64,000 bases of DNA from Ignavibacteriota bacterium (GCA_963801355.1 CAWDEM010000008.1:1632001-1696000); one strand, 5' to 3'. Positions 1 through 64,000 are shown, counted from the first letter of the stretch. The notes: generated by a model from the letters alone, not told the origin. Program-made: numbers and translations.

Positions 1-1059
1 CTCCTGGAACACCTTCCACGCGCCTGCGGGCAGGAGCGCATCAGCACTTGTGATCCCCTGCTCCGCAACGAAAGAAGAGAGCTGACCGAGTGAAATGTTG
101 TCCTGCTCCCCCACGAAGAACTGCAGGATCTGTTCGATGCGGTCGAAATACTGCAGTGCGCCCGTCGCATGCGCCGACTCGACAAGCAACACCGCCATGA
201 TTGCCTGCATTTGCACGGCAGAGCCCGCGGGCGGCAGATCACTGCTGACCGGCGCGCTGCAATAGACTTCCGTGCGCCCGAGCCATATCATGGATTTGAA
301 ATAACTCCGGAGTATGGGGTCGTTCGCATAGTGTCCCCGGGGTTTAAACTGCGAGAAATCGATCAGTCGTGACTCCCCTTCGAACAGGGGGACCTTCAGG
401 GGACTCTCGCCGGTGATGTTGCGCAGCATCTCGAGGACGCGGGGAGCATTTTCCGGATACACCAGATCACCACCGTGCCCGAGGAGCTGCCGGGCAACTG
501 CGAGATAGAAATCCATGTCCCGCAATGGAACAGCCATCGCCGGCTGCGCAGCATACCTGGCTGCCAGCGCGGGGATACCTCCGTGGAGCCGCGTCAACAA
601 CGTATCGAGCGTGCCGATGAGAATCTTCAGTTCTGCGGTCTGGAGGATGTTGTCATACGACATGTGGAAGGCATGAAGAATGGCATCGGTGGTGACGACT
701 ACCGGCAGATCGGCGTGATACGCCTCCTGATAGGCCTCACCGATGGATTGCCGCCGCAACCGTTCGCTGACGACAAACCCGTGCTGACCGAGCAATGCCA
801 GTTCGTATGGTGTGAAATGGTAGACTGAATCAATCCGGGCGAAATACGGAGTCGACATGAAAGGAGCGGCCGACGCCCGGGCATTGAAAACGCCGGCGGG
901 ATGGAGTGCAAGAAGTTCCTCTTCAGACATGTCCTGGTGGCCGGCAAGGAACTGGCGATAGGCGTTCAGATCGAAGCTGTCCCCGTCCTGCGCGGAAACG
1001 CTCCCCCACGCAAGCACAAGCGTGCAGAGAAGCTGGACGGAGAACCTCGTTCTGTTCAT
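1..1059 (-). CDS. DUF3160 domain-containing secreted protein (runs off the window start)
   Basis: Not in the ORF track; translated by hand. ATG at 1059 with GGAGGT SD and signal peptide MNRTRFSVQLLCTLVLAWGSVSA. Motifs LPVVVTTDAILHAFH, IDFSQFKPRGHY and YFKSMIWLGR resemble DUF3160. Frame is open to position 1. Confidence 0.75.
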   Translation of the reverse strand, partial: MNRTRFSVQLLCTLVLAWGSVSAQDGDSFDLNAYRQFLAGHQDMSEEELLALHPAGVFNARASAAPFMSTPYFARIDSVYHFTPYELALLGQHGFVVSERLRRQSIGEAYQEAYHADLPVVVTTDAILHAFHMSYDNILQTAELKILIGTLDTLLTRLHGGIPALAARYAAQPAMAVPLRDMDFYLAVARQLLGHGGDLVYPENAPRVLEMLRNITGESPLKVPLFEGESRLIDFSQFKPRGHYANDPILRSYFKSMIWLGRTEVYCSAPVSSDLPPAGSAVQMQAIMAVLLVESAHATGALQYFDRIEQILQFFVGEQDNISLGQLSSFVAEQGITSADALLPAGAWKVFQE

Positions 1060-1089
1060 GAAATCACCTCCGGGGGGACGTATCGTTAA

Positions 1090-1158
1090 ATAATACCCAC
1101 CAAGGGCGAGAAATGCAACCATCCTGAACTTGCAGCACGGGCGGTTTTCTCGTATTTT
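1090..1158. promoter_or_regulatory. Back-to-back sigma70-like promoters
   Basis: Minus strand TTGCAT-N17-TATTAT (1118-1090); plus strand TTGCAG-N17-TATTTT (1130-1158); both lie between divergent genes. Confidence 0.5.
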
Positions 1159-1193
1159 GAACTGTTTTCACTCCCCGCACCCCGGCGAAAGTC

Positions 1194-4178
1194 ATGCAAA
1201 AAGAGAAACGGCTCAACATCGAGGATCTCGTCGACACGCGCATTCAGAGCTTCCAGAAGCTCATGCGCCATAAGGTCAGGGACATCCTCCTGGTCTCCAG
1301 TCTGTACGATCAGTACCTGTTCGAGGAGGACGGCCGCCTCTACGAATTGATCCGGCAGGAATTCCAGGTCCTGAACCTCAGCCACCCCCCCGAGCTCACG
1401 CATGTGACCAGCGGGAAGGAAGCGCTGGAGATGATGCTGTCGGGCGAAAAATTCGACCTGGTGATCACGACCCTGCACATTGAGGACGTGCATGCGATCA
1501 AATTGACGCACATGATGCGCGATGCCGGGATCCAGACGCCGGTTGTCCTTCTGGCCTATGACAACAAGGAGCGGAAGGAGCTGATGACAGGCTATGACAC
1601 GTCGATCTTCGAAAACATCTTTCTCTGGCAGGGAGACTATCGTCTCCTGATTGGCATTATCAAGCAGCTTGAAGACCGGCTCAACGTGGACAACGACACA
1701 CGCGCCGTCGGGGTGCAGTCCATCATCCTCGTCGAAGACAGCGTGCAATTCTACTCCATGTATCTCCCGCTCATCTACACGGAGATCCTCAACCAGTCGC
1801 AGCGCCTCATCTCCGAGGGGGTGAACATCACCCACCGGTTTCTCCGGATGCGCGCCCGTCCGAAGATTCTGCTCTGCACGAATTTCGAACAGGCGTGGGA
1901 GTACTATGAGCGCTATGGAGAGTACATACTCGGGATCATTTCTGATATCAACTTCAAGCGAAACGGTGTGAAGGATCCCGATGCGGGATTTCAATTTGCC
2001 GAACTCGTGCATCAGCGCCACGCGGACATTTCCATTCTCCTTCAATCCAGCAATCCCGACTACGAATCCAAAGCGCGGGCGATCGGCGCCAGCTTCCTCC
2101 TGAAAGGTTCACCGCGCCTGTTGCACAATCTGCGCAAATTCATGTTGGACAATTTTGGTTTTGGCGACTTCGTATTCCGGACGGCGTACGGGACTGAAGT
2201 CGGGAGGGCGACGGACCTCAAGACGCTGGAGGAACAGCTGCACGTTGTACCGGACGAAACGGTCGTCTTCCATGCGTCGCGAAACCATTTTTCCAACTGG
2301 CTCAAGGCACGCACGGAATTCGGCCTCGCCCACCACCTCCGGCCGCACAAAGTCAGCGATTTTGCCACCGTGAACGACCTGCGCCAGGAGCTGATCCGCG
2401 CGCTCCGTTCGTACCAGGAAACACGGCAACGCGGCGTCATTACGGAATTCAACAGGGAGACCTTCAATCCTCAGAACGGCTTTGCCCGCGTTGGCGGCGG
2501 CTCGCTCGGTGGCAAGGCGCGCGGGCTGGGCTTCATCAATACGCTGATCAGCCGGTATGCGGTCCGCAACCATTTTGCCGACGTGGAAATCACCGTCCCG
2601 TCCGCGGTCGTCGTCGCCACCGATGTCTTCGATCGATTCCTTGCGGACAATAATCTTGAGGCCTTCGCCCTCAGCACGCGCGACGACCGGGAACTTCACG
2701 CCCGCTTCAAAGATGCACCCCACTTCCCCCAGGATGTCGTCAAGAAGCTGTCGGACTTTCTTGAAATCGTCCGGGGCCCGCTCGCCGTGCGTTCGTCAAG
2801 CGTGCTCGAAGATTCCCAGTACCAGCCGTTCGCGGGTGTGTACGCCACGTTCATGATTCCGAACAATAATCCGGACCACAACATCCGCCTCCGCGAATTG
2901 ATGGAGAGCATCAAGCTGGTCTACGCCTCAACGTTTGCACAACGGTCCAAGGACTACATGAAGGCCACCGCCTACCGGCTGGAAGAGGAAAAGATGGCAG
3001 TTGTTGTGCAGCGGATGGTCGGCGCCGCGCGGAACACCAGGTTTTATCCTGACTTCGCCGGCGTGGCGAAGTCCTACAACTTCTACCCCGTCCCCCCGCA
3101 GAACGCCACCGACGGCATTGTGCAGGCCGTTCTCGGTCTCGGGAGAATGGTGGTCGACGGGGGGAACGCCGTACGCTTCTGTCCGCGCTATCCGCGCCAC
3201 CTCATGCAGTTCTTTTCTGCACGCGAAACAGTCCGGAATGCCCAGCAGGAGTTCCTGGCGCTTGACCTTCCCGAAGGGCTGAACAATCCGGTGCCTGATG
3301 AGCCGGATATTTTCATCAAGCGATACGATCTGGTCGCAGCCGAGGAAGATCAGACTCTCACGGCCGTGGGATCCACCTATTCGCCCGAAAACGACACCGT
3401 CTATGACGGCATCTCAAGACCGGGAAGACGCGTGGTAACATTCGCACCGATCCTGAAGCACCGGGTCTTCCCTTTGCCGGAAATCCTCGAACTGATTCTC
3501 GAGTTGGGCACATGGGGAATGGGAACGCAGGTGGAAATCGAGTGGGCGGTGAACCTCAAGGTCCCGCAGGGTGCACTGAAGGAGTTCGCGCTCCTGCAAA
3601 TCCGGCCGCTCGTGCTCAGCCTGGAGCGTGAGGAGCTGAACGTGGATATTGATGATGCCGGAGCGTTGATCTGCCGCAGCGAGCAGGTGCTCGGCAACGG
3701 TGTCTTCGACAACATCCACGACATTGTCGTTGTCGACGTGCAGACATTCGACCGTTCGAAGAGCATGGAGGTCGTGGAAGAAATCAGCACGATCAACGCG
3801 CGGCTGACAGCTGAACGGCGCCCCTACGTGATCATCGGCGTCGGCCGCTGGGGAAGCATGGATCCGTGGCTGGGCATTCCTGTGACGTGGGACCAGATTG
3901 CGGGGGCATGCGTCATCATCGAATCGGGCTTCAAGGATATGTTCGTCACCCCTTCGCAGGGATCGCATTTCTTTCAGAACATCACTTCGTTCCGTGTCGG
4001 CTATTTCACCGTCAATTCCACGATGCCGTCATCATTTATCGATTGGGAATGGCTCCGGGCACAACAGGCGGAAGAGGAATTCCGCTTCACGAGGCACTTG
4101 AGGTTCTCCGAAGGCATCACGGTGAGGATCAACGGGCACAAGAGTCAGGGTGTGGTATTCAAGCCGGGGAACGCGTAG
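1194..4178 (+). CDS. Receiver-domain + PEP/pyruvate-binding (PPDK_N ATP-grasp) domain protein, PEP-synthase-like
   Basis: 994 aa. Two REC-like regions (second has IILVEDS..IISDIN..LLKG); ATP-grasp motifs GGGSLGGKARGL, PLAVRSSSVLEDS..FAGVY, MAVVVQ, IEWAV, LLQIRP; C-terminal GRWGS..SQGSHFFQN. Confidence 0.8.
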   Translation: MQKEKRLNIEDLVDTRIQSFQKLMRHKVRDILLVSSLYDQYLFEEDGRLYELIRQEFQVLNLSHPPELTHVTSGKEALEMMLSGEKFDLVITTLHIEDVHAIKLTHMMRDAGIQTPVVLLAYDNKERKELMTGYDTSIFENIFLWQGDYRLLIGIIKQLEDRLNVDNDTRAVGVQSIILVEDSVQFYSMYLPLIYTEILNQSQRLISEGVNITHRFLRMRARPKILLCTNFEQAWEYYERYGEYILGIISDINFKRNGVKDPDAGFQFAELVHQRHADISILLQSSNPDYESKARAIGASFLLKGSPRLLHNLRKFMLDNFGFGDFVFRTAYGTEVGRATDLKTLEEQLHVVPDETVVFHASRNHFSNWLKARTEFGLAHHLRPHKVSDFATVNDLRQELIRALRSYQETRQRGVITEFNRETFNPQNGFARVGGGSLGGKARGLGFINTLISRYAVRNHFADVEITVPSAVVVATDVFDRFLADNNLEAFALSTRDDRELHARFKDAPHFPQDVVKKLSDFLEIVRGPLAVRSSSVLEDSQYQPFAGVYATFMIPNNNPDHNIRLRELMESIKLVYASTFAQRSKDYMKATAYRLEEEKMAVVVQRMVGAARNTRFYPDFAGVAKSYNFYPVPPQNATDGIVQAVLGLGRMVVDGGNAVRFCPRYPRHLMQFFSARETVRNAQQEFLALDLPEGLNNPVPDEPDIFIKRYDLVAAEEDQTLTAVGSTYSPENDTVYDGISRPGRRVVTFAPILKHRVFPLPEILELILELGTWGMGTQVEIEWAVNLKVPQGALKEFALLQIRPLVLSLEREELNVDIDDAGALICRSEQVLGNGVFDNIHDIVVVDVQTFDRSKSMEVVEEISTINARLTAERRPYVIIGVGRWGSMDPWLGIPVTWDQIAGACVIIESGFKDMFVTPSQGSHFFQNITSFRVGYFTVNSTMPSSFIDWEWLRAQQAEEEFRFTRHLRFSEGITVRINGHKSQGVVFKPGNA

Positions 4179-4190
4179 GCAGCAGACAGG

Positions 4191-4667
4191 CTATTGTTGA
4201 AAGGTGCCGACCACGCTCGCAGAGCCCAGCACATGGCCGCGCATTGCGGCGCTGCACTCGGCAAGCGTTGCATACGGCCCGAGCGACAGCGCAGGGATAT
4301 CGAGGGCGTGTATGGTGATTTCATACTCATGGACGCCTGAACCGCGCGGAGGGTTCGGCCCTCCGTACCCGTTCTCGCCGTAGGAATTCCGGAGTTCCAT
4401 GCTGTCAACGGGGAGCCCCCGGTGCATTCCCGAAGCGGATTCCGGTATTGCGCGCACCGCCGCAGGTATGTTGACCACAAACCAGTGGACCCAGTTGTGC
4501 GCAACCGGGTGCCGGTCAATGATGGAAAGCGCAAACGACTGTGCCCCCGGCGGAACATCGGTCCACTCCACCCCCGGCGACACATTCTGCCCCCCCTTGA
4601 CTGCACGATGCGCGCACTTTGTCGGCAGATACTTGTCACTGAGCAGAGCCGGGCAGAGGACTCTCAC
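4191..4667 (-). CDS. YbhB/YbcL family (PEBP/Raf kinase inhibitor-like) protein
   Basis: NVSPGVEW..P..AQSFAL..D, WVHW.V.NIP, N.YG..GYGGP.PP.G.G.H.Y..IHALD; GTGA overlap with the upstream gene. Confidence 0.9.
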   Translation of the reverse strand: MRVLCPALLSDKYLPTKCAHRAVKGGQNVSPGVEWTDVPPGAQSFALSIIDRHPVAHNWVHWFVVNIPAAVRAIPESASGMHRGLPVDSMELRNSYGENGYGGPNPPRGSGVHEYEITIHALDIPALSLGPYATLAECSAAMRGHVLGSASVVGTFQQ

Positions 4668-5119
4668 TTTGGTGTCCTTTCCGAAGCGGACTTAGTTCTC
4701 ACCGGAACATCGGCGGCACTTTTGCCGATCATGGCATTCCGGATCTCCCTCCGGATCTCGTGCATCTCCACGCGTCCCTTCCGGAGGTACCGGACTCCGC
4801 GTGACTGCAGATCCATGACCTCGCGCTGCCCCAGATCCCTGCCGGTAATCACGATAACCGGAACGTCCTTCGTCTCCGGAGCGCTCCGCAGGTCGTTGAT
4901 GAATTCCAGGCCTCCCTTCCGGCGAAGGGCAAGGTCCATCAAAATAACCCCGGGTTTCAATTCCTTCACGGCGGTGACAATATCTTCCCCCGTAATGGGA
5001 AACTGAACGCCATTGTACCCATCGTCTTCAACTATGAACTTGAGGAGATTGGAGAAGTCGATGCTGTCTTCCACAATGAGGACGGATTTCTTCTCTTCAG
5101 ATTTTGCAGTTTTTCCCAT
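4664..5119 (-). CDS. Single-domain response regulator
   Basis: LIVEDS, ILMDLAL (phospho-Asp), PVIVITG, YLRKG; no output domain. Confidence 0.85.
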   Translation of the reverse strand: MGKTAKSEEKKSVLIVEDSIDFSNLLKFIVEDDGYNGVQFPITGEDIVTAVKELKPGVILMDLALRRKGGLEFINDLRSAPETKDVPVIVITGRDLGQREVMDLQSRGVRYLRKGRVEMHEIRREIRNAMIGKSAADVPVRTKSASERTPK

Positions 5120-5205
5120 AGGGCGCCGGTGTGTGCGAGCGGTCTATCCTGAGGCAGGAAAGCTGAGTAAAGATACGCCAAAGGGTGCAATAAAGCAACA
5201 CAGGC

Positions 5206-5234
5206 TTGCACAAACGCAGGATTCTTTGTATCAT
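5206..5234 (+). promoter_or_regulatory. Sigma70-like promoter
   Basis: TTGCAC-N17-TATCAT upstream of the lipoprotein gene. Confidence 0.5.
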
Positions 5235-5282
5235 TTGTCACTTTTTCGACTTTTCATCATCATGAAGGAGACAATTCCGTTG

Positions 5283-5744
5283 GTGCACTCACGCATGACA
5301 ATTCTCGTTTTGGCGGCACTCGCACTCAGTCTCCCGGCCTGCTCCTCCCTGACACTGGAACACGTGAACTACGGTTGGCCGGTCGAGAGTCCTCTCACGG
5401 TGAGCGCCGCAAACACCGTCGAAGATGTGCGCTACGCCCTCATGTTCCCCGTGGGCGGGCTGGCAATGGCGGAATTCGCGGATTCCACGGCATTGCGCGG
5501 CATGACCCTCCGGGTCATTCGGAACCACGAAGGATTCTATTTCATCACGGGCCCCGGATTCAAGCATGTCTATGTCTTTACCGCGGGCACGGGAACACTC
5601 GTGCAATCGTCGGCCATTGATGTGAGCGAGACCGGCCTTGTCTCGCCCGCGCTCAATCTCCGTCCGCCGTATGTTGAACTCATCGACGGCGGGTCCAATT
5701 CACGCATGCTCACATCGTCGGACATCGTCGAAGGAAAGAAATAA
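5283..5744 (+). CDS. Hypothetical lipoprotein
   Basis: AAGGAG SD at 5265-5270; hydrophobic leader with lipobox-like LSLPAC. Start could be 5262, 5280, 5283 or 5295. TAATG overlap with the next gene. Confidence 0.65.
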   Translation: MHSRMTILVLAALALSLPACSSLTLEHVNYGWPVESPLTVSAANTVEDVRYALMFPVGGLAMAEFADSTALRGMTLRVIRNHEGFYFITGPGFKHVYVFTAGTGTLVQSSAIDVSETGLVSPALNLRPPYVELIDGGSNSRMLTSSDIVEGKK

Positions 5745-7003
5745 TGGGCCGCCCCGCACTCTGCACACTCGCGTTCATCCTATTTCTCTTCCCCTTCCTG
5801 ACTGTTCCGGCGCAGGAATCCGACTTCGCAGTCAAACGTGATTTTGAAGATCGCGCCGCGCTCATCAGAACGCACATCGATGCTGCAGTCAGCACCGCAC
5901 AGCTGGACTCCCTCAAGAACGCGATCGACGGCTTCGAGATAGATTTCCAGCCGCACACCGATTTTCTGGACAAAGCTCTCTACCCGGAAACGTTCGCCAG
6001 CAGAATGAAGGAAATGCGGGAGCGGCATGAACGGACGCTTCTCCGGCTCCGCACAATCGAATTACAGGGGACACGGATGGCAGAGATGGAAGGAGCCATC
6101 CAGGTTCTCACCTATCGCCTGGATACTCTCTCCGCCGAACGTGACAAGCTTTTCGCCGACCTGAAGGAAAACAAAACGAACGTGACGGCGTTGCGGGAGA
6201 CCGTTCGCCGCCTTCAGAACATGCTCCAGATGCGCGACAAGCTCATCTTCGCTCTCGTGGATTCGATCTTCATGCCCTACGGCAAGGATCTGGCGACTCT
6301 GAATGACGTCCAGCGGGATGCGCTCTCCACAAAACTGTCGGACAATAATCTCGTCAACCGCATTTACTCCATAGCCGCGGACAACATACGGTTCCTCGGT
6401 GCGACCGAACTGCAGGGGAAAGACTATGCCGCCCTGCTTGATCATTACCGCCAGTTTGAGGGGCGCTGGAAAGGCTTGAGCGATAAGATTCAATCGGTTA
6501 CCGTCGCCGGGCTGACACCCGGTGCTGCGAGGAAATCCCCCCAGGAACGCGCGGGATCCATCACCCCCCCCTCACAACCGGTCGGTGTGGCCCAGGCCCA
6601 ACAGGTCGATTCGCTCCTCGGAGAATGGAATACCAGGCTGCAGAGATCCTTCTGGTCTGCCGTTGAGCGGGAGTTCACCTCCCGGCAGATACAGATCATG
6701 CCTTTCTCTGACGCGCCCGGTTTTTCGGCCTCAATCAGGGCCTACGTCCAGTCACTACAGGCCAGCGGCGATGATCCGTCGGTATTCGTGGATGAGATCT
6801 GGAAAACCAAGATCGACAAGGAGTGGCGGGAAGCGCTGACGCGCGATGGTATGCTCGGGAAGGAAGAATACGCCGCACTTGACAAACAGGTCAGCGAACT
6901 CGCCAAGACGAAGTTTGACCTGAAATTTGTGCTCTACGCAGGCATCATCGGCCTGGTGGCACTCGTTCTCTGGTGGTTGCTCGCAAAGAAGCCCAAAACA
7001 TGA
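5744..7003 (+). CDS. Hypothetical periplasmic coiled-coil protein with C-terminal membrane anchor
   Basis: Signal peptide, heptad-rich helical core, C-terminal TM (FVLYAGIIGLVALVLWWLL) followed by basic tail AKKPKT. Confidence 0.7.
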   Translation: MGRPALCTLAFILFLFPFLTVPAQESDFAVKRDFEDRAALIRTHIDAAVSTAQLDSLKNAIDGFEIDFQPHTDFLDKALYPETFASRMKEMRERHERTLLRLRTIELQGTRMAEMEGAIQVLTYRLDTLSAERDKLFADLKENKTNVTALRETVRRLQNMLQMRDKLIFALVDSIFMPYGKDLATLNDVQRDALSTKLSDNNLVNRIYSIAADNIRFLGATELQGKDYAALLDHYRQFEGRWKGLSDKIQSVTVAGLTPGAARKSPQERAGSITPPSQPVGVAQAQQVDSLLGEWNTRLQRSFWSAVEREFTSRQIQIMPFSDAPGFSASIRAYVQSLQASGDDPSVFVDEIWKTKIDKEWREALTRDGMLGKEEYAALDKQVSELAKTKFDLKFVLYAGIIGLVALVLWWLLAKKPKT

Positions 7004-7019
7004 AAGAAGGGCACCCCAT

Positions 7020-8444
7020 CTACCTCGTGTACATCCCAATCACCCTCTCGATTGCCGCGCTGCATATCGGATCAAAATCCACTGTGCTGAGTGAGAACAT
7101 GCGGCAATCGAGTGACGGACGGTACAACCCCTTCGCCACGTATCCGGCACCTTCAAACGCACCGACCTTCCCGGCCAGCTCCGCATTCTTGAGGATCTGT
7201 TGTGATGCCTTCATGAGGGGTTCTCGCTTGGTGTAGTAGTCCGGCGCCAGCCGGTCAAGCTTGCCCCGTTCGGCCTCAAGGCTGTCATACGCCTGCTTGC
7301 TCCAGTTCGTCGGCAGTGAGATGCCCGGTGTCAGGAACTCTTTCCATTTGATGTTCTTCTTGTCGAGCAGCGCCGTGATGTTGGGTTCCCACGGTTCAAT
7401 CCCCGCTGGATAGAAATCGTTGTAGGCAGTTGACGATCCATAGTATTCGTCTCCGAGCCCGGCGAACGCATGGCCGAATTCATGCACATAGACGTAGTCC
7501 ATCTGCCATCGCTGATCTGCCTTTTCCTCATTTGTGTATGTCGTGGTATAGAGATTGAGGATGCCACCGCCGCCGTAACGCGTGTCATTCACCAGGATGC
7601 AGAGGCAATCGTACGGGGCCGAGGCCGCGATGTCACGCAGCTTGCGGTTGTCCGCAATCAATACGTACCGGGCCGATCCAAACGTATTGTACTGTGATCC
7701 CAGGGCATTCCGCTTCCAGATATTCTTGTCCGGTATGTCAATTCCCGTCTCATCGGACTGCACTTCGATCGTCCAGACGTTGAAGTCTTTCTTGTGGTTG
7801 CTGAAGGGCTTGGTGCTGAACATGACACTATTGAAATGCTCGGCGTCTTTGCGGAATTTTTCCATATCCTCTTTGGCGTAGCCGTCGCCAAGGATGAGAA
7901 TGTCGACCTTGCCGGACGACGGTCCGTTGGTCATGAGCGGGACGGCCCGGTAGGAGCCGGCGGCTATTTCTTTCTGAACCGCCGTCGGATCATCCGGATC
8001 GACGGTCAGAGAAAAGAGGTCATGAAACACCATGCGCTTATCGCGCCGGGCAATGGTCACCTGCACCTTCCTCTGTGGGTAAGGAAAGCGCACGGTTTCT
8101 TCAAATGTGCGGTAGGCACCGGCGACCGCTTCATCGGTGGTCTGCCACTCCTGAAACATTGACGAAAAGCCCCGGGAATACAGCAACATGTTCGTGCTCT
8201 GGTCGTAGACACGCACCAGGAATTCGCCGATGTTCAACGTATCCAGAAGCTGCGTGCGTGAACCCGGCCAGGGACCTTCCTGATACACCCGGTCCATGCT
8301 GAACTGCTCGACCCCCTTTGTCCCCGTATGATAGTAGTCGATCCGCATGGTGGCATCGGTGAAGTGACGGTCATAGGGAACCCCGGCATTCAACGACCAG
8401 GACGTTGCGAGAAGAAGTGCACAAAGGACGACAATCTGACGCAT
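7020..8444 (-). CDS. Peptidase M64 (IgA peptidase family) metalloprotease
   Basis: Signal peptide; VDILILGDGY, YGGGG, HEFGHAFAGLGDEY zinc motif, FEGAGY..GLYRP..DCRM. Confidence 0.9.
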   Translation of the reverse strand: MRQIVVLCALLLATSWSLNAGVPYDRHFTDATMRIDYYHTGTKGVEQFSMDRVYQEGPWPGSRTQLLDTLNIGEFLVRVYDQSTNMLLYSRGFSSMFQEWQTTDEAVAGAYRTFEETVRFPYPQRKVQVTIARRDKRMVFHDLFSLTVDPDDPTAVQKEIAAGSYRAVPLMTNGPSSGKVDILILGDGYAKEDMEKFRKDAEHFNSVMFSTKPFSNHKKDFNVWTIEVQSDETGIDIPDKNIWKRNALGSQYNTFGSARYVLIADNRKLRDIAASAPYDCLCILVNDTRYGGGGILNLYTTTYTNEEKADQRWQMDYVYVHEFGHAFAGLGDEYYGSSTAYNDFYPAGIEPWEPNITALLDKKNIKWKEFLTPGISLPTNWSKQAYDSLEAERGKLDRLAPDYYTKREPLMKASQQILKNAELAGKVGAFEGAGYVAKGLYRPSLDCRMFSLSTVDFDPICSAAIERVIGMYTR

Positions 8445-8499
8445 GGATCACCTCCAAGAGATGTGTCGAGAGCAACCTGTTATTGTCTGGTATACGAAA

Positions 8500-9669
8500 T
8501 TATCTGCCGAAGAAGAACCGCAGGATCTCCGGGGTACGTTCGCGCCAGCTCGCCCAATCGTGCCCGTCGTGCACTTCGCGGTAGCGGACAGTAACACCGT
8601 CACGGGCGAGTTCCTCGCTGAATTCCCGGTTCTGCACCGGAAAATCATATTCGTCGGTTTGTATGTCGTACCGACCGCAATCGATCCACACCTTCATGGT
8701 CGGCGGAAGCGGTGTCGACTGCCGGCGCGCGGCAAGTGCGGTCCGGAGAATGGGGGTGATCGTGGACGATTGACCGGCGACGCGGTGAAAACAATCGGGA
8801 CGCACAATGGCCATCGTCAATGCAATGTGTCCGCCGCTCGAGATTCCCATCACGCCCCGATGCTCGGGCATTCGCGAGGTGCGATAGACACTGTCGATGA
8901 GAGGCACCAGTTCGTCACAGAAGGCGGCGATGTATTCGGGAGTCGCCAGACCGATGTACTCCCGTTCCCTCTCGACGGGCGGCACGAACACGCCGATGAT
9001 CGGCGGAAGCTGACCGTCGGCAATCAGATTGTCAATGACGGTGGCAAAGGCCGCGTAGCGGAATGCCGATACCCCATCGTGAACATACACCACCGGCAGA
9101 TTGCTCAGGCTCCTGTAACCGGGCGGCAGATAGACGGTCACACTCCGCGGCTTGATACGGGAATCCCTGCTGGCGAAGATCAGCGTGTCCACGGACCCGT
9201 GTCTGATGCCCTCACGCCTGACCGAAAGCAGAGACATCCGGAACCCGGGCATAACGGCCTCGGAGTTCTGAAAGTCGCCGGGAGGTGTCACCCTGCGGTT
9301 TGCCGGATCGAGCTGATAGACACCGTTCACAATGAATTTGTACTCGAGGCGCGAATCCGGCGGCACCGTGTATGAGCGGTAGAAGAACTTCGGGGAGCCC
9401 GCGGTGTCCCCGCAGGGAATGGCCAGGAGGCGCTCAGGCGAGCGCCACCCCTTTTGCAGCGAGCCGTTGACGAGCACCGAATCCGCGCGCCCGAACCAGA
9501 CGAAATGCAGCAGCGAGTCCTGCTCCACCAACGGCGTCCGGCGTCCCGCAAGAACCGCCGTCGCAAGTGCGGCGCGGTCCCGCACGGGCGCGCGCTCAAG
9601 TCCCTTCACGAAATCCGGAAAGAGTTGTTGACCCTGCAGAAGCAGGGCAACTAGAACTGCATACGTCAT
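8500..9669 (-). CDS. Enterochelin esterase (Fes)-like alpha/beta hydrolase with N-terminal Ig/CBM48-like domain
   Basis: LEYKFIVNG..LDPAN, VYLPPGY, PVVYVHDG, nucleophile GISSGG, GHDWASW. Confidence 0.8.
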   Translation of the reverse strand: MTYAVLVALLLQGQQLFPDFVKGLERAPVRDRAALATAVLAGRRTPLVEQDSLLHFVWFGRADSVLVNGSLQKGWRSPERLLAIPCGDTAGSPKFFYRSYTVPPDSRLEYKFIVNGVYQLDPANRRVTPPGDFQNSEAVMPGFRMSLLSVRREGIRHGSVDTLIFASRDSRIKPRSVTVYLPPGYRSLSNLPVVYVHDGVSAFRYAAFATVIDNLIADGQLPPIIGVFVPPVEREREYIGLATPEYIAAFCDELVPLIDSVYRTSRMPEHRGVMGISSGGHIALTMAIVRPDCFHRVAGQSSTITPILRTALAARRQSTPLPPTMKVWIDCGRYDIQTDEYDFPVQNREFSEELARDGVTVRYREVHDGHDWASWRERTPEILRFFFGR

Positions 9670-9750
9670 GAGAGAACCCTTTACATCACCGGGAGATCAC
9701 AGGCCCGGGACAAACGCCGGCGGACGGTCTGTTGGGCCATCGAGCACGGT

Positions 9751-11022
9751 TCACCCGCGGGCGCGGAGGACCGTCCGCTCGTAGTCCCGGATGACGTTCA
9801 TCCATCCCTCCCCGTGCGGCACACCGGCGCGCGCGCAATACGTTTCCCACACCGCGCCGAACGGTAGAGACTTCAACTCTTCGAGCAATGCGAGGCGCCC
9901 GACAAAATCCCCTTCCGCCTCGAGCTGCTCCAACCGCTTGCGGGGCTCGAGGAGGGCGCGGAGAAGGGCCTTCAGGGTCGAGTGGGAACCGAGCACCCAG
10001 GCGCCGATCCGGTTGACGCTGCCGTCAAAGAAGTCGAGTGCGATGTGCACGCGCTGCAGCGCTTCCGCACGAATGATTTCTTCTGCGAGGGCGCTTACTT
10101 CGTCGTTGACTATCACCACATGATCGCTGTCCCACCGTATGCCGCGGCTGACGTGCAGGAGCAACTCATCGACATACAGCAGCAGCGAGGAAACCTTGTC
10201 CGCCACACTCTCGGTCGGATGGAAGTGCCCCAGATCGAGACAGAGCATGACCTTGCGTGTCAGGGCGTAGCCCATGTAGAATTCGTGCGACCCGACGACG
10301 AACGATTCGCTGCCGATGCCGAACAGCTTGCTCTCCACGGCATCTTTCATCTCCTCGGACTCGTAGCGTTTGGTGAAGATGATATCCAGCGCACCGCGCA
10401 ACGCGGCCCGGTGGACGAACCGCCGCACGGTGATGTCTTTTGCGCCGTCCGGGATCCAGATGTTGTGGATGCAAGGCACTCCCTGCATTTTTCCCATCAC
10501 CGCGCTGATTTCACGGCAACGATGCACGTGCTCAATCCAGAAGTCGCGGATGCCAGCGTCGAGACTGCTCAGCGTGAAGCCGCTGTCGGCTTGCGGATGA
10601 GCGAAACAGGTGGAATTGAAGTCGAGCGGGATATCGTGTTCGCGCCCCCAATCCATCCATGTGCGGAAGTGGGCCGGCTCGATGCTGTCACGATCAACTT
10701 TCTTCCCGCCGAAATCTCCGTACATTGCGTGGAGGTTCAGCCGGTGCCTGCCGGGTATCAACGCATAGGCCTTCTCCAGGTCGCGCTGCAGCTCCTGAAT
10801 GGTGCGGGCGCGGCCGGGATACCCGCCCGTCACCTGGATCCCCCCCGAAGCGGTCCCGGCGTCCACGGTTTCAAATCCGTGCACATCGTCGCCCTGCCAG
10901 CAATGGAGCGAGAGTGACACCGATTGCAGGGACTTCATTGCCGCTTCCGTATCCACTCCCAGCTGCGCGTAGCGGTCGCGCGCATGGGCATAAACCTGTT
11001 CAGACGCCGGTTCGGGACTCAT
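9751..11022 (-). CDS. rhaA: L-rhamnose isomerase
   Basis: SLHCWQGDDVHGFE, RLNLHAMY, DAVESKLFGIGSES, LDLGHFHPTE, HVSRGIRWDSDHV; start trimmed to ATG 11022. Confidence 0.93.
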   Translation of the reverse strand: MSPEPASEQVYAHARDRYAQLGVDTEAAMKSLQSVSLSLHCWQGDDVHGFETVDAGTASGGIQVTGGYPGRARTIQELQRDLEKAYALIPGRHRLNLHAMYGDFGGKKVDRDSIEPAHFRTWMDWGREHDIPLDFNSTCFAHPQADSGFTLSSLDAGIRDFWIEHVHRCREISAVMGKMQGVPCIHNIWIPDGAKDITVRRFVHRAALRGALDIIFTKRYESEEMKDAVESKLFGIGSESFVVGSHEFYMGYALTRKVMLCLDLGHFHPTESVADKVSSLLLYVDELLLHVSRGIRWDSDHVVIVNDEVSALAEEIIRAEALQRVHIALDFFDGSVNRIGAWVLGSHSTLKALLRALLEPRKRLEQLEAEGDFVGRLALLEELKSLPFGAVWETYCARAGVPHGEGWMNVIRDYERTVLRARG

Positions 11023-11128
11023 GAGATTCCTCTGGTAGGTGTTGCTGGAAAGCGTTCGGGACTCCTCGCTGCGTAGGTGAAGCCGCCGGGTATATTGTAC
11101 CAAACGGGGGAGAGAATTGCAAAGGATC

Positions 11129-11141
11129 GGGGTCTGACCCC
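11129..11141. repeat. REP-like palindrome GGGGTCTGACCCC
   Basis: Perfect palindrome around a central base; the same core recurs at 57976 and 58036. Confidence 0.5.
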
Positions 11142-11204
11142 TGGCTGCGTGCTGGTTGCTTCTCCCCGCGGATCTGCTTACCATTGACCATTCGACAACC
11201 CTGC

Positions 11205-11269
11205 GACCGTTCACACCACGACAGGAAGGCTGTTTGGACCACCACACAAAGACCGTTCAGACCACAACA
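11205..11269 (+). promoter_or_regulatory. Three direct repeats with 23-bp period (putative LytTR-type operator)
   Basis: GACCGTTCACACCACGACA (11205), GGCTGTTTGGACCACCACA (11228), GACCGTTCAGACCACAACA (11251), immediately upstream of the 11278 start. Confidence 0.5.
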
Positions 11270-11277
11270 CAAGGACC

Positions 11278-11895
11278 ATGCTGATGAAGATCCGCCCCTC
11301 CACCCTGCTTGCCACGTCCCTCCTGGTTTGCGCACCGCTGCTGGTCGCCCAGGAAACCGTGAAAGAAAAATCCACCGGCAAGTCGTTCCCCACCACGATC
11401 ACAGTTTCCCACGAAGGGAAAGACCTCACCCTCGCATTGACGGGAACCACCGTCCGGAAGAAACTGATTATCAAGGTCTATGCGATTGCCCACTACATGC
11501 AGGACCTGCCCAAGGGCAGTGAAAAAGAACTCGTTGCTGCCGTCCTCACCGATGGAAAGGCAAAACAGCTCACAATGGAGTTCGTGCGGGATGTGAGCAG
11601 GGAACAGATACGGAATGCCTACAAAGACGGATTCCAGGAGAATGCTTCGAAGGACGAGCAGAAGGCTATCGCCCCCCTCGTGGAACAATTCCTGGACTAC
11701 TTCACAGGGGATGTCAAAGAGAATGACCGCTTCATACTGCGCTGGTTGCCCGGCGGCGTCGTTCAGGCGCAGGTACAGGGTTCGGAGAAGCCGGCGATCA
11801 CTAACCCCGTGTTCGCACGGGTCCTCTGGACAATTTGGTTTGGTGAGGATTCGATTGTAGACCCGGAAGATCTTGTGAGCCGGATGTTGAACTGA
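11278..11895 (+). CDS. Chalcone isomerase-like (CHI-fold) secreted protein
   Basis: Signal peptide; FP.TI..L.LTG..VRKKLIIKVYAIAHY, F.RDV, FARVLWTIWFG. Confidence 0.8.
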   Translation: MLMKIRPSTLLATSLLVCAPLLVAQETVKEKSTGKSFPTTITVSHEGKDLTLALTGTTVRKKLIIKVYAIAHYMQDLPKGSEKELVAAVLTDGKAKQLTMEFVRDVSREQIRNAYKDGFQENASKDEQKAIAPLVEQFLDYFTGDVKENDRFILRWLPGGVVQAQVQGSEKPAITNPVFARVLWTIWFGEDSIVDPEDLVSRMLN

Positions 11896-11907
11896 GAGCG
11901 GGTAGCG

Positions 11908-12612
11908 TCATTCCCCTTCGATCCGATGGCGGACCTTGTCGAGGAATGGAGTGTCGGCGACAATGCGGCCGTTTTCCAGCAAAAGGAAACGGCCGCAACT
12001 TTCTTGTGCCGTGGCCAGATCATGCGTGGCGAGGAGGAAGGCGGAATCGGTTTCCCTCAAGACCTGTGCAAGTGCACGCCGGCCGGGGGGATCCAGCCCC
12101 GCGGTCGCTTCGTCCAGGAGGAGCACAGCCGGCTTCACAACAAGCACACCGGCGAGCGCAATCCTCAGACGCTGCCCGTGAGAAAGCTCGTACGGTTCCT
12201 TGTCGGCCAGCTCTTCCACGCCGAACGTGTGCAACGCCTCCCGCGCGCGTGTGAGTGCGTTCCCGGGTGCCACCCCCTTCCGCAGCAGACCGTATGCCAC
12301 GTCGTCCAGCACTCGCGGGAAGAGCAGCTGGTCTTCCGGTGTCGCAAACAACATCCCGATGCTTGCGCGGATCTCATTCAGCGTTGACCTGTGCATCGTC
12401 ACGCCGTCCACGCTGATCTCTCCCGTCGTTTCCACAAGTCCGGCTACAGCGAGGAGCAACGTGGTCTTCCCTGACCCGTTGAGGCCGAGCAACGCTGCAT
12501 GTTCCCCACGCTTCAGGTCGAAGGAACAGTCATGCAAGGCCGCCCCGGACGCCGTCGGGTACCGCGCGATGACATTGCGAAAGCTGAGCACACAGCCGGT
12601 CGGGGTTGTCAT
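11908..12612 (-). CDS. ECF transporter ATPase (EcfA/CbiO/NikO-like)
   Basis: Walker A GLNGSGKT, PEDQL..V.DDVAYG, signature LSHGQ, Walker B LLLDE, GLDP, ATHD. Confidence 0.9.
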   Translation of the reverse strand: MTTPTGCVLSFRNVIARYPTASGAALHDCSFDLKRGEHAALLGLNGSGKTTLLLAVAGLVETTGEISVDGVTMHRSTLNEIRASIGMLFATPEDQLLFPRVLDDVAYGLLRKGVAPGNALTRAREALHTFGVEELADKEPYELSHGQRLRIALAGVLVVKPAVLLLDEATAGLDPPGRRALAQVLRETDSAFLLATHDLATAQESCGRFLLLENGRIVADTPFLDKVRHRIEGE

Positions 12613-13274
12613 ACCATCACCCGGAGGACAATGGTGGCTATGAGAACCGTCGCGCAGAGCAGGAATACAAGGACATCGAAGGCAAGCCAGGGCCTGTCGC
12701 GCGGCGGCGGAACCGGAGAACCGTAACCCCGCATTTCCAGAGCGTGGGCCACCCGGTTTGCTTTGAAGATCACCCGCGGGATCCAGACGCGCGGAAGCGC
12801 GTGGAGCAGTTCCCAGCCACCGAAACCCCGGGGGATGGCCCCCCGGATTACGATTGCCTGTCGGATCTTCACTGTTTCCCGGAGCAATACGGAGGCCTGA
12901 TGCAACATCTGCAGGAGGAGAAGCTTCACCATCGCGGGCAGAGGCAAACGGGTCACAGCATCATGCAGCGCCGGATAGCCCATCGTCCCCAACATCGTCA
13001 CGCCGGTGAGAGTAGTTGCCGCACCCTGCGCGACCGACGCCTGCGGGAGAACAAGGAGCATCGGCAGATAGACCACCAGCGTGCCTCCCAGAAGACGCAG
13101 GAATTTCGCAGGATCCGGACGGATGAGTATGAGCGCGACGGCTATCGGGACGACGAGTGAAATCTCTCCGGCCGGGATGCTCACTGGCAGGACGAGACAC
13201 GCCGCGGTCAGCGCGACACCCGCCAGAACTCCCGCAAGCGGGTGGACTTCACATTGCCGGGTCATGACGATCAT
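12609..13274 (-). CDS. ECF transporter T component (EcfT/CbiQ-like)
   Basis: Multi-TM protein with two X-Arg-Gly coupling motifs (AIVIRG, ALEMRGY); ATGA overlaps on both sides. Confidence 0.8.
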   Translation of the reverse strand: MIVMTRQCEVHPLAGVLAGVALTAACLVLPVSIPAGEISLVVPIAVALILIRPDPAKFLRLLGGTLVVYLPMLLVLPQASVAQGAATTLTGVTMLGTMGYPALHDAVTRLPLPAMVKLLLLQMLHQASVLLRETVKIRQAIVIRGAIPRGFGGWELLHALPRVWIPRVIFKANRVAHALEMRGYGSPVPPPRDRPWLAFDVLVFLLCATVLIATIVLRVMV

Positions 13275-13888
13275 GAGTGGTTCCGCAACTTTCTTCCCGT
13301 GATGCAGTAGCGGTCCGGGGCGTCCGTGCACTCCTCCACAACGAAGCCGGCGGGCGGGAACAACGCAGCGACATCCGCCGCGGGAGGGAGCAGATCGTGC
13401 ACGATTGGGGGCGCGGCAGATGCATGGATCCGATTGATGGTTGCGCGGCCGTTGATGTGCAGGATCGTGAAAGCAGAGCCCTCCCGGAGAACCCTGTTCA
13501 TCTCGCGCAGCACGGCAGAAGGATGAACGAAGTGGGGCCAGGCCGAAAAACAGATGACGCGATCACAGCTCGACCGGGCCAGGGGCAAAGCCGCGGCATC
13601 CGTCTTACACCACCGGACCCGCGGATCGGGGAATTTCCCGCGTGCCCTTTCGATCATCGCCGCTGAAAAGTCCACAGCCGTGATGAACGCCTCCGGCCCG
13701 AGCTTTTCCAGAAGTACGGCAGTCAAATTCCCCGTGCCGCAACCGAGATCGACCACGTGCTCATCCGGTCCCAGATGCATGCAGTCCAGCTCGATGCTGA
13801 GCGCGGCACGCACCTGGTCGTGATCGGTGAACCCGTCCCAGCGGGAAGAGAGTTCATCAAAATATGCCTGCTTCTGTTTGTCACCCAT
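13271..13888 (-). CDS. Class I SAM-dependent methyltransferase
   Basis: Motif I VVDLGCGTG, AVDFSAAM, DAAALP, FSAWPHF, EMNRVL. Confidence 0.88.
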   Translation of the reverse strand: MGDKQKQAYFDELSSRWDGFTDHDQVRAALSIELDCMHLGPDEHVVDLGCGTGNLTAVLLEKLGPEAFITAVDFSAAMIERARGKFPDPRVRWCKTDAAALPLARSSCDRVICFSAWPHFVHPSAVLREMNRVLREGSAFTILHINGRATINRIHASAAPPIVHDLLPPAADVAALFPPAGFVVEECTDAPDRYCITGRKLRNHS

Positions 13889-14429
13889 GGAGTTTTCGTG
13901 CGAGGAGTGCGACGGGAGGGACAACGACTATCATCAATAACACCCCCGGCCAGCCTGCGAAGAAAGAAATGCCAGCCACAAAAGCTGCAGGTAGGTCCAG
14001 CGCCCCGGAGACAAGATACATGAGGCCGGCATTGAGGAACCGGCCCGCGATGAGGACCGGCACCAGGAAAGCGACAGGGGTGACACCCGGCCAGCGGACG
14101 CGCAGCGCTGCCAGGACGCCTGCCATGAGCGCCAGCTCGACGGACATCACCGGTGCGATGGGCGGCATCAGCGGCGGCATCCCTGTAATCAACGCGGAAA
14201 GCATGGGGACGAGCAATGCGGTTGTTCCCGCAACTCCCCATCGCACGAAGAAGGGCAATGCCATCAGCGGAATGTACATCGGCATGAACATATGCCCGAG
14301 CTGCACGAGGTGAAACAGGGCCGGCAGGGCAAGTGCCGCGGCTCCAAACAGTCCTCCAAAGGCGAGTTCCCGCGGCGCCAGGAAGGATTTTCTGCGGAGG
14401 TCGATTTGCCCGGTCAGTGCATCTCCCAC
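13881..14429 (-). CDS. ECF transporter S (substrate-binding) component, non-NikM type
   Basis: About 6 TM helices; GLFGAAALALPALFH, FMPMYIP, P.LS..ITGMPP, PG...MIV; lies within an EcfT/EcfA operon; start uncertain. Confidence 0.7.
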   Translation of the reverse strand: MGDALTGQIDLRRKSFLAPRELAFGGLFGAAALALPALFHLVQLGHMFMPMYIPLMALPFFVRWGVAGTTALLVPMLSALITGMPPLMPPIAPVMSVELALMAGVLAALRVRWPGVTPVAFLVPVLIAGRFLNAGLMYLVSGALDLPAAFVAGISFFAGWPGVLLMIVVVPPVALLARKLHG

Positions 14430-16243
14430 CGCACACCTCCGATCAACGTCCGGCCGGGCATCGGATAGTCCGCCATGGTCTGGTACGCCTGATTGAACAA
14501 GTTCTCGCCTGAAAGAAACACTGAGATCCCGGGCAATGGTGTGACGGTCACACGCGCCTGAACGACCGGATAGTCAGGCAGGGCCTGTTTCGACCTGTCG
14601 GCACCATACAGTCCGGCAACGTACTGCAGCCCCGCACTTGTCGCATACATCTCCTCAACGTAGGACAGACCAATGTAGAGCTTGTGCCGGGGATTGGCCA
14701 TTGTTTGATCGCCGGGGGCCAGGTAGCCGTATGTAAGATCAGATGCGACCGAGGAAGAAAAGCGGACATTTCCGGAAAGTTCCACCCCGCGGTGTACAAA
14801 CGAACCCGAGTTCCGGAGTTGGAGGTTGGGATAGACTCCTTCCGTCCGTATGATGTTCCGACCTTCCGATTGGAATGCCGAAAACTCCAGAGAGACCCGG
14901 TCGCCGAACGCGTGCAGAAGACCCACCTCGTAGTTCCACATCTGTTCAGGCTCCAGCCCCGGGGTCGGAGCCGGGAAAAGATAGAGTTCACGGATGGTCG
15001 GACTGCGAAAGCCCCGTGAGGCCGTGGCACGGAGCGTCGTCGCATCGTCGGTCCGCCAGGCAACGCCGAATTGCGGCGCAAGAGCACTCCCGTACACGTT
15101 GCTATGGTTCAGACGCAAACCGGCGTTCACCATCACGCTGGAAAAGAGTTCCTGCTGCACCAACCCATAGACACCGTATTCTGACTGGCGGTGTATGCCA
15201 TAATCGAGTCCGGCTCTCGTGTTGTACGCTTCACCGCCGTAGTCCTTGAAGTCCAAACCGAGCGTGACTATTGTTCCCCGGGCCATGGTGATTCCCTGGT
15301 AGAACATCACGCCAATGTTGTTGTCCGTCGAATGGTAGCCGTCATAGATGTCGTGCACACCGTAGTTGTAGAAGGCCTTCAGCGCTCCCCGGACGTTTGC
15401 GTAGCGGTTCTCCAGAGCAAACCCCGAGCTCCCGCGGACGATGTCAACCCAATTGTTGATCCTGGGTGCTGCAGCGGGTCCCGGATCGTATGTGCGGAAT
15501 CCCGAGACGCTGGCATCGGCGCTGAAAACATATTCCGGAGAAAACGCATAGTTGCCGCGCACCGAACCATTGTTGATCTTGAACGAGGAAAACGGACGGT
15601 GCCCGTCAGTAGCGTACCGGCTCCCGCGCACTGCAACGCCACCCTGCTCGCCTCCGAAGGCAATCCCACCCTCCAGCTTAAACGTACCGAAATTGCCTCC
15701 GGCCATGGACGCATTCCCGTCCCAACCCCCGGCTGGTATACGTGAAGAGATAATGTTGATCACGCCTCCCATCGCGTTTGTGCCGTGGAGGAGAGATGCA
15801 GGCCCGCGGATGACCTCGACCCGGTCGACTCCGGCCGTCACGTACGTGTCGGGAAGCGGATGTCCCATCAGCCCCATCAACTGCGGCCGGCCATCGGTGA
15901 GGACGAGTATTCCTGTGTTGGGGCTCCCTCCGGTTCCCCGGATGGAAATACCCCCGGCAGCCCCGGTCGAGACGCCGTACCCCAGCACCCCCCGCTCGGT
16001 GACAAAGATCCCGGGGACCACTGTATTCAATACCGCGAGCATCGATGTTTCCCCGCTCCGGCGTATATCTTCCCGGCTCACGATGGACACGGCGTTCGGA
16101 ACGGTGCTCCTGAGCACTTCGATGTTCGTGCCGGTAATGACCACCGGATCAAGAACGAAGGTGCGAGCAGTATCGCGTTCAGCCTGCCCCAGTACGCAGA
16201 CGGGGAGCAACAGAGACACCATGATGGAAGAGAATGCTCTCAT
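14414..16243 (-). CDS. TonB-dependent receptor (small, BtuB-like size)
   Basis: Signal peptide, TonB box DPVVITGT, plug ISIRG..DG.P..RVEVIRGPASLLHGTNAMGGVINII, GFRSP, ENLFN..Y..PGR..W terminus. Confidence 0.93.
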   Translation of the reverse strand: MRAFSSIMVSLLLPVCVLGQAERDTARTFVLDPVVITGTNIEVLRSTVPNAVSIVSREDIRRSGETSMLAVLNTVVPGIFVTERGVLGYGVSTGAAGGISIRGTGGSPNTGILVLTDGRPQLMGLMGHPLPDTYVTAGVDRVEVIRGPASLLHGTNAMGGVINIISSRIPAGGWDGNASMAGGNFGTFKLEGGIAFGGEQGGVAVRGSRYATDGHRPFSSFKINNGSVRGNYAFSPEYVFSADASVSGFRTYDPGPAAAPRINNWVDIVRGSSGFALENRYANVRGALKAFYNYGVHDIYDGYHSTDNNIGVMFYQGITMARGTIVTLGLDFKDYGGEAYNTRAGLDYGIHRQSEYGVYGLVQQELFSSVMVNAGLRLNHSNVYGSALAPQFGVAWRTDDATTLRATASRGFRSPTIRELYLFPAPTPGLEPEQMWNYEVGLLHAFGDRVSLEFSAFQSEGRNIIRTEGVYPNLQLRNSGSFVHRGVELSGNVRFSSSVASDLTYGYLAPGDQTMANPRHKLYIGLSYVEEMYATSAGLQYVAGLYGADRSKQALPDYPVVQARVTVTPLPGISVFLSGENLFNQAYQTMADYPMPGRTLIGGVRWEMH

Positions 16244-16251
16244 TTTCCCCT

Positions 16252-16674
16252 TCAGGCAATATCGTGAACCGACGTCAGCGAGATATTGCTGTGCTTGACC
16301 CCCTTGAAACTCGCCAGCGCCGCCGCAAGCGAACGCACGGCTCTCACCGGTCCACGGAGCAGAATCACTTCCAGGCAATTGTCGTGATCGAGGTGGACGT
16401 GGGTTGTGGTGATAATCTGATGATGCGCGTGATGCTGCACATCGGTCAGCTTTTCCTCCAGATCCCTTTGATGGTGGTTGTACACAAGCGTCAGGACCCC
16501 GAACGCGTCTGCATCCGGATCCTGGATGCGTTCTTCCACCAATCGTGCGCGCATCAGGTCGCGGAACGCCTCAGAGCGCGTGCCGTATCCCGCATGATCG
16601 ATGAATGTGTCGAATTTGCGCAATAGATCGGCATCGATCGAGACGCCGAAACGGACCAGACGGTGAGAAGGCAT
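16252..16674 (-). CDS. nikR: Nickel-responsive transcriptional regulator NikR
   Basis: RHH RFGVSID..LL..FD..GY.TRSEAFRDL.R; metal-binding domain YNHHQR..QH..HVHLDHDNCLEV..LRG with Ni-ligand His/Cys residues. Confidence 0.95.
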   Translation of the reverse strand: MPSHRLVRFGVSIDADLLRKFDTFIDHAGYGTRSEAFRDLMRARLVEERIQDPDADAFGVLTLVYNHHQRDLEEKLTDVQHHAHHQIITTTHVHLDHDNCLEVILLRGPVRAVRSLAAALASFKGVKHSNISLTSVHDIA

Positions 16675-16675
16675 A

Positions 16676-16721
16676 GTAGCACTTTTTCTTTAAAAGTAGC
16701 ACGATAAACACTGAAAATCAA
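16676..16721 (-). promoter_or_regulatory. Putative NikR operator GTGCTAC-N13-GTGCTAC overlapping promoter TTGATT-N17-TACTTT
   Basis: Half-sites at 16696-16702 and 16676-16682 with a 13-bp AT-rich spacer; -35 at 16716-16721, -10 at 16693-16698; ends 1 nt before the nikR ATG. Confidence 0.75.
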
Positions 16722-16782
16722 GAACACATCAGTGGCATCTTTCATCCCGGGATGCTATTTTGCCATGTACTACGGGGCTGTT

Positions 16783-18723
16783 ATGATGAAACGATGGATG
16801 GTCTCTACCGTACTCCCGGCCTGTGCGCTGCTCCTGGCTTCCTGCAGCGGATCGACGACGTGGCTCGATGACGAGCAGCTCCGCACGGCTCTCCGAGAAA
16901 CCGCATCCGCCGGCGTGCAGAACCCCGACGCCGGAGCCCAGGTCCTGCTGGACGAAGGATCGATGGAAATCAACAGCGGAGGCGAAATCGCGCTCAGCAT
17001 GTTCGAGCGACACCGCATCGTCCGCATACTGAAGCCCCGCGGCCAACGTTTTGCCAATATTATCATCCCCTACGGATCCACGTCGATCGTCCATGGCATT
17101 CAGGCCCGCACAATTGAGCCGGGCGGGCGCATCGTCCCATTGCAGGACACGGATATTTTCGACGTCAGTCTCTATCCGAATTTTGTGTTCTTCTCCGACC
17201 AACGGGCAAAAATCTTCACGTTGCCCGCCATCGAGGACGGCGCCATCATCGAGTACCGGTATCGCGTCGCAATCAAAGGCCGGACATTCTGGCATTCCTG
17301 GACTTTCCAGGACGACGCACCGGTAGCCCTGTCGCGGTTCACGCTGGTGAAACCGGGTGACTGGGACGTCGTCTTCAGGTCGTATGGCACGCCGATCGTC
17401 CCTGCAGTGACAACAGCACCTGCAGGATTCAGATCCACGCACGTATGGGAGGCCCGCAATTTGCCTCCGCTCCGGAGCGAGTTCGGCATGCCCCCCAGCC
17501 AGGAGGTCGCCACGCGTATTGCTCTTGCTCCCGTGGGCTTCAAGACCTGGGAGGATGTCGCACACTGGTATGCGGACATCGTCGGCAAACATAACGTCGG
17601 GGGAGCTGAAGTCGAAGCGATGGCCGAAAGTCTGGCGCGCACGGCAGACTCCGACATTGATCGGCTCCGTCGCTTGTTCGAATGGGTGCGTGACCAGGTG
17701 CGGTACGTGGCCATCGAGGTCGGTGTCGGTGGTTATGAACCACACAACGCCGACGAAGTCTTCGCAAAGCGCTACGGCGATTGCAAGGATCTGGTGATGC
17801 TCCTGAGCGCGATGGCCCGTGCGGTGAAGATCGACGTGCGGCCTGTACTGATCAGCACGTGGCACAACGGCAGGGCTGACACACTTCTGCCGTCGGCACT
17901 GCAATTCAATCACCTCATCGGCTATGCGCCTGACGTCGCGCCGGGGGGAATCTGGCTTGACGCGACTGACAAAGCCGGACCATTTGGCTCGCTCCCCTGG
18001 TACGATCAGGGGATGCCGGTGATTGTCGCCGGCCCGGCGGACAGAGGTTTCCGTGCAGTCACACCTCGGGTTGCCGCCTCAGCCAACGCCACCGCCGTGG
18101 ACTGGACGGTGGAACTCGACGCCAATGGCTCCGCCCTGGTCAAGGGAACAACAGTGTTCACAGGAGCATCCGCACTGGGGCTGCGGAACGACCTGCGAGT
18201 CGCGGACACGTCGGACGTACGCCAGTGGCTCGGGACGTCATTGGCCCGCCGGTGTCCGGGTGCCACACTCGTGAGCTACATTCCCCCTTCGGTGCGTCCT
18301 CCTCGTGACACGTTGGTGGTGTCCTACACGTTCCGCGCCCCGTCATTTGGCGTGCGACGCGAGTCATTGCTCGTCATCCGTCCCTGGGCCTTCAACGCGT
18401 CATCGCTGGCAGACTACTTCCGCGAACAGCAGCGCACATACCCTGTGCGCTTTGAGTACCCTTCGGAGTCCTCGCTCCGGCTCACCATCTGGGCTCCGCT
18501 CGGGTGGCGGCATCAAACACAATCTTCCGCAGATTCGCTCCTGGCTCCATGCGGCAGAGGCGAGTGGCGCATGACCGCGCAACCGGATTCCGCGTGGCTC
18601 TCCATGAAAGTGAATTTACAGGGAGAAGATCTGATGCCGGCGGAATACCCGGCATTCAGGAATTTCCTGGATGGTGTGCGGATGAGAGAAGGGGCGGAAA
18701 TAACGCTGTCAAGGAGAGAGTAG
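16783..18723 (+). CDS. DUF3857 + transglutaminase-like domain lipoprotein
   Basis: Lipobox LLASC; DUF3857 features (ARTI.P.G, P.IE.GAIIEYRY); catalytic triad YGDCKD, FNH, LDAT. Confidence 0.85.
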   Translation: MMKRWMVSTVLPACALLLASCSGSTTWLDDEQLRTALRETASAGVQNPDAGAQVLLDEGSMEINSGGEIALSMFERHRIVRILKPRGQRFANIIIPYGSTSIVHGIQARTIEPGGRIVPLQDTDIFDVSLYPNFVFFSDQRAKIFTLPAIEDGAIIEYRYRVAIKGRTFWHSWTFQDDAPVALSRFTLVKPGDWDVVFRSYGTPIVPAVTTAPAGFRSTHVWEARNLPPLRSEFGMPPSQEVATRIALAPVGFKTWEDVAHWYADIVGKHNVGGAEVEAMAESLARTADSDIDRLRRLFEWVRDQVRYVAIEVGVGGYEPHNADEVFAKRYGDCKDLVMLLSAMARAVKIDVRPVLISTWHNGRADTLLPSALQFNHLIGYAPDVAPGGIWLDATDKAGPFGSLPWYDQGMPVIVAGPADRGFRAVTPRVAASANATAVDWTVELDANGSALVKGTTVFTGASALGLRNDLRVADTSDVRQWLGTSLARRCPGATLVSYIPPSVRPPRDTLVVSYTFRAPSFGVRRESLLVIRPWAFNASSLADYFREQQRTYPVRFEYPSESSLRLTIWAPLGWRHQTQSSADSLLAPCGRGEWRMTAQPDSAWLSMKVNLQGEDLMPAEYPAFRNFLDGVRMREGAEITLSRRE

Positions 18724-18758
18724 TCACCGGGTCAACCCGGGCGGAATCGATACCGGTA

Positions 18759-20075
18759 TCACCGCGCGGTTCGTTCCTTCACCGCGTTCAGCGACTCCCG
18801 CACAGCTTCAATGGTCCTGTCGATATCCTCATCACTATGTGCCGCGGAGATGAACGCCGCTTCGAATTGTGAGGGTGCCAGGTAGACACCCCGGCTGAGC
18901 ATTTCGCGGAAAAACGCTCCGAACTGTTCACGGTCCGCCACCGCCGCCGATGTGTAGTCGCGCACCGGATGACGGGAGAAAAAGAGCGTGAACATGGAAC
19001 CCACACGGTTCTGACGGATCGGCAGCCAGAGATCGTCGATGACCCGCTGAATCCCCGCACTCAAACGGCCGGCTTTTTTATCGAGCGCGGTGTAGAAGTC
19101 CGCATCCTCACTAATGATGGAGAGCGTTTCCAGCCCTGCGGCCATTGCCAGGGGATTGCCCGATAACGTGCCCGCCTGGTACATTGGCCCCGAAGGCGCC
19201 ACCATCTCCATGATTCTTCGTTTCCCGCCGTAGGCCCCGACCGGGAGGCCCCCCCCGATAATCTTTCCGAGCGTGGTAAGATCCGGATCGATGCCGTACA
19301 GCTCCTGCGCGCCGCCCCGGGCCACCCGGAATCCCGTCATCACTTCGTCGAAAATCAGCACTGCACCGTTTTCCGTGCAGAGGTCCTTCACATCCTGCAG
19401 AAAACCCGGCTCCGGCGGCACGCATCCCATGTTTCCCGCCACCGGTTCGACGATCACTGCGGCAATCTCACCTTTGCAGGACGCGAAGTGGTGGCGAACC
19501 GACGCGGAGTCGTTGAAACCCGCAGTCAATGTCCCCGCCGCCGTTCCCGCCGGCACCCCCGGACTGTCGGGCACGCTCAGGGTCATTGCACCGGATCCGG
19601 CCTTGATCAAGAATGAGTCAGCATGCCCGTGGTAGCATCCTTCGAACTTGATGATTTTCTCCCTGCGGGTGTACGCGCGCGCAAGCCGGATGGCGCTCAT
19701 GGTTGCCTCGGTGCCCGAATTCACCATGCGCACCATTTCGATCGACGGCACGATCTTCGTGATCATTTCCGCCATGCGCACTTCGAGAGCGGTCGGTGCT
19801 CCAAAACTCGTGCCGTCCAGCGCGGTCCTCCTGATCGCCTCAACAACACGCGGATGAGCGTGGCCGAGGATCATCGGCCCCCACGATCCGACGTAGTCGA
19901 TGTAGGAATGTCCGTCAACGTCCAGGAGCCACGACCCTGAGGCCCGCGTGATAAACAACGGTGTGCGGCCCACGGATCTGAAGGCCCGCACCGGTGAGTT
20001 GACCCCGCCGGGGATGAGCTTTTGCGCTTCCCCGAACAGCGCGTCGGAATTCGGTGTCAGGAACATGCCGTGCAT
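18759..20075 (-). CDS. hemL: Glutamate-1-semialdehyde 2,1-aminomutase
   Basis: [48 protein letters not shown] Lys in [10 protein letters not shown]; start 20075 or 20066. Confidence 0.97.
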
Positions 20076-20082
20076 CGGTCCT

Positions 20083-21078
20083 TCAGTGTTGTGCATCGAG
20101 TATGCGGGCCGCTTCTTTCGCAAAGTACGTCAGGATGATATCCGCCCCGGCCCGTTTGATGCTGGTGAGCATCTCCATCATGACGCGATCCCCATCCACC
20201 CATCCCATTGTTGCCGCCGCCTTGAGCAGGGAATATTCGCCGCTGACGTTGTAGGCCGCGGTGGGCATGCCGAAACGCTCCTTCACTCTATAAATGACAT
20301 CCAGATACGACAGGGCGGGTTTGACCATGACGATGTCCGCGCCTTCTTCGATATCCTGCGCGACTTCACGCAGGGCTTCGTCGCTGTTCGCGGGATCCAT
20401 TTGATGGGAACGCCTGTCCCCGAATTTCGGCGTGCTCTCGGCTGCCTCCCTGAACGGACCATAGAACCCCGACGCGTACTTGGCCGCATACGACATGATG
20501 GGGAGCAGTGAGAACCCGTTGGCATCCAGTACTCTTCGAATGGCCCCCACACGTCCGTCGAACATATCCGACGGCGCCACCATGTCAGCACCCGCCCGCG
20601 CGTGGCTCAAGGCCTCTCTGGTCAACAACTCCACCGATTCGTCGTTGACGATTTCCACTCCCCGCACGATGCCGCAGTGGCCGTGCGATGTGTATTCGCA
20701 GAGGCAGACATCGGTGATCAGATAGAGACCGGGGACCTGGTGTTTCACCGCACGCAACGCCTGTTGGACGATCCCATTGTCGTCATACGCACCCGAGCCG
20801 ACTTCATCCTTATGCTCCGGGATGCCGAAAAAAATCACGGCGGGGATGCCCATCTCATGCACATCCCGGCATTCCCGGACAATCTGGTCAACGGACATCT
20901 GGAAGACACCCGGCATCGCGCCGATTTCCTTCTTGACATTCGTCCCCGGCACAACGAAAAGCGGATAGATGAAATCCTTTTTCGAAAGCTCCGTTTCACG
21001 CACCATGGAGCGAAGGGTTTCCTGCATGCGCGTGCGCCGCAAGCGGCTGACCGGATACTGACCACCGTGTGAAGTCAT
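20083..21078 (-). CDS. hemB: Porphobilinogen synthase (Zn-dependent)
   Basis: [51 protein letters not shown]. Confidence 0.97.
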
Positions 21079-22472
21079 GACTTCCTCGTGAATGTACTGC
21101 GCTCTGTGAGTGCGGAAATACGCTCGGCGGTCTTCTTGCCGTTCATGACGCAATCGCCGACCGCGATCCCGCCCCGATAGTTGCTGCAGATGAAGAGACC
21201 CCGTCTGTCCCGCTCGAGCTGCTCGATGGCATCGATCACCCGCTGGTATCCGACGTTGTACTGCGGGATCGCCCTGTCCCAGCGGTAGATCCGCGAGAAG
21301 ACCGGCTCACCGGAGACGTTCATGATCGCACCAAGCTCTTTAAGTACGATGTTCTGCAGTTCCGTATCGTCCGCTTCCAGGACTTCCGGCTGACGGGAGC
21401 CGCCGACGAATGTCGTGAGGGCGATATGTCCCGCAGGCGCACGCCCGGGGAAGATGACCGATGACCATATCGTGCCGAGGATCTTCCGTTTCTCCCTGGC
21501 CGGAATGAGGTAACCGAACCCATCAAGAGAACACCCGCATTGGTCACGCCGGAACCCGAGATGAACCTCTGCAACGGGAGGATAGTACACGTTGCCCAGC
21601 ATCGTCGAGAGTTCAGGAGCCAGAGGCCGGAGAAGATCAGCAGCGGCGTACGCCGGCACTCCCACAACGACTGCATCACCTTCCAGGATTTCTCCACCGG
21701 TCGTGCGTACCAGGAAGCGGCTCCCCGCCGAATCGGCGGATGCGTGGTGTTCAATGCTCTTCACCTCCATCCTGTAGCGGACCCGTTCGCCAAGGCCCCT
21801 GGCGATTGCTTCCGGAAAGGTCTGCATCCCCATAGCAAACGAAAACATGCGTGCCCGGTCTTTCGCCACCTCGGCCCTCTGTTTCCGCTCGCGTGCACCC
21901 TTCATCATCCCTTTGATCAGCCCCCCGTATTTCTCTTCCAGCGCGTACAGTTTAGGGAATGCCGCCCGGACACTCAGCTCCTCCGGATTTCCGGCGAACA
22001 CACCGGCAACAAAGGGATTGATGCCATAGTCAAGAATTTCCCTCCCCAGGCGCCGCTCGACGAACTCCGCAATGGTCTCTTCCTTCGTTCCCCTCCCGAT
22101 CAGCGGTTCCTTCAGGAGCCGCAATTTGCCGGATGTAGACCAGAGGCGTGTCGAGAGGAACGCACCCGGACTCATAGGAATCGGGTGCAACGCCCCGTCG
22201 CGGAGAACATAGCGCTTGTTCGATTCGTCATTGGCGTACCGCCTCTCCGCTTCGATCCCCAGCTCACTGAACATCTCCTTGAAAATCGGGGTTGTCTCCA
22301 GTGCGCTGTTCGGTCCGGTCTCAACAAGCCAGCCGCCCTCCAGTACCGTCCGCATTGTGCCGCCGGGCACCGGTGCCGCTTCCAGCACGGTGACATCCCA
22401 TCCCGCGCGCTGCGCCCAGAAGGCTGCTGTGAGGCCCGAAATCCCCGCCCCGATGATGATGACATGGCTCAT
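21075..22472 (-). CDS. hemY: HemY-type FAD-dependent proto/coproporphyrinogen oxidase
   Basis: IIGAGISGL, ETGPNS, GFGYL, LGTIWSS..FP.RAP, AIPQY, GIAVGDC; position in the heme operon. Confidence 0.92.
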   Translation of the reverse strand: MSHVIIIGAGISGLTAAFWAQRAGWDVTVLEAAPVPGGTMRTVLEGGWLVETGPNSALETTPIFKEMFSELGIEAERRYANDESNKRYVLRDGALHPIPMSPGAFLSTRLWSTSGKLRLLKEPLIGRGTKEETIAEFVERRLGREILDYGINPFVAGVFAGNPEELSVRAAFPKLYALEEKYGGLIKGMMKGARERKQRAEVAKDRARMFSFAMGMQTFPEAIARGLGERVRYRMEVKSIEHHASADSAGSRFLVRTTGGEILEGDAVVVGVPAYAAADLLRPLAPELSTMLGNVYYPPVAEVHLGFRRDQCGCSLDGFGYLIPAREKRKILGTIWSSVIFPGRAPAGHIALTTFVGGSRQPEVLEADDTELQNIVLKELGAIMNVSGEPVFSRIYRWDRAIPQYNVGYQRVIDAIEQLERDRRGLFICSNYRGGIAVGDCVMNGKKTAERISALTERSTFTRKS

Positions 22473-23476
22473 GATGCGTTCCTGAGTGTCCGCATGACAA
22501 GATCGGCCAGTGCTTCGATGAAGAGCGGGCTGGCGTTGATTGCAGGACTCATATCGTAGTGCATGATGCCCTGCTGCCTGGCATGCAGGCGCACTTCATG
22601 GTTGATTTCCCAGAGCGTCTCGCTATGATCGGACACAAACGCGACCGGGATGACCAGTACATGAGAGACGCGCTCCGCGGCAAGACGATCGATCGTCTGC
22701 ACCAGCGAAGGTTCAAGCCACTTCTGCGGGCCCACCTTGCTCTGGTAGCAGAGGTGGGCCGGAAGATCGAAAGCTCCTGCATGCAGCACCGCGTTGTATG
22801 TGCGGATGATCTGGGCCTGATAGGGATCCCCTGCCCGGACCAGTTTTATCGGCGTCCCGTGGGCGCTGAACACCAGATGGACTTTCCCCCTGTCAGCAGC
22901 GCTGACCCGACGCAGGGCGATCTGGATATTCCGAACAACGGCGGCGACGTACGATGGATGATCGCAATACTCTTCAACCAGGTGAATCCGCGGCGCGTAG
23001 CCAAGTCGTGCGCATACACGCCGCCACTCATTGACGCTCGAACCGGTGGTGCTGCGGGAGAACTGGGGGAAGAGAGGGAGGAGCACGACCTGTTCGATCT
23101 TCTCCTCCTGAAGCCTTCGCACAGCTTCTTCAGTCAGAGGATGCCAGTAGCGCATGGCAATGACAACCCGGGCATCACCATGGCCGTGCAGCGCCTTTTC
23201 AAGCGCCTGCGCCTGCCTGCGTGTAAGCCGGAGGATGGGCGACCTTCCACCCATGTATCTGTAGTACTTCTGCACCTTCGGTGCGCGCGAACGCGAGATC
23301 TTGCGGGCAAGTGCCTTGCGGAACAGGAACGCAAGCGGGAGATCGATTATGTCGGGATCGCAAAACAGATTGTAGATGAACGGCTCCACCGAACCGAGAG
23401 AATCCGGCCCACCAAGCTGCAGGAGCACGATCGCAGTGCGCAGGTCTCCCTGCCGTGTGCTGCCCTGCTCAGACAT
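22469..23476 (-). CDS. hemH: Ferrochelatase
   Basis: LLQLGGP, NLF.D.DII.LP, GG.SP, AMRYWHP, LFPQFS, FSAHG.P, YQSKVGP..WL.P, FVSDHSETL.EI. Confidence 0.96.
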   Translation of the reverse strand: MSEQGSTRQGDLRTAIVLLQLGGPDSLGSVEPFIYNLFCDPDIIDLPLAFLFRKALARKISRSRAPKVQKYYRYMGGRSPILRLTRRQAQALEKALHGHGDARVVIAMRYWHPLTEEAVRRLQEEKIEQVVLLPLFPQFSRSTTGSSVNEWRRVCARLGYAPRIHLVEEYCDHPSYVAAVVRNIQIALRRVSAADRGKVHLVFSAHGTPIKLVRAGDPYQAQIIRTYNAVLHAGAFDLPAHLCYQSKVGPQKWLEPSLVQTIDRLAAERVSHVLVIPVAFVSDHSETLWEINHEVRLHARQQGIMHYDMSPAINASPLFIEALADLVMRTLRNAS

Positions 23477-24509
23477 GGTACACCCCGCTTTCCTCCTTCA
23501 CCGCACGGACCAGGGCGCGGGCATTCTCTACGGGGACATCGGGGAGAATCCCGTGACCCAGATTGAACACGTGCCCGCTTCCGCGTCCGAACTTCCGGAG
23601 GATGGATGCCACCTCCCTGCGGATGCAGTCGGGTGATGCGTACAAAAACGACGGGTCAAAGTTGCCCTGGAGGGCAACCTGTTCGCCGATCAACTCCCGT
23701 ACGTCGTGGATGTCAACCGTCCAGTCGAGCCCCACAACATCGGCCCCGATCCCGGCCAATTCTTTCAAGGCGTAGTGCGCGCCTTTGGAGAAGACAATCA
23801 CGGGAACACCGTCGTGCCGCATCGTCGCGACAATATCCGCAAGGTAGTCAAGGGAGAATTTCCGGTAGTACTCCGGCGCGAGGATGCCTCCCCAGGTGTC
23901 GAATATCTGCACCGCTTCTGCCCCGGCGGCAATCTGCGCTTCGAGGTATTCCCGCACAGCAAGTGCCAGCTTCTTGAGCAGTGCCTTGAGCGTGTCCGGT
24001 TCGTCCAGCATCATCCGCTTGATGAAGCGAAAATCCTTTGTGCCGCCGCCTTCCACCATGTACGCGGCGAGCGTCCACGGCGCTCCCGAGAACCCGATGA
24101 GCGGCACACGGCCGCCGAGGCGGCGCTTGCTCACCTCGATTGCTTCCATGACATATTTCAGATGCTGTTGAGGATCCGGAATGCGAAGGGCATCGATCTG
24201 CCCGCGCGAGCGAAGAGGCTCGGGAAACCGTGGCCCTTGTGATTCTTCCATGACCAGCTTCATCCCCATGGCATCCGGGACGACAAGGATGTCGGAAAAT
24301 ATGATCGCGGCATCCACACCGACAATATCCACGGGCTGGAGAGTCACCTCCGCGGCAAGTTCAGGAGTCCGGACCATGGTCAGAAAATCCGTCTTTGACC
24401 GGACGGCGCGATACTCGGGAAGATAGCGGCCCGCCTGCCGCATCATCCAGACCGGCGTGCGTTCACACCGCTGGCGCTTGCATGCACGGAGGAAGAGATC
24501 ATTCATCAT
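23469..24509 (-). CDS. hemE: Uroporphyrinogen decarboxylase
   Basis: PVWMMRQAGRYLPEY, AAIIFSDIL, LIGFSGAPWTLAAY, QGNFDP, NLGHGI. Confidence 0.97.
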   Translation of the reverse strand: MMNDLFLRACKRQRCERTPVWMMRQAGRYLPEYRAVRSKTDFLTMVRTPELAAEVTLQPVDIVGVDAAIIFSDILVVPDAMGMKLVMEESQGPRFPEPLRSRGQIDALRIPDPQQHLKYVMEAIEVSKRRLGGRVPLIGFSGAPWTLAAYMVEGGGTKDFRFIKRMMLDEPDTLKALLKKLALAVREYLEAQIAAGAEAVQIFDTWGGILAPEYYRKFSLDYLADIVATMRHDGVPVIVFSKGAHYALKELAGIGADVVGLDWTVDIHDVRELIGEQVALQGNFDPSFLYASPDCIRREVASILRKFGRGSGHVFNLGHGILPDVPVENARALVRAVKEESGVYHV

Positions 24510-24531
24510 AGACAGATTCGTATGTGTATAC

Positions 24532-25308
24532 TCATGCCGGATTCCACAATGCCAGAGCTTCGATCAATCCCTCCCCTGTTGCAGTCCCGGCAATGACATG
24601 CACCGGAAATCCGCTCCGCCGTGCTGCATCAGCCGTCGTCCCCCCGATCACAGCGATCACCACGCCTGATTTCACCAGTGAGGTGAGTTCCGGATCAAGG
24701 ATCCCCGCAAAATGTCCGACTGCGGATGGGCTTGCGAATGTGACGATGTCAACGGCGCGTTCGGCCAGAATCGAACGGACGCGCGCTGCAGAGACCTCAT
24801 CCGGACCAACCGTCCGGTACACGGTCACCGGCGTCACCACAGCTCCCGCCAGGCGCAGTGCTTCCATAACCTCGTCGCGTCCGATATCCCCGCGGGGAAG
24901 CAGATACCGCCGTCCCCTCAAGTCCTGTGCGCGGAAATGCGCGGCAAGCCTGGCGCCGCTGTATGTCGAGGGGACGTGGGCCGGCGTCATACCCGCATGC
25001 TCGACATATCGGGCTGTCTTGGGACCGACGGCAAATACCTGCATCCGCCCGGGAAGCGTTCCCCCGGCACCACGCTCAGCGCAACGATTGAGGAAGTACT
25101 TTGCCGCGTTGGAACTCGTGAACACTACTCCCGCAAAGTCGGCCAGCCGGTCGATCTGTGCGTCACACGCATCCCACCCCACCGGCGGCAGTATGCGGAT
25201 CATCGGCACGGTGATCGCAATGCCGCCCCGGGCTTCAATCTGTTCTGCCATTGGACGCGCCTGCGCAGATGGTCGCGTCACGAGGATGCGCACACCACGG
25301 AGGTTCAT
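24532..25308 (-). CDS. hemD: Uroporphyrinogen-III synthase
   Basis: ILVTRP, FTSSNA, AVGPKT, VYRT, TFASPSAV, IG.TTA. Confidence 0.92.
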   Translation of the reverse strand: MNLRGVRILVTRPSAQARPMAEQIEARGGIAITVPMIRILPPVGWDACDAQIDRLADFAGVVFTSSNAAKYFLNRCAERGAGGTLPGRMQVFAVGPKTARYVEHAGMTPAHVPSTYSGARLAAHFRAQDLRGRRYLLPRGDIGRDEVMEALRLAGAVVTPVTVYRTVGPDEVSAARVRSILAERAVDIVTFASPSAVGHFAGILDPELTSLVKSGVVIAVIGGTTADAARRSGFPVHVIAGTATGEGLIEALALWNPA

Positions 25309-25309
25309 A

Positions 25310-26269
25310 TCAGGTAGGGGCCGGGCCTCTGATCTCGTCCAGAATACTCTCTGCTCCCTGCGCAAGCAGGCGGCGTGCCATGGTGGCGCCGAGTCCTTCT
25401 GCTTGTTCCGGTGAACCACTGAGGGAGTCACGAACAACCCGGGTGCCATCGAGCGAGCCAACCAGCGCATCCAGCACCAGCACAGGTTTTCCCTCTGCGT
25501 CAACGCCGATACGGCCGTACGTGCCAATCGGTACCTGACATCCCCCCTCAAGCGCGTGAAGCAGGGCCCGCTCCGCGGTCGTCGCCGCGGCGGTCGGGGC
25601 GTGATGGAGACCTTCTATGTAGCCGAGCACACGCGTGGCATCCGCACGCACTTCAATTCCCAACGCCCCCTGTCCGACGGCAGGAAGGAGCACCAACGGA
25701 TCAATCGTTTCGCCGATCCGGTCGGTCCATCCAAGACGCACCACGCCCGCCCGTGCCAGCACCATCCCCTCCCACTCCGAAGCGGCGAGCTTGGCATACC
25801 GGGTATGAAGATTGCCACGGATCTCCACAATGCGCAGGTCAGGACGTATGTGCAGCAGCTGGCACCTGCGGCGCAGACTTCCCGTGGCTACCGCTCCCCC
25901 GTGAGGGAGATCGGAGAGGGTACGCACTGTGTTCCCCGGCCGCGGGATGAACACATCATGCACATCCTCCCGTTCCGTCACAGCGCCCAGGATCAACCCG
26001 TCCGGCAGCCCGGTGGGCAGGTCCTTCAGACTATGCACGGCAAGATCGATGGCCCCTTCGAGCAATGCATGCTCGATTTCCCTCGTAAACAATCCCTTGT
26101 CGCCTAAGCTCGACAGTGGTGCATCCATCACCCTGTCGCCCTTCGTCTTGATGACCTTGACCTCAATTCTGAGATCCCCGTGCAGCGCGTGCAGGCGGTC
26201 GCGCACCCAATGGGCCTGCCAGAGGGCGAGTTCGCTTCCCCGGCTGCCGATGCGCACCAGATCACTCAT
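25310..26269 (-). CDS. hemC: Hydroxymethylbilane synthase
   Basis: IGSRGSELALWQ, KGLFTREIE, DLAVHSLKD, TGSLRR, IRGN, PAVGQGALG, LEGGCQVPIG. Confidence 0.97.
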   Translation of the reverse strand: MSDLVRIGSRGSELALWQAHWVRDRLHALHGDLRIEVKVIKTKGDRVMDAPLSSLGDKGLFTREIEHALLEGAIDLAVHSLKDLPTGLPDGLILGAVTEREDVHDVFIPRPGNTVRTLSDLPHGGAVATGSLRRRCQLLHIRPDLRIVEIRGNLHTRYAKLAASEWEGMVLARAGVVRLGWTDRIGETIDPLVLLPAVGQGALGIEVRADATRVLGYIEGLHHAPTAAATTAERALLHALEGGCQVPIGTYGRIGVDAEGKPVLVLDALVGSLDGTRVVRDSLSGSPEQAEGLGATMARRLLAQGAESILDEIRGPAPT

Positions 26270-27545
26270 CGTGACTGCCCTTTACGCTGATACCGAACAG
26301 TTCCCGCAGCACCTTGATGCGTGCCATCGTCTCCGGCCCCCCGCTCCCGTTTTCCGAACCTTCTTTCAGGACACGGAGCGGCTGATGCAGCAGCTTGTTG
26401 ACGATGCGCCGGGTCACGAGGTCAACCAGCTCGCGATCCTCAGGGTGGAATCGATTGATATTCTTTTCGACTTCCTGCTGACGGACCTGCTCGAAGGCGC
26501 TGTTCAGATCCTGAATTGTCGGGGCAACCTCCAGTGACCTGTGCCAGCGAAAGAAGTCCACCAGTTCCTGACGGATGATTGTCGTGACCCGCGGTATCTC
26601 CGCGGTGCGCTTGTCCAGGTTCCGGTCGACGATCGTCGTGAGCGCATCAATATCGTACAGGAAGACATTTTCGATTTTGCGTGTGGCGGGGTTGACGTTA
26701 CGCGGCACTCCGATATCAATGATAAACAGAGGTGTGTTCCCCCGGCGGCGCATCACCGTGTGGATCTCCTCGGGTCCCAGGATGTAGGCCTCACTGTTGA
26801 CCGACGTGACGACAATATCGACGGTGTGCAACGCGTCGTTGATTTGTTCGTAGTCGATCACGGTTCCGCCCAGTTCCGCGACGAGCGCCTCCGCTTTCGC
26901 CCGTGTGCGGTTCGCGACCTTGATGTGATTGACCCCTTTGCCCACGAGGTGTTTGAGCGTCAGTTCACCTGTCTCCCCCGCGCCGATCAGCAGAGCGGAT
27001 TTTCGCGAGACGTCGGCGAAAATCTTGCTCGCCAGTTCCACCGCGGCGTAACTCACCGATACCGCCCCTTCACAGAGCGACGTTTCGGTGCGGACGCGTT
27101 TTCCGACGTGCAGTGTGGCCTGCATGAGCCGATTGAGGATCGGTCCGAGGGTGTGCTGCTCGCCGGCCGACTGGAACGCTTCCTTCACCTGATTGAGGAT
27201 CTGAATGTCACCGATCACCATCGAATCGATACCAGCGGCGACCTTGAACAGATGGTGGACAGCCGCGCCGGCACGCTTGGTGAAGAAATGCTCCGGCCGG
27301 ACCTCGCCGGCGGCATTCTTGGTGTCGAGCAGGATGCGCAGAACGCCGTCTTCATCGTCAGCCGGATCACGCAACACACCGTACACCTCCGTGCGGTTGC
27401 ACGTCGACACAAGCAGGCACTCGCTGAAGCAACGTTCCTTCAACGCCGAGAGCACGTCGTGCGTTTCGTCAACGGACAGACACATCCGTTCGCGCACGTC
27501 CACCGATGCAGTGTGATGACTGATGCCGACAGAAAGGAGATTCAT
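26262..27545 (-). CDS. hemA: Glutamyl-tRNA reductase
   Basis: GISHHTA, STCNRTE, HLF.VAAGIDSMVIG..QIL.QVK, GKRVRTET, IGAGETG, DIGVPRN. Confidence 0.97.
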   Translation of the reverse strand: MNLLSVGISHHTASVDVRERMCLSVDETHDVLSALKERCFSECLLVSTCNRTEVYGVLRDPADDEDGVLRILLDTKNAAGEVRPEHFFTKRAGAAVHHLFKVAAGIDSMVIGDIQILNQVKEAFQSAGEQHTLGPILNRLMQATLHVGKRVRTETSLCEGAVSVSYAAVELASKIFADVSRKSALLIGAGETGELTLKHLVGKGVNHIKVANRTRAKAEALVAELGGTVIDYEQINDALHTVDIVVTSVNSEAYILGPEEIHTVMRRRGNTPLFIIDIGVPRNVNPATRKIENVFLYDIDALTTIVDRNLDKRTAEIPRVTTIIRQELVDFFRWHRSLEVAPTIQDLNSAFEQVRQQEVEKNINRFHPEDRELVDLVTRRIVNKLLHQPLRVLKEGSENGSGGPETMARIKVLRELFGISVKGSHDE

Positions 27546-27563
27546 CCTGGCCGCACGACCATT

Positions 27564-28394
27564 CTAATGAAACGTGTGAAAAGTAGTGAGGTACATATTC
27601 ACCACCATCATGGAAAAGAACACAAAGACGAAACCGACAAGAGATATGATCATGGTTTTCCGCCCCTGCCATCCAAACCTGCGCTTTGCCGTCAGTCCGA
27701 TCGCATACAGCACCCAGATGGCCATTGTCGCTACGAGCTTTGGATCAAGGTATGAAAACTCCCGGAACACACGCGGCAACCAGAACAGCCCGACCATGAT
27801 GGCGACCGTAAGGGTTGCGAACCCGAAGATTTCCGCCTTGTGGCTCATCGTTTCAAGCGTCTCCAGATTCGGCAGACGGCTGTACACGACGCCGAATTTG
27901 CTCGAACGGATCTCATGATAGAGCATCAGGTACAGCAATCCGTACACCGCCGCCAGCGAAATGCCGGTATACCCCAGCAGGGCGGCGGAGACGTGGAATC
28001 CAAGGAGAAGACTGTGCAGGTACTCCGGAATGACCGTGAGGTCCTTGATAAAAAGCGACGACAGCGTCTGGAACAGGAATGCAAGTGTGAGTATGAAAAA
28101 CCCCGTATTGCGGATATTTGTCCGGAACTCCAGATACAGATAGGCGGTTGTCATCGCCGCCGAAAGCAGCGTCATGATCTCGAAGACGCTCGTGATCGGG
28201 GGGTGATCGAATGCCGCCGTGCGCAGGCCGAGGTAAGCCAGATGCAACAGGAGCACGCCGATGATGTACGGCCGCTTGAGCCGCTCAAGACCGGGGGCAT
28301 TCCGGAAAAAGGTGATCCCGTAAACCGCGACAAGGCCTGCATAGAGGAGCGGAAGCGCGAGAACGAGGCTATCAACGAGGATTTTCGTCGCCAT
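27564..28394 (-). CDS. HemX/CcsA-like (cytochrome c assembly family) membrane protein
   Basis: About 8 TM helices; HV.AALLGY, RLP.LETLE, DPK...W..Y, GW.GRK; directly upstream of hemA; lacks the Trp-rich WWD motif. Start 28394 or GTG 28400. Confidence 0.8.
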   Translation of the reverse strand: MATKILVDSLVLALPLLYAGLVAVYGITFFRNAPGLERLKRPYIIGVLLLHLAYLGLRTAAFDHPPITSVFEIMTLLSAAMTTAYLYLEFRTNIRNTGFFILTLAFLFQTLSSLFIKDLTVIPEYLHSLLLGFHVSAALLGYTGISLAAVYGLLYLMLYHEIRSSKFGVVYSRLPNLETLETMSHKAEIFGFATLTVAIMVGLFWLPRVFREFSYLDPKLVATMAIWVLYAIGLTAKRRFGWQGRKTMIISLVGFVFVFFSMMVVNMYLTTFHTFH

Positions 28395-28438
28395 AGACAC
28401 TTAATATACATATCTTCGATATGAAATGGAACCGCCGC

Positions 28439-30331
28439 TTATTCCTCGAGCGTACCAAGATCTTTGGGTTCCTGGCCCAACGCCCGGGCGCGCAGCACAC
28501 GGCGCATAATCTTCCCGCTTCGTGTCTTGGGAAGACTGTCGACGAACGTGATGCTGTCGGGTTTCGCGATGGGACCCATTTCATGGGCGACGTGGGCCCG
28601 CAGTTCCTCGACAAGCTTCTCGCTACCCTGAAAGCCTGCCCTGAGTATGACGTAGGTGTGGATGGCATTTCCCTTCACATCGTGCGGCAATCCGATCGCC
28701 GCAGCCTCGGCAACGGCCGGATGGCTGACGAGGGCGCTCTCAATCTCCGCCGTCCCCAGACGGTATCCCGATACCTTGAGCACATCATCCACCCGACCGA
28801 TGACCCAGTAGTATCCGTCCTCGTCCTTCCGCGCGGAATCGCCGGTCATGTACAGCCCCGGGTACTTACTCCAGTACTGCTTCACATAACGATCCGGGTC
28901 GTTGTAGATCGTCCGCATCATCGCCGGCCAGGGTTTCTTGATCACCAAGTACCCCTCTTCGTTGACCCCCACCGGTTTCCCGTTTTCGTCGACAATGTCC
29001 ATTTCCACGCCGGGGAAGGGTTTTCCCCCCGATCCGGGCTTGAGTGGAACAGAAGGCATGGGTGTGATCATGAACATACCCGTCTCGGTCTGCCACCAGG
29101 TATCCATGATCGGACACCGGCCTTTGCCGATCACCCTGTGGTACCATCTCCATGCCTCGGGGTTGATCGGCTCGCCGACGGATCCCAGCAAGCGAAGAGA
29201 CGACAGGTCATGCCTGGCGGGCCATGCCTCGCCGAAACGCATTAACCCCCGGATGGCCGTCGGAGCAGTGTAAAGTATATTGATGCCGTACTTTTCAACC
29301 ATCTGCCACCAGCGGTTGGGATACGGATAGGTCGGCGGACCCTCGTACATGAATGATGTGGCCCCGTTGAGAAGCGGCCCGTAGACGATATAGCTGTGAC
29401 CGGTGATCCACCCGGGATCCGCGGCGCACCAGTACCGGTCCTCTTCATGGATGTCGAAAACGTACTTCAACGTGGTGTACGTACCCACCATGTAGCCGCC
29501 ATGAGTGTGCACGATGGCTTTGGGTTTTCCAGTGGTACCCGATGTGTAGAGGATGAACAGCGGATCTTCCGCATCCATTTCTTCGATCTGGCACGCGCTG
29601 CCGGCGATCGGCAAGACCATCAGCTCGTGGTACCACATGTCACGGCCCGATTCCATGTTCACCGGTTCGCCGGTGTGTTTCACGACCAGCACGCTCTGCA
29701 CGGTCGCCGCCCGCTGCAGAGCCTCGTCGGCAATGGCTTTGAGCGGAACGATCTTCCCGCGCTGGTATCCGCCGTCGGCGACAATGAGTACCTTTGACTG
29801 ACTGTCCTCCAGACGTTCATGCAGCGCCTCCACAGTGAATCCGCCGTACACAACGGAATGGATTGCCCCAAGACGCGCGCACGCAAGCATGCCGATGACC
29901 AGCTCCGGGATCCGTCCCATGTACAGCGTGACCCGGTCCCCCTTCTGGACGCCAAGACTGCGGAGGACGTTTGCAAACCGGCACGTCTCGCGACGCAGCG
30001 CGAAATACGAAAACGATCGGAACTCCCCCTTCTCACCTTCCCACATGAGCGCCAGCTTGTTGCGCCGCGAAGTCTCTGCGTGCCGGTCCAGACAATTGTA
30101 CACGATGTTGGTTTTCCCCCCGACAAACCATTTGTAGAACGGTTTGTCCCGCTCGTCCAGCACACGATCCCAGTGGGAGAACCAGTGCAGTTCATTGGCC
30201 TCCGCGGCCCAGAACCCCTCGAGATCACGTTGCGCCCTCCCGGCAAGCTCGTCCCAATCGCGCACCGTCGCCCGGCGGAGTGTCTCGTCGGACGGTGGAT
30301 AGAGTTCAGCGGACAGCGGTTTGTCTGGCAT
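28439..30331 (-). CDS. acs: Acetyl-CoA synthetase (AMP-forming)
   Basis: [62 protein letters not shown]. Confidence 0.96.
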
Positions 30332-30372
30332 GTGTGGCTCCGCAATGATGAGATGGGGTCTGGAAACCTACG

Positions 30373-32167
30373 CTACATTAACAGAGAAAAACTCTCTGTC
30401 GTTCCTGTTACCCGCACCATGGGCTCGACACTGGCGTGATCTGCCTCAACCTCCAGCACCGCCTGAAAAAAGCGTTGTTGCATTCCGGGGGGAAGGGTGA
30501 ACGCCGCCTCCAGAATTGGCTTCCAGTCTTCCGATCGGCCGCTGCCGAGATTCACGATCTGCTCAATCATGTGCTCCTCGGCAAGCGGCGACAACGCAGC
30601 CAGAATGGATTCCGCGATCTTCTTTTCCCTTGTCAGAAGACGCTCCAAAGCCTTCACATCGATGCGCTTCGCCGATGTGGCATGACGGCCATGGTCAGCA
30701 TTACTCCGCGCCGATCGCTGTGACGCCGGCTCGGTACCCATGCGCTGTTGCACTCTATCGTCCAGCACAGATGCGGTAACCCGCCATGTCGTCGTCTTGC
30801 CCAATTTGAGCACAAACTCAAGCAGGGCGCGGAGCCTGAACTCCACACGCCGCAGGAGATCCTTTTTGCCGAGAACCGCCGTACCGAATTCGGCTGAGAG
30901 AACTACTCCCCCGAGGCGAAGCCGGTTGACGATCTGCTCATGCACGCATCGCAGCCGCAGGGACTCGGCTTTGTTCAGAAGGAGCAGCCCGTTTTTGCTG
31001 ACACTGAATCTATCCGGATTGAGCTCGCTCAGGAAAAAGCGGAGACCCGAATGATCCACGGCAAACATCGTTGCGCTCTGGTCCATGCCCCGTTCATCGA
31101 TGACGAACGGTTGCCGACTCGGTGAATCGCTCAACGGTATGAGGGAGACCGCGTGTAGATAGGCGTCCTGATCCTCGAACGGATACTGTTTCCGATGGAC
31201 CTCCGGCGCGGGCGCCGATGGTATGGTAATCCGTGGAACGGTCGGTGGCGGCATAGCCGCGGGCGGCATGGCTGAGGGCGGCATAGCCGCAGGCGGCACA
31301 GCCGCGGGCGGCATGGCTGAGGGCGGCATGGCTGCGGGCGGCACAGCCGCGGGCGGCATGGCTGCGGGCGGCATGGCTGAGGGCGGCATAGCCGCAGGCG
31401 GCACAGCCGCGGGCGGCATGGCTGCGGGCGGCATGGCTGCTCGCGGTACGCCCGGAGGAGAAGGCACTGCTGCTTGTGGCACAGCCGGAGGAGAAGGCAC
31501 CGTCGCTCTTGGCACAGCTGGGGCCGCAGGCACTGTCGCTTGTGGCACAGGCGCAGGAGAAGGGACAGCCACTCGGGGCACAGCCGCAGGCGGCATGGCC
31601 GCGGTCGGCATGGCCGCAGGCGGCATGGCCGCGGTCGGCTGACCGCAGGCGGGACTGCCGCAGGCGGGACTGCCGCGGGCGGGACTGCTGTGCGTGACAC
31701 AGTTGGGGCCGGCATTGCCGGGGCCGGCATTGCCAGGGTTGGCGTAGCCCGGAGTGGCGTAGCCGCGGGAGGTGTGCCCGCGGGAGGTGTGCCCGCGGGA
31801 GGTGTGTCGCGGGAGGTGCAGTTGACGGAGGTGTAGTTGACGGAGCTGACGGCTTCGTCGCCGCAAGTGGCGATCCCGCGGGAGACGAAGCCACATGAGG
31901 CGCAGCGCCTCCCGGCAAGACCGCTGGAGGTTGAACAGCCAGCCCGATCTGGCTGGTAATCGGGGGCTCTCCCACGACAGGAATCTCAGGCAGGGCTTCG
32001 GGAAGAGGGTACTTCTCAAGAAATTCCTGGAGGGCATCGACAGCCCCACCAAGAACGACCGGAACATCTTTCTCCCCGAAGCGCGACAGGGCCCTTTGAA
32101 TCCTCTCATTCCTCGCGACACGAAGCATCAAATCGGCCAGAGCCGCGGCCCCCGATCTCTCTTTCAT
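30373..32167 (-). pseudogene. GvpL/GvpF-like domain protein with Pro/Ala-rich linker, split by two single-base deletions (true pseudogene or assembly error)
   Basis: N-terminus is in ORF 31094..32167, middle repeats in ORF 31131..31730, C-terminus in ORF 30373..32121. Restoring 1 nt at about 31806 and 1 nt at about 31640 gives one 1797-nt frame. C-terminal YLHAV..GMD..HEQIV..VL.AEFGT..W.V..ILEAAF..F..V..VTG..SF pattern resembles GvpL/F. Confidence 0.6.
31249..31850 (-). repeat. 15-bp (and 30-bp) coding tandem repeats encoding (M/V/T)PP(A/S)A
   Basis: About 13 near-perfect CGGCA(T/C)(A/G)GC(C/T)G(C/A)(A/G)GG units at 31249-31443, then 30-bp and degenerate 15-bp units. Confidence 0.9.
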
Positions 32168-32301
32168 TGGTTCCCTCCTCCGTTTCTGCGCATCTCAAGG
32201 CTTCACAATAGGCGAAGATACGCATTGCCAGGAACAACATCAAACTTGCGGTTCGAGTCGACTTTTGGTAGGTTTAGGTGCTGATTTGACTCTTTCACAC
32301 A

Positions 32302-32943
32302 ATGTACGGCATCATACTTGTGAGCACCAGGCCGCCAAGAACCCTTCCTGACAGCGAACTTATACGTGTCGCCCGGGAGGGCGATAATACAGCCTTCACC
32401 GAGCTTGTAAGGCGGTATGAAGACACCGTGTACCGTTTCTCATATAAGATCTGCCGGGATTCCGACAAAGCGGCTGAGACTCTTCAGGACACGTTTATCA
32501 ACGTTTTCAGAAAACTTGGGAGCTTTGACGGGAAATCCAAGTTCACTACCTGGTTGTATGCTATCGTCACCAACAATTGCCTGATGAAGCACCGGAAACG
32601 CAAAGGAGAATTGTTGGAAGAATCGCTCGAGGAGTATGATCATGCGGCCGCGCATTTCAAACACGGCCATTCAAAGGAGCTTGCCAGCGTCCAGCAGACG
32701 CCGGCAGAGATCGTCATCAGCAAGGAGATGCGTGAGATACTAGACCAGGCCATACTGCGTTTGCCGAAAGACTACCGGGTGGTTTTTGTGATGCGGGATA
32801 TTGAGGGGGAATCGAACGAAGACACGGCGCGCGCGCTGGGCCTGTCTGTGGAGGCAACGAAATCGCGTCTCCGCCGCGCTCGCGCGTTCCTTCGGGAACA
32901 GCTTGCGCCGTATGTAGAGTCGCCGACGAGGATGGCATCATGA
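32302..32943 (+). CDS. ECF RNA polymerase sigma-70 factor
   Basis: D.ELI..AFTELV.RY, QDTF, F.GKSKF.TWLY.I..N, LP..YR.VFVMRD.EG, VKSRL.RAR-like region 4. Confidence 0.93.
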   Translation: MYGIILVSTRPPRTLPDSELIRVAREGDNTAFTELVRRYEDTVYRFSYKICRDSDKAAETLQDTFINVFRKLGSFDGKSKFTTWLYAIVTNNCLMKHRKRKGELLEESLEEYDHAAAHFKHGHSKELASVQQTPAEIVISKEMREILDQAILRLPKDYRVVFVMRDIEGESNEDTARALGLSVEATKSRLRRARAFLREQLAPYVESPTRMAS

Positions 32944-33212
32944 AGTGCGATGAAGTGTACCTGCACATCTGTGACAGCCTGGATGAAGACCTGGCATCGC
33001 CACACTGCGTGGCGATAAAGAAGCACCTGGCGAAATGCCCGGATTGCCAGACCTATCTCAGCACATTGAAGTACACCATTGCGCTGTACCGGGCGGTGCC
33101 TGAGCCCCGCCTTCCTGCCAGAGCACACAAAGAGCTCTTCAAAACCATTTCCAGCCTGACGGTCGAAGCGGCAGAGGCCTGCCGCCCGCACAGGAAAGCT
33201 CGAAAAAGGTAG
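32940..33212 (+). CDS. Zinc-binding anti-sigma factor (zf-HC2/ZAS), soluble
   Basis: MKC...HLAKCPDC (HxxxCxxC); ATGA overlap with the sigma gene; no TM segment. Confidence 0.85.
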   Translation: MKCDEVYLHICDSLDEDLASPHCVAIKKHLAKCPDCQTYLSTLKYTIALYRAVPEPRLPARAHKELFKTISSLTVEAAEACRPHRKARKR

Positions 33213-33218
33213 CCACGC

Positions 33219-33611
33219 ATGGTTTCGCTTCTTCTCTATCTGGTCGGAGGTATCGCGCTCCTCATTCTCATTGCACAGATCGCCTTCACGGTGGGTGCGC
33301 GCAAGCAGATCGGCCGGGAAGTGGGAAACCTACGGGGCGTTCTGGGAGAGGCGGTGCGGACCGGCGTCACGATCGTCGCCTATTTCTATTCGCCGACCTG
33401 CAAGATCTGCCGTACTCAAACGCCGATCATAGACAGACTGGCCGCCGAATACGACAACATCTTCAGTATCGATGTCACCGAAGAATTCGAAATGGCACGG
33501 GCGCTCGGGATTCACACGACGCCGACAATTGTCATATTCGAAGGGGGTGAAATCCGCGACCTCCTGGTGGGCCCCAGGAGCGAAGAAATGCTGCGCGAGG
33601 CGTTGTTTTAG
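33219..33611 (+). CDS. Membrane-anchored thioredoxin-family protein
   Basis: N-terminal TM, FYSPTCKICRTQTP, cis-Pro loop GIHTTPT. Confidence 0.85.
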   Translation: MVSLLLYLVGGIALLILIAQIAFTVGARKQIGREVGNLRGVLGEAVRTGVTIVAYFYSPTCKICRTQTPIIDRLAAEYDNIFSIDVTEEFEMARALGIHTTPTIVIFEGGEIRDLLVGPRSEEMLREALF

Positions 33612-33614
33612 GTT

Positions 33615-35129
33615 TCAGAGTTGCTTTGCCAATTTGCTTTTCCTCCAGCCGTACGCAAAATATACCCCCAATCCCAGCGCCAGCCAGATCCCGAACCGCA
33701 CCCAGGTTATCCACGGGAGCCCTGCCATCAGGTAAAGACAACTCGCTATGCCAAGAATGGGAACGACGGGCACCCAGGGAGTCCGGAAGGCACGCGCACG
33801 ATCGGGATCTTTGTACCGGAGCACAATGACTCCCACGCAGACCAGCACAAAGGCAAACAGAGTGCCGATATTCGTGAGTTCGACGATCTCGTTGATGTTG
33901 GCGACTGCCGAAACGCAGGCCACGGCAACACCGGTCCACAGAGTAGTCACATGCGGAGTCCGGTATTTGGGATGCACCTTCGCAAAGTACTCGGGAAGAA
34001 GTCCATCGCGCGACATCGAGAAAAATATCCTGGGCTGACCGTACTGGAACACCAGCAGCACGGCACTCATGGACACAACCGCTCCGACGGCAACAATGCC
34101 AGCGGAGACATCGGCGTGAACATACGCAAACGCTGCCGCCAGCGGATCCGCAACGCCCAGCTGATTCCAGGGGACCATGCCCGTCAGGACCATGGCCACC
34201 GCGATATAGATAACCGTGCAGATGACCAGGGAACCGATGATACCGATGGGGAGGTCACGCGAGGGCCGCTTGCATTCCTCCGCAGCCGTGGATATGGCAT
34301 CGAAGCCGATGTACGCGAAGAAGATCAGGCTTGCACCCACCCAGACACCGGAGAATCCGTTCGGCATGAACGGTGACCAGTTCTCGGGTTTGACGTACTG
34401 GGCACCCGCATAGACAAAGAAACCGAGAATGAGGAGTTTGATGCCGACCATCACATTGTTGACGCGCGCGGATTCTTTGACACCCACGATGAGCAGCCAC
34501 GTGATGACGGCAACGATCCCGACCGCCAGGAAATTGAAGATAATGGGAATTCCTGCTATTACGGGCCGGGTGACCCAGGCTTCGTGGGCAAGGAGAACAG
34601 CGGGGTCCACACTCTTCCCTGCCTGGGCGACCATATCAGCCGCTTGGGCGGCGGAGCGGAAGTCGACGGCAAGCCAGGCGGGAATGTGCCATCCCAGGCC
34701 GGCGCAGAGCTGGTGAAAATAGGCTGCCCACGCGATCGCCACCGCCACATTCCCCACGGCATACTCAATAATGAGATCCCAGCCGATGATCCACGCCACG
34801 ATCTCGCCGAGGGTGGCATAGGAGTAGGTGTACGCACTTCCGGAGATCGGAACAAGCGAGGCGAATTCTGCATAGCACAATCCGCAGAATGCACACGCCA
34901 CCGCCGTAAAAATAAACGAGACGACGATCGCCGGCCCGGCCCCCGGACGCATGAGGTCGCCGGCCACCGCCGTGCCGATCGTCGCAAAAATGCCGGCACC
35001 GATGATCGCCCCGATACCAAGCATGACAACATCGAATGCCCCGAGGACCCGTTTCAACTGGTGCTGTGCCCCGGCGGCATCTGCAAGAATGCGGTCCAGG
35101 CTTTTCGTCCGGAACAGTCGTTGTAGCAT
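33615..35129 (-). CDS. APC family amino acid permease (cationic amino acid transporter-like)
   Basis: GIGAIIGAGIF, AGPA, YAEFAS.VP.SGSAYTY, FFAYIGFDA, RDGLLP, NIGTLFAF. Confidence 0.93.
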   Translation of the reverse strand: MLQRLFRTKSLDRILADAAGAQHQLKRVLGAFDVVMLGIGAIIGAGIFATIGTAVAGDLMRPGAGPAIVVSFIFTAVACAFCGLCYAEFASLVPISGSAYTYSYATLGEIVAWIIGWDLIIEYAVGNVAVAIAWAAYFHQLCAGLGWHIPAWLAVDFRSAAQAADMVAQAGKSVDPAVLLAHEAWVTRPVIAGIPIIFNFLAVGIVAVITWLLIVGVKESARVNNVMVGIKLLILGFFVYAGAQYVKPENWSPFMPNGFSGVWVGASLIFFAYIGFDAISTAAEECKRPSRDLPIGIIGSLVICTVIYIAVAMVLTGMVPWNQLGVADPLAAAFAYVHADVSAGIVAVGAVVSMSAVLLVFQYGQPRIFFSMSRDGLLPEYFAKVHPKYRTPHVTTLWTGVAVACVSAVANINEIVELTNIGTLFAFVLVCVGVIVLRYKDPDRARAFRTPWVPVVPILGIASCLYLMAGLPWITWVRFGIWLALGLGVYFAYGWRKSKLAKQL

Positions 35130-35199
35130 CAGAACGTTTCCAGTGAATTGATGGACAACCGGGAAGTCGTGCTTGTTGCCAGGTCCTTGCCGCACCCGC

Positions 35200-36240
35200 T
35201 CAGGAAAACCGGTACTTGCGGTATGTGCTGATGCCTTCTTTGAGCACGACCTTGAAGAAGCCCGTCACCGGGACTGCAAGCAGCATCCCGAGTATCCCGA
35301 AGAGCCCGCCGCCGACCATGATAGCAATCAGCACAAGCACGGGATGCAGCTCGACAGATGTCGCCAGAACGAGCGGTTGGACGACAAAGTCGTCTATGAG
35401 CTTCAGGATGACGAATGCGATGACCACGGTGAGCGCGCTTCCCAGATTGCCACTGCCGAGAACCGCAACAATGGCAGCAGGGATCATGCCGGCAATCGGG
35501 CCGACGTAGGGAATCAGGTTCGCCAGGCCGGCGAATACACCGAGGAACACAAAGTAATTCACACCGAGGATCCAGAGGGCAATGATGGAGAGGATGCCGA
35601 ACGTGAGGGCATCCACAAACTGGCCGCGCAGGTAGTTTCCCAACTGGACGTCCATTTTGTACAGAAGGTCCAGCACGAATTCGAAGTAACGGTTCGGCAC
35701 CATGCTCACAATGTTCTTCTTCATATCACGTCCGTCCTTCAGGAAGAAGAACATCATAAAGGGGATGGTCACGACGGAGATGACGATACCAAGCGCATCG
35801 TTCACCACAAACTCAAACACGGCTTCGCCAAGCGTGCGCCTGAATTCATGGATTCTCGCACCCAGATCAAAATCATCCAGCCCCAGGAATGACAACCGTT
35901 CTCGTACAGCCTGCTGGATTGTTTCGATGGCGGACGCCGCAGCCTGGGTCGTTGGGCCCGATTGGAGGGCCCGGACCTGCTCGGCAAACACGGGAATGAA
36001 CAGGACTGCAGTAGCACCAATGATCACCCCGAGGCCCAGCATGACCAGCAGAGTGGCGGCCCAGCGTGGCGCACCGCGTGCCTCAACCGCCGTGACAATG
36101 GGATCCAGGATATAGGCCAGCAGGAGAGCGATGATGACCACCTGCGCGGCATGACCCACGAAGAGCAAAACAATTGCCGCGACCGCGGCGATCAGCAGCG
36201 GTGCCAGTTCCCAGAAAGGACGCGTTTTGGGGAAGGTCAT
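35200..36240 (-). CDS. AI-2E family transporter
   Basis: LAYILDP.V, FFFLKDG, YLRGQ, NLIPYVGP, LHP, GG.LFG.LGMLLAVP. Confidence 0.92.
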   Translation of the reverse strand: MTFPKTRPFWELAPLLIAAVAAIVLLFVGHAAQVVIIALLLAYILDPIVTAVEARGAPRWAATLLVMLGLGVIIGATAVLFIPVFAEQVRALQSGPTTQAAASAIETIQQAVRERLSFLGLDDFDLGARIHEFRRTLGEAVFEFVVNDALGIVISVVTIPFMMFFFLKDGRDMKKNIVSMVPNRYFEFVLDLLYKMDVQLGNYLRGQFVDALTFGILSIIALWILGVNYFVFLGVFAGLANLIPYVGPIAGMIPAAIVAVLGSGNLGSALTVVIAFVILKLIDDFVVQPLVLATSVELHPVLVLIAIMVGGGLFGILGMLLAVPVTGFFKVVLKEGISTYRKYRFS

Positions 36241-36776
36241 TGCCGGTCTGCTTTTTGTTCTGCGCTGCGCACGCGCCGAAGCTCTTCGCTCAGGGTCTGC
36301 ATCTGCTGGTTCGCTTTCCGCAACCGGTCACCGATGATCTTTGCCACGCGCACGACCAGCTTGACGCCGAACCGGGGATCACGCTCGATGAGCGAAAACA
36401 AATCGGATTGGAAGAAACCCAGGATCACGCAGTGGGTCCGCGCGATGACAGTCGCGGAACGGGGGGTCTCGTCAAGAAGCGATACTTCACCGAAAAAATC
36501 GCCGTCGACAAGCTCCGACAGATGGATATTGCCCGGTTCCGACATCACGGCAGCTCTCCCCTGTTGCATGATGTACATCCCGAGGCCGGGCTCGTCCTGG
36601 CGGATGATCACTTCATCGGGAACGTATTCCCGCCGGTGGAGGACGCGGGCAACCGCTGCAAACTCGCGTTTGGAGAGACCTTGGAAAATCGGAATCTTTT
36701 CAAGCACGGTCAGCAAGTCTTCGGCTTCCCCGGTCTTGCGGCGATAGCCGAAGACACGTGCACGGATGTCGGTCAT
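36237..36776 (-). CDS. Stand-alone cyclic nucleotide-binding domain protein
   Basis: IPIFQGL, IIRQDEPG..MYI..G, FFGEVSLLDETPRSATV; short coiled-coil tail; no HTH. Confidence 0.88.
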   Translation of the reverse strand: MTDIRARVFGYRRKTGEAEDLLTVLEKIPIFQGLSKREFAAVARVLHRREYVPDEVIIRQDEPGLGMYIMQQGRAAVMSEPGNIHLSELVDGDFFGEVSLLDETPRSATVIARTHCVILGFFQSDLFSLIERDPRFGVKLVVRVAKIIGDRLRKANQQMQTLSEELRRVRSAEQKADRQ

Positions 36777-36834
36777 GCGCACTCCACAGGTGGTAATTCC
36801 AGTGGGCGTAATATACTTGTTTCGAAGTGAAAAA

Positions 36835-39231
36835 TCACGCCACCGATCGTGCCGCCAATGCACTCGCGCCGTGACGCTCAACTATCCTGCGCAGCTCTTC
36901 GATGCGAATCGGCTTGCTGATGTAGTCATCCATTCCGGACTGGAGGCACCGCTCCCGATCTCCATACATCGCATTTGCGGTCATCGCAATTATTCGCGGC
37001 CGGGCATCGGGAAGCGCACCGCTGACAATCCTCCGGGTGGCCTCAAAACCGTCCATTACGGGCATCTGCACATCCATGAGGATCAGATCGTACGGCCGTT
37101 GTGCGAGGGCATCGAGGACCTCCTGGCCGTCCGCCACACAGTCGGCACGGTAACCCATCTTTCTGAGAATGGCAAGCGCCAGCGCCTGATTGACCGGGTT
37201 GTCTTCGGCGACAAGAATACGCAACGGTATACGGCTCGCCAATGACTTGTCCAGTACCGTGTCGTGGGAATTCCGCGGCGGGTGCATTACGCGCAAACCC
37301 AGGATTGCCCCCATAACCTTTTCGAGAGCCCCGCGTTTGATAGGTTTGTGCAGATGTCCATCAAAGAACGCCGAGACCTCATCCACGCGCGAGGTGAGCG
37401 ACGAGGGCGGCGCCAGCAACAGTTGAGGCAGCCTATCACAAGATGGGATCGCCTTGGCTTGCCGTGCGAATTCCACTCCGTCCATTTCCGGCATGAGAAG
37501 ATCCACGAGCACCAGATCGAACTTCTCTGTGCCCCGGAGGGCGTCCAGGGCCGTCCGCGCACTCGTCGTCACGCGTGGTATCATGCCGAGCTGCTCGCAC
37601 AGAGCGCCAAGAGCCCGGGACTGCGTGGCATTATCATCCACGATCAGAACTCTGGATCCCCGGCGCTTGTCCGGCCCGCCGGCGTGCGATGGCAACCGCA
37701 TGGTCTCGACACCTACACGCAACGAAATGGTGAATGTCGAACCCCTCTGGTCTTCGCTCTCAACTTCAATCGTCCCGCCCATCAACTCGACCAGCCGCTT
37801 CGAGATCGCCAGCCCCAGCCCTGTACCCCCGAACTTTCTCGTGATGGAGAGATCACCCTGGCTGAACGGTTGAAACAACCTCCCGAGACTCTCCTGGGAA
37901 ATGCCGATGCCGGTATCGCGCACGTGTATCTGTAGATCCACAAGCTCTCCGGACAGGGGCCGGGCGGATGCAGTGACACAGATCTCCCCGGTGTGAGTGA
38001 ACTTCACAGCATTGCCGATCACGTTGACGAGCACCTGACGCAACCGTGTGACGTCTCCGACAAGTATGTCCGGAACAGAGGGGTCGATCATTCCGATCAG
38101 TTCGACACTCTTCTCGGCCGCCCGGGAAGCAAACAATTCCAACGACTCCTCAACGCACGATGTCAATGAGAAGGGCTGCTGCTCCAGTTCAATGCGGCCG
38201 GATTCGATTTTTGAAAAGTCCAGGATGTCATTCAGGATTGCGAGAAGTGCTTCTCCGCTGCGGCGGACCGTCTCGGCAAATTCCCGCTGCTCGGGCGTCA
38301 GAGGAGTCTCCAGGAGAAGACTGGTCATCCCGATGACACCGTTCATGGGTGTCCTGATTTCGTGGCTCATGACGGCAAGAAAACTGGCTTTTGCGCGGCT
38401 CGCTTCTTCGGCAGCTTCCTTGGCAATGCGCAGCTGTTCCGCGTGCCGGCGAAGCTCTTCTTCAGCACGGTGTTTTTCTGAGAAGTCACGGAAAATGCCG
38501 AATGTGCCGGTCAGCTCACCCTTCCCGTCAAATTGAGGAGTTGCCGTGATCAGAATCATCCGCGTCTGACCGTCCGGACGGCAGATCTCGATCGGATAAC
38601 TCCCCTTGACCCCCTTCCGCCTCACCTCGGTTTGTGTCTTCACTTTCGCAAATGTCTCGGGAGTAGTGAAATCGCTGAGCGACCGACCGACAAGTTCGCC
38701 TGGGCCGACACCGAAGATCGATTCTGCAGTGGGATTGGCGAACGTAAAACGCTCTCCGAGGTCGGCAAACACAATCCCTTCCCCGGTATTTTCTATCAGC
38801 ATGCGATAAAGCTGTTCACTGTCCCTGAGCTTCCTGTCCATCTTGTGCCGGTAGATCGCCATCTCTACCGTGGCAACAAGTTCCCGTTCGTCAAACGGCT
38901 TGAGAACATATCCAAACGGGCCTATCTCTGTGGCCCTGCGGAGAGTTTCCTTGTCCGAATAGGACGTCACGAAGACCACCGGAATGTCGGCTTCGGCACG
39001 AATCTGCGCGGCCGAGGTAATGCCGTCGAATTCGCCGTCCATCCCGATGTCCATGAGTACAAGGTCGGGCTTCTGCTCCAGGGAAACACGCACCGCGTCC
39101 ACACCCCGGCCTACATTCCCCACGACCCGGTATCCGAGCGCCTGCATGCGCCGGGCAAGATCCGCGGCGACGATGCGCTCGTCATCGGCAATCACAATCC
39201 GCAACTCTTCTTTTGCAGTTTCTGTGCCCAT
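36835..39231 (-). CDS. Cytoplasmic hybrid histidine kinase (REC-PAS-HisKA-HATPase-REC-REC)
   Basis: Intact H-box MSHEIRTPMN, N-box NAVKFT, DTGIG, GGTGLGL; three receivers with acidic pairs, Asp and KP; no Hpt. Confidence 0.92.
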   Translation of the reverse strand: MGTETAKEELRIVIADDERIVAADLARRMQALGYRVVGNVGRGVDAVRVSLEQKPDLVLMDIGMDGEFDGITSAAQIRAEADIPVVFVTSYSDKETLRRATEIGPFGYVLKPFDERELVATVEMAIYRHKMDRKLRDSEQLYRMLIENTGEGIVFADLGERFTFANPTAESIFGVGPGELVGRSLSDFTTPETFAKVKTQTEVRRKGVKGSYPIEICRPDGQTRMILITATPQFDGKGELTGTFGIFRDFSEKHRAEEELRRHAEQLRIAKEAAEEASRAKASFLAVMSHEIRTPMNGVIGMTSLLLETPLTPEQREFAETVRRSGEALLAILNDILDFSKIESGRIELEQQPFSLTSCVEESLELFASRAAEKSVELIGMIDPSVPDILVGDVTRLRQVLVNVIGNAVKFTHTGEICVTASARPLSGELVDLQIHVRDTGIGISQESLGRLFQPFSQGDLSITRKFGGTGLGLAISKRLVELMGGTIEVESEDQRGSTFTISLRVGVETMRLPSHAGGPDKRRGSRVLIVDDNATQSRALGALCEQLGMIPRVTTSARTALDALRGTEKFDLVLVDLLMPEMDGVEFARQAKAIPSCDRLPQLLLAPPSSLTSRVDEVSAFFDGHLHKPIKRGALEKVMGAILGLRVMHPPRNSHDTVLDKSLASRIPLRILVAEDNPVNQALALAILRKMGYRADCVADGQEVLDALAQRPYDLILMDVQMPVMDGFEATRRIVSGALPDARPRIIAMTANAMYGDRERCLQSGMDDYISKPIRIEELRRIVERHGASALAARSVA

Positions 39232-39348
39232 ACATCGCACACGGGTTACAAGAGCCATACCAAGTCCTGAAATGGCCCGCAGAGATGAGAAAGCGCAAAA
39301 ACGTGCTCCAGGTGAGGAAAACGGGCCCGGGAAAGCGTTGAGAGAGGG

Positions 39349-40281
39349 TTAGCGGAGGGAAGATTGAAGAATTTTTACGAATTCCGAGCGCACTGCGGGA
39401 TCCCCGCAGTGAACCACTCCGGCAAGATACCTGCCGACACAGAGGAGGGCCATTTCGCCCTGATGTACGTCGCGAATCGTGCGGAGGCTGTCGACAGAAA
39501 CCGGACTATGATTTACTTCGGTAAGGGCGGCAAGCATCGCGCGAGCACCTGACTCAGAATCAGCCGGGATGACAAAGACCTCAAAGAGGCCCCCTTCGCG
39601 ATACTGAGCGACATATGCCCCTCTGAGGAACGAATACCCGAGGAAGCTCTCCGCAACGTATTGCTCCGAATTCGGCACGCGGTTTCTTGACGGCAGTAAC
39701 CCTAGCACGCCCGGCCAGGAGGTCGGCCCCCTTAGAGCACCCGCCACTGCGCGCGCCACTTTGAGCAACGACTGCTGAACCGTATCACCAACATCATTCG
39801 ATGATAGCTTCACATAATACTCTCCCGCAAGGAAATTGACGATCCCCTCTTCTGCATATCCCTGCGTCCCGATATCCAGAAAATGGTTTTCGGGCGACCG
39901 TTCCTGCGAATACATGCCGAAGGCATCCTCCGGAGTCTTGTGTCTATAGACCTCCGCCCGGATTTCAGCGCTGCCGGCACAGCGGTAGTACGCGATGTGG
40001 AGATCCATAAACCGGTAAATCACAAATACCTCGGCCGCCCCATCGATGAATTCCCAGAGATTGGAGGCATCATACACCATCGCCTCAGTCGTGAGCACGA
40101 ATCCTGGAATTTCCGGAAAGACAACCGGCACGCCTCCGGCGGCGGCACACGGTCGGCCGGCGGCGTGGGGGGCAAGACCCAGGAGTGCAATGAGCAAAGA
40201 TGCGGTGATCAACCTAAGCAAGGAATTCCTCCGGAATGGATCCCACCCGCTGGACATCGGCGATTCGTTCGGCAACATCAA
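39349..40281 (-). CDS. DUF6599-like secreted protein
   Basis: Hydrophobic leader; YDASNLWEFIDGAAE.F..Y.F, EVY...AFGMYSQER, YYVKL; start uncertain. Confidence 0.6.
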   Translation of the reverse strand: MMLPNESPMSSGWDPFRRNSLLRLITASLLIALLGLAPHAAGRPCAAAGGVPVVFPEIPGFVLTTEAMVYDASNLWEFIDGAAEVFVIYRFMDLHIAYYRCAGSAEIRAEVYRHKTPEDAFGMYSQERSPENHFLDIGTQGYAEEGIVNFLAGEYYVKLSSNDVGDTVQQSLLKVARAVAGALRGPTSWPGVLGLLPSRNRVPNSEQYVAESFLGYSFLRGAYVAQYREGGLFEVFVIPADSESGARAMLAALTEVNHSPVSVDSLRTIRDVHQGEMALLCVGRYLAGVVHCGDPAVRSEFVKILQSSLR

Positions 40282-41401
40282 AGCCCTTCACACAGGACGC
40301 CGTGCACGAACCGCAGGACCCGCATTGTGTTGCCGCTCGCGGAAGGGTGTTGAGCAGCTCCCGCGCCATGGCAAGATCCCGATACCCGTACGTGTACATG
40401 TAGGCGCGCATGAACCCCGGGATTGGAAGGCGGCGCGGGCACCCCTCAACGCACGTGCCGCAATTGTCGCAGTAGAGTCCGCCTTCTGACGGCCCGTACG
40501 CTATCGAGGCCCTCTCTGCTTCGGTGAGCACAAGATCCTGATTGACCCGCGCGTTCGCCTCAAGCATTTCGTACGAAGTGATGCCGGGAATTGCCGTTGT
40601 CACGTATGGATTCTGCAGCGCCCATTTCAGGGCGGCGACGCAGTTGATGGGTCGTTCCCGGGATTTGTCGTAGAAGGCCCCTGCCATGGTTTTCATTGCG
40701 ACAACGCCGATGCCGGCTTTGCCCGCCCGCTCAATGGCTTTCTGAACAGCGTCCCGATGACCCTGGCGGAAATTGATTGAGGTAAGCACAACATCGATTA
40801 CACCGCTCTCCACGGCGGCGTCAAGCACCTCGGGTTCGTTCTCGTGGGTCGACACACCGATGCATCGGGTCCGCCCCGAACTTTTGGCAGTCTGCAGTGC
40901 TTCAAGCATCGTTGGGTTCAGCACCTCTTCCCGCGACGAAACGCCGTGGAGGTACAGGATATCCACAGAGACGAGCTGCAGCCTGTGGAGGCTGAGATCC
41001 ACCTTCCAGAGCCAGCGCCCGACAGTGCCCTTGCCTTCTCCCCCCTCAGCCGGGACCTTCGTGGCGATGACGAACGCGTCACGACTGTATTCTTTCAGCA
41101 CGTTGCCGAGCATCTCTTCGTTGCGGCCTCTCATGTAGCCGTGGGCGGTATCCAGGTGCACCATGCCCGCGGCCAGGGCCGAACGGACGAGGCCCGGGCT
41201 ATCGGAGCGCATGACCCCCATGCTCACCACCGGCAGCTCAATTCCGGTGGCGCCAAGTTTTCTCTTGATGAGCGGCTTCGCCACCGCCTGAGTATCTTCT
41301 CTGCTCGGAGTAGCCCTGGCGGGCAACCCGGCTGATAGCAGCGCACCGGAAGCGCCGATGACGGATGACCTGAGAAACGCACGGCGGGAAGTCGTATTCA
41401 T
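40214..41401 (-). CDS. Tat-exported aldo/keto reductase with C-terminal 4Fe-4S dicluster
   Basis: SRRAFL Tat motif; LDTAHGY, IATK, YLH, IGVSTH, AMK; CxxCxxCxxxCP and CxxCxxCxxxC. Confidence 0.88.
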   Translation of the reverse strand: MNTTSRRAFLRSSVIGASGALLSAGLPARATPSREDTQAVAKPLIKRKLGATGIELPVVSMGVMRSDSPGLVRSALAAGMVHLDTAHGYMRGRNEEMLGNVLKEYSRDAFVIATKVPAEGGEGKGTVGRWLWKVDLSLHRLQLVSVDILYLHGVSSREEVLNPTMLEALQTAKSSGRTRCIGVSTHENEPEVLDAAVESGVIDVVLTSINFRQGHRDAVQKAIERAGKAGIGVVAMKTMAGAFYDKSRERPINCVAALKWALQNPYVTTAIPGITSYEMLEANARVNQDLVLTEAERASIAYGPSEGGLYCDNCGTCVEGCPRRLPIPGFMRAYMYTYGYRDLAMARELLNTLPRAATQCGSCGSCTASCVKGFDVAERIADVQRVGSIPEEFLA

Positions 41402-41445
41402 GGGACAATCTCACAAGGTGAAGGGTGATGAACACATCGTTGGTT

Positions 41446-42606
41446 TCAGACAAGCGGGGGAGACATTTTCACGTCGGGACCGAGACGCCGGCGGAACATC
41501 TCGATGATGCCTCCAAGGCCCAGGAGCAGCCCGGCAATAATCACAAGGACGCCAAGATAGGGCACGAAGGTGAGCACCTGCACGAGGATGATGCCCGCCA
41601 CGGCAGCGAGCATGAGGCGCCCTGTGCTTGCAGGCATGAATACTCTCTGGCCCACCACGACGCCGAGAACCATTTGCGAAAGGTAGAGACACCAAAGGTA
41701 CAATGTCAGGAGGAACAACCCGAGCGGCAGGCCGACAATCGTCGCGCACACCGCCAACACGATCAGGGGGGTGACCAGGAGCCCTACGACTCCCCAGAGG
41801 AGGCACCACCATGGATGCTGCCACACAGCCCGTCCCACATCCCCCACAGCAACAGGAGTCACCAGAATCAGAACGATGGCAGAGATGATCAGACTGAGCG
41901 CCCAGATAATCTTGAGCCAGAAGCGGAACGGAGAGAGACCCAGGATAAAGCCGCGGGTGTCGGGTTTCCTGGTGGTAATCTCCACGGTGCCGTCAACCGT
42001 GCCGGGGTCGATCTGCGTGCGCTCGGGATTCCCGACGGCCGCCTGCAAGTCTCCCTGGATTCGTGCACCCTGAATCGCCATGATGCCGCCGCCGGCAAAT
42101 TTCACGTCCCCGCCGACAAAGCCGCTCACTTGCGCATCCCCTCCGGTCAGCATGACATCACGCTGCACCGATCCCTCCAGATGGATTTCCCCCCCTGCAG
42201 CAAGAAGGCCGCCGCCGACTTCGGCGTCCTTCGTGAGATGGAGGTTTCCGCCGGCGATAGTGATGTTCTTGCCGACGGAACCGCTGCACTCGATGTTCCC
42301 ACCCGCTGCACGCACATCATCGGTCACGGTGCCGCTGATGCGTACCGTCCCCCCCGCGGCAAGTACGTCGCCATTGATGGTGCCTTCAATGCGTACCGTG
42401 CCGCCCGCCGCATAGACGTCACCATTGACCGTCCCGAGAATAAGCACCTCATCGCCGGAGGCAAAATACCACCCCTCGTGCACTTCTCCGGCTGACAGGA
42501 CAACGCGGCGTCCCGCACCGTCGTTGCCACTGCCGGAGTCGTTGCACCCGCCGGCAATGATCAGCATGAGTGCCATCGGGAGAAGCCTCTGCAGAACAGC
42601 GTTCAT
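41446..42606 (-). CDS. Polymer-forming (bactofilin-like beta-helix) lipoprotein with C-terminal multi-TM domain
   Basis: Lipobox IAGGC; 15-17 aa repeats G(T/S)V.GDV.AAGG.V.I; C-terminal TMs including TIVGLPLG and VPYLG. Confidence 0.7.
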   Translation of the reverse strand: MNAVLQRLLPMALMLIIAGGCNDSGSGNDGAGRRVVLSAGEVHEGWYFASGDEVLILGTVNGDVYAAGGTVRIEGTINGDVLAAGGTVRISGTVTDDVRAAGGNIECSGSVGKNITIAGGNLHLTKDAEVGGGLLAAGGEIHLEGSVQRDVMLTGGDAQVSGFVGGDVKFAGGGIMAIQGARIQGDLQAAVGNPERTQIDPGTVDGTVEITTRKPDTRGFILGLSPFRFWLKIIWALSLIISAIVLILVTPVAVGDVGRAVWQHPWWCLLWGVVGLLVTPLIVLAVCATIVGLPLGLFLLTLYLWCLYLSQMVLGVVVGQRVFMPASTGRLMLAAVAGIILVQVLTFVPYLGVLVIIAGLLLGLGGIIEMFRRRLGPDVKMSPPLV

Positions 42607-42619
42607 CGATCGCATACGA

Positions 42620-44314
42620 TTATCGGGGGATGTACAAATGGCGCTTGATCTTTTGCGTCGGGGTCTTCTGGAACGGTTCCGACTGTTCGATGATCTTGTG
42701 GATGCGCGAATACAGCGGGACACGCTCGTTGATTTGCCGTTGAAGTTCGGTCAGCTTGTCATTGATCATCTTGCGGAAGTCCGTCTCGCTCAGGGAGTGC
42801 AGGACTTTCTGGAGTTTCTCATAGTCGAGGTGAACGAGAGCGACCAGACGGTTCTGGTGTTCGTACACAACAGATTCACGCACCGTATCGAATTCGTTGA
42901 TGATCGATTCCAGCTCTTCAGGATAGATGTTCTTCCCGCTCGGTCCGAGAATCATGTTCTTGGAACGGCCCTTGATGAATAGGTACCCATCGGCCTGCAT
43001 CGTGCCGAGGTCGCCGGTCCTCAGCCACCCGTCATCCGTAAACACTTCACGCGTTCGTTCCGGGTCTTTGTAGTACCCGCGCATGACCGTGGGCCCCTTC
43101 ACCTGGATTTCCCCTTCGCCCGTTTCCGGTTTGGGATCAGCAATGCGAATCTGCGTCCCCGGAAGCGCCGGGCCTGTGGAACGATACCGTGTGTGCGAGG
43201 GATGCGTACCCGCGATGAGCGGCGCCGTTTCGGTCAGTCCATAACCAATGGCATAGGGAAATCTGGCTTCCCGCAGGAAGAGCTCGACATCCGGTGCCAG
43301 CGGCGCACCGCCGATGGCGAAGATGCGGAGCCTGCCCCCGAACGTCTGCAGGAGCTTCTTGCCGGCAATGCGGTGGAGCGCCTTGCGGCCCAGCACTGTA
43401 CCGTGCACCTTCCGCAGAAGGGGCGTCTTGGTGAGCTCCTGATAGATCTTGCCCTTGTAGATCTTTTCAATAATGAGCGGAACCGACAGCATGACGGTCG
43501 GCCGCACTTTTTCGAGCGCCGGCAGGAGGACGGCCGCGGTGGGCGGCTTCTGCATGTAATAGACGGAGGCACCAACCATCAACGGCGTCGCCAGACCGAG
43601 CGTGCACTCGTACGTGTGTGACAGGGGCAGGACCGACAGAAGTCTGTCTTCCGCCACAAGAGGCACGATCTTCAACAACGCAATGGCATCAGAAACGATG
43701 TTCCCGTGCGTGAGCATCACACCCTTTGAATGCCCCGTTGTGCCCGATGTGTAGACGATCACTGCCAGGTCGTCCGCAGCAGGGACACACGCCGGCGGGA
43801 TGGATCCGGCCTCATCGAGGAGAACGGTCGGCCGGCCTCCCGGCGAGGACGCAAGCGCGGTGGCTGGTGTTCCGGGAGCAACACTCGTGAAATCATCCAG
43901 CAGAACTACCGGGCCCGTTTCCCGGGGGGCGATCTCCAGCAGCTTCTCATACAATCGGGATGACACAAAGACCGCGCGCACCTCCGCATGACAGATGATA
44001 CGCCCGACATCGGCTGCCGGGAAGTCCGGGAGTACCGGTACCGCCACCGCTCCCATCTGGGTGATCCCGAAATACGTGATCCCCCACTGAGGGGAATTCT
44101 CGCCCAGGATGGCAACGCGGTCTCCCTGCCGAACCCCGAGAGAGGTGAGATACGCAGAGATCTTGCGTGACTGGCGGAGAATGAAGTCGTAGGAATAGCT
44201 CTCGCCCTCGATTGTGGCCAGGGCAGGCCGGGCCGGAAACTTCTGCGCTGTCTGCTCAATCAACGTGCGCAGAGTGCCGGACATGTTGTTGGAAAGGGAA
44301 GTAGGCATGTTCAT
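42620..44314 (-). CDS. Long-chain fatty acid-CoA ligase
   Basis: YTSGTTGHSKGVMLTH, LPLSH.YE, GYGLTET, VMRGYY, TGDLG, GKNIYPEE. Confidence 0.9.
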   Translation of the reverse strand: MNMPTSLSNNMSGTLRTLIEQTAQKFPARPALATIEGESYSYDFILRQSRKISAYLTSLGVRQGDRVAILGENSPQWGITYFGITQMGAVAVPVLPDFPAADVGRIICHAEVRAVFVSSRLYEKLLEIAPRETGPVVLLDDFTSVAPGTPATALASSPGGRPTVLLDEAGSIPPACVPAADDLAVIVYTSGTTGHSKGVMLTHGNIVSDAIALLKIVPLVAEDRLLSVLPLSHTYECTLGLATPLMVGASVYYMQKPPTAAVLLPALEKVRPTVMLSVPLIIEKIYKGKIYQELTKTPLLRKVHGTVLGRKALHRIAGKKLLQTFGGRLRIFAIGGAPLAPDVELFLREARFPYAIGYGLTETAPLIAGTHPSHTRYRSTGPALPGTQIRIADPKPETGEGEIQVKGPTVMRGYYKDPERTREVFTDDGWLRTGDLGTMQADGYLFIKGRSKNMILGPSGKNIYPEELESIINEFDTVRESVVYEHQNRLVALVHLDYEKLQKVLHSLSETDFRKMINDKLTELQRQINERVPLYSRIHKIIEQSEPFQKTPTQKIKRHLYIPR

Positions 44315-44460
44315 AAGATACCAAGATATCGAAAAATGGTCAAGCGGCTTGCGACGGAAAGGTACGATTTCCCGGTCAAAAAAACCTACGAAAATGGGCC
44401 GGGCAAGCCGGGCGCACCGGGCCTATGCAGTCACTTGTGGTGTATTCGGATTGGCGAACG

Positions 44461-45237
44461 CTACCCGAACCTCCCCGTCACGTAGTCCTCAGTCTGTTTT
44501 TTCGCCGGTGAAGTGAAGATTTTCCGGGTCTCGTCGAATTCTATGAGTGCACCCATGTAGAAGAATGCGGTGAAGTCGCTCACCCGAGCCGCCTGTTGCA
44601 TGTTGTGGGTGACGATGACAATCGTGTAGTTCTTCTTCAGTTCATAGATCAGCTCTTCGATCTTTGCCGTGGCAATCGGGTCGAGGGCGCTTGCCGGTTC
44701 ATCCATCAACAGCACTTCCGGATCAACCGCAAGGGCTCGAGCGATGCAGAGACGCTGCTGTTGCCCTCCGGACAGCGCAAACGCGCTCATCGTGAGATCG
44801 TCCTTCACTTCTTCCCAAAGCGCCGCCCTCTTCAATGTCCCCTCGACGATCTCCTCCAGCCGGCGTCGGTCCCGAATGCCGTTGATTCTGGGACCGTATG
44901 CCACGTTGTCGAAAATCGACTTCGGGAAAGGATTGGACTTCTGGAATATCATGCCGACGTGCTTCCGGAGTTCCACCACGTCAACACTCCGGTCATACAC
45001 GTTGATATCATCCACCATGACACGGCCTTCAATGCTCACATCGCTGATGAGGTCGTTCATGCGATTCAAGGTCCGGAGGAATGTCGACTTTCCACATCCT
45101 GACGGTCCGATGAGCGCCGTCACTCTGTGTGCGGGCATGTCAAATGTGATGTCGTGCAGCGCCTGTTTGGGACCATAGGAGAGGTTCAGATTGCGAACGG
45201 AGATCTTGTGTGACTCCCGGTCGGCGGGAATGTGCAT
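44461..45237 (-). CDS. pstB: Phosphate ABC transporter ATPase
   Basis: [60 protein letters not shown]. Confidence 0.97.
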
Positions 45238-45246
45238 GGCGGCTCC

Positions 45247-46158
45247 CTACCCTATCTTCCGGGTTCGTATGCGGGCCCGGAGGAATATTGCTGAGAAGTT
45301 GAGAAGAAATGTCAGGAGAAGCAGAACCAGTGTTGTCGCGTACTGAATTCCCTGCGTGGCATCGACATTCGTGGATTGGGTTGACATGATATACACATGG
45401 TAGCCCAACTCCATGAACTGATCCGATAACGCGCCGGGAAGTCGGGGGAGAAAATAGGCAGCTCCGGTGAAGAGAATCGGGGCTACTTCCCCCGCTCCCC
45501 TGCTCACTGCAAGTACACCTCCCGTCAGGATGCCGGTGATGGAGTTCGGCAGGACGACGTGCCAGATGGTTTGCCACTTGGTGGCACCCAGAGCCAGACT
45601 TGCCGCCCGCAACTCCTGCGGCACCGTGCGGATTGCCTCCTCCACTGACACGATGACCACGGGTAACGTCAGCAGGGCCATGGTCATGCTTGCCCAGAGC
45701 AATCCGGGTTGGGCCCACTTCATTACCGTGCCGCCGCTGACAATGTTGTCTATCCCCCCGCCCACAAACTGCACGAAGAACCCGAGACCGAAGAGCCCGA
45801 ATACGATTGACGGAACCCCGGCAAGGGTGTTCACGGCAAACCTGATGAGCCGGGCAAGGCGCGAGCGCGGGCTCGCATACTCGCTCAAGTAGACCGCCGT
45901 GATTGTCCCCACCGGTACCCCAGCAATCGACATGATGAGCACCAGGAGGGCGGTCCCGGCAATGGCCGGGAATATTCCCCCCGCCGTCATCCCCTCCGTC
46001 GGTGAACCGGTGATGAACTCCCACGACATGACGTCCCATCCCCCGATGACGATCGTCGCCATGATGTACAGAACGACAACGACAATACCCAGCGCGGCAA
46101 AACCGGTCCCCCCGACGACAGAAGCTCCGATGATTCTGTTCTTGAGTGTCATGATCAC
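45247..46158 (-). CDS. pstA: Phosphate ABC transporter permease
   Basis: GGIFPAI.GT, AVYLSEY, LAGVPSIVFGLFG, ALGATKWQT, RGAGEVAPI. Confidence 0.95.
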   Translation of the reverse strand: MIMTLKNRIIGASVVGGTGFAALGIVVVVLYIMATIVIGGWDVMSWEFITGSPTEGMTAGGIFPAIAGTALLVLIMSIAGVPVGTITAVYLSEYASPRSRLARLIRFAVNTLAGVPSIVFGLFGLGFFVQFVGGGIDNIVSGGTVMKWAQPGLLWASMTMALLTLPVVIVSVEEAIRTVPQELRAASLALGATKWQTIWHVVLPNSITGILTGGVLAVSRGAGEVAPILFTGAAYFLPRLPGALSDQFMELGYHVYIMSTQSTNVDATQGIQYATTLVLLLLTFLLNFSAIFLRARIRTRKIG

Positions 46159-47324
46159 CCGCCTCGGAAGCGCTTGAGTAATCGCTGGCGGATGAAGAGC
46201 TCCGCTCCGGCATTCAGCACGAAGGTGAACACGAACAAGAGTGCCCCGAGGAAGAAGAGCACCGTGTAATGCGTATCCCCAAACACCACTTCAGCCATTT
46301 CGGCACCAATCGTCGCCGACATCGTGCGCACCGGCTCCGTTGGGCTGAGCGAGAGCAGGGCCGCATTCCCGGTTGCCATCAAGACAATCATCGTCTCCCC
46401 GAAGGCCCTCCCAAACCCGAGCACAACAGCGGCGAAGACGCCGGGGGTCGCTGCCGGGAGTGTGATAAAAAATGCAGTCTGCCATCGGGTAGCTCCCAGG
46501 GCCAGACTGGCCTCCTTCATGTACGAGGGAACGGCCGTCAAAGCGTCTTCAGCAACGGTGTAGATGATCGGGATGACCGCGAGCGACATGGCGACCCCCC
46601 CCACAAACGCATTCAAGCGGTACTGGTACCCGAAAAGATCCTGGAACATTGTGGCCAAAACCATGAGTGCGAAGAATCCGATGACGACGGAGGGAAAACC
46701 GGCGAGAATCTCAATGGCAGGTTTCAACGTCTCTTTCGCCCACTTCGGCGCGAACGAGGATGTAAAGAGCGCCGCAAGGATGGCCACTGGAGCCGCAATC
46801 AGAATGGCAATGAGCGTCGTCTTCAGCGACCCTGCAACCAGCGGCAACAAGCCATACTGCGGTCGCGCGGAGACGGGTTGCCATGACGGCGAGAGCAAGT
46901 TCTGAGCGGTCACCTGACCCTCCGCGCCGGCTGTTTCCGAACGCATGGATCGTTCCTTCCCCTGCGCCATGCTCAATGCCTGCTCCCCCACCTGCTCCTC
47001 ACCATAGGTCTCAATCGGTTCGACATCCATCGCTACTGACTGACCCTTCTGGGGAAAAAAGATCGGAGAGGCTTCGCGAAACACAAAGACAAAAATCAGG
47101 GCAATGGTCGCAAGGGAGACTACAGCTACTGCGGTGATGATCTTCTCCGCGAAGAACTCATCAGGCCTGAAGCGCTTCCGGAGATCCCCCGGGGTCAACC
47201 GCTGCCGTCCGGACTGCTCGCTTCTGGCTGATGCCTGGGGAATCGCCGCAGGTTCGACGGCGGCCTGTTGAAAAACGGTCACGTTGCGGTCAAGCCGCAA
47301 CGCGACGTCGGATGCAGTGCTCAT
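46155..47324 (-). CDS. pstC: Phosphate ABC transporter permease
   Basis: W.P...YG.LPL..GS, EILAGFPSVVIG, EASLALGATRWQT, RAFGETM.V.M..GN. Confidence 0.95.
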   Translation of the reverse strand: MSTASDVALRLDRNVTVFQQAAVEPAAIPQASARSEQSGRQRLTPGDLRKRFRPDEFFAEKIITAVAVVSLATIALIFVFVFREASPIFFPQKGQSVAMDVEPIETYGEEQVGEQALSMAQGKERSMRSETAGAEGQVTAQNLLSPSWQPVSARPQYGLLPLVAGSLKTTLIAILIAAPVAILAALFTSSFAPKWAKETLKPAIEILAGFPSVVIGFFALMVLATMFQDLFGYQYRLNAFVGGVAMSLAVIPIIYTVAEDALTAVPSYMKEASLALGATRWQTAFFITLPAATPGVFAAVVLGFGRAFGETMIVLMATGNAALLSLSPTEPVRTMSATIGAEMAEVVFGDTHYTVLFFLGALLFVFTFVLNAGAELFIRQRLLKRFRGG

Positions 47325-47352
47325 ATGTGATCTTCTTTTCTTCCGCTGGATC

Positions 47353-48180
47353 CTAGCGAATCGGGAAATAGCCCACTTCGGTCACGATCTTCTGCCCCTC
47401 CTCGCTGAGTATCCAATCGATATATTCCTTAAGTGCACCGGTGGGACGATTGCGAACATACATGTAGAGATACCGGCTGATCGGGTAGTTGCCCGACTTG
47501 ATGTTTTCCAGCGTGGGTGCGTACCCGGGGGCGGACGCGTCTTTCTTCACTTTCAGCTCCCGGATCCCCTTGCCATACGCCGCCCCGCCGTATCCAATGC
47601 CCGCCTTGTCCTTCCCCACGGCATTTACAACCGCCGCGGTTCCTGGCATGGTCTGCATCGTTGCCGTGTAATCCTCGCCCATGAGCACGTTATCCTTGAA
47701 GTATACGTAGGTCCCCGAGCTGTTCTCACGGCCGTACACGATGATTTTTGCATTGGGCCCGCCAACTTCCCTCCAGTTGGTGATCTTCCCCGTATAGATG
47801 TCCTTCAGCTGCCCGAGGCTGAGATCCTGGATCTGACTTTCCACATTGACATAGACGGAGAGCCCATCGAGGGCACTCTTGATCTCAACTCCCCGCGTGC
47901 CGTAGCGCTGTTTCAGTTTGTCTATCTCACTGCGTTTCATCGGACGGGAGGCATTGCATATATCCGTCGCCCCATTGATAAGTGCGGAGATTCCCGTGCC
48001 CGATCCGCCGCCGGTGACCTGAATGACCACGTCCTGATGCTTACCCATGTACTTCTCGGCCCAGCGCTGGGCAAGTATGACCATCGTGTCGGAGCCCTTC
48101 ACCGTGATCTTTTCCTCCCCGCGGGCCGCAGGCTGGATAAGCATAGCGAGTGCAAGCATACTCAAAGCCAGTGTTTTCAT
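47353..48180 (-). CDS. pstS: Phosphate ABC transporter substrate-binding protein
   Basis: KGSDTM, GGGSGTGI, NASR, RENSSGT, YPISR.L. Confidence 0.95.
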   Translation of the reverse strand: MKTLALSMLALAMLIQPAARGEEKITVKGSDTMVILAQRWAEKYMGKHQDVVIQVTGGGSGTGISALINGATDICNASRPMKRSEIDKLKQRYGTRGVEIKSALDGLSVYVNVESQIQDLSLGQLKDIYTGKITNWREVGGPNAKIIVYGRENSSGTYVYFKDNVLMGEDYTATMQTMPGTAAVVNAVGKDKAGIGYGGAAYGKGIRELKVKKDASAPGYAPTLENIKSGNYPISRYLYMYVRNRPTGALKEYIDWILSEEGQKIVTEVGYFPIR

Positions 48181-48218
48181 AGAGCTGTTCCCATGTATGA
48201 AGTGAGCAAATCCTCTTC

Positions 48219-49574
48219 CTAGAACCTGTATTGCGTGCGAAACGTCAATACGTTGTCGCGCACGTTGTCGACGTACGGGGAGAGCGATGAGGACGCACTT
48301 GTGATCCCCGTGAGCTTTTCGTTGCTGACCATTTCATAGTACAGCATGAATTTCACGTTGTCGTCCCAGTAGTGCACAAGACCCAGCCCCAGCGTGGAAA
48401 ACTTGACATCTGCCGCCGTCAAACCGGCTGCCCCGGAGGTGTTGCCGGACCGGAAATCGGCCGCCGCCACTTTGGTGTTGGGATCGTACTCATCGTACTT
48501 CACGACGAGCTGATTCCGGTCGCCCAGATTCTGGATGTAGTACACATAGAACCCGGAGAATTCTCTTTGATAGATGCCCGTCGTCGGCTGCATCGAAGGA
48601 CTGGTGGTGGTGGCGGAAGTGCCCGGCTGCTTCCCTGTGACGTACTCGCCGCGCACTATGGCACCACCGATCGAAGGCACATCCAGATAGAATTGCGCGT
48701 CAACACCGACATACGTGCGCCCCACCGGTGCGCTGACATTTGTTCCCGCCGAATCTACGGCGAAGCCGGGGTCGCCGTTCGCGAGCGATCCCATCGTGTA
48801 GAGATACCTGGTGTTGTTGCGCACACTTCCGACATACCCCGAAATGCCGACATCAAGCGCGGCATCGATGTCCCCGAGCGGTATCTGGGCGGCGATGTGG
48901 CCTATGAGGTCCTTGGAGTTGTCGTAATCGTTGGCCGACGGACCGGATCCGTTGAACACTCCGACGTCCGCCCGCAGGAAACCCAGGGGACCCGATTGCG
49001 GCGCGAAAAACACCTTGGCACCGAGTTCACGCTCGCCCGGAAAAAGGGTCTGGTACAGCCGGGAGCGCTCCGGTGTTTCGCGGCTGCTCGAGGAATATGA
49101 AATTTCGTAGCCGAAAGGACGGTCGAAGACTCCCGCCTGCAGTCCGAACGAATTCGTCCAGGGCTCGGTGACAGAAAGATAAGCGTCCTTCAAGCTCACA
49201 CCGGTCTGAATTGCGTCGATTTGCACCACGAACTGTGTGATGACGTTGTCATAGGTCACCTTCACCCTCCCGCGGCGCACCTGGAACAGGTTCTTGACGT
49301 TTGCTGCAAACTGTCCGCCGGAGAAATTGCCGATGGGGTAGGCGGTGTTCATCAGGTCGGTGGAGCGCCATTGCGCCTGCACATACCCGGAAACCTTGAT
49401 CTTCCGCAATGCATCTACAAAGCCACGGTACTCCATCGCGGATTCGCTCAATCCCTGCACTGCCCCCTTCACCTCCTCAAGCCCTTCCTTGGTCGCAGCC
49501 TGTTCCTGGGAAATCGCGAGAGTGTGGAATGCGATTGCGTATGCGGCAATCAGCGAGAGTAAGCTTGCTTTCAT
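48219..49574 (-). CDS. Phosphate-selective outer-membrane porin (OprO/P-like)
   Basis: Signal peptide; SGYVQ, F.VRRGRVK, LKDAY, G.F.RPFGYE..SS..PER, NG.G, terminal QYRF; first gene of the pst operon. Confidence 0.8.
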   Translation of the reverse strand: MKASLLSLIAAYAIAFHTLAISQEQAATKEGLEEVKGAVQGLSESAMEYRGFVDALRKIKVSGYVQAQWRSTDLMNTAYPIGNFSGGQFAANVKNLFQVRRGRVKVTYDNVITQFVVQIDAIQTGVSLKDAYLSVTEPWTNSFGLQAGVFDRPFGYEISYSSSSRETPERSRLYQTLFPGERELGAKVFFAPQSGPLGFLRADVGVFNGSGPSANDYDNSKDLIGHIAAQIPLGDIDAALDVGISGYVGSVRNNTRYLYTMGSLANGDPGFAVDSAGTNVSAPVGRTYVGVDAQFYLDVPSIGGAIVRGEYVTGKQPGTSATTTSPSMQPTTGIYQREFSGFYVYYIQNLGDRNQLVVKYDEYDPNTKVAAADFRSGNTSGAAGLTAADVKFSTLGLGLVHYWDDNVKFMLYYEMVSNEKLTGITSASSSLSPYVDNVRDNVLTFRTQYRF

Positions 49575-49653
49575 TAGTGCCCTTCATAGTTGTTGACAGC
49601 ACTACACACACTATGTTTCACGGCACCAATATAGAACTGCAGCATTACTCCAT

Positions 49654-49682
49654 TGTGAAGGAGGTGTTAAGAAATTGTTAAG
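49654..49682 (-). promoter_or_regulatory. Pho-box-like array (three 11-bp-period repeats)
   Basis: CTTAACA-N4-CTTAACA-N4-CTTCACA upstream of a TATATT -10 (49633-49628) of the porin-pstSCAB operon. Confidence 0.8.
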
Positions 49683-49752
49683 CCGCGGGTTGTGCCAACC
49701 TCGACACTTGAAGGGATGATGGGGATGATTGGTTGGAAATATCAGAGGACGC

Positions 49753-52700
49753 CTATCCCCTGGCCATGACCTGCCCCAGCATGGCCAGTTCTTCTTTCAG
49801 AGCGTGGAGGTGGGGTGAACCTTCTCCGCTCCGGTTTTCCTTCCCGAGCAACTCCAGTTTTTCCGACTCGTTGACCATGCGCTGTGCACGCATACTCCCC
49901 GAGACACCTTTGAGGGCATGTGCCGATCGGCGCAGCGCCGCACTATCGGAGCGCATCACCGCCTGTTCAATCTCCTGCAGCAACGCCGGGACCGTCTCAA
50001 GAAACCTCGCCGACAGCAGTTGCACAAGATCCTCGTCGCCCATGCACTGTTCCAGCAATGCACTCCGGTCGAAGACCTGTGTCTCGATCCGGGTCATTGC
50101 GAGGCGCCCGATGACGGCAATCAGCTCCTTTGCATCGATCGGTTTTGTCACATAGGCGTCCATACCGGCGGCCAGACACTCTTTCCGGCAGTCCTGTGTC
50201 GCATGCGCGGTCATGGCGACGATCGGTGTACGGACACTTCGTTCCTGTTCGAGAGCACGAATAGCCGCCGTCGCCTCAAATCCATCCATCAGCGGCATCT
50301 GGATATCCATTAGCACGATGTCGAACGACTCGGCCATGTACGCATCCACCGCCTCCCGGCCATTGCGCGCGAGCATGACGGTATGCCCCATGCGTTCGAG
50401 GATTCCCTCTGCCACGAGCTGGTTCACCCGTTGATCTTCAGCAAGCAGAATATGCAACGGGTGTGACCCGCGCGGTATCAGACCGTCAGCCGTGACGCCG
50501 GTCTCGCTGAGCGACGGCTGAAGCCTTTCCCCCCCGCGGCGCAGGGCCGACAACAAGTCCGTTGAGAGTATGGGCTTTGTCAGAAACGATGTGACGCCGG
50601 CCTCGCGCAGCTTGTCGTCCACTCCATCCCGTGTAACTGCTGTCATCGCGACGACGGTAATATCGCGCAGTGAGGGAGTTGCACGCATGGCACCAACGCA
50701 CCCTGCCGCCCCGGGAAGTGAGGCATCAATCAGCAGGAGCGAGTAGGGCGAGCCTGATTCCGCCGCGCGACGCAACTCGGCCGGAACCGAATCCGCGTCC
50801 ATCGCTGCCTGCGTCTCCATTCGCCACGATATGAGCATACTGAGCACACTTCCGAGCGTCGTCGTGTTGGCACAGGCCACAAGTGCATGCCGTCCGTCAA
50901 GTGCGCCGCGCTCTGCCTCAAAGTCGTCTTCTTCCAACTGTGCGGGCACTTCGCACCGCACGGAGAAATGAAATGTACTCCCGACCCCCGGCGTGCTCGT
51001 CACCTCCAGCGCCCCTCCCATCAATCCCACAAGCTTCGAGGAAAGCGTCAGGCCCAGTCCGGTTCCGCCCAGCAGACGCGTGGCCGCAGTATCGGCCTGG
51101 GAAAAGGCCTGGAACAACGCGTGTTGCTGTTCCCGCGGGATCCCGATCCCGGTGTCACGGACTGCGCAATACAGCGTGACGCTGTCCGGAGCCCTGTTGA
51201 TGAGATCAACGGTGACCGCCACTTCACCGGTATTCGTGAATTTGATGGCGTTGTCGATGAGATTCGAGATAACCTGCATGAGGCGGCCGGGGTCACTCAC
51301 GACCATCGCGGGAATATCCTGGTCGATGTGACAGGTGAGTTCCAGACCCTTCTGCATGGCCGGAAGCGCGAACATGCGCACCGTCGCGCCGAGGGCGTCA
51401 CGCAATCGGAATGGGGCGCGATCAAGCTCCAGCCTGCCGGCCTCGATTCTCGAGAAGTCGAGAATGTCATTGAGAATGCGCAGGAGACTCTCGGCCGAAG
51501 TCCGGGCGGTCTGGAGATAGTTGTGTTGCTCGTTGGTCAACGATGTTCCAAGGACAAGATCCGTCATGCCGATGATGCCGTTCATCGGTGTGCGGATTTC
51601 GTAGCTCATGTTCGCCAGGAGCTTGCTCTTTGCTTTCGAGGCCGCTTCGGCCCGCAGCTTCGCCGCAGCCAGTTCCTCAGTCGTCCGTTTCAGATGCTCT
51701 TCCGCCCGCGCCCGGACTATCACCGCACTGATGCTCGCCGCCGCCGCGACAAGAATGGAAATCTCACTCTCCGTCCAGACCCGCTCCCGGGTGTATTCAT
51801 CCAGCTCGGCAAAACCCCAGAATGTGTCGTTCAGAAAAATGGGGACAACAAGGATGGAGGCTATCCCGCGCGGACGGAGAAAGGCCTGTTCGTTGTCGGG
51901 AAACGACTGCAGATTGCCCTGGATGGTTTCACCCCTGCGCAACACGTCGTGCCAGCGGACCAATAACGGCGCATAGGGAACATTTTGACGCGACGGATCG
52001 TCAGTCCGCGCCACCGCATCGCCGCTGAACCACTCGAAGCACTCGCTGAGAGCCGGCTCGCCTGTATCGTAGTGGGGATGGTTTTCGTAGACATGCACTC
52101 CGTCCACACCCGTCGCGCGCCCGATCAACCCCAACGCAGTGCCTATGCTCTCCCGGTAGTCCGGGCTTCGCAACAAAACGCTCATGGCCTCACCGACGGC
52201 GTCAAGAATGCAGTCCCGCTTCTCCAGTTCAAACTGGGCAACCTTTCGCTCGGTGATGTCATATCCCGTCCCGAGAACCGCCGGCGCGCCCTCGTGCTCA
52301 AACGCTCCGATGCTGAAATCCAGCCACCGGATATCTCCCGTTTTCGTGAGGATTCTGAACTCACAACGATCCCCCGCCGGGCTCCCTCCCAACCAGCCGT
52401 TGACTGCATCCCTCGCACACTTCCGGTCTTCCGGATGCACAATGTCTTCGATCGACATTGTGCAGAGTTCTTCGGATGAATACCCGGTAAGCTCAGCAGC
52501 CCGGCTATTCACAAAAAGAAATCTCCTCTGATCCAATACTGTGATCGATGCCGGTGTCGTGTTAATCAACGAACGCAGGTTGGTTTCACTTCGGTGCAGT
52601 GCCTGGGAGGCGGTTTGCAGAAGCCTGGCCTCACGTCTCCTTGTCCGGGCATTCTTCCAGAGCACGAAGGCCAGCGAGGCAAACAACATGACAATGACGA

Positions 52701-52776
52701 GCGCCATGACAGGCGCGACGCTCCAGAGAGCAATCAGGCCAAATGCTATAGACACAGACTGGAATTTGGAGAACAT
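49753..52776 (-). CDS. Membrane hybrid sensor (TM-PAS-GAF-HisKA*-HATPase-REC*-REC-Hpt) with His-to-Tyr H-box
   Basis: LANMSYEIRTPMN, NAIKFT, DTGIG, GGTGLGL; degenerate first REC; intact second REC (LAEDQ, LMDIQMP, TKP); Hpt AHALKGVSG. Confidence 0.9.
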   Translation of the reverse strand: MFSKFQSVSIAFGLIALWSVAPVMALVIVMLFASLAFVLWKNARTRRREARLLQTASQALHRSETNLRSLINTTPASITVLDQRRFLFVNSRAAELTGYSSEELCTMSIEDIVHPEDRKCARDAVNGWLGGSPAGDRCEFRILTKTGDIRWLDFSIGAFEHEGAPAVLGTGYDITERKVAQFELEKRDCILDAVGEAMSVLLRSPDYRESIGTALGLIGRATGVDGVHVYENHPHYDTGEPALSECFEWFSGDAVARTDDPSRQNVPYAPLLVRWHDVLRRGETIQGNLQSFPDNEQAFLRPRGIASILVVPIFLNDTFWGFAELDEYTRERVWTESEISILVAAAASISAVIVRARAEEHLKRTTEELAAAKLRAEAASKAKSKLLANMSYEIRTPMNGIIGMTDLVLGTSLTNEQHNYLQTARTSAESLLRILNDILDFSRIEAGRLELDRAPFRLRDALGATVRMFALPAMQKGLELTCHIDQDIPAMVVSDPGRLMQVISNLIDNAIKFTNTGEVAVTVDLINRAPDSVTLYCAVRDTGIGIPREQQHALFQAFSQADTAATRLLGGTGLGLTLSSKLVGLMGGALEVTSTPGVGSTFHFSVRCEVPAQLEEDDFEAERGALDGRHALVACANTTTLGSVLSMLISWRMETQAAMDADSVPAELRRAAESGSPYSLLLIDASLPGAAGCVGAMRATPSLRDITVVAMTAVTRDGVDDKLREAGVTSFLTKPILSTDLLSALRRGGERLQPSLSETGVTADGLIPRGSHPLHILLAEDQRVNQLVAEGILERMGHTVMLARNGREAVDAYMAESFDIVLMDIQMPLMDGFEATAAIRALEQERSVRTPIVAMTAHATQDCRKECLAAGMDAYVTKPIDAKELIAVIGRLAMTRIETQVFDRSALLEQCMGDEDLVQLLSARFLETVPALLQEIEQAVMRSDSAALRRSAHALKGVSGSMRAQRMVNESEKLELLGKENRSGEGSPHLHALKEELAMLGQVMARG

Positions 52777-53103
52777 GCTCGACCGGATAGCTATTGACAA
52801 AAAAAGCCTCGAAATCCATGCCAGTTTAATACCTATAGAAAATATGGCTTATCCGTGCCGAATTTCATATGTCATGGTTGGATTGCGCCATGTGGCGAAT
52901 AATAGCCACAACCGTTTTCCCTCTCAAAAACGCGACCAACATGACAACCGTCTCGCCGGCACGCATCCTGAAGGAACCACTCCCGCGTTGGACGAAATCC
53001 ATTCGCCATAAAGCAGCCTTTTCGATACCCTCGTGGACGAGCTAATCATCACACTCGTGGATGAGCTCGTCACCGTTGTGTCACCCATCCTCAAGGAGGT
53101 ACC

Positions 53104-54570
53104 ATGCAAAATTGTACAAAGTCACCCGGGTTCTTTTTGTTGCTCGTTGCAGCCCTCCTTCTCATGCCGGAATTCACGCCTGCCAATGAGACGAAAATCC
53201 CCGTCTCAACATCTTCTCCCGAAGCACGCGAACTGTTTTTGAAAGGGAGGGAACTCGTTGACAACCTGCGCCTCACCGATGCGAATCCGTTCTTTCGGAA
53301 AGCGCTGGCACTTGACTCCGGATTTGCTCTCGGGTACCTCTATCTTGCCCAGACCGCGGGCACAGCGAAGGAGTTCTTTGCCGACCTGGAGAAAGCTGCA
53401 AGCCACGCTGATAAAGTCACTGAAGCGGAGAAGCTCTGGATACTCGGCGTCCGCGCCGGGGCGTATGGCGATGTCAGGACACAGCGGACGAATTTTTCAC
53501 GACTCCTCGAGCTGTTCCCCGGTGATGAGCGCGCCCATATGCTCCTGGGTGTCTCTCACTTCGGGGTCCAGGAGTATGACGAGGCTGCACAACTGCTGCA
53601 GCGCGCGACGGAGATCTCCCCGACGTTTGCCCCCGCATACAACCAGCTCGGTTATGCCTATCGATTTCTCGGCTGGATGGAAAAGGCAGAAACCGTATTC
53701 AAGAAATACACCGAACTCATTCCTGACGACCCCAACCCCTACGATTCGTACGCCGAACTTCTGCTCAAGATAGGCCGGTTCAAGGATGCCATTGCACAGT
53801 ACGAAAAGGCGCTTGCTATCAACAATCATTTTGCCAATTCATACGCCGGCATTGCCTCAGCGCTAACCTACCAGGGGAAACATGCCGACGCCCTGGTGAC
53901 GCTGGGCAAAGCCTTATCTCTTGCCCGCAACGACGGCGAAAGACGAGCCGCGCTCTTTGCCCGGACAGTAGTCTATGCCGACAGGGGTGATCTCGTGCTC
54001 GCACTGAAGGAGATGGAGAAGCAGTATGCTCTCGGAAAAGTGACGGGCGATGTTGCTGCAATGGCGGCGGACCTGGTGTTTATGGGGAACATCCTCCTCG
54101 AGAAAGGAGACGCCGACGCCGCTCTTGAGAATTTCGAAAAGGCCAACGCAATGGTCCAGGCATCGGCGCTCGCAACGGCCATAAAGAACAACAACTCACT
54201 CTTCCATGCCTACAACGCTGCACGGACCGCCATTGCAAAGCACGATCTCACGACGGCCCGGACCCAGACTGACCGATTGCGCGAAGCAGTGAGTCTGAAC
54301 AAGAATCAGAATCAAATCCGTCTCGTTCACGAACTCGCCGGTATGATCGCTTTTGAGGAAAAGAGGTATGACGACGCAGTGACAGAATTACGGCAGGCCA
54401 ACCTGCAGAATCCCTACAATCTGTACCGCCTTGCCCTGGCCTGCGAATCCCGGGGAGACGTGGAAGCTGGCGCAACCACATTGCGACAGGCGGCCCGGTT
54501 CAACAGCCTTCCGGCGCTGAACTACGCTTTCATCCGCGCAAAAGCGGAGCAGAAGCTTGCAAAGATGTGA
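53104..54570 (+). CDS. Secreted tetratricopeptide-repeat protein
   Basis: AGGAGGT SD, signal peptide, multiple TPRs (ALALDSGFALGY, AYNQLGYAY, NPYDSYAE). Confidence 0.85.
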   Translation: MQNCTKSPGFFLLLVAALLLMPEFTPANETKIPVSTSSPEARELFLKGRELVDNLRLTDANPFFRKALALDSGFALGYLYLAQTAGTAKEFFADLEKAASHADKVTEAEKLWILGVRAGAYGDVRTQRTNFSRLLELFPGDERAHMLLGVSHFGVQEYDEAAQLLQRATEISPTFAPAYNQLGYAYRFLGWMEKAETVFKKYTELIPDDPNPYDSYAELLLKIGRFKDAIAQYEKALAINNHFANSYAGIASALTYQGKHADALVTLGKALSLARNDGERRAALFARTVVYADRGDLVLALKEMEKQYALGKVTGDVAAMAADLVFMGNILLEKGDADAALENFEKANAMVQASALATAIKNNNSLFHAYNAARTAIAKHDLTTARTQTDRLREAVSLNKNQNQIRLVHELAGMIAFEEKRYDDAVTELRQANLQNPYNLYRLALACESRGDVEAGATTLRQAARFNSLPALNYAFIRAKAEQKLAKM

Positions 54571-54596
54571 CGTCGCGGGATAAGAGCTTCAGGGAG

Positions 54597-54634
54597 AAAA
54601 AAAGCACGGGCCGGCTTGAATATCCGGCTCGTGC
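54597..54634 (-). terminator. Intrinsic terminator after fba (possibly bidirectional)
   Basis: GCACGGGCCGG/CCGGCTCGTGC stem followed by a 7-T run on the minus strand, between convergent genes. Confidence 0.75.
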
Positions 54635-54653
54635 CGTTGGTATACGGAACCGA

Positions 54654-55604
54654 TTACGAGAGGGCTGTACGCACAGCCGGGAGACGCCCGGCAGACCCAA
54701 GCTTCTGGGATTTGTGCACTATGAAAGCGGCGTATTCCTTAACAAAGACCTCACCCGGTTTGCGGAAGTCAAAGTTCTCGGGTGTATCGCGGAAATTTTC
54801 GCGATGCACGCGGGTCCAGACCAGCCGTCCATCCGTGTCGATGTTCACCTTTGTCACGCCAAGGGATGCCGCGCGAACAAACTCATTTTCATCAACGCCG
54901 CACGCCGATGGATCGAGTTTCCCTCCCGCCGCATTGATGCGACGCACTTCCTCCGCAGGAACCGAACTCGAGCCGTGCATGACCAACGGCACACCGGGCA
55001 GGAGCTTTTGTATTCCCTCGATGACATCAAAATGCAGTGACTGGTGCCCCTTGAACTTGTAGGCTCCGTGGCTTGTGCCGATCGCAACGGCGAGGCTGTC
55101 GCAACCCGATTTCTTCACAAACTCCGTCGCCTCATTGGGATTTGTGAGTCGGGCATTCTTTTCATCGACCTTAATATCTTCCTCTACGCCGCCCAACTGA
55201 CCGAGCTCGGCTTCCACCGAGATGCCGCGGGCATGCGCGCGGTCGACAACTCGCCGGGTTGTCGCGATATTCCCCTCGAAGGGTTCGTGAGATGCATCGA
55301 TCATGACGGAGGAATAGAAACCCGATTCGATGCAGTCATAACAGGTCTTTTCGTCACCATGATCGAGGTGCACGGCAAAAATAGCGTCCGGAAACATCTT
55401 CTCGGCAGCCCGTATGATTGCCTCGATCATCGGGATGCCGGCGTACTTCCGTGACCCTTTCGAAATCTGGACAATGAATGGCGCCTGGGCATCCAGGTGT
55501 CCCTGGAAAAGGCCAAGCGACTGCTCCATATTATTGATATTGTATGCACCGACAGCGTATTTGCCGTAGGCGAGTTTGAACAAGGCGGATGTGGTGACAA
55601 TCAT
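54654..55604 (-). CDS. fba: Class II fructose-bisphosphate aldolase
   Basis: YAVGAYNINN.E, HLDHG, SSVMIDAS, VEAELG, LAVAIGTSHGAYKF, LVMHGSS, KVNIDTD.R. Confidence 0.95.
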   Translation of the reverse strand: MIVTTSALFKLAYGKYAVGAYNINNMEQSLGLFQGHLDAQAPFIVQISKGSRKYAGIPMIEAIIRAAEKMFPDAIFAVHLDHGDEKTCYDCIESGFYSSVMIDASHEPFEGNIATTRRVVDRAHARGISVEAELGQLGGVEEDIKVDEKNARLTNPNEATEFVKKSGCDSLAVAIGTSHGAYKFKGHQSLHFDVIEGIQKLLPGVPLVMHGSSSVPAEEVRRINAAGGKLDPSACGVDENEFVRAASLGVTKVNIDTDGRLVWTRVHRENFRDTPENFDFRKPGEVFVKEYAAFIVHKSQKLGSAGRLPAVRTALS

Positions 55605-55696
55605 GTGCTATAGCTCCCGTGAAAAATGTGCGCGATGTGATCTGATTGGGGGAATACTCTATAGCAAAATGTACCATGATTGTGCCCCATTGTCAA

Positions 55697-57955
55697 TCAT
55701 GGGCGTGTAACCTCAAATCTTCCCTCCAGCCCTTCAGCGGCATTGGGCCCGACGTAGACCGTGAACATGCCGGGTTCCACACGACGCTTGCTGTCAGTTC
55801 CGGTGAAGGCAAGGTCTGCTACCGGCAAAGCCAATGACACCCTCGCCAGCTGACCGGACTCAAGATGAATGCGTTTGTATGCCTTGAGCTCCCGCACCGG
55901 CCTCGTGACACTCCCGACTTCATCGCGCACATACAGTTGGACAACTTCATCCGATGCCCTCGTCCCGGTGTTCTTGAGCGAGACCTGCACTGCAACTGTA
56001 TCCGTGGCTTTGACTCTCGGCGTGACGACGGTGAGGTCGGAATAGGCAAACGAAGTATACGTCAAACCGAAACCAAACGGGTAGAGCGGCGAGGATGGCA
56101 CATCAAGGTAACGAGAAGTGAAGTGGACACTATCGTTTGCCGGCCGACCCGTGTTCTTGTGATTGTAGTAGATGGGAACCTGTCCGGTTACACGCGGGAA
56201 ACTCGCCGGAAGCCTGCCCGAGGGAGCGTAAGAACCAAAGAGGACGTCGGCTATCGCGTGGCCGGTCTCATGACCCAGGAACCAGGCTTCGAGGATTGCC
56301 GGCACATGGCCCGCCTCCCAACTGATCGCAAGTGGACGGCCATTCATTAGCACGAGGACCACGGGCTTGCCTGCTGCAACGATAGCGCGGATGAGATCAC
56401 CTTGTCGACCCGGGAGTTCAAGAGATGACCGGCAAGAGGCTTCGCCGCTCATGCCCCTCGACTCCCCTGCGGCAAGGAGAACAATCTCTGCCTGCCGGGC
56501 AACTGCAACGGCTTCCGCAATGCCGGTCGTGTCTGATCCATCGATCTCACATCCCCGGGCGAAGAGTATCCTGGCGGCGGGAACAGCTTCACGAACCCCC
56601 TCGAGCAGTGTGACAACGTTGTTCGTGTCTGTAGGACCGGCCCACGGACCCACCGGATCAGCGCGATTGTGAGCGAGCGGACCGATAACAGCAAGCGTCT
56701 TGATCGTGCGTTCGAGCGGAAGCATGCCTCCTTCATTCTTGAGAAGGACAATGGCTTTCCGTGCAACGGATCGTGCGGCCTCTACGTTCCCGGCACTTCT
56801 CAGCGCCGCTGTTTCACGTTCCGGAGTGGAGGCGCGATAGGGATCGGTGAACAGGCCAAGCCGGTATTTCATGCGGAGCACCCGCCGCACTGACGCGTCC
56901 AGGGTTGCCAGGCTGACCCTCCCCTGTTCCACAAGAGACTGGAGGTGATTGCGGTAGCAACGTGACTCCATGTCCATGTCGACGCCGGCATTGATTGCCT
57001 GTTCGGCCGCTTCCGCCGGTGTCGCGGCGGTACCATGCTGCACCAACTCCCCGATGGAATTCCAATCGCTCACGACGAAGCCATCGAACTTCCACTCGTC
57101 GCGCAGTATCGTGGTCAGGAGAAGACGGTTTGCGGAACTCGGCACCCCGGCGATTTCGTTGAATGACGCCATGAACGTCCCCACGCCGGCGTCCAGTGCT
57201 GCTTTAAAGGGCGGGAGGTAGACATCCCTGAGCGTCATCGCCGAAATATCCACGGTGTTGTAGTCCCTTCCCCCCTCCGCTCCGCCATAGGCCGCATAGT
57301 GTTTGGCGCAGGCCAGGACGGTGGCGGGGTCGGTAAGGTCCCGTCCTTGAAAACCGCGCACCCGTGCAGCAGCCATCACCGATCCGAGATACGGATCCTC
57401 ACCCGATCCTTCGGCAATGCGTCCCCAGCGGGGATCACGGGCAATATCCACCATGGGCGCAAACGTCCAATGTATACCGGAGGAGGACGCCTCGGCAGCA
57501 CTGACCCGCGCGGAGAGTTCCGCTGCACCGGCATCCCAGGTAGCTGCCTCCGCAAGGGGGATCGGAAACGTTGTCTTGAAACCGTGAATCACATCAAGAC
57601 CGAAGATCAGGGGAATCCGCGCCCGGGATTCCTCCACAGCAATTCGCTGCAGATCGCGGGTCACCGTGCTGCCATACACGTTGAGCAGTGACCCGACCAT
57701 CCCCGCCTTGATAAATGTTCTTTGCTCCTGGTTGATGCTCCTGCCCGTGGGCCCAGTGCTCCCCCCTCCCGTGTACTGCACGAGTTGCCCTATCTTTTCC
57801 TGCAACGTCAGACCGGCAAGGATGGAGTCAACCGCACGCCCCATGCCCGCCGCAAGTGCGGACTGATTGCTCTCCGGTCTCTGTGCAGATGTGCAGTTGG
57901 TGGAAAGGATTACGCAGGCAGCGCACATCACAACACACAGGGATTGTCTCATCAT
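55697..57955 (-). CDS. bglX: Periplasmic GH3 beta-glucosidase (BglX-like)
   Basis: DVIHG, FAPMVDIARDPRWGR..EG.GEDP, KHYAAYG, nucleophile VVSDW, SGEAS, YPFGFGLTYT, Fn3-like tail. Confidence 0.9.
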   Translation of the reverse strand: MMRQSLCVVMCAACVILSTNCTSAQRPESNQSALAAGMGRAVDSILAGLTLQEKIGQLVQYTGGGSTGPTGRSINQEQRTFIKAGMVGSLLNVYGSTVTRDLQRIAVEESRARIPLIFGLDVIHGFKTTFPIPLAEAATWDAGAAELSARVSAAEASSSGIHWTFAPMVDIARDPRWGRIAEGSGEDPYLGSVMAAARVRGFQGRDLTDPATVLACAKHYAAYGGAEGGRDYNTVDISAMTLRDVYLPPFKAALDAGVGTFMASFNEIAGVPSSANRLLLTTILRDEWKFDGFVVSDWNSIGELVQHGTAATPAEAAEQAINAGVDMDMESRCYRNHLQSLVEQGRVSLATLDASVRRVLRMKYRLGLFTDPYRASTPERETAALRSAGNVEAARSVARKAIVLLKNEGGMLPLERTIKTLAVIGPLAHNRADPVGPWAGPTDTNNVVTLLEGVREAVPAARILFARGCEIDGSDTTGIAEAVAVARQAEIVLLAAGESRGMSGEASCRSSLELPGRQGDLIRAIVAAGKPVVLVLMNGRPLAISWEAGHVPAILEAWFLGHETGHAIADVLFGSYAPSGRLPASFPRVTGQVPIYYNHKNTGRPANDSVHFTSRYLDVPSSPLYPFGFGLTYTSFAYSDLTVVTPRVKATDTVAVQVSLKNTGTRASDEVVQLYVRDEVGSVTRPVRELKAYKRIHLESGQLARVSLALPVADLAFTGTDSKRRVEPGMFTVYVGPNAAEGLEGRFEVTRP

Positions 57956-57974
57956 GTTCACCTTTCGAATGTAC

Positions 57975-58047
57975 AGGGTCAGACCCGACCCACCTGTCAA
58001 TAGTCAATGGACGAATGACAATCATCAATCGGTTGGGGTCTGACCCT
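57975..58047. repeat. Inverted pair of GGGTCWGACCC palindromes enclosing heptamer repeats
   Basis: AGGGTCAGACCC (57975) ... GGGTCTGACCCT (58036-58047); inner TGTCAAT AGTCAAT GGACGAA TGACAAT CATCAAT. Confidence 0.6.
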
Positions 58048-60433
58048 ATTGCGTCACAACATTCTCCCCCGACGGCAGCGCCCTCCGCTCGCCATTCGGC
58101 AGAATCGCTTCCGCAACGACACCCTCCGGGATCGTGACTTTCATCGAGAATGATCCGGCTTTGTTCCTCCAATCGACGGCAATCAGGCCGGCAGGACTCT
58201 TGAACGATGCCGCGGCCGACTCGAGAGTACCGGGATTGGGAGCGATCAGTATGCGACGCCATCCAGTGCTTCCCGGCTGCTGGCGAATCCCGGCAACGTA
58301 GGCATACTGCCACTCCATCAAATGACCGAGCATGTAGTGATTCATGCTGTTCGCAGTGCCCGGACGGGCATCCCAGCTCTCCGGAAGTGTGGTCAAGCCC
58401 TGAAGTACCATGAAGCCGTAGCTCCCCCTGTTCTCGCGCGAGTAGACCCGGTGAAGCACATCGTTCCGGTCTCCCTCTGCGAGCGCCCTCAGGAAGAGCA
58501 CCTGCATGACTTCCCCGACAGTCTGCTGCCAATCCCGCGATTCCAAATCATCGACAATTGCCTGAAGCACGGCAGGCCTGTCGGCGTCAGGGACAAGCCC
58601 CGCCATGAGTGCGAGGCTGTGCGCAGCCTGACAGGAGCCGTTGTTGCGCACGGTTTTTGTCCGGGGATCGTAAAAGTGCCTCTGGAAATCCAGTCGGATC
58701 CGGTCAAAGAGCGCCGCGTACTTCTCCGACTCGGCGGTCTTACCCAGAACGGCGGCCGCTCGCGATACCGTCTTCGCCCCCAGAGCCCAGATCCCCGTCG
58801 CACTCACCTCGTTCGGGGTCCATTGCGACGGACCGTCCCCTTTGCCGTGTCCGTAGTCGTACCAGTCTCCCAGATTGCTGGTGATGGTGCCATCCTTCGC
58901 CTGAGATGAGAGATAGTCAACGTAACGGCACATGCTTTCAAAGCTGGCGGAAAGTACGTCCGTATTTCCGTACCACTCAAACAAATGCCAGGGAACGAGA
59001 ACCCCGGAGATTCCCCACTCGGGGGCTTCATTCCAATAGCCGTGCGGCGCAACGCCGACAAGGTAATTCGGACAGTTTGTCGGGATATGGCCGTCAGGGA
59101 GCTGGGTATCCCGTAGATCCCGCGCGATCTTGGCATACCACGAGTTCACGTCAAAGGCGTAGCTCACCGCCCGCGCCATATGCCAGTTCTCTTCCTGCCA
59201 CCCGTTCTTTTCCCGGTGAGGGCAGTCAGTCGCCACGTAGCTCATGTTGGACCGGATCGACCAGTCGATCAAACGGTAGGCGCCGTTCTGCAATGCGTTG
59301 GAACAGGTGAACTGTCCGGCGTGCGGATTCGCCGCACGCACATGTACCAGCTCGAGACCCTTGACCACAGGGAGATTCCGGGGGTTGGGGTATCCGGCCG
59401 GCACCGCGCCCGTCACACCGACATACTGCGCACCGACGTAACAAAAAAGAATCTGGTGCGTTTCATCGCCGCTCCCTTTGAGCGTATAGTCGTGCCAGAT
59501 GTCTTTCTTTGTCCCCCAGGTATAGGTGAACCGTACATGCCCGGTCGAATCCACGTACTCGCAGGGTTTGAAGCGGATCGTCGAACCTGCGGTCCCCGAG
59601 ACGGTGAAACGGAGGAGCGCCGAGCAGTTCTGTGAAAACAGGTAGGTGTACTCGCCGGTCTGGGGGGAGACTATCTTTTCGGGTTTGAAGATTTCAAACG
59701 CCTTGATGGGCGGTCCCGTGTACGGGGCAAGAGCCGCCGCCGGCGCCGGCACAATTGCGACGGTCCGCCAGCCCCGCGCATCGTAGCCCGGAGCGTTCCA
59801 CCCCGGCACGACCCGCCGGGCATCATAATCTTCACCGCCATAGATATGGGAAAACGTGAGCGGCCCCGGCATCCATTTCCAGCTTCCGTCGCTCGCGATG
59901 AGCAGCTCCGCCCCGTTCTTCATTTTGATCCGCACTTCCAGCCACAAGATGTACGGATGACCGGCTGAGAAGTCGGGCATCGCATCGGTCTTGACAAACC
60001 GGCCGGTGTCGTTCGCGGCACCCACAGCCCAGAATGAATTTCCCAGCTGGATTCCAAGGACGTTTTCGCCCTGACGCAGCAGAGGAGTGATGTTGAACTC
60101 CTGCCAGTACAAGGTCCGGTTGTACTGCGACCAGGGCTGATTGATGAGCGACTCGTCGGCACGTTTGCCGTTGACCGAAAACTCGAAATGACCCAGGCCG
60201 ATGACGCGCGCTCTGGCCGTGCCCGGCACATCCTCAACCACAAACTGCTTCCGCAGGATCGGGCACGGACCCAGAGTAGTGACGCCAGTGTCGTCAGGTA
60301 CGATCCAGAATGGAGGCACGCCGGATGAGGAGGTCCGGGCCAACGAGGAGCTGCAGGCCAGAAGAAACGGAAGAGCGACGATAAAAGAGAACGTACCGGA
60401 TTTCAACCTTGGTGAGAGGGTATACTTTTGCAT
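58046..60433 (-). CDS. GH78 alpha-L-rhamnosidase family glycoside hydrolase (probable lipoprotein)
   Basis: FLLAC leader, LRKQF, GLG.FE..VNG, YGGEDYDAR, TDCPHREKNGW, LGDW, TTLPESW, SMNH.M.G. Confidence 0.85.
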   Translation of the reverse strand: MQKYTLSPRLKSGTFSFIVALPFLLACSSSLARTSSSGVPPFWIVPDDTGVTTLGPCPILRKQFVVEDVPGTARARVIGLGHFEFSVNGKRADESLINQPWSQYNRTLYWQEFNITPLLRQGENVLGIQLGNSFWAVGAANDTGRFVKTDAMPDFSAGHPYILWLEVRIKMKNGAELLIASDGSWKWMPGPLTFSHIYGGEDYDARRVVPGWNAPGYDARGWRTVAIVPAPAAALAPYTGPPIKAFEIFKPEKIVSPQTGEYTYLFSQNCSALLRFTVSGTAGSTIRFKPCEYVDSTGHVRFTYTWGTKKDIWHDYTLKGSGDETHQILFCYVGAQYVGVTGAVPAGYPNPRNLPVVKGLELVHVRAANPHAGQFTCSNALQNGAYRLIDWSIRSNMSYVATDCPHREKNGWQEENWHMARAVSYAFDVNSWYAKIARDLRDTQLPDGHIPTNCPNYLVGVAPHGYWNEAPEWGISGVLVPWHLFEWYGNTDVLSASFESMCRYVDYLSSQAKDGTITSNLGDWYDYGHGKGDGPSQWTPNEVSATGIWALGAKTVSRAAAVLGKTAESEKYAALFDRIRLDFQRHFYDPRTKTVRNNGSCQAAHSLALMAGLVPDADRPAVLQAIVDDLESRDWQQTVGEVMQVLFLRALAEGDRNDVLHRVYSRENRGSYGFMVLQGLTTLPESWDARPGTANSMNHYMLGHLMEWQYAYVAGIRQQPGSTGWRRILIAPNPGTLESAAASFKSPAGLIAVDWRNKAGSFSMKVTIPEGVVAEAILPNGERRALPSGENVVTQ

Positions 60434-60522
60434 GATGTGCGGTCCCGGAGAGTGTATGAAGGGTCGCACATAGTGTAACGAAGTCCTTTGAAAAATGAAA
60501 GGACCGGGAGACCCGGCGACCT

Positions 60523-63192
60523 TCACATCCCCAACCAGTAGGACAACTTGAGCATGAAGATATTGTCCGGCTTCACTTCAAACAGATGGCTCATGGAACG
60601 GCTGAATTCGAACCCCCCCACCGGCTCGAGGTCGGCTCTGCGTTGTCCCCAGACGAAGTAGGCGACTGAACCGGGAAGATATTCCCACCGCAGCACAGCA
60701 TTTCCCCGCAGCGACACGATATTGAAGTCTGGGTTGTTGATTATTCCCGCGGCGGCGGCACCCGGTCCGTCCGAATCGAGATTGTACCCCAGGATATCCC
60801 CCGCGGTGGAGACGATTGACGCAACAGTCGAACCATTCTCTCCATATTTGAGAAACTCGTACGACTTCGGCCGGGCGAGCGATTTGAATTCGCCGTACTT
60901 CCCCGACGAAATCAACGGCTGCAGGTAAATCTGAAAACTCAGCTTGGGTGTGATGATCCAATCGACGCGGACATCAGCCGCGAGTGTCGTCTGGTTCAGG
61001 AGGGCAAAGACATACCGCTTCCCATAGGTGTGTGTTGCCGACGGGTCCGGGAAAACGCCAACCCACTGGGCACCATAGATATCTTTTTGCAGCTGAGGAC
61101 CGATGGAGAAGGTCAGGGTAGGTGTCAGCTTCAGCTCGAGATTCGCATAGATGGCTCTAGTCTCGAGGTCGTCACCGGATCGCAGGGTCCCTTGGCAAGT
61201 GATCACGTACCTCAGGCGGTTGTCCGTGTAGACCGTGAGATCATAGAAACGGCTGACGGGGTTGAGTGTCAAGGGCCCACCGCGTGTTTTCCGGGCATTG
61301 TACGATTCCGGGGAGTACGTAGCCCGGAGATTCGCTCCATACAGGGTCTGCAACACGATGTAGCTGCCCAGCCAGTACCCCTGCGAAGTGTTATTCCCTC
61401 CGAAGTCCCAGGCCGCAAACGCAGCTGCGTTGACACCGGCGTGGTGGTAGTAGTCCGTGGGTGTATTCCAACGGTAGCCCGCGTAGATGTGCGCATTCAC
61501 GAGGTCACTAAATGATTGATACCCCATGTCGTTCACCTCGAATTCCGGACTTATCACGCCCACTGCGCTGTTGAAGACCCACCTGCCTCGATTCTTGTTC
61601 AGCATCAATCGGCCTGCGTAGCCCATGAGGGACGTCGCAGAGCTGTCGATACCGAGATGGCGTGCGTCGGGACGCTGGAAGTAATGTCCGGAACTGCGCT
61701 GCAAGCTTATCATCTGGTTCCTGTTGCCGCTGACATTTGACATCCCTCCCCACCCGCTCAGCACGTACGCCCGGTCCTCATCAAGAAAAGTCCATCCGTC
61801 TGCTGCCGCGACAATGGCGGATTTGTCAATGACATCCGCAAGTGTCGGGTCACGGAAGAACCGGTTGGTGAATGTCATGAGTACGCCGATGCCGTGGCGG
61901 CCGGCGTCATAGTCACGCTGCGTCCGAAGCACACCGTAATACGTAAGCGGCTCCACCTCGACCCGCGTTTGCATCCCCCGCAGATCAACGCTGGCGAACT
62001 CACGTTGGGTCAGGGCATGGATCATGCCGATCCGCCACTCGTCGAACACACGGCCGGAAATCTTGCCCGCACCGAGGATGTGGGCCCCGTTCGGGAGGTC
62101 GACGAAATCATGCGCAGGCAGAGCGCCCTGCGGGGCCCGTCCGATCCTCCGGCTATAGAAAATCTGCGGTGCCTGCCAGTTGAACGACACATTGTTGTTG
62201 CTCCCGCCCCTTCCGAAATTGTAGATCGTAACGCCTTCAGTGAAGAATGGTCTCTTCTCTTCGAAGGAATATTCAACATCGGTCAGATTGACAATCGCCG
62301 GATCGACCTCAACCTGTCCAAAATCCGGGTTGACCGTCCCGTTCAATGTGAGACTGCTGCCAAGACCGGCGCGAATGTCGAGCCCGCCGCCCAGGAGAAA
62401 CCTCTTCCCCGGATTGAAGGGATCGGCCGGATCGGTCCCGACGTATTCCGCCTTGCTGGTGACATACGGCATCACCTCGAACCGCGCCGGTGGGCTGATG
62501 CCTTCGATCCCCACAAGATCCGCAAACCGAGATGCGAACCCGCTCTCATCCCTGGGAGTATAGGCGATCATATCCGTCTCCACCTTCCTGCTGATGAATC
62601 GTTCTACGTTGACTCCCCACACCTGGCTCTCGTCTTTTTTGAAACGGAGCTGTGAATACGGAATTTTCATTTCAACGCTGTACCCTTCGCTGCCGATTCG
62701 TGATACCCCTTCCCACACGGCATCCCATGAGAGGTCATTGGGTTGTTTGACATCGTTTTCGATCAACCCGTCAGCCAGAGCGCCGGCTGCTGACACATAG
62801 AAGAAATAGCCGTTTCGTTTGTCCCGGTAAGAGTCGAGATAGAGAACACACCCGTCTGACGGATCTCCCCAGATGAAATCGCGACGCACGAGGCGCGCCA
62901 TGATGGATTCGGGATGTGCGTCATAGTACTGTGCGGCAAAGTAGAGTGCGTCATCGTCATAAGCCAGCCATACCTCGCTGCGTTCCGACGGCATGGCACC
63001 CTCGCTCGGCTCTTGTTGTATCAGACCGGAAAACCCGGGGCGCTTCCAGACTCTCTCGTCGAGGACCCCGTCAACCCTCATGGCCTCGTCCGTCCGAATC
63101 GCAGCGATCTTTTTCGAGGGAGCATTATCTTGGGCCGAAGCCGGGGCGGCGGATAGGCATAGGATCAGCCCAAAGGACGCGACTTTTCGCAT
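60523..63192 (-). CDS. DUF5916 / CBM9-like outer-membrane protein
   Basis: Signal peptide; DG.LDE..W, Q.EP..G, SWDAVW, EMKIPYSQLRF, TVNPDFGQVEVD, EKRPFF.EG, FYSRRIG, WEY.PGS, terminal MLKLSYW. Confidence 0.85.
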   Translation of the reverse strand: MRKVASFGLILCLSAAPASAQDNAPSKKIAAIRTDEAMRVDGVLDERVWKRPGFSGLIQQEPSEGAMPSERSEVWLAYDDDALYFAAQYYDAHPESIMARLVRRDFIWGDPSDGCVLYLDSYRDKRNGYFFYVSAAGALADGLIENDVKQPNDLSWDAVWEGVSRIGSEGYSVEMKIPYSQLRFKKDESQVWGVNVERFISRKVETDMIAYTPRDESGFASRFADLVGIEGISPPARFEVMPYVTSKAEYVGTDPADPFNPGKRFLLGGGLDIRAGLGSSLTLNGTVNPDFGQVEVDPAIVNLTDVEYSFEEKRPFFTEGVTIYNFGRGGSNNNVSFNWQAPQIFYSRRIGRAPQGALPAHDFVDLPNGAHILGAGKISGRVFDEWRIGMIHALTQREFASVDLRGMQTRVEVEPLTYYGVLRTQRDYDAGRHGIGVLMTFTNRFFRDPTLADVIDKSAIVAAADGWTFLDEDRAYVLSGWGGMSNVSGNRNQMISLQRSSGHYFQRPDARHLGIDSSATSLMGYAGRLMLNKNRGRWVFNSAVGVISPEFEVNDMGYQSFSDLVNAHIYAGYRWNTPTDYYHHAGVNAAAFAAWDFGGNNTSQGYWLGSYIVLQTLYGANLRATYSPESYNARKTRGGPLTLNPVSRFYDLTVYTDNRLRYVITCQGTLRSGDDLETRAIYANLELKLTPTLTFSIGPQLQKDIYGAQWVGVFPDPSATHTYGKRYVFALLNQTTLAADVRVDWIITPKLSFQIYLQPLISSGKYGEFKSLARPKSYEFLKYGENGSTVASIVSTAGDILGYNLDSDGPGAAAAGIINNPDFNIVSLRGNAVLRWEYLPGSVAYFVWGQRRADLEPVGGFEFSRSMSHLFEVKPDNIFMLKLSYWLGM

Positions 63193-63409
63193 GTTTCTGC
63201 CTTCAAAGTGGGCGGCGATAAGGAATTACCTCTGTCAGGTAAGTCCTACGAACCTTTCCGTTGAAAAAGTCCCGGTTTGATGCAAAACGCGTGTCGGTGA
63301 GATGAAATGCCCGAATTCTGAGACGGATGGAGGCGAGGAACAAAAAGACTGAGGGCAGGGTTTTCTTCTGGTAAAGGCAATCTTCAAAACAGAACCGGAA
63401 GCGAGTACA

Positions 63410-63536
63410 ATGGACCTGCTGCTCGTACGATCGAAGTGGGATATGCCCGATGTTCCGCTCCCCCTTTTTCTCAACAAGCTAAAAGACGCCGGGTTCGACG
63501 GGGCCGAAATCCACTTCGAAGAGGCACCACGCAACC
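63410..63536 (+). pseudogene. N-terminal remnant of a sugar-phosphate isomerase/epimerase (xylose isomerase-like TIM barrel)
   Basis: MDLLLVRSKWDMPDVPLPLFLNKLKDAGFDGAEIHF resembles the family N-terminus (..W....fl..vk.aG(F/Y)DG.E), then runs into the convergent gene. Confidence 0.5.
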
Positions 63537-63998
63537 CTATTTCGCAAGTACCATCGGTCTTGTTGACACAAAACCGCCGGTCTCAAGCCGGTAATAGTAT
63601 ACACCGCTGCCAAGACCCCGTCCGTCGAAGGAGACACGGTGCTCTCCCGGTTCCATCCGCTCATTCACCAGAACCGCCACTTCTCGTCCGAGAACGTCAT
63701 AGACGGCGAGCTTGACCAAACCAGACTCCGACCCCCATCCGCGGGACCCTTCATTGTCAGCCGGGACCCTGAACCCGATCGTCGTGCCCGGATTGAACGG
63801 ATTGGGAAAATTCTGTTCCAGTCGGAAGCCCCCAGGTCTGCCATCGCCCGCGTCTACTCCCGTGGAGATGGATGTGTTGAAGCGGAAGATATGCGTCGCC
63901 GTGCTGTACGAGTGAGTCACCACGTACAATTCACCCGCTTCATCCTCGCCGAACGAAGAGACGGATTGAGGCGCTTCAAGAAGCAGCGAGTCGGGTTG
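63537..63998 (-). CDS. PQQ-dependent sugar dehydrogenase (GSDH-type) with T9SS type A sorting domain, 3' part only
   Basis: Frame is open to the window end; VSSFGEDEAGELYV then FRLEQNFPNPFNPGTTI..VKLAVYDVLGREVAVLVN..SGVYYYRL..MVLAK. Confidence 0.8.
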   Translation of the reverse strand, partial: QPDSLLLEAPQSVSSFGEDEAGELYVVTHSYSTATHIFRFNTSISTGVDAGDGRPGGFRLEQNFPNPFNPGTTIGFRVPADNEGSRGWGSESGLVKLAVYDVLGREVAVLVNERMEPGEHRVSFDGRGLGSGVYYYRLETGGFVSTRPMVLAK

Positions 63999-64000
63999 AA

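Follow-up and report, generated by a model that had tools for sequence, protein, structure and literature searches.

A NikR-linked operon encoding a TonB-dependent receptor, an ECF importer with a new S component and a methyltransferase: a candidate nickel acquisition system of uncultured bacteria

Introduction

What is imported by a system in which the nickel-responsive repressor NikR is encoded with a TonB-dependent receptor, an ECF importer and a SAM-dependent methyltransferase, and what is the methyltransferase for? Such an operon is found in the stretch of DNA analysed here, 64,000 nucleotides in length and referred to as the window. Nickel uptake routes include NikABCDE, NiCoT, NikMNQO, HupE/UreJ and NiuBDE with FrpB4. 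An earlier note on this DNA proposed that an organic nickel complex is carried across both membranes and then processed by the methyltransferase. The cargo, the chemical form of the imported nickel and the substrate of the methyltransferase are matters on which we infer; the regulation, the architecture and the distribution of the system can be addressed directly.

Organization of the operon

Six genes and an operator are present on the minus strand.

16676..16702, minus strand: NikR-type operator GTGCTAC-N13-GTGCTAC, a repeat ending one base before the nikR ATG
16252..16674, minus strand: nikR, Ni-responsive ribbon-helix-helix repressor, 140 amino acids (NF003381 equivalog, PF08753)
14414..16243, minus strand: TonB-dependent outer-membrane receptor, 609 amino acids, BtuB-sized (Plug and barrel domains)
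13881..14429, minus strand: S component of a new family, 182 amino acids, six helices (predicted fold)
13271..13888, minus strand: class I SAM-dependent methyltransferase, 205 amino acids, predicted (Methyltransf_25, _11 and _31)
12609..13274, minus strand: T component, divergent CbiQ/EcfT family, 221 amino acids (orthologues match PF02361)
11908..12612, minus strand: ECF-type ABC ATPase (A component), 234 amino acids, single copy (ABC_tran and ECF ATPase models)

The gene content is as the earlier note had it, and so is the packing, described there as overlaps or gaps of less than 10 bp between genes on the same strand. The coordinates give a gap of 8 nt between nikR and the receptor gene, then overlaps of 16 nt (receptor/S component), 8 nt (S component/methyltransferase), 4 nt (methyltransferase/T) and 4 nt (T/A), with the receptor start placed at the Met preceding a signal-peptide-like stretch. 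The genes are packed too tightly to accommodate NikN, NikK or NikL, and no further ORF fits between the six, in agreement with the absence of NikN and NikL that had been proposed. A scan of 11600-16900 for promoters and terminators returned counts not above those in shuffles.

The window also holds hemL, hemB and a protoporphyrinogen-oxidase-like gene at 18759-22472, with a divergent DUF3857/transglutaminase gene between them and the operon. These heme genes were considered as part of the system and set aside on account of that divergent gene and of their failure to recur: no tetrapyrrole gene and no hem gene cluster is a recurrent neighbour of the cassette in other loci, and their proximity is coincidental, as had been suspected.

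NikR and its operator

The assignment of NikR is secure, with 172 bits to the NCBIfam equivalog model NF003381 (cut-off 105) and E 1.1e-32 to the Pfam domain PF08753 (NikR_C). The gene is the only NikR_C match in the host genome.

The operator-like repeat reported previously is real, and its two GTGCTAC half-sites share the same orientation. It is the only match to a 14-half-site NikR-type set in the whole 4.8 Mb genome. Since a uniform-composition estimate predicts a few such matches per genome by chance, the weight of the operator comes from its position and from conservation in related loci. Four Bacteroidota relatives (L002, L013, L049 and L044) carry GTGTTAC-N13/14-GTGCTAC at the same place before nikR. 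The published delta-proteobacterial NikR consensus is GTGTTAC-[N13/14]-GTAACAC (PMC545781). The window box is of this operator type, 27-28 bp, and fits the pattern except at the inner bases of one half-site.

The proposed link between NikR and the cassette extends well beyond the window. A nikR gene or a NikR-type box occurs in 38 of 54 loci with full flanks, 14 of the 54 having a box but no nikR nearby. A strict box lies upstream in 27 of these loci, and 16 have neither nikR nor a strict box. The related loci, 1.02 Mb in all, contain 40 strict boxes, and 37 of them fall within 4 kb upstream of the S component gene. Boxes of this type are also found before a second cassette (L082) and before an operon for a FecCD-type importer (Peripla_BP_2/FecCD) that ends in the methyltransferase gene (L088). 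Control of the loci that lack a NikR signal by a B12 riboswitch was considered and is unsupported; searches with Rfam found no sense-orientation riboswitch upstream of the cassette in nine out of nine such loci, and two cobalamin riboswitches were the only ones seen, both in L009 and antisense to the cassette. On sequence grounds nickel regulation of the operon is well supported, and we predict that NikR represses it in a nickel-dependent manner.

The importer and the receptor

The S component of the window has no Pfam or NCBIfam match of its own. Neither it nor any of 24 relatives matches CbiM (PF01891) or the specific vitamin S families of Pfam and NCBIfam, the generic PF12822 gives a weak match in 13 of the 24 relatives, and a search of PDB sequences with the S component profile returned nothing at E 10. 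An AF2 model (pLDDT 87.5, pTM 0.81) is more informative. The top 20 fold matches in the PDB obtained with Foldseek are all ECF S components (RibU, ThiT, FolT, PanT, BioY and similar), at TM values of 0.42-0.65 and Foldseek E values of 0.008-1.2, none at or below 0.001, and the nearest Atlas clusters carry the name ECF S component. The N-terminus reads MGDALT, not Met-His, and is variable in the alignment. The description of this protein as vitamin-type, non-NikM and devoid of an N-terminal Met-His is upheld, and classification by HMM places it with neither CbiM/NikM nor a characterised vitamin family. Judged by these profiles it belongs to no named family and is assigned to a new one.

All of 81 sequences share H40, M51, Y52, M84, M95, E98 and R130, and four Met are among the invariant residues. 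Helix 1 contains an invariant stretch of small residues, G29-A30-A31. Met is an unusual ligand for Ni(II), and direct metal binding by the S component is uncertain for that reason.

The window T component matches CbiQ only at E 0.0025, below the cut-off; 23 of 23 orthologues match PF02361, the best at E 5.5e-15. The stretches ETRRI..A..VRG and AMELRGY are conserved, including R144-G145 and R182, and we take these to be the positions of the two coupling-helix motifs (Arg-Gly). The A component matches ABC_tran (PF00005, E 8.7e-29), and its best NCBIfam matches are TIGR04521, TIGR04520 and cbiO at 150-169 bits, all below the equivalog cut-offs. With an S fold, a T component of the CbiQ/EcfT family and an ECF-type ATPase, this is an ECF importer. 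Fusions of the S component to the ATPase also exist.

The outer-membrane protein is a TonB-dependent receptor, matching Plug (PF07715, E 1.6e-18) and barrel (PF00593, E 1.1e-36). All named receptor families in NCBIfam score far below cut-off; over its full length the protein aligns best with TIGR01779 (TonB-B12), at 122 bits against a cut-off of 599.7.

The methyltransferase

Matches to Pfam Methyltransf_25, _11 and _31 are accompanied by a SAM motif (D47, G49, G51, T52, G53 and D73) invariant in 28 of 28 family members, in all of which H119, H144 and H155 are invariant also. The top Foldseek matches of the AF2 model (pLDDT 95.8) are SAM methyltransferases, and the model resembles small-molecule methyltransferases such as Coq5, UbiG and MitM. 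Fold and motif together identify a predicted class I SAM-dependent methyltransferase. The fold search gave only generic small-molecule methyltransferases and no hint of the substrate. In NCBIfam the DVU_1556 family (NF045667) comes closest, but its 67.7 bits fall short of the cut-off of 155 and the protein is not a member; nor is it nearer to ChlM/BchM than to dozens of other families.

The genomic contexts of the family say more. In a 401-genome phylum sample strong matches occur only beside an S component. Five loci (L018, L030, L044, L053 and L076) encode S component and methyltransferase in a single ORF, and in a database protein (P0123) the two are fused with a 3-residue linker. The family is also found with other partners. 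Besides the FecCD-type operon described above, one locus (L089) has the order nikR, receptor, ZnuA-like protein, ATPase, ABC-3, methyltransferase, with the caveat that this is a single locus and its ZnuA match is weak (E 1.5e-13). In another (L094) nikR is followed by the methyltransferase. A subfamily of 35% identity follows hypF-hypA-hypB in four of the four genomes that hold it (81 genomes searched), and no importer is present at these loci.

A metagenome scan for the methyltransferase gave 80 kept loci, about 12 of which hold full-length family members; the remainder are generic methyltransferases matching the SAM motif and are not counted as family. Four of the full-length members (L085, L087, L092 and L095) are on short contigs or between flanks that tell little. 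The neighbours of three distant members (L164, L165 and L166) show no visible nickel link and include a papain-like protease, an aldo-keto reductase, a response regulator and a radical SAM protein.

Judged by gene neighbourhood, the methyltransferase tracks nickel and not the ECF machinery. Its role would be tied to nickel in general, because the family also occurs in ZnuA/ABC-3, FecCD and hyp contexts, and the first and last of these speak against an enzyme that serves only an organic ligand brought in from outside. The gene is a regular member of the cassette, present in 72 of 78 loci; the proposal that the enzyme processes the cargo, as a cargo-specific role, sits poorly with the other three contexts.

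Distribution of the cassette and the need for nickel

Relatives of the S component occur in 376 species genomes. The order receptor, S component, methyltransferase, T, A recurs in 80 loci, all from MAGs, the titles of which name at least 10 phyla. A survey of conservation, which the earlier note had called for, supports the cassette as a unit: in addition to the methyltransferase, T plus A are present in 68 of 70 loci and the receptor is directly upstream of the S component in 51 of 66. By word matching, small parts of the stretch appear to be shared with soil, sediment, peat and wetland metagenome runs; among the public runs listed the best DNA run had 0.26 of the words, and no RNA run was among them.

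The methyltransferase is missing from its position in six loci. In four loci without it (L011, L026, L034 and L065) the binding residues of the S component are unchanged, and L083 likewise has S-T-A and no methyltransferase. Transport would not depend strictly on the enzyme, because a search of two genomes with such a cassette (G402 and G410) at E 1e-25 finds nothing of its family. Genes for metallophore biosynthesis are not among the recurrent neighbours of the cassette. In Myxococcota loci the recurrent additions are two lipoproteins that lack any Pfam match.

Is there a need for nickel? The host genome (100% complete) encodes [NiFe]-hydrogenase large subunits and three LarA homologues. It has no match to CbiM (PF01891), NiCoT or HupE/UreJ, the three importer families searched. 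Of 40 cassette genomes, 30 have HypA above cut-off. A CbiM-family gene is present in 16 of the 40, so the cassette is not always the sole candidate importer, and we abandoned the view that it stands in for NikM/CbiM throughout.

Proposed function and alternatives

We lean towards nickel acquisition across both membranes, under repression by NikR, as the function of the operon, the nickel species being processed with the help of the methyltransferase. When nickel is scarce NikR would leave the GTGCTAC-N13-GTGCTAC box and the six genes would be transcribed. The TonB-dependent receptor would carry a nickel species through the outer membrane, and the dedicated ECF importer, with its new S family, its own CbiQ-like T and one ATPase, would move it across the inner membrane. 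The methyltransferase, which in some lineages is fused to the C-terminus of the S component, would lie beside that subunit on the cytoplasmic side. It may methylate a small organic molecule that partners nickel, whether a chelator brought in from outside or a ligand that buffers nickel in the cytoplasm; once methylated, the ligand would bind less tightly and release nickel to HypA/HypB-type chaperones. A narrower version, that a nickel-organic complex is imported and that the docked or fused methyltransferase modifies the ligand as it emerges, the nickel passing to HypA/HypB, is one we offer only tentatively.

Might the importer carry bare Ni2+, bound by His, Glu and Met of the S component? 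The methyltransferase would then be a nickel-handling factor that does not act on a cargo ligand, either a nickel acceptor or chaperone of methyltransferase fold or a modifier of a cytoplasmic nickel-binding molecule or protein, linking import to HypA/HypB. We regard this as doubtful, if arguable on several counts. ZnuA/ABC-3 transporters usually carry bare ions and one NikR-linked operon of this type ends with the methyltransferase, although the weak ZnuA match in that single locus tempers the point. The hypF-hypA-hypB loci, where no importer is present, fit such a role, as do the three invariant His of the methyltransferase, the invariant H40 and E98 of the S component and the want of a recurrent metallophore biosynthesis gene near the cassette. 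However, the invariant SAM-binding motifs point to catalysis and not to a mere scaffold, and the invariant Arg, Tyr and Trp of the S component with its Met lining would suit an organic ligand.

A preformed nickel macrocycle or cofactor, for example an F430-like nickel tetrapyrrole from methanogens, salvaged for its nickel or for use as a cofactor and modified by the methyltransferase, is improbable as the cargo. The receptor is BtuB-sized and aligns best over its full length with the B12 receptor model, albeit far below cut-off; one variant operon has a Peripla_BP_2/FecCD importer, a type that carries heme, B12 and siderophores; and in the S component the invariant His might serve as an axial ligand and the invariant Arg might bind carboxylates. 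Against this, tetrapyrrole genes do not recur beside the cassette, the heme genes of the window are not kept as neighbours elsewhere, such a cargo is at odds with the ZnuA/ABC-3 and hyp contexts and the methyltransferase shows no particular closeness to ChlM/BchM. To our knowledge no F430 enzyme is known from these bacteria. The earlier suggestion of F430 or a pincer nucleotide found nothing specific in its favour and is not retained.

Least probable is a cargo other than nickel, a vitamin-like organic compound or another metal, with cross-regulation or a NikR-family regulator that has a different effector: the vitamin-type S fold, the four invariant Met (Met suits soft metals such as Cu(I)) and the 16 full loci that lack a NikR signal would agree with it, but NikR reaches the equivalog level, conservation of the boxes crosses phylum boundaries, the nine loci without NikR signal that were searched have no sense riboswitch upstream of the cassette and the methyltransferase family recurs with HypA/HypB.

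Comparison with known systems

The closest relatives of the proposed nickel system are NikMNQO/CbiMNQO, the group I ECF transporters of Ni2+/Co2+, which likewise combine a dedicated CbiQ-family T and a CbiO-like ATPase with a substrate-binding subunit. The delta-proteobacterial nik(MN)QO operons are also NikR-controlled, through a box of the GTGTTAC-N13/14-GTAACAC type (PMC545781). In those transporters the M subunit (PF01891) has an N-terminal Met-His and is accompanied by auxiliary NikN/CbiN or NikK/NikL, whereas the S component here has neither feature and the operon no auxiliary subunit; it adds instead a TonB-dependent receptor and a SAM methyltransferase. With RibU, ThiT, FolT, PanT and BioY the S component is predicted to share a six-helix fold, to which the small-residue stretch of helix 1 may be added, but not sequence-level family membership, and unlike vitamin-type S components it comes with a dedicated T/A module and NikR control.

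Two further systems are instructive. Helicobacter pylori reportedly has NikR-regulated, TonB-dependent nickel uptake by FrpB4/FecA3 with NixA and NiuBDE. By description this is similar, a NikR-controlled TonB-dependent receptor feeding an inner-membrane nickel importer; here the inner-membrane system is of the ECF type, a single operon encodes the whole and a methyltransferase is included. ChuW/HutW release iron from heme by methylation. The analogy is conceptual only, the metal of an imported complex being freed by SAM-dependent methylation; ChuW acts on heme and is a radical SAM enzyme, whereas the enzyme here is a 205-residue predicted class I methyltransferase.

Concluding remarks

The operon looks like an undescribed and widespread nickel route in uncultured bacteria. 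We found no paper on the cassette or on a NikR-linked methyltransferase, with the caveat that it may be mentioned in subscription journals or supplements. Accounts of how hydrogenases are supplied with nickel in soil, sediment, peat and wetland communities may miss a common importer. With links to three types of importer as well as to HypA/HypB, the methyltransferase family would be an unrecognised player in nickel trafficking, and its substrate would reveal either a new ligand-release route for nickel or a new nickel hand-off protein. If the enzyme does methylate the ligand of nickel, a metal importer would have its own enzyme for modifying the cargo, and a class I SAM enzyme would for the first time be seen to trigger the release of a metal by methylation, with one enzyme family serving ECF, ABC and Hyp systems.

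The operon and its surroundings

Six minus-strand genes occupy positions 11908-16674 of the window, adjacent genes being separated by 8 nt or overlapping by 4-16 nt.

Features of the operon in the window, in order of transcription
16676-16702, NikR-type box GTGCTAC-N13-GTGCTAC, directly 5′ of the nikR ATG
16674..16252, minus strand, nikR; NF003381 NikR equivalog, 172 bits (cut-off 105); NikR_C, E 1.1e-32
16243..14414, minus strand, TonB-dependent receptor, 609 aa, Plug and barrel; all named substrate families far below cut-off
14429..13881, minus strand, S, membrane protein, 182 aa, matching nothing in Pfam or NCBIfam
13888..13271, minus strand, class I SAM methyltransferase, 205 aa
13274..12609, minus strand, T, membrane protein, 221 aa; weak CbiQ match, E 0.0025-0.0035
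12612..11908, minus strand, A, ECF-type ATPase

The gene calls, junctions and box show that the earlier note, which described a six-gene operon behind a repeat, was correct at every point checked. Divergent from the nikR promoter region is a protein with DUF3857 and a transglutaminase core (16732-18723, plus strand) and past it, at 18759-22472 on the minus strand, are genes for a class-III aminotransferase (hemL-like), ALAD (hemB) and an amine-oxidase-family protein (protoporphyrinogen-oxidase-like). None of these is conserved beside the cassette in any other locus, and clustering of all ORFs reveals no recurrent heme gene among the cassette loci; the earlier suspicion that the heme operon is coincidental was well placed. 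On the downstream side (7020-11895) are an M64 peptidase, a putative esterase, L-rhamnose isomerase and a chalcone-isomerase-like protein, which are unconnected with the operon.

Conservation and distribution of the cassette

A search with the S protein gave 188 relatives, every named one being annotated as hypothetical, and when a single genome of each prokaryote species was scanned by pattern, relatives were confirmed in 376 stretches. Conservation counts rest on 80 loci fetched from these 376, all of them MAG records, with gene order taken from tblastn of the loci with the six window proteins. The receptor is immediately 5′ of S in 51 of the 66 loci with sufficient upstream sequence, the methyltransferase immediately 3′ of S in 72 of 78, and T and A follow the methyltransferase in 68 of 70. 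Titles of the loci name Bacteroidota, Ignavibacteriae, Lentisphaerae, Verrucomicrobia/Kiritimatiellia, Myxococcota, Acidobacteriota/Aminicenantes, Planctomycetota, Gemmatimonadales, Fibrobacterota, Bdellovibrionota and several candidate phyla. Judged by these alignments the cassette is conserved and widespread. The S protein is scarce in the phylum of the host, occurring in four of 401 sampled genomes.

Unbiased clustering of all ORFs in the loci identified a single additional recurrent element, two small lipoprotein genes 5′ of the receptor (26-27 of 80 loci). In a Myxococcota example (L057, 4834-6025) the pair, P0121 and P0122, contain Cys and have no Pfam match. Myxococcota NikR-type sites lie ahead of the two lipoprotein genes, and this position 3′ of the box suggests that they are operon members in that lineage.

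Nickel regulation

PMC545781 gives the delta-proteobacterial NikR signal as GTGTTAC-[N13/14]-GTAACAC, with the half-sites reversed in one species. Across the loci the relaxed pattern GTNNNAC-N12-15-GTNNNAC clusters strongly 0.5-3.5 kb 5′ of S, and of 40 strict boxes, built from 14 half-sites and sought in 1.02 Mb of loci, 37 fall within 4 kb 5′ of S. The NikR-type sites are positioned directly ahead of the operon's leading gene. In four Bacteroidota loci (L002, L013, L044 and L049) GTGTTAC-N13/14-GTGCTAC abuts nikR, the same position as in the window. The earlier note had suggested a survey of the cassette and its regulator in other genomes and both recur: a nearby nikR occurs in 24 of the 54 loci with full flanks, a strict box in 27, and one or the other in 38. 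A strict box without a nearby nikR occurs in 14 and neither in 16. Rfam, applied to nine of these 16, detected no riboswitch in the orientation of the cassette. Locus L009 has two cobalamin riboswitches in tandem (5799-6678, minus strand) beside a divergent receptor fragment; they occupy the strand opposite to the cassette and were rejected as controlling it. In the host genome the strict set matches once, at the six-gene operon, and the only NikR gene is that of the operon. Nickel control of the operon is well supported by this comparative evidence on boxes and nikR.

The importer components

The S model (pLDDT 87.5) returns vitamin-type S components, RibU, ThiT, FolT, PanT and BioY, as all 20 top PDB matches (TM 0.42-0.65), though these are weak in Foldseek terms, with E from 0.008 to 1.2 and never as low as 0.001. 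PF12822 and the S-component families give no match to the window protein, whose lone sub-threshold hit is unrelated, and it has no NCBIfam family or PDB sequence match. Among 24 relatives, 13 touch the generic PF12822 and none CbiM, and the Atlas places S among clusters named ECF S component. On sequence, S falls outside every named family. The previous reading of S as vitamin-type and not NikM stands.

Seven residues, His40, Met51, Tyr52, Met84, Met95, Glu98 and Arg130, are invariant in 81 sequences; Met49 and Trp160 are retained in 80 and His46 in only 59. Under the usual topology of S components, most of these residues would fall in the outer loops and the outer halves of the helices, where substrates bind. 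The T orthologues belong to the CbiQ family (23 of 23). We note five database proteins of 439-498 aa (P0124-P0128) that combine an S component and an ABC ATPase domain, one of them, from a Kiritimatiellia MAG, annotated as an ECF ATP-binding protein. The importer is of group-I-like ECF type with a new S family, distinct from NikM/CbiM.

The methyltransferase

The methyltransferase model (pLDDT 95.8) has a fold resembling small-molecule methyltransferases. All SAM-binding residues, together with His119, His144 and His155, are kept in 28 of 28 family members. In five loci (L018, L030, L044, L053 and L076) the enzyme forms a C-terminal extension of S, and database protein P0123 is a further such fusion, with S at residues 26-163 and the methyltransferase at 167-367. 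In the sample of 401 genomes from the phylum, strong matches occur solely beside S (G053, G257 and the host). An ORF in L052 (8530-9921) joins a truncated methyltransferase (residues 9-159) to T and may be a true fusion or an assembly frameshift. The enzyme is absent from the cassette position in six loci. In four of these (L011, L026, L034 and L065) the binding residues of S are unaltered, and two genomes of such loci have no family member anywhere at E 1e-25.

Relatives occur in other nickel contexts. Genome G257, which has a canonical cassette, carries a second, diverged one (contig C18, L082 1625-5165) of nikR, receptor, S-like protein (30% identity) and methyltransferase (32%), with the box GTGTTAC-N13-GTAACAC; it lacks genes for T and A, a module that the canonical cassette might supply. 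In L089 the order is nikR, receptor, ZnuA-like, ATPase, ABC-3 permease and methyltransferase, in L088 a NikR box precedes Peripla_BP_2, FecCD, ATPase and methyltransferase, and in L094 nikR adjoins the methyltransferase. A subfamily with 35% identity to the window enzyme lies 3′ of hypF-hypA-hypB in genome G299 (L081 8394-12369), with hypD divergent. Among 81 genomes sampled in the order of G299, this arrangement is seen in all four that have the subfamily (L081, L171, L172 and L173). Three distant copies have contexts unrelated to nickel. In these gene neighbourhoods the methyltransferase tracks nickel rather than the ECF module.

Nickel in the host

The host assembly, 100% complete in 8 contigs, encodes large subunits of [NiFe]-hydrogenase and, on contig C4 at about 1165456-1418954, three LarA (Lar_N) homologues. 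The LarA homologues suggest that the host uses the nickel-pincer cofactor, adding to its nickel demand. A search for CbiM, NiCoT and HupE/UreJ gave no match in this genome. Across 40 cassette genomes HypA is above cut-off in 30 and a CbiM-family gene is present in 16.

What does the system carry?

The operon is probably a nickel uptake system, and NikR-repressed acquisition of nickel across both membranes is the best-supported reading. Is the cargo an organic nickel complex or the bare ion? The vitamin-type fold of S, its conserved Arg, Tyr and Trp and its Met lining, the FecCD-type variant operon, and an enzyme resembling small-molecule methyltransferases tethered where S releases its cargo all suggest that it may be an organic complex. 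It may instead be bare Ni2+, a reading consistent with the ZnuA/ABC-3 variant and the hyp-linked subfamily, with the cassettes that lack a methyltransferase and with the finding that no metallophore biosynthesis genes recur in the loci. The more specific proposal of the earlier note, F430 or a pincer cofactor, finds no specific support.

For the enzyme we favour one role, at somewhat less than even probability. The methyltransferase would methylate the organic partner of nickel, which may be a ligand imported with the metal or one that buffers it in the cytoplasm, and the metal would thereby be freed for HypA/HypB.

Our literature search, which covered open papers, found no published account in which the cassette or any NikR-linked methyltransferase is described. 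The system is an ECF importer inside a NikR regulon; its S component represents a new family, it includes an outer-membrane receptor, and a methyltransferase is embedded in the operon and at times fused to S.
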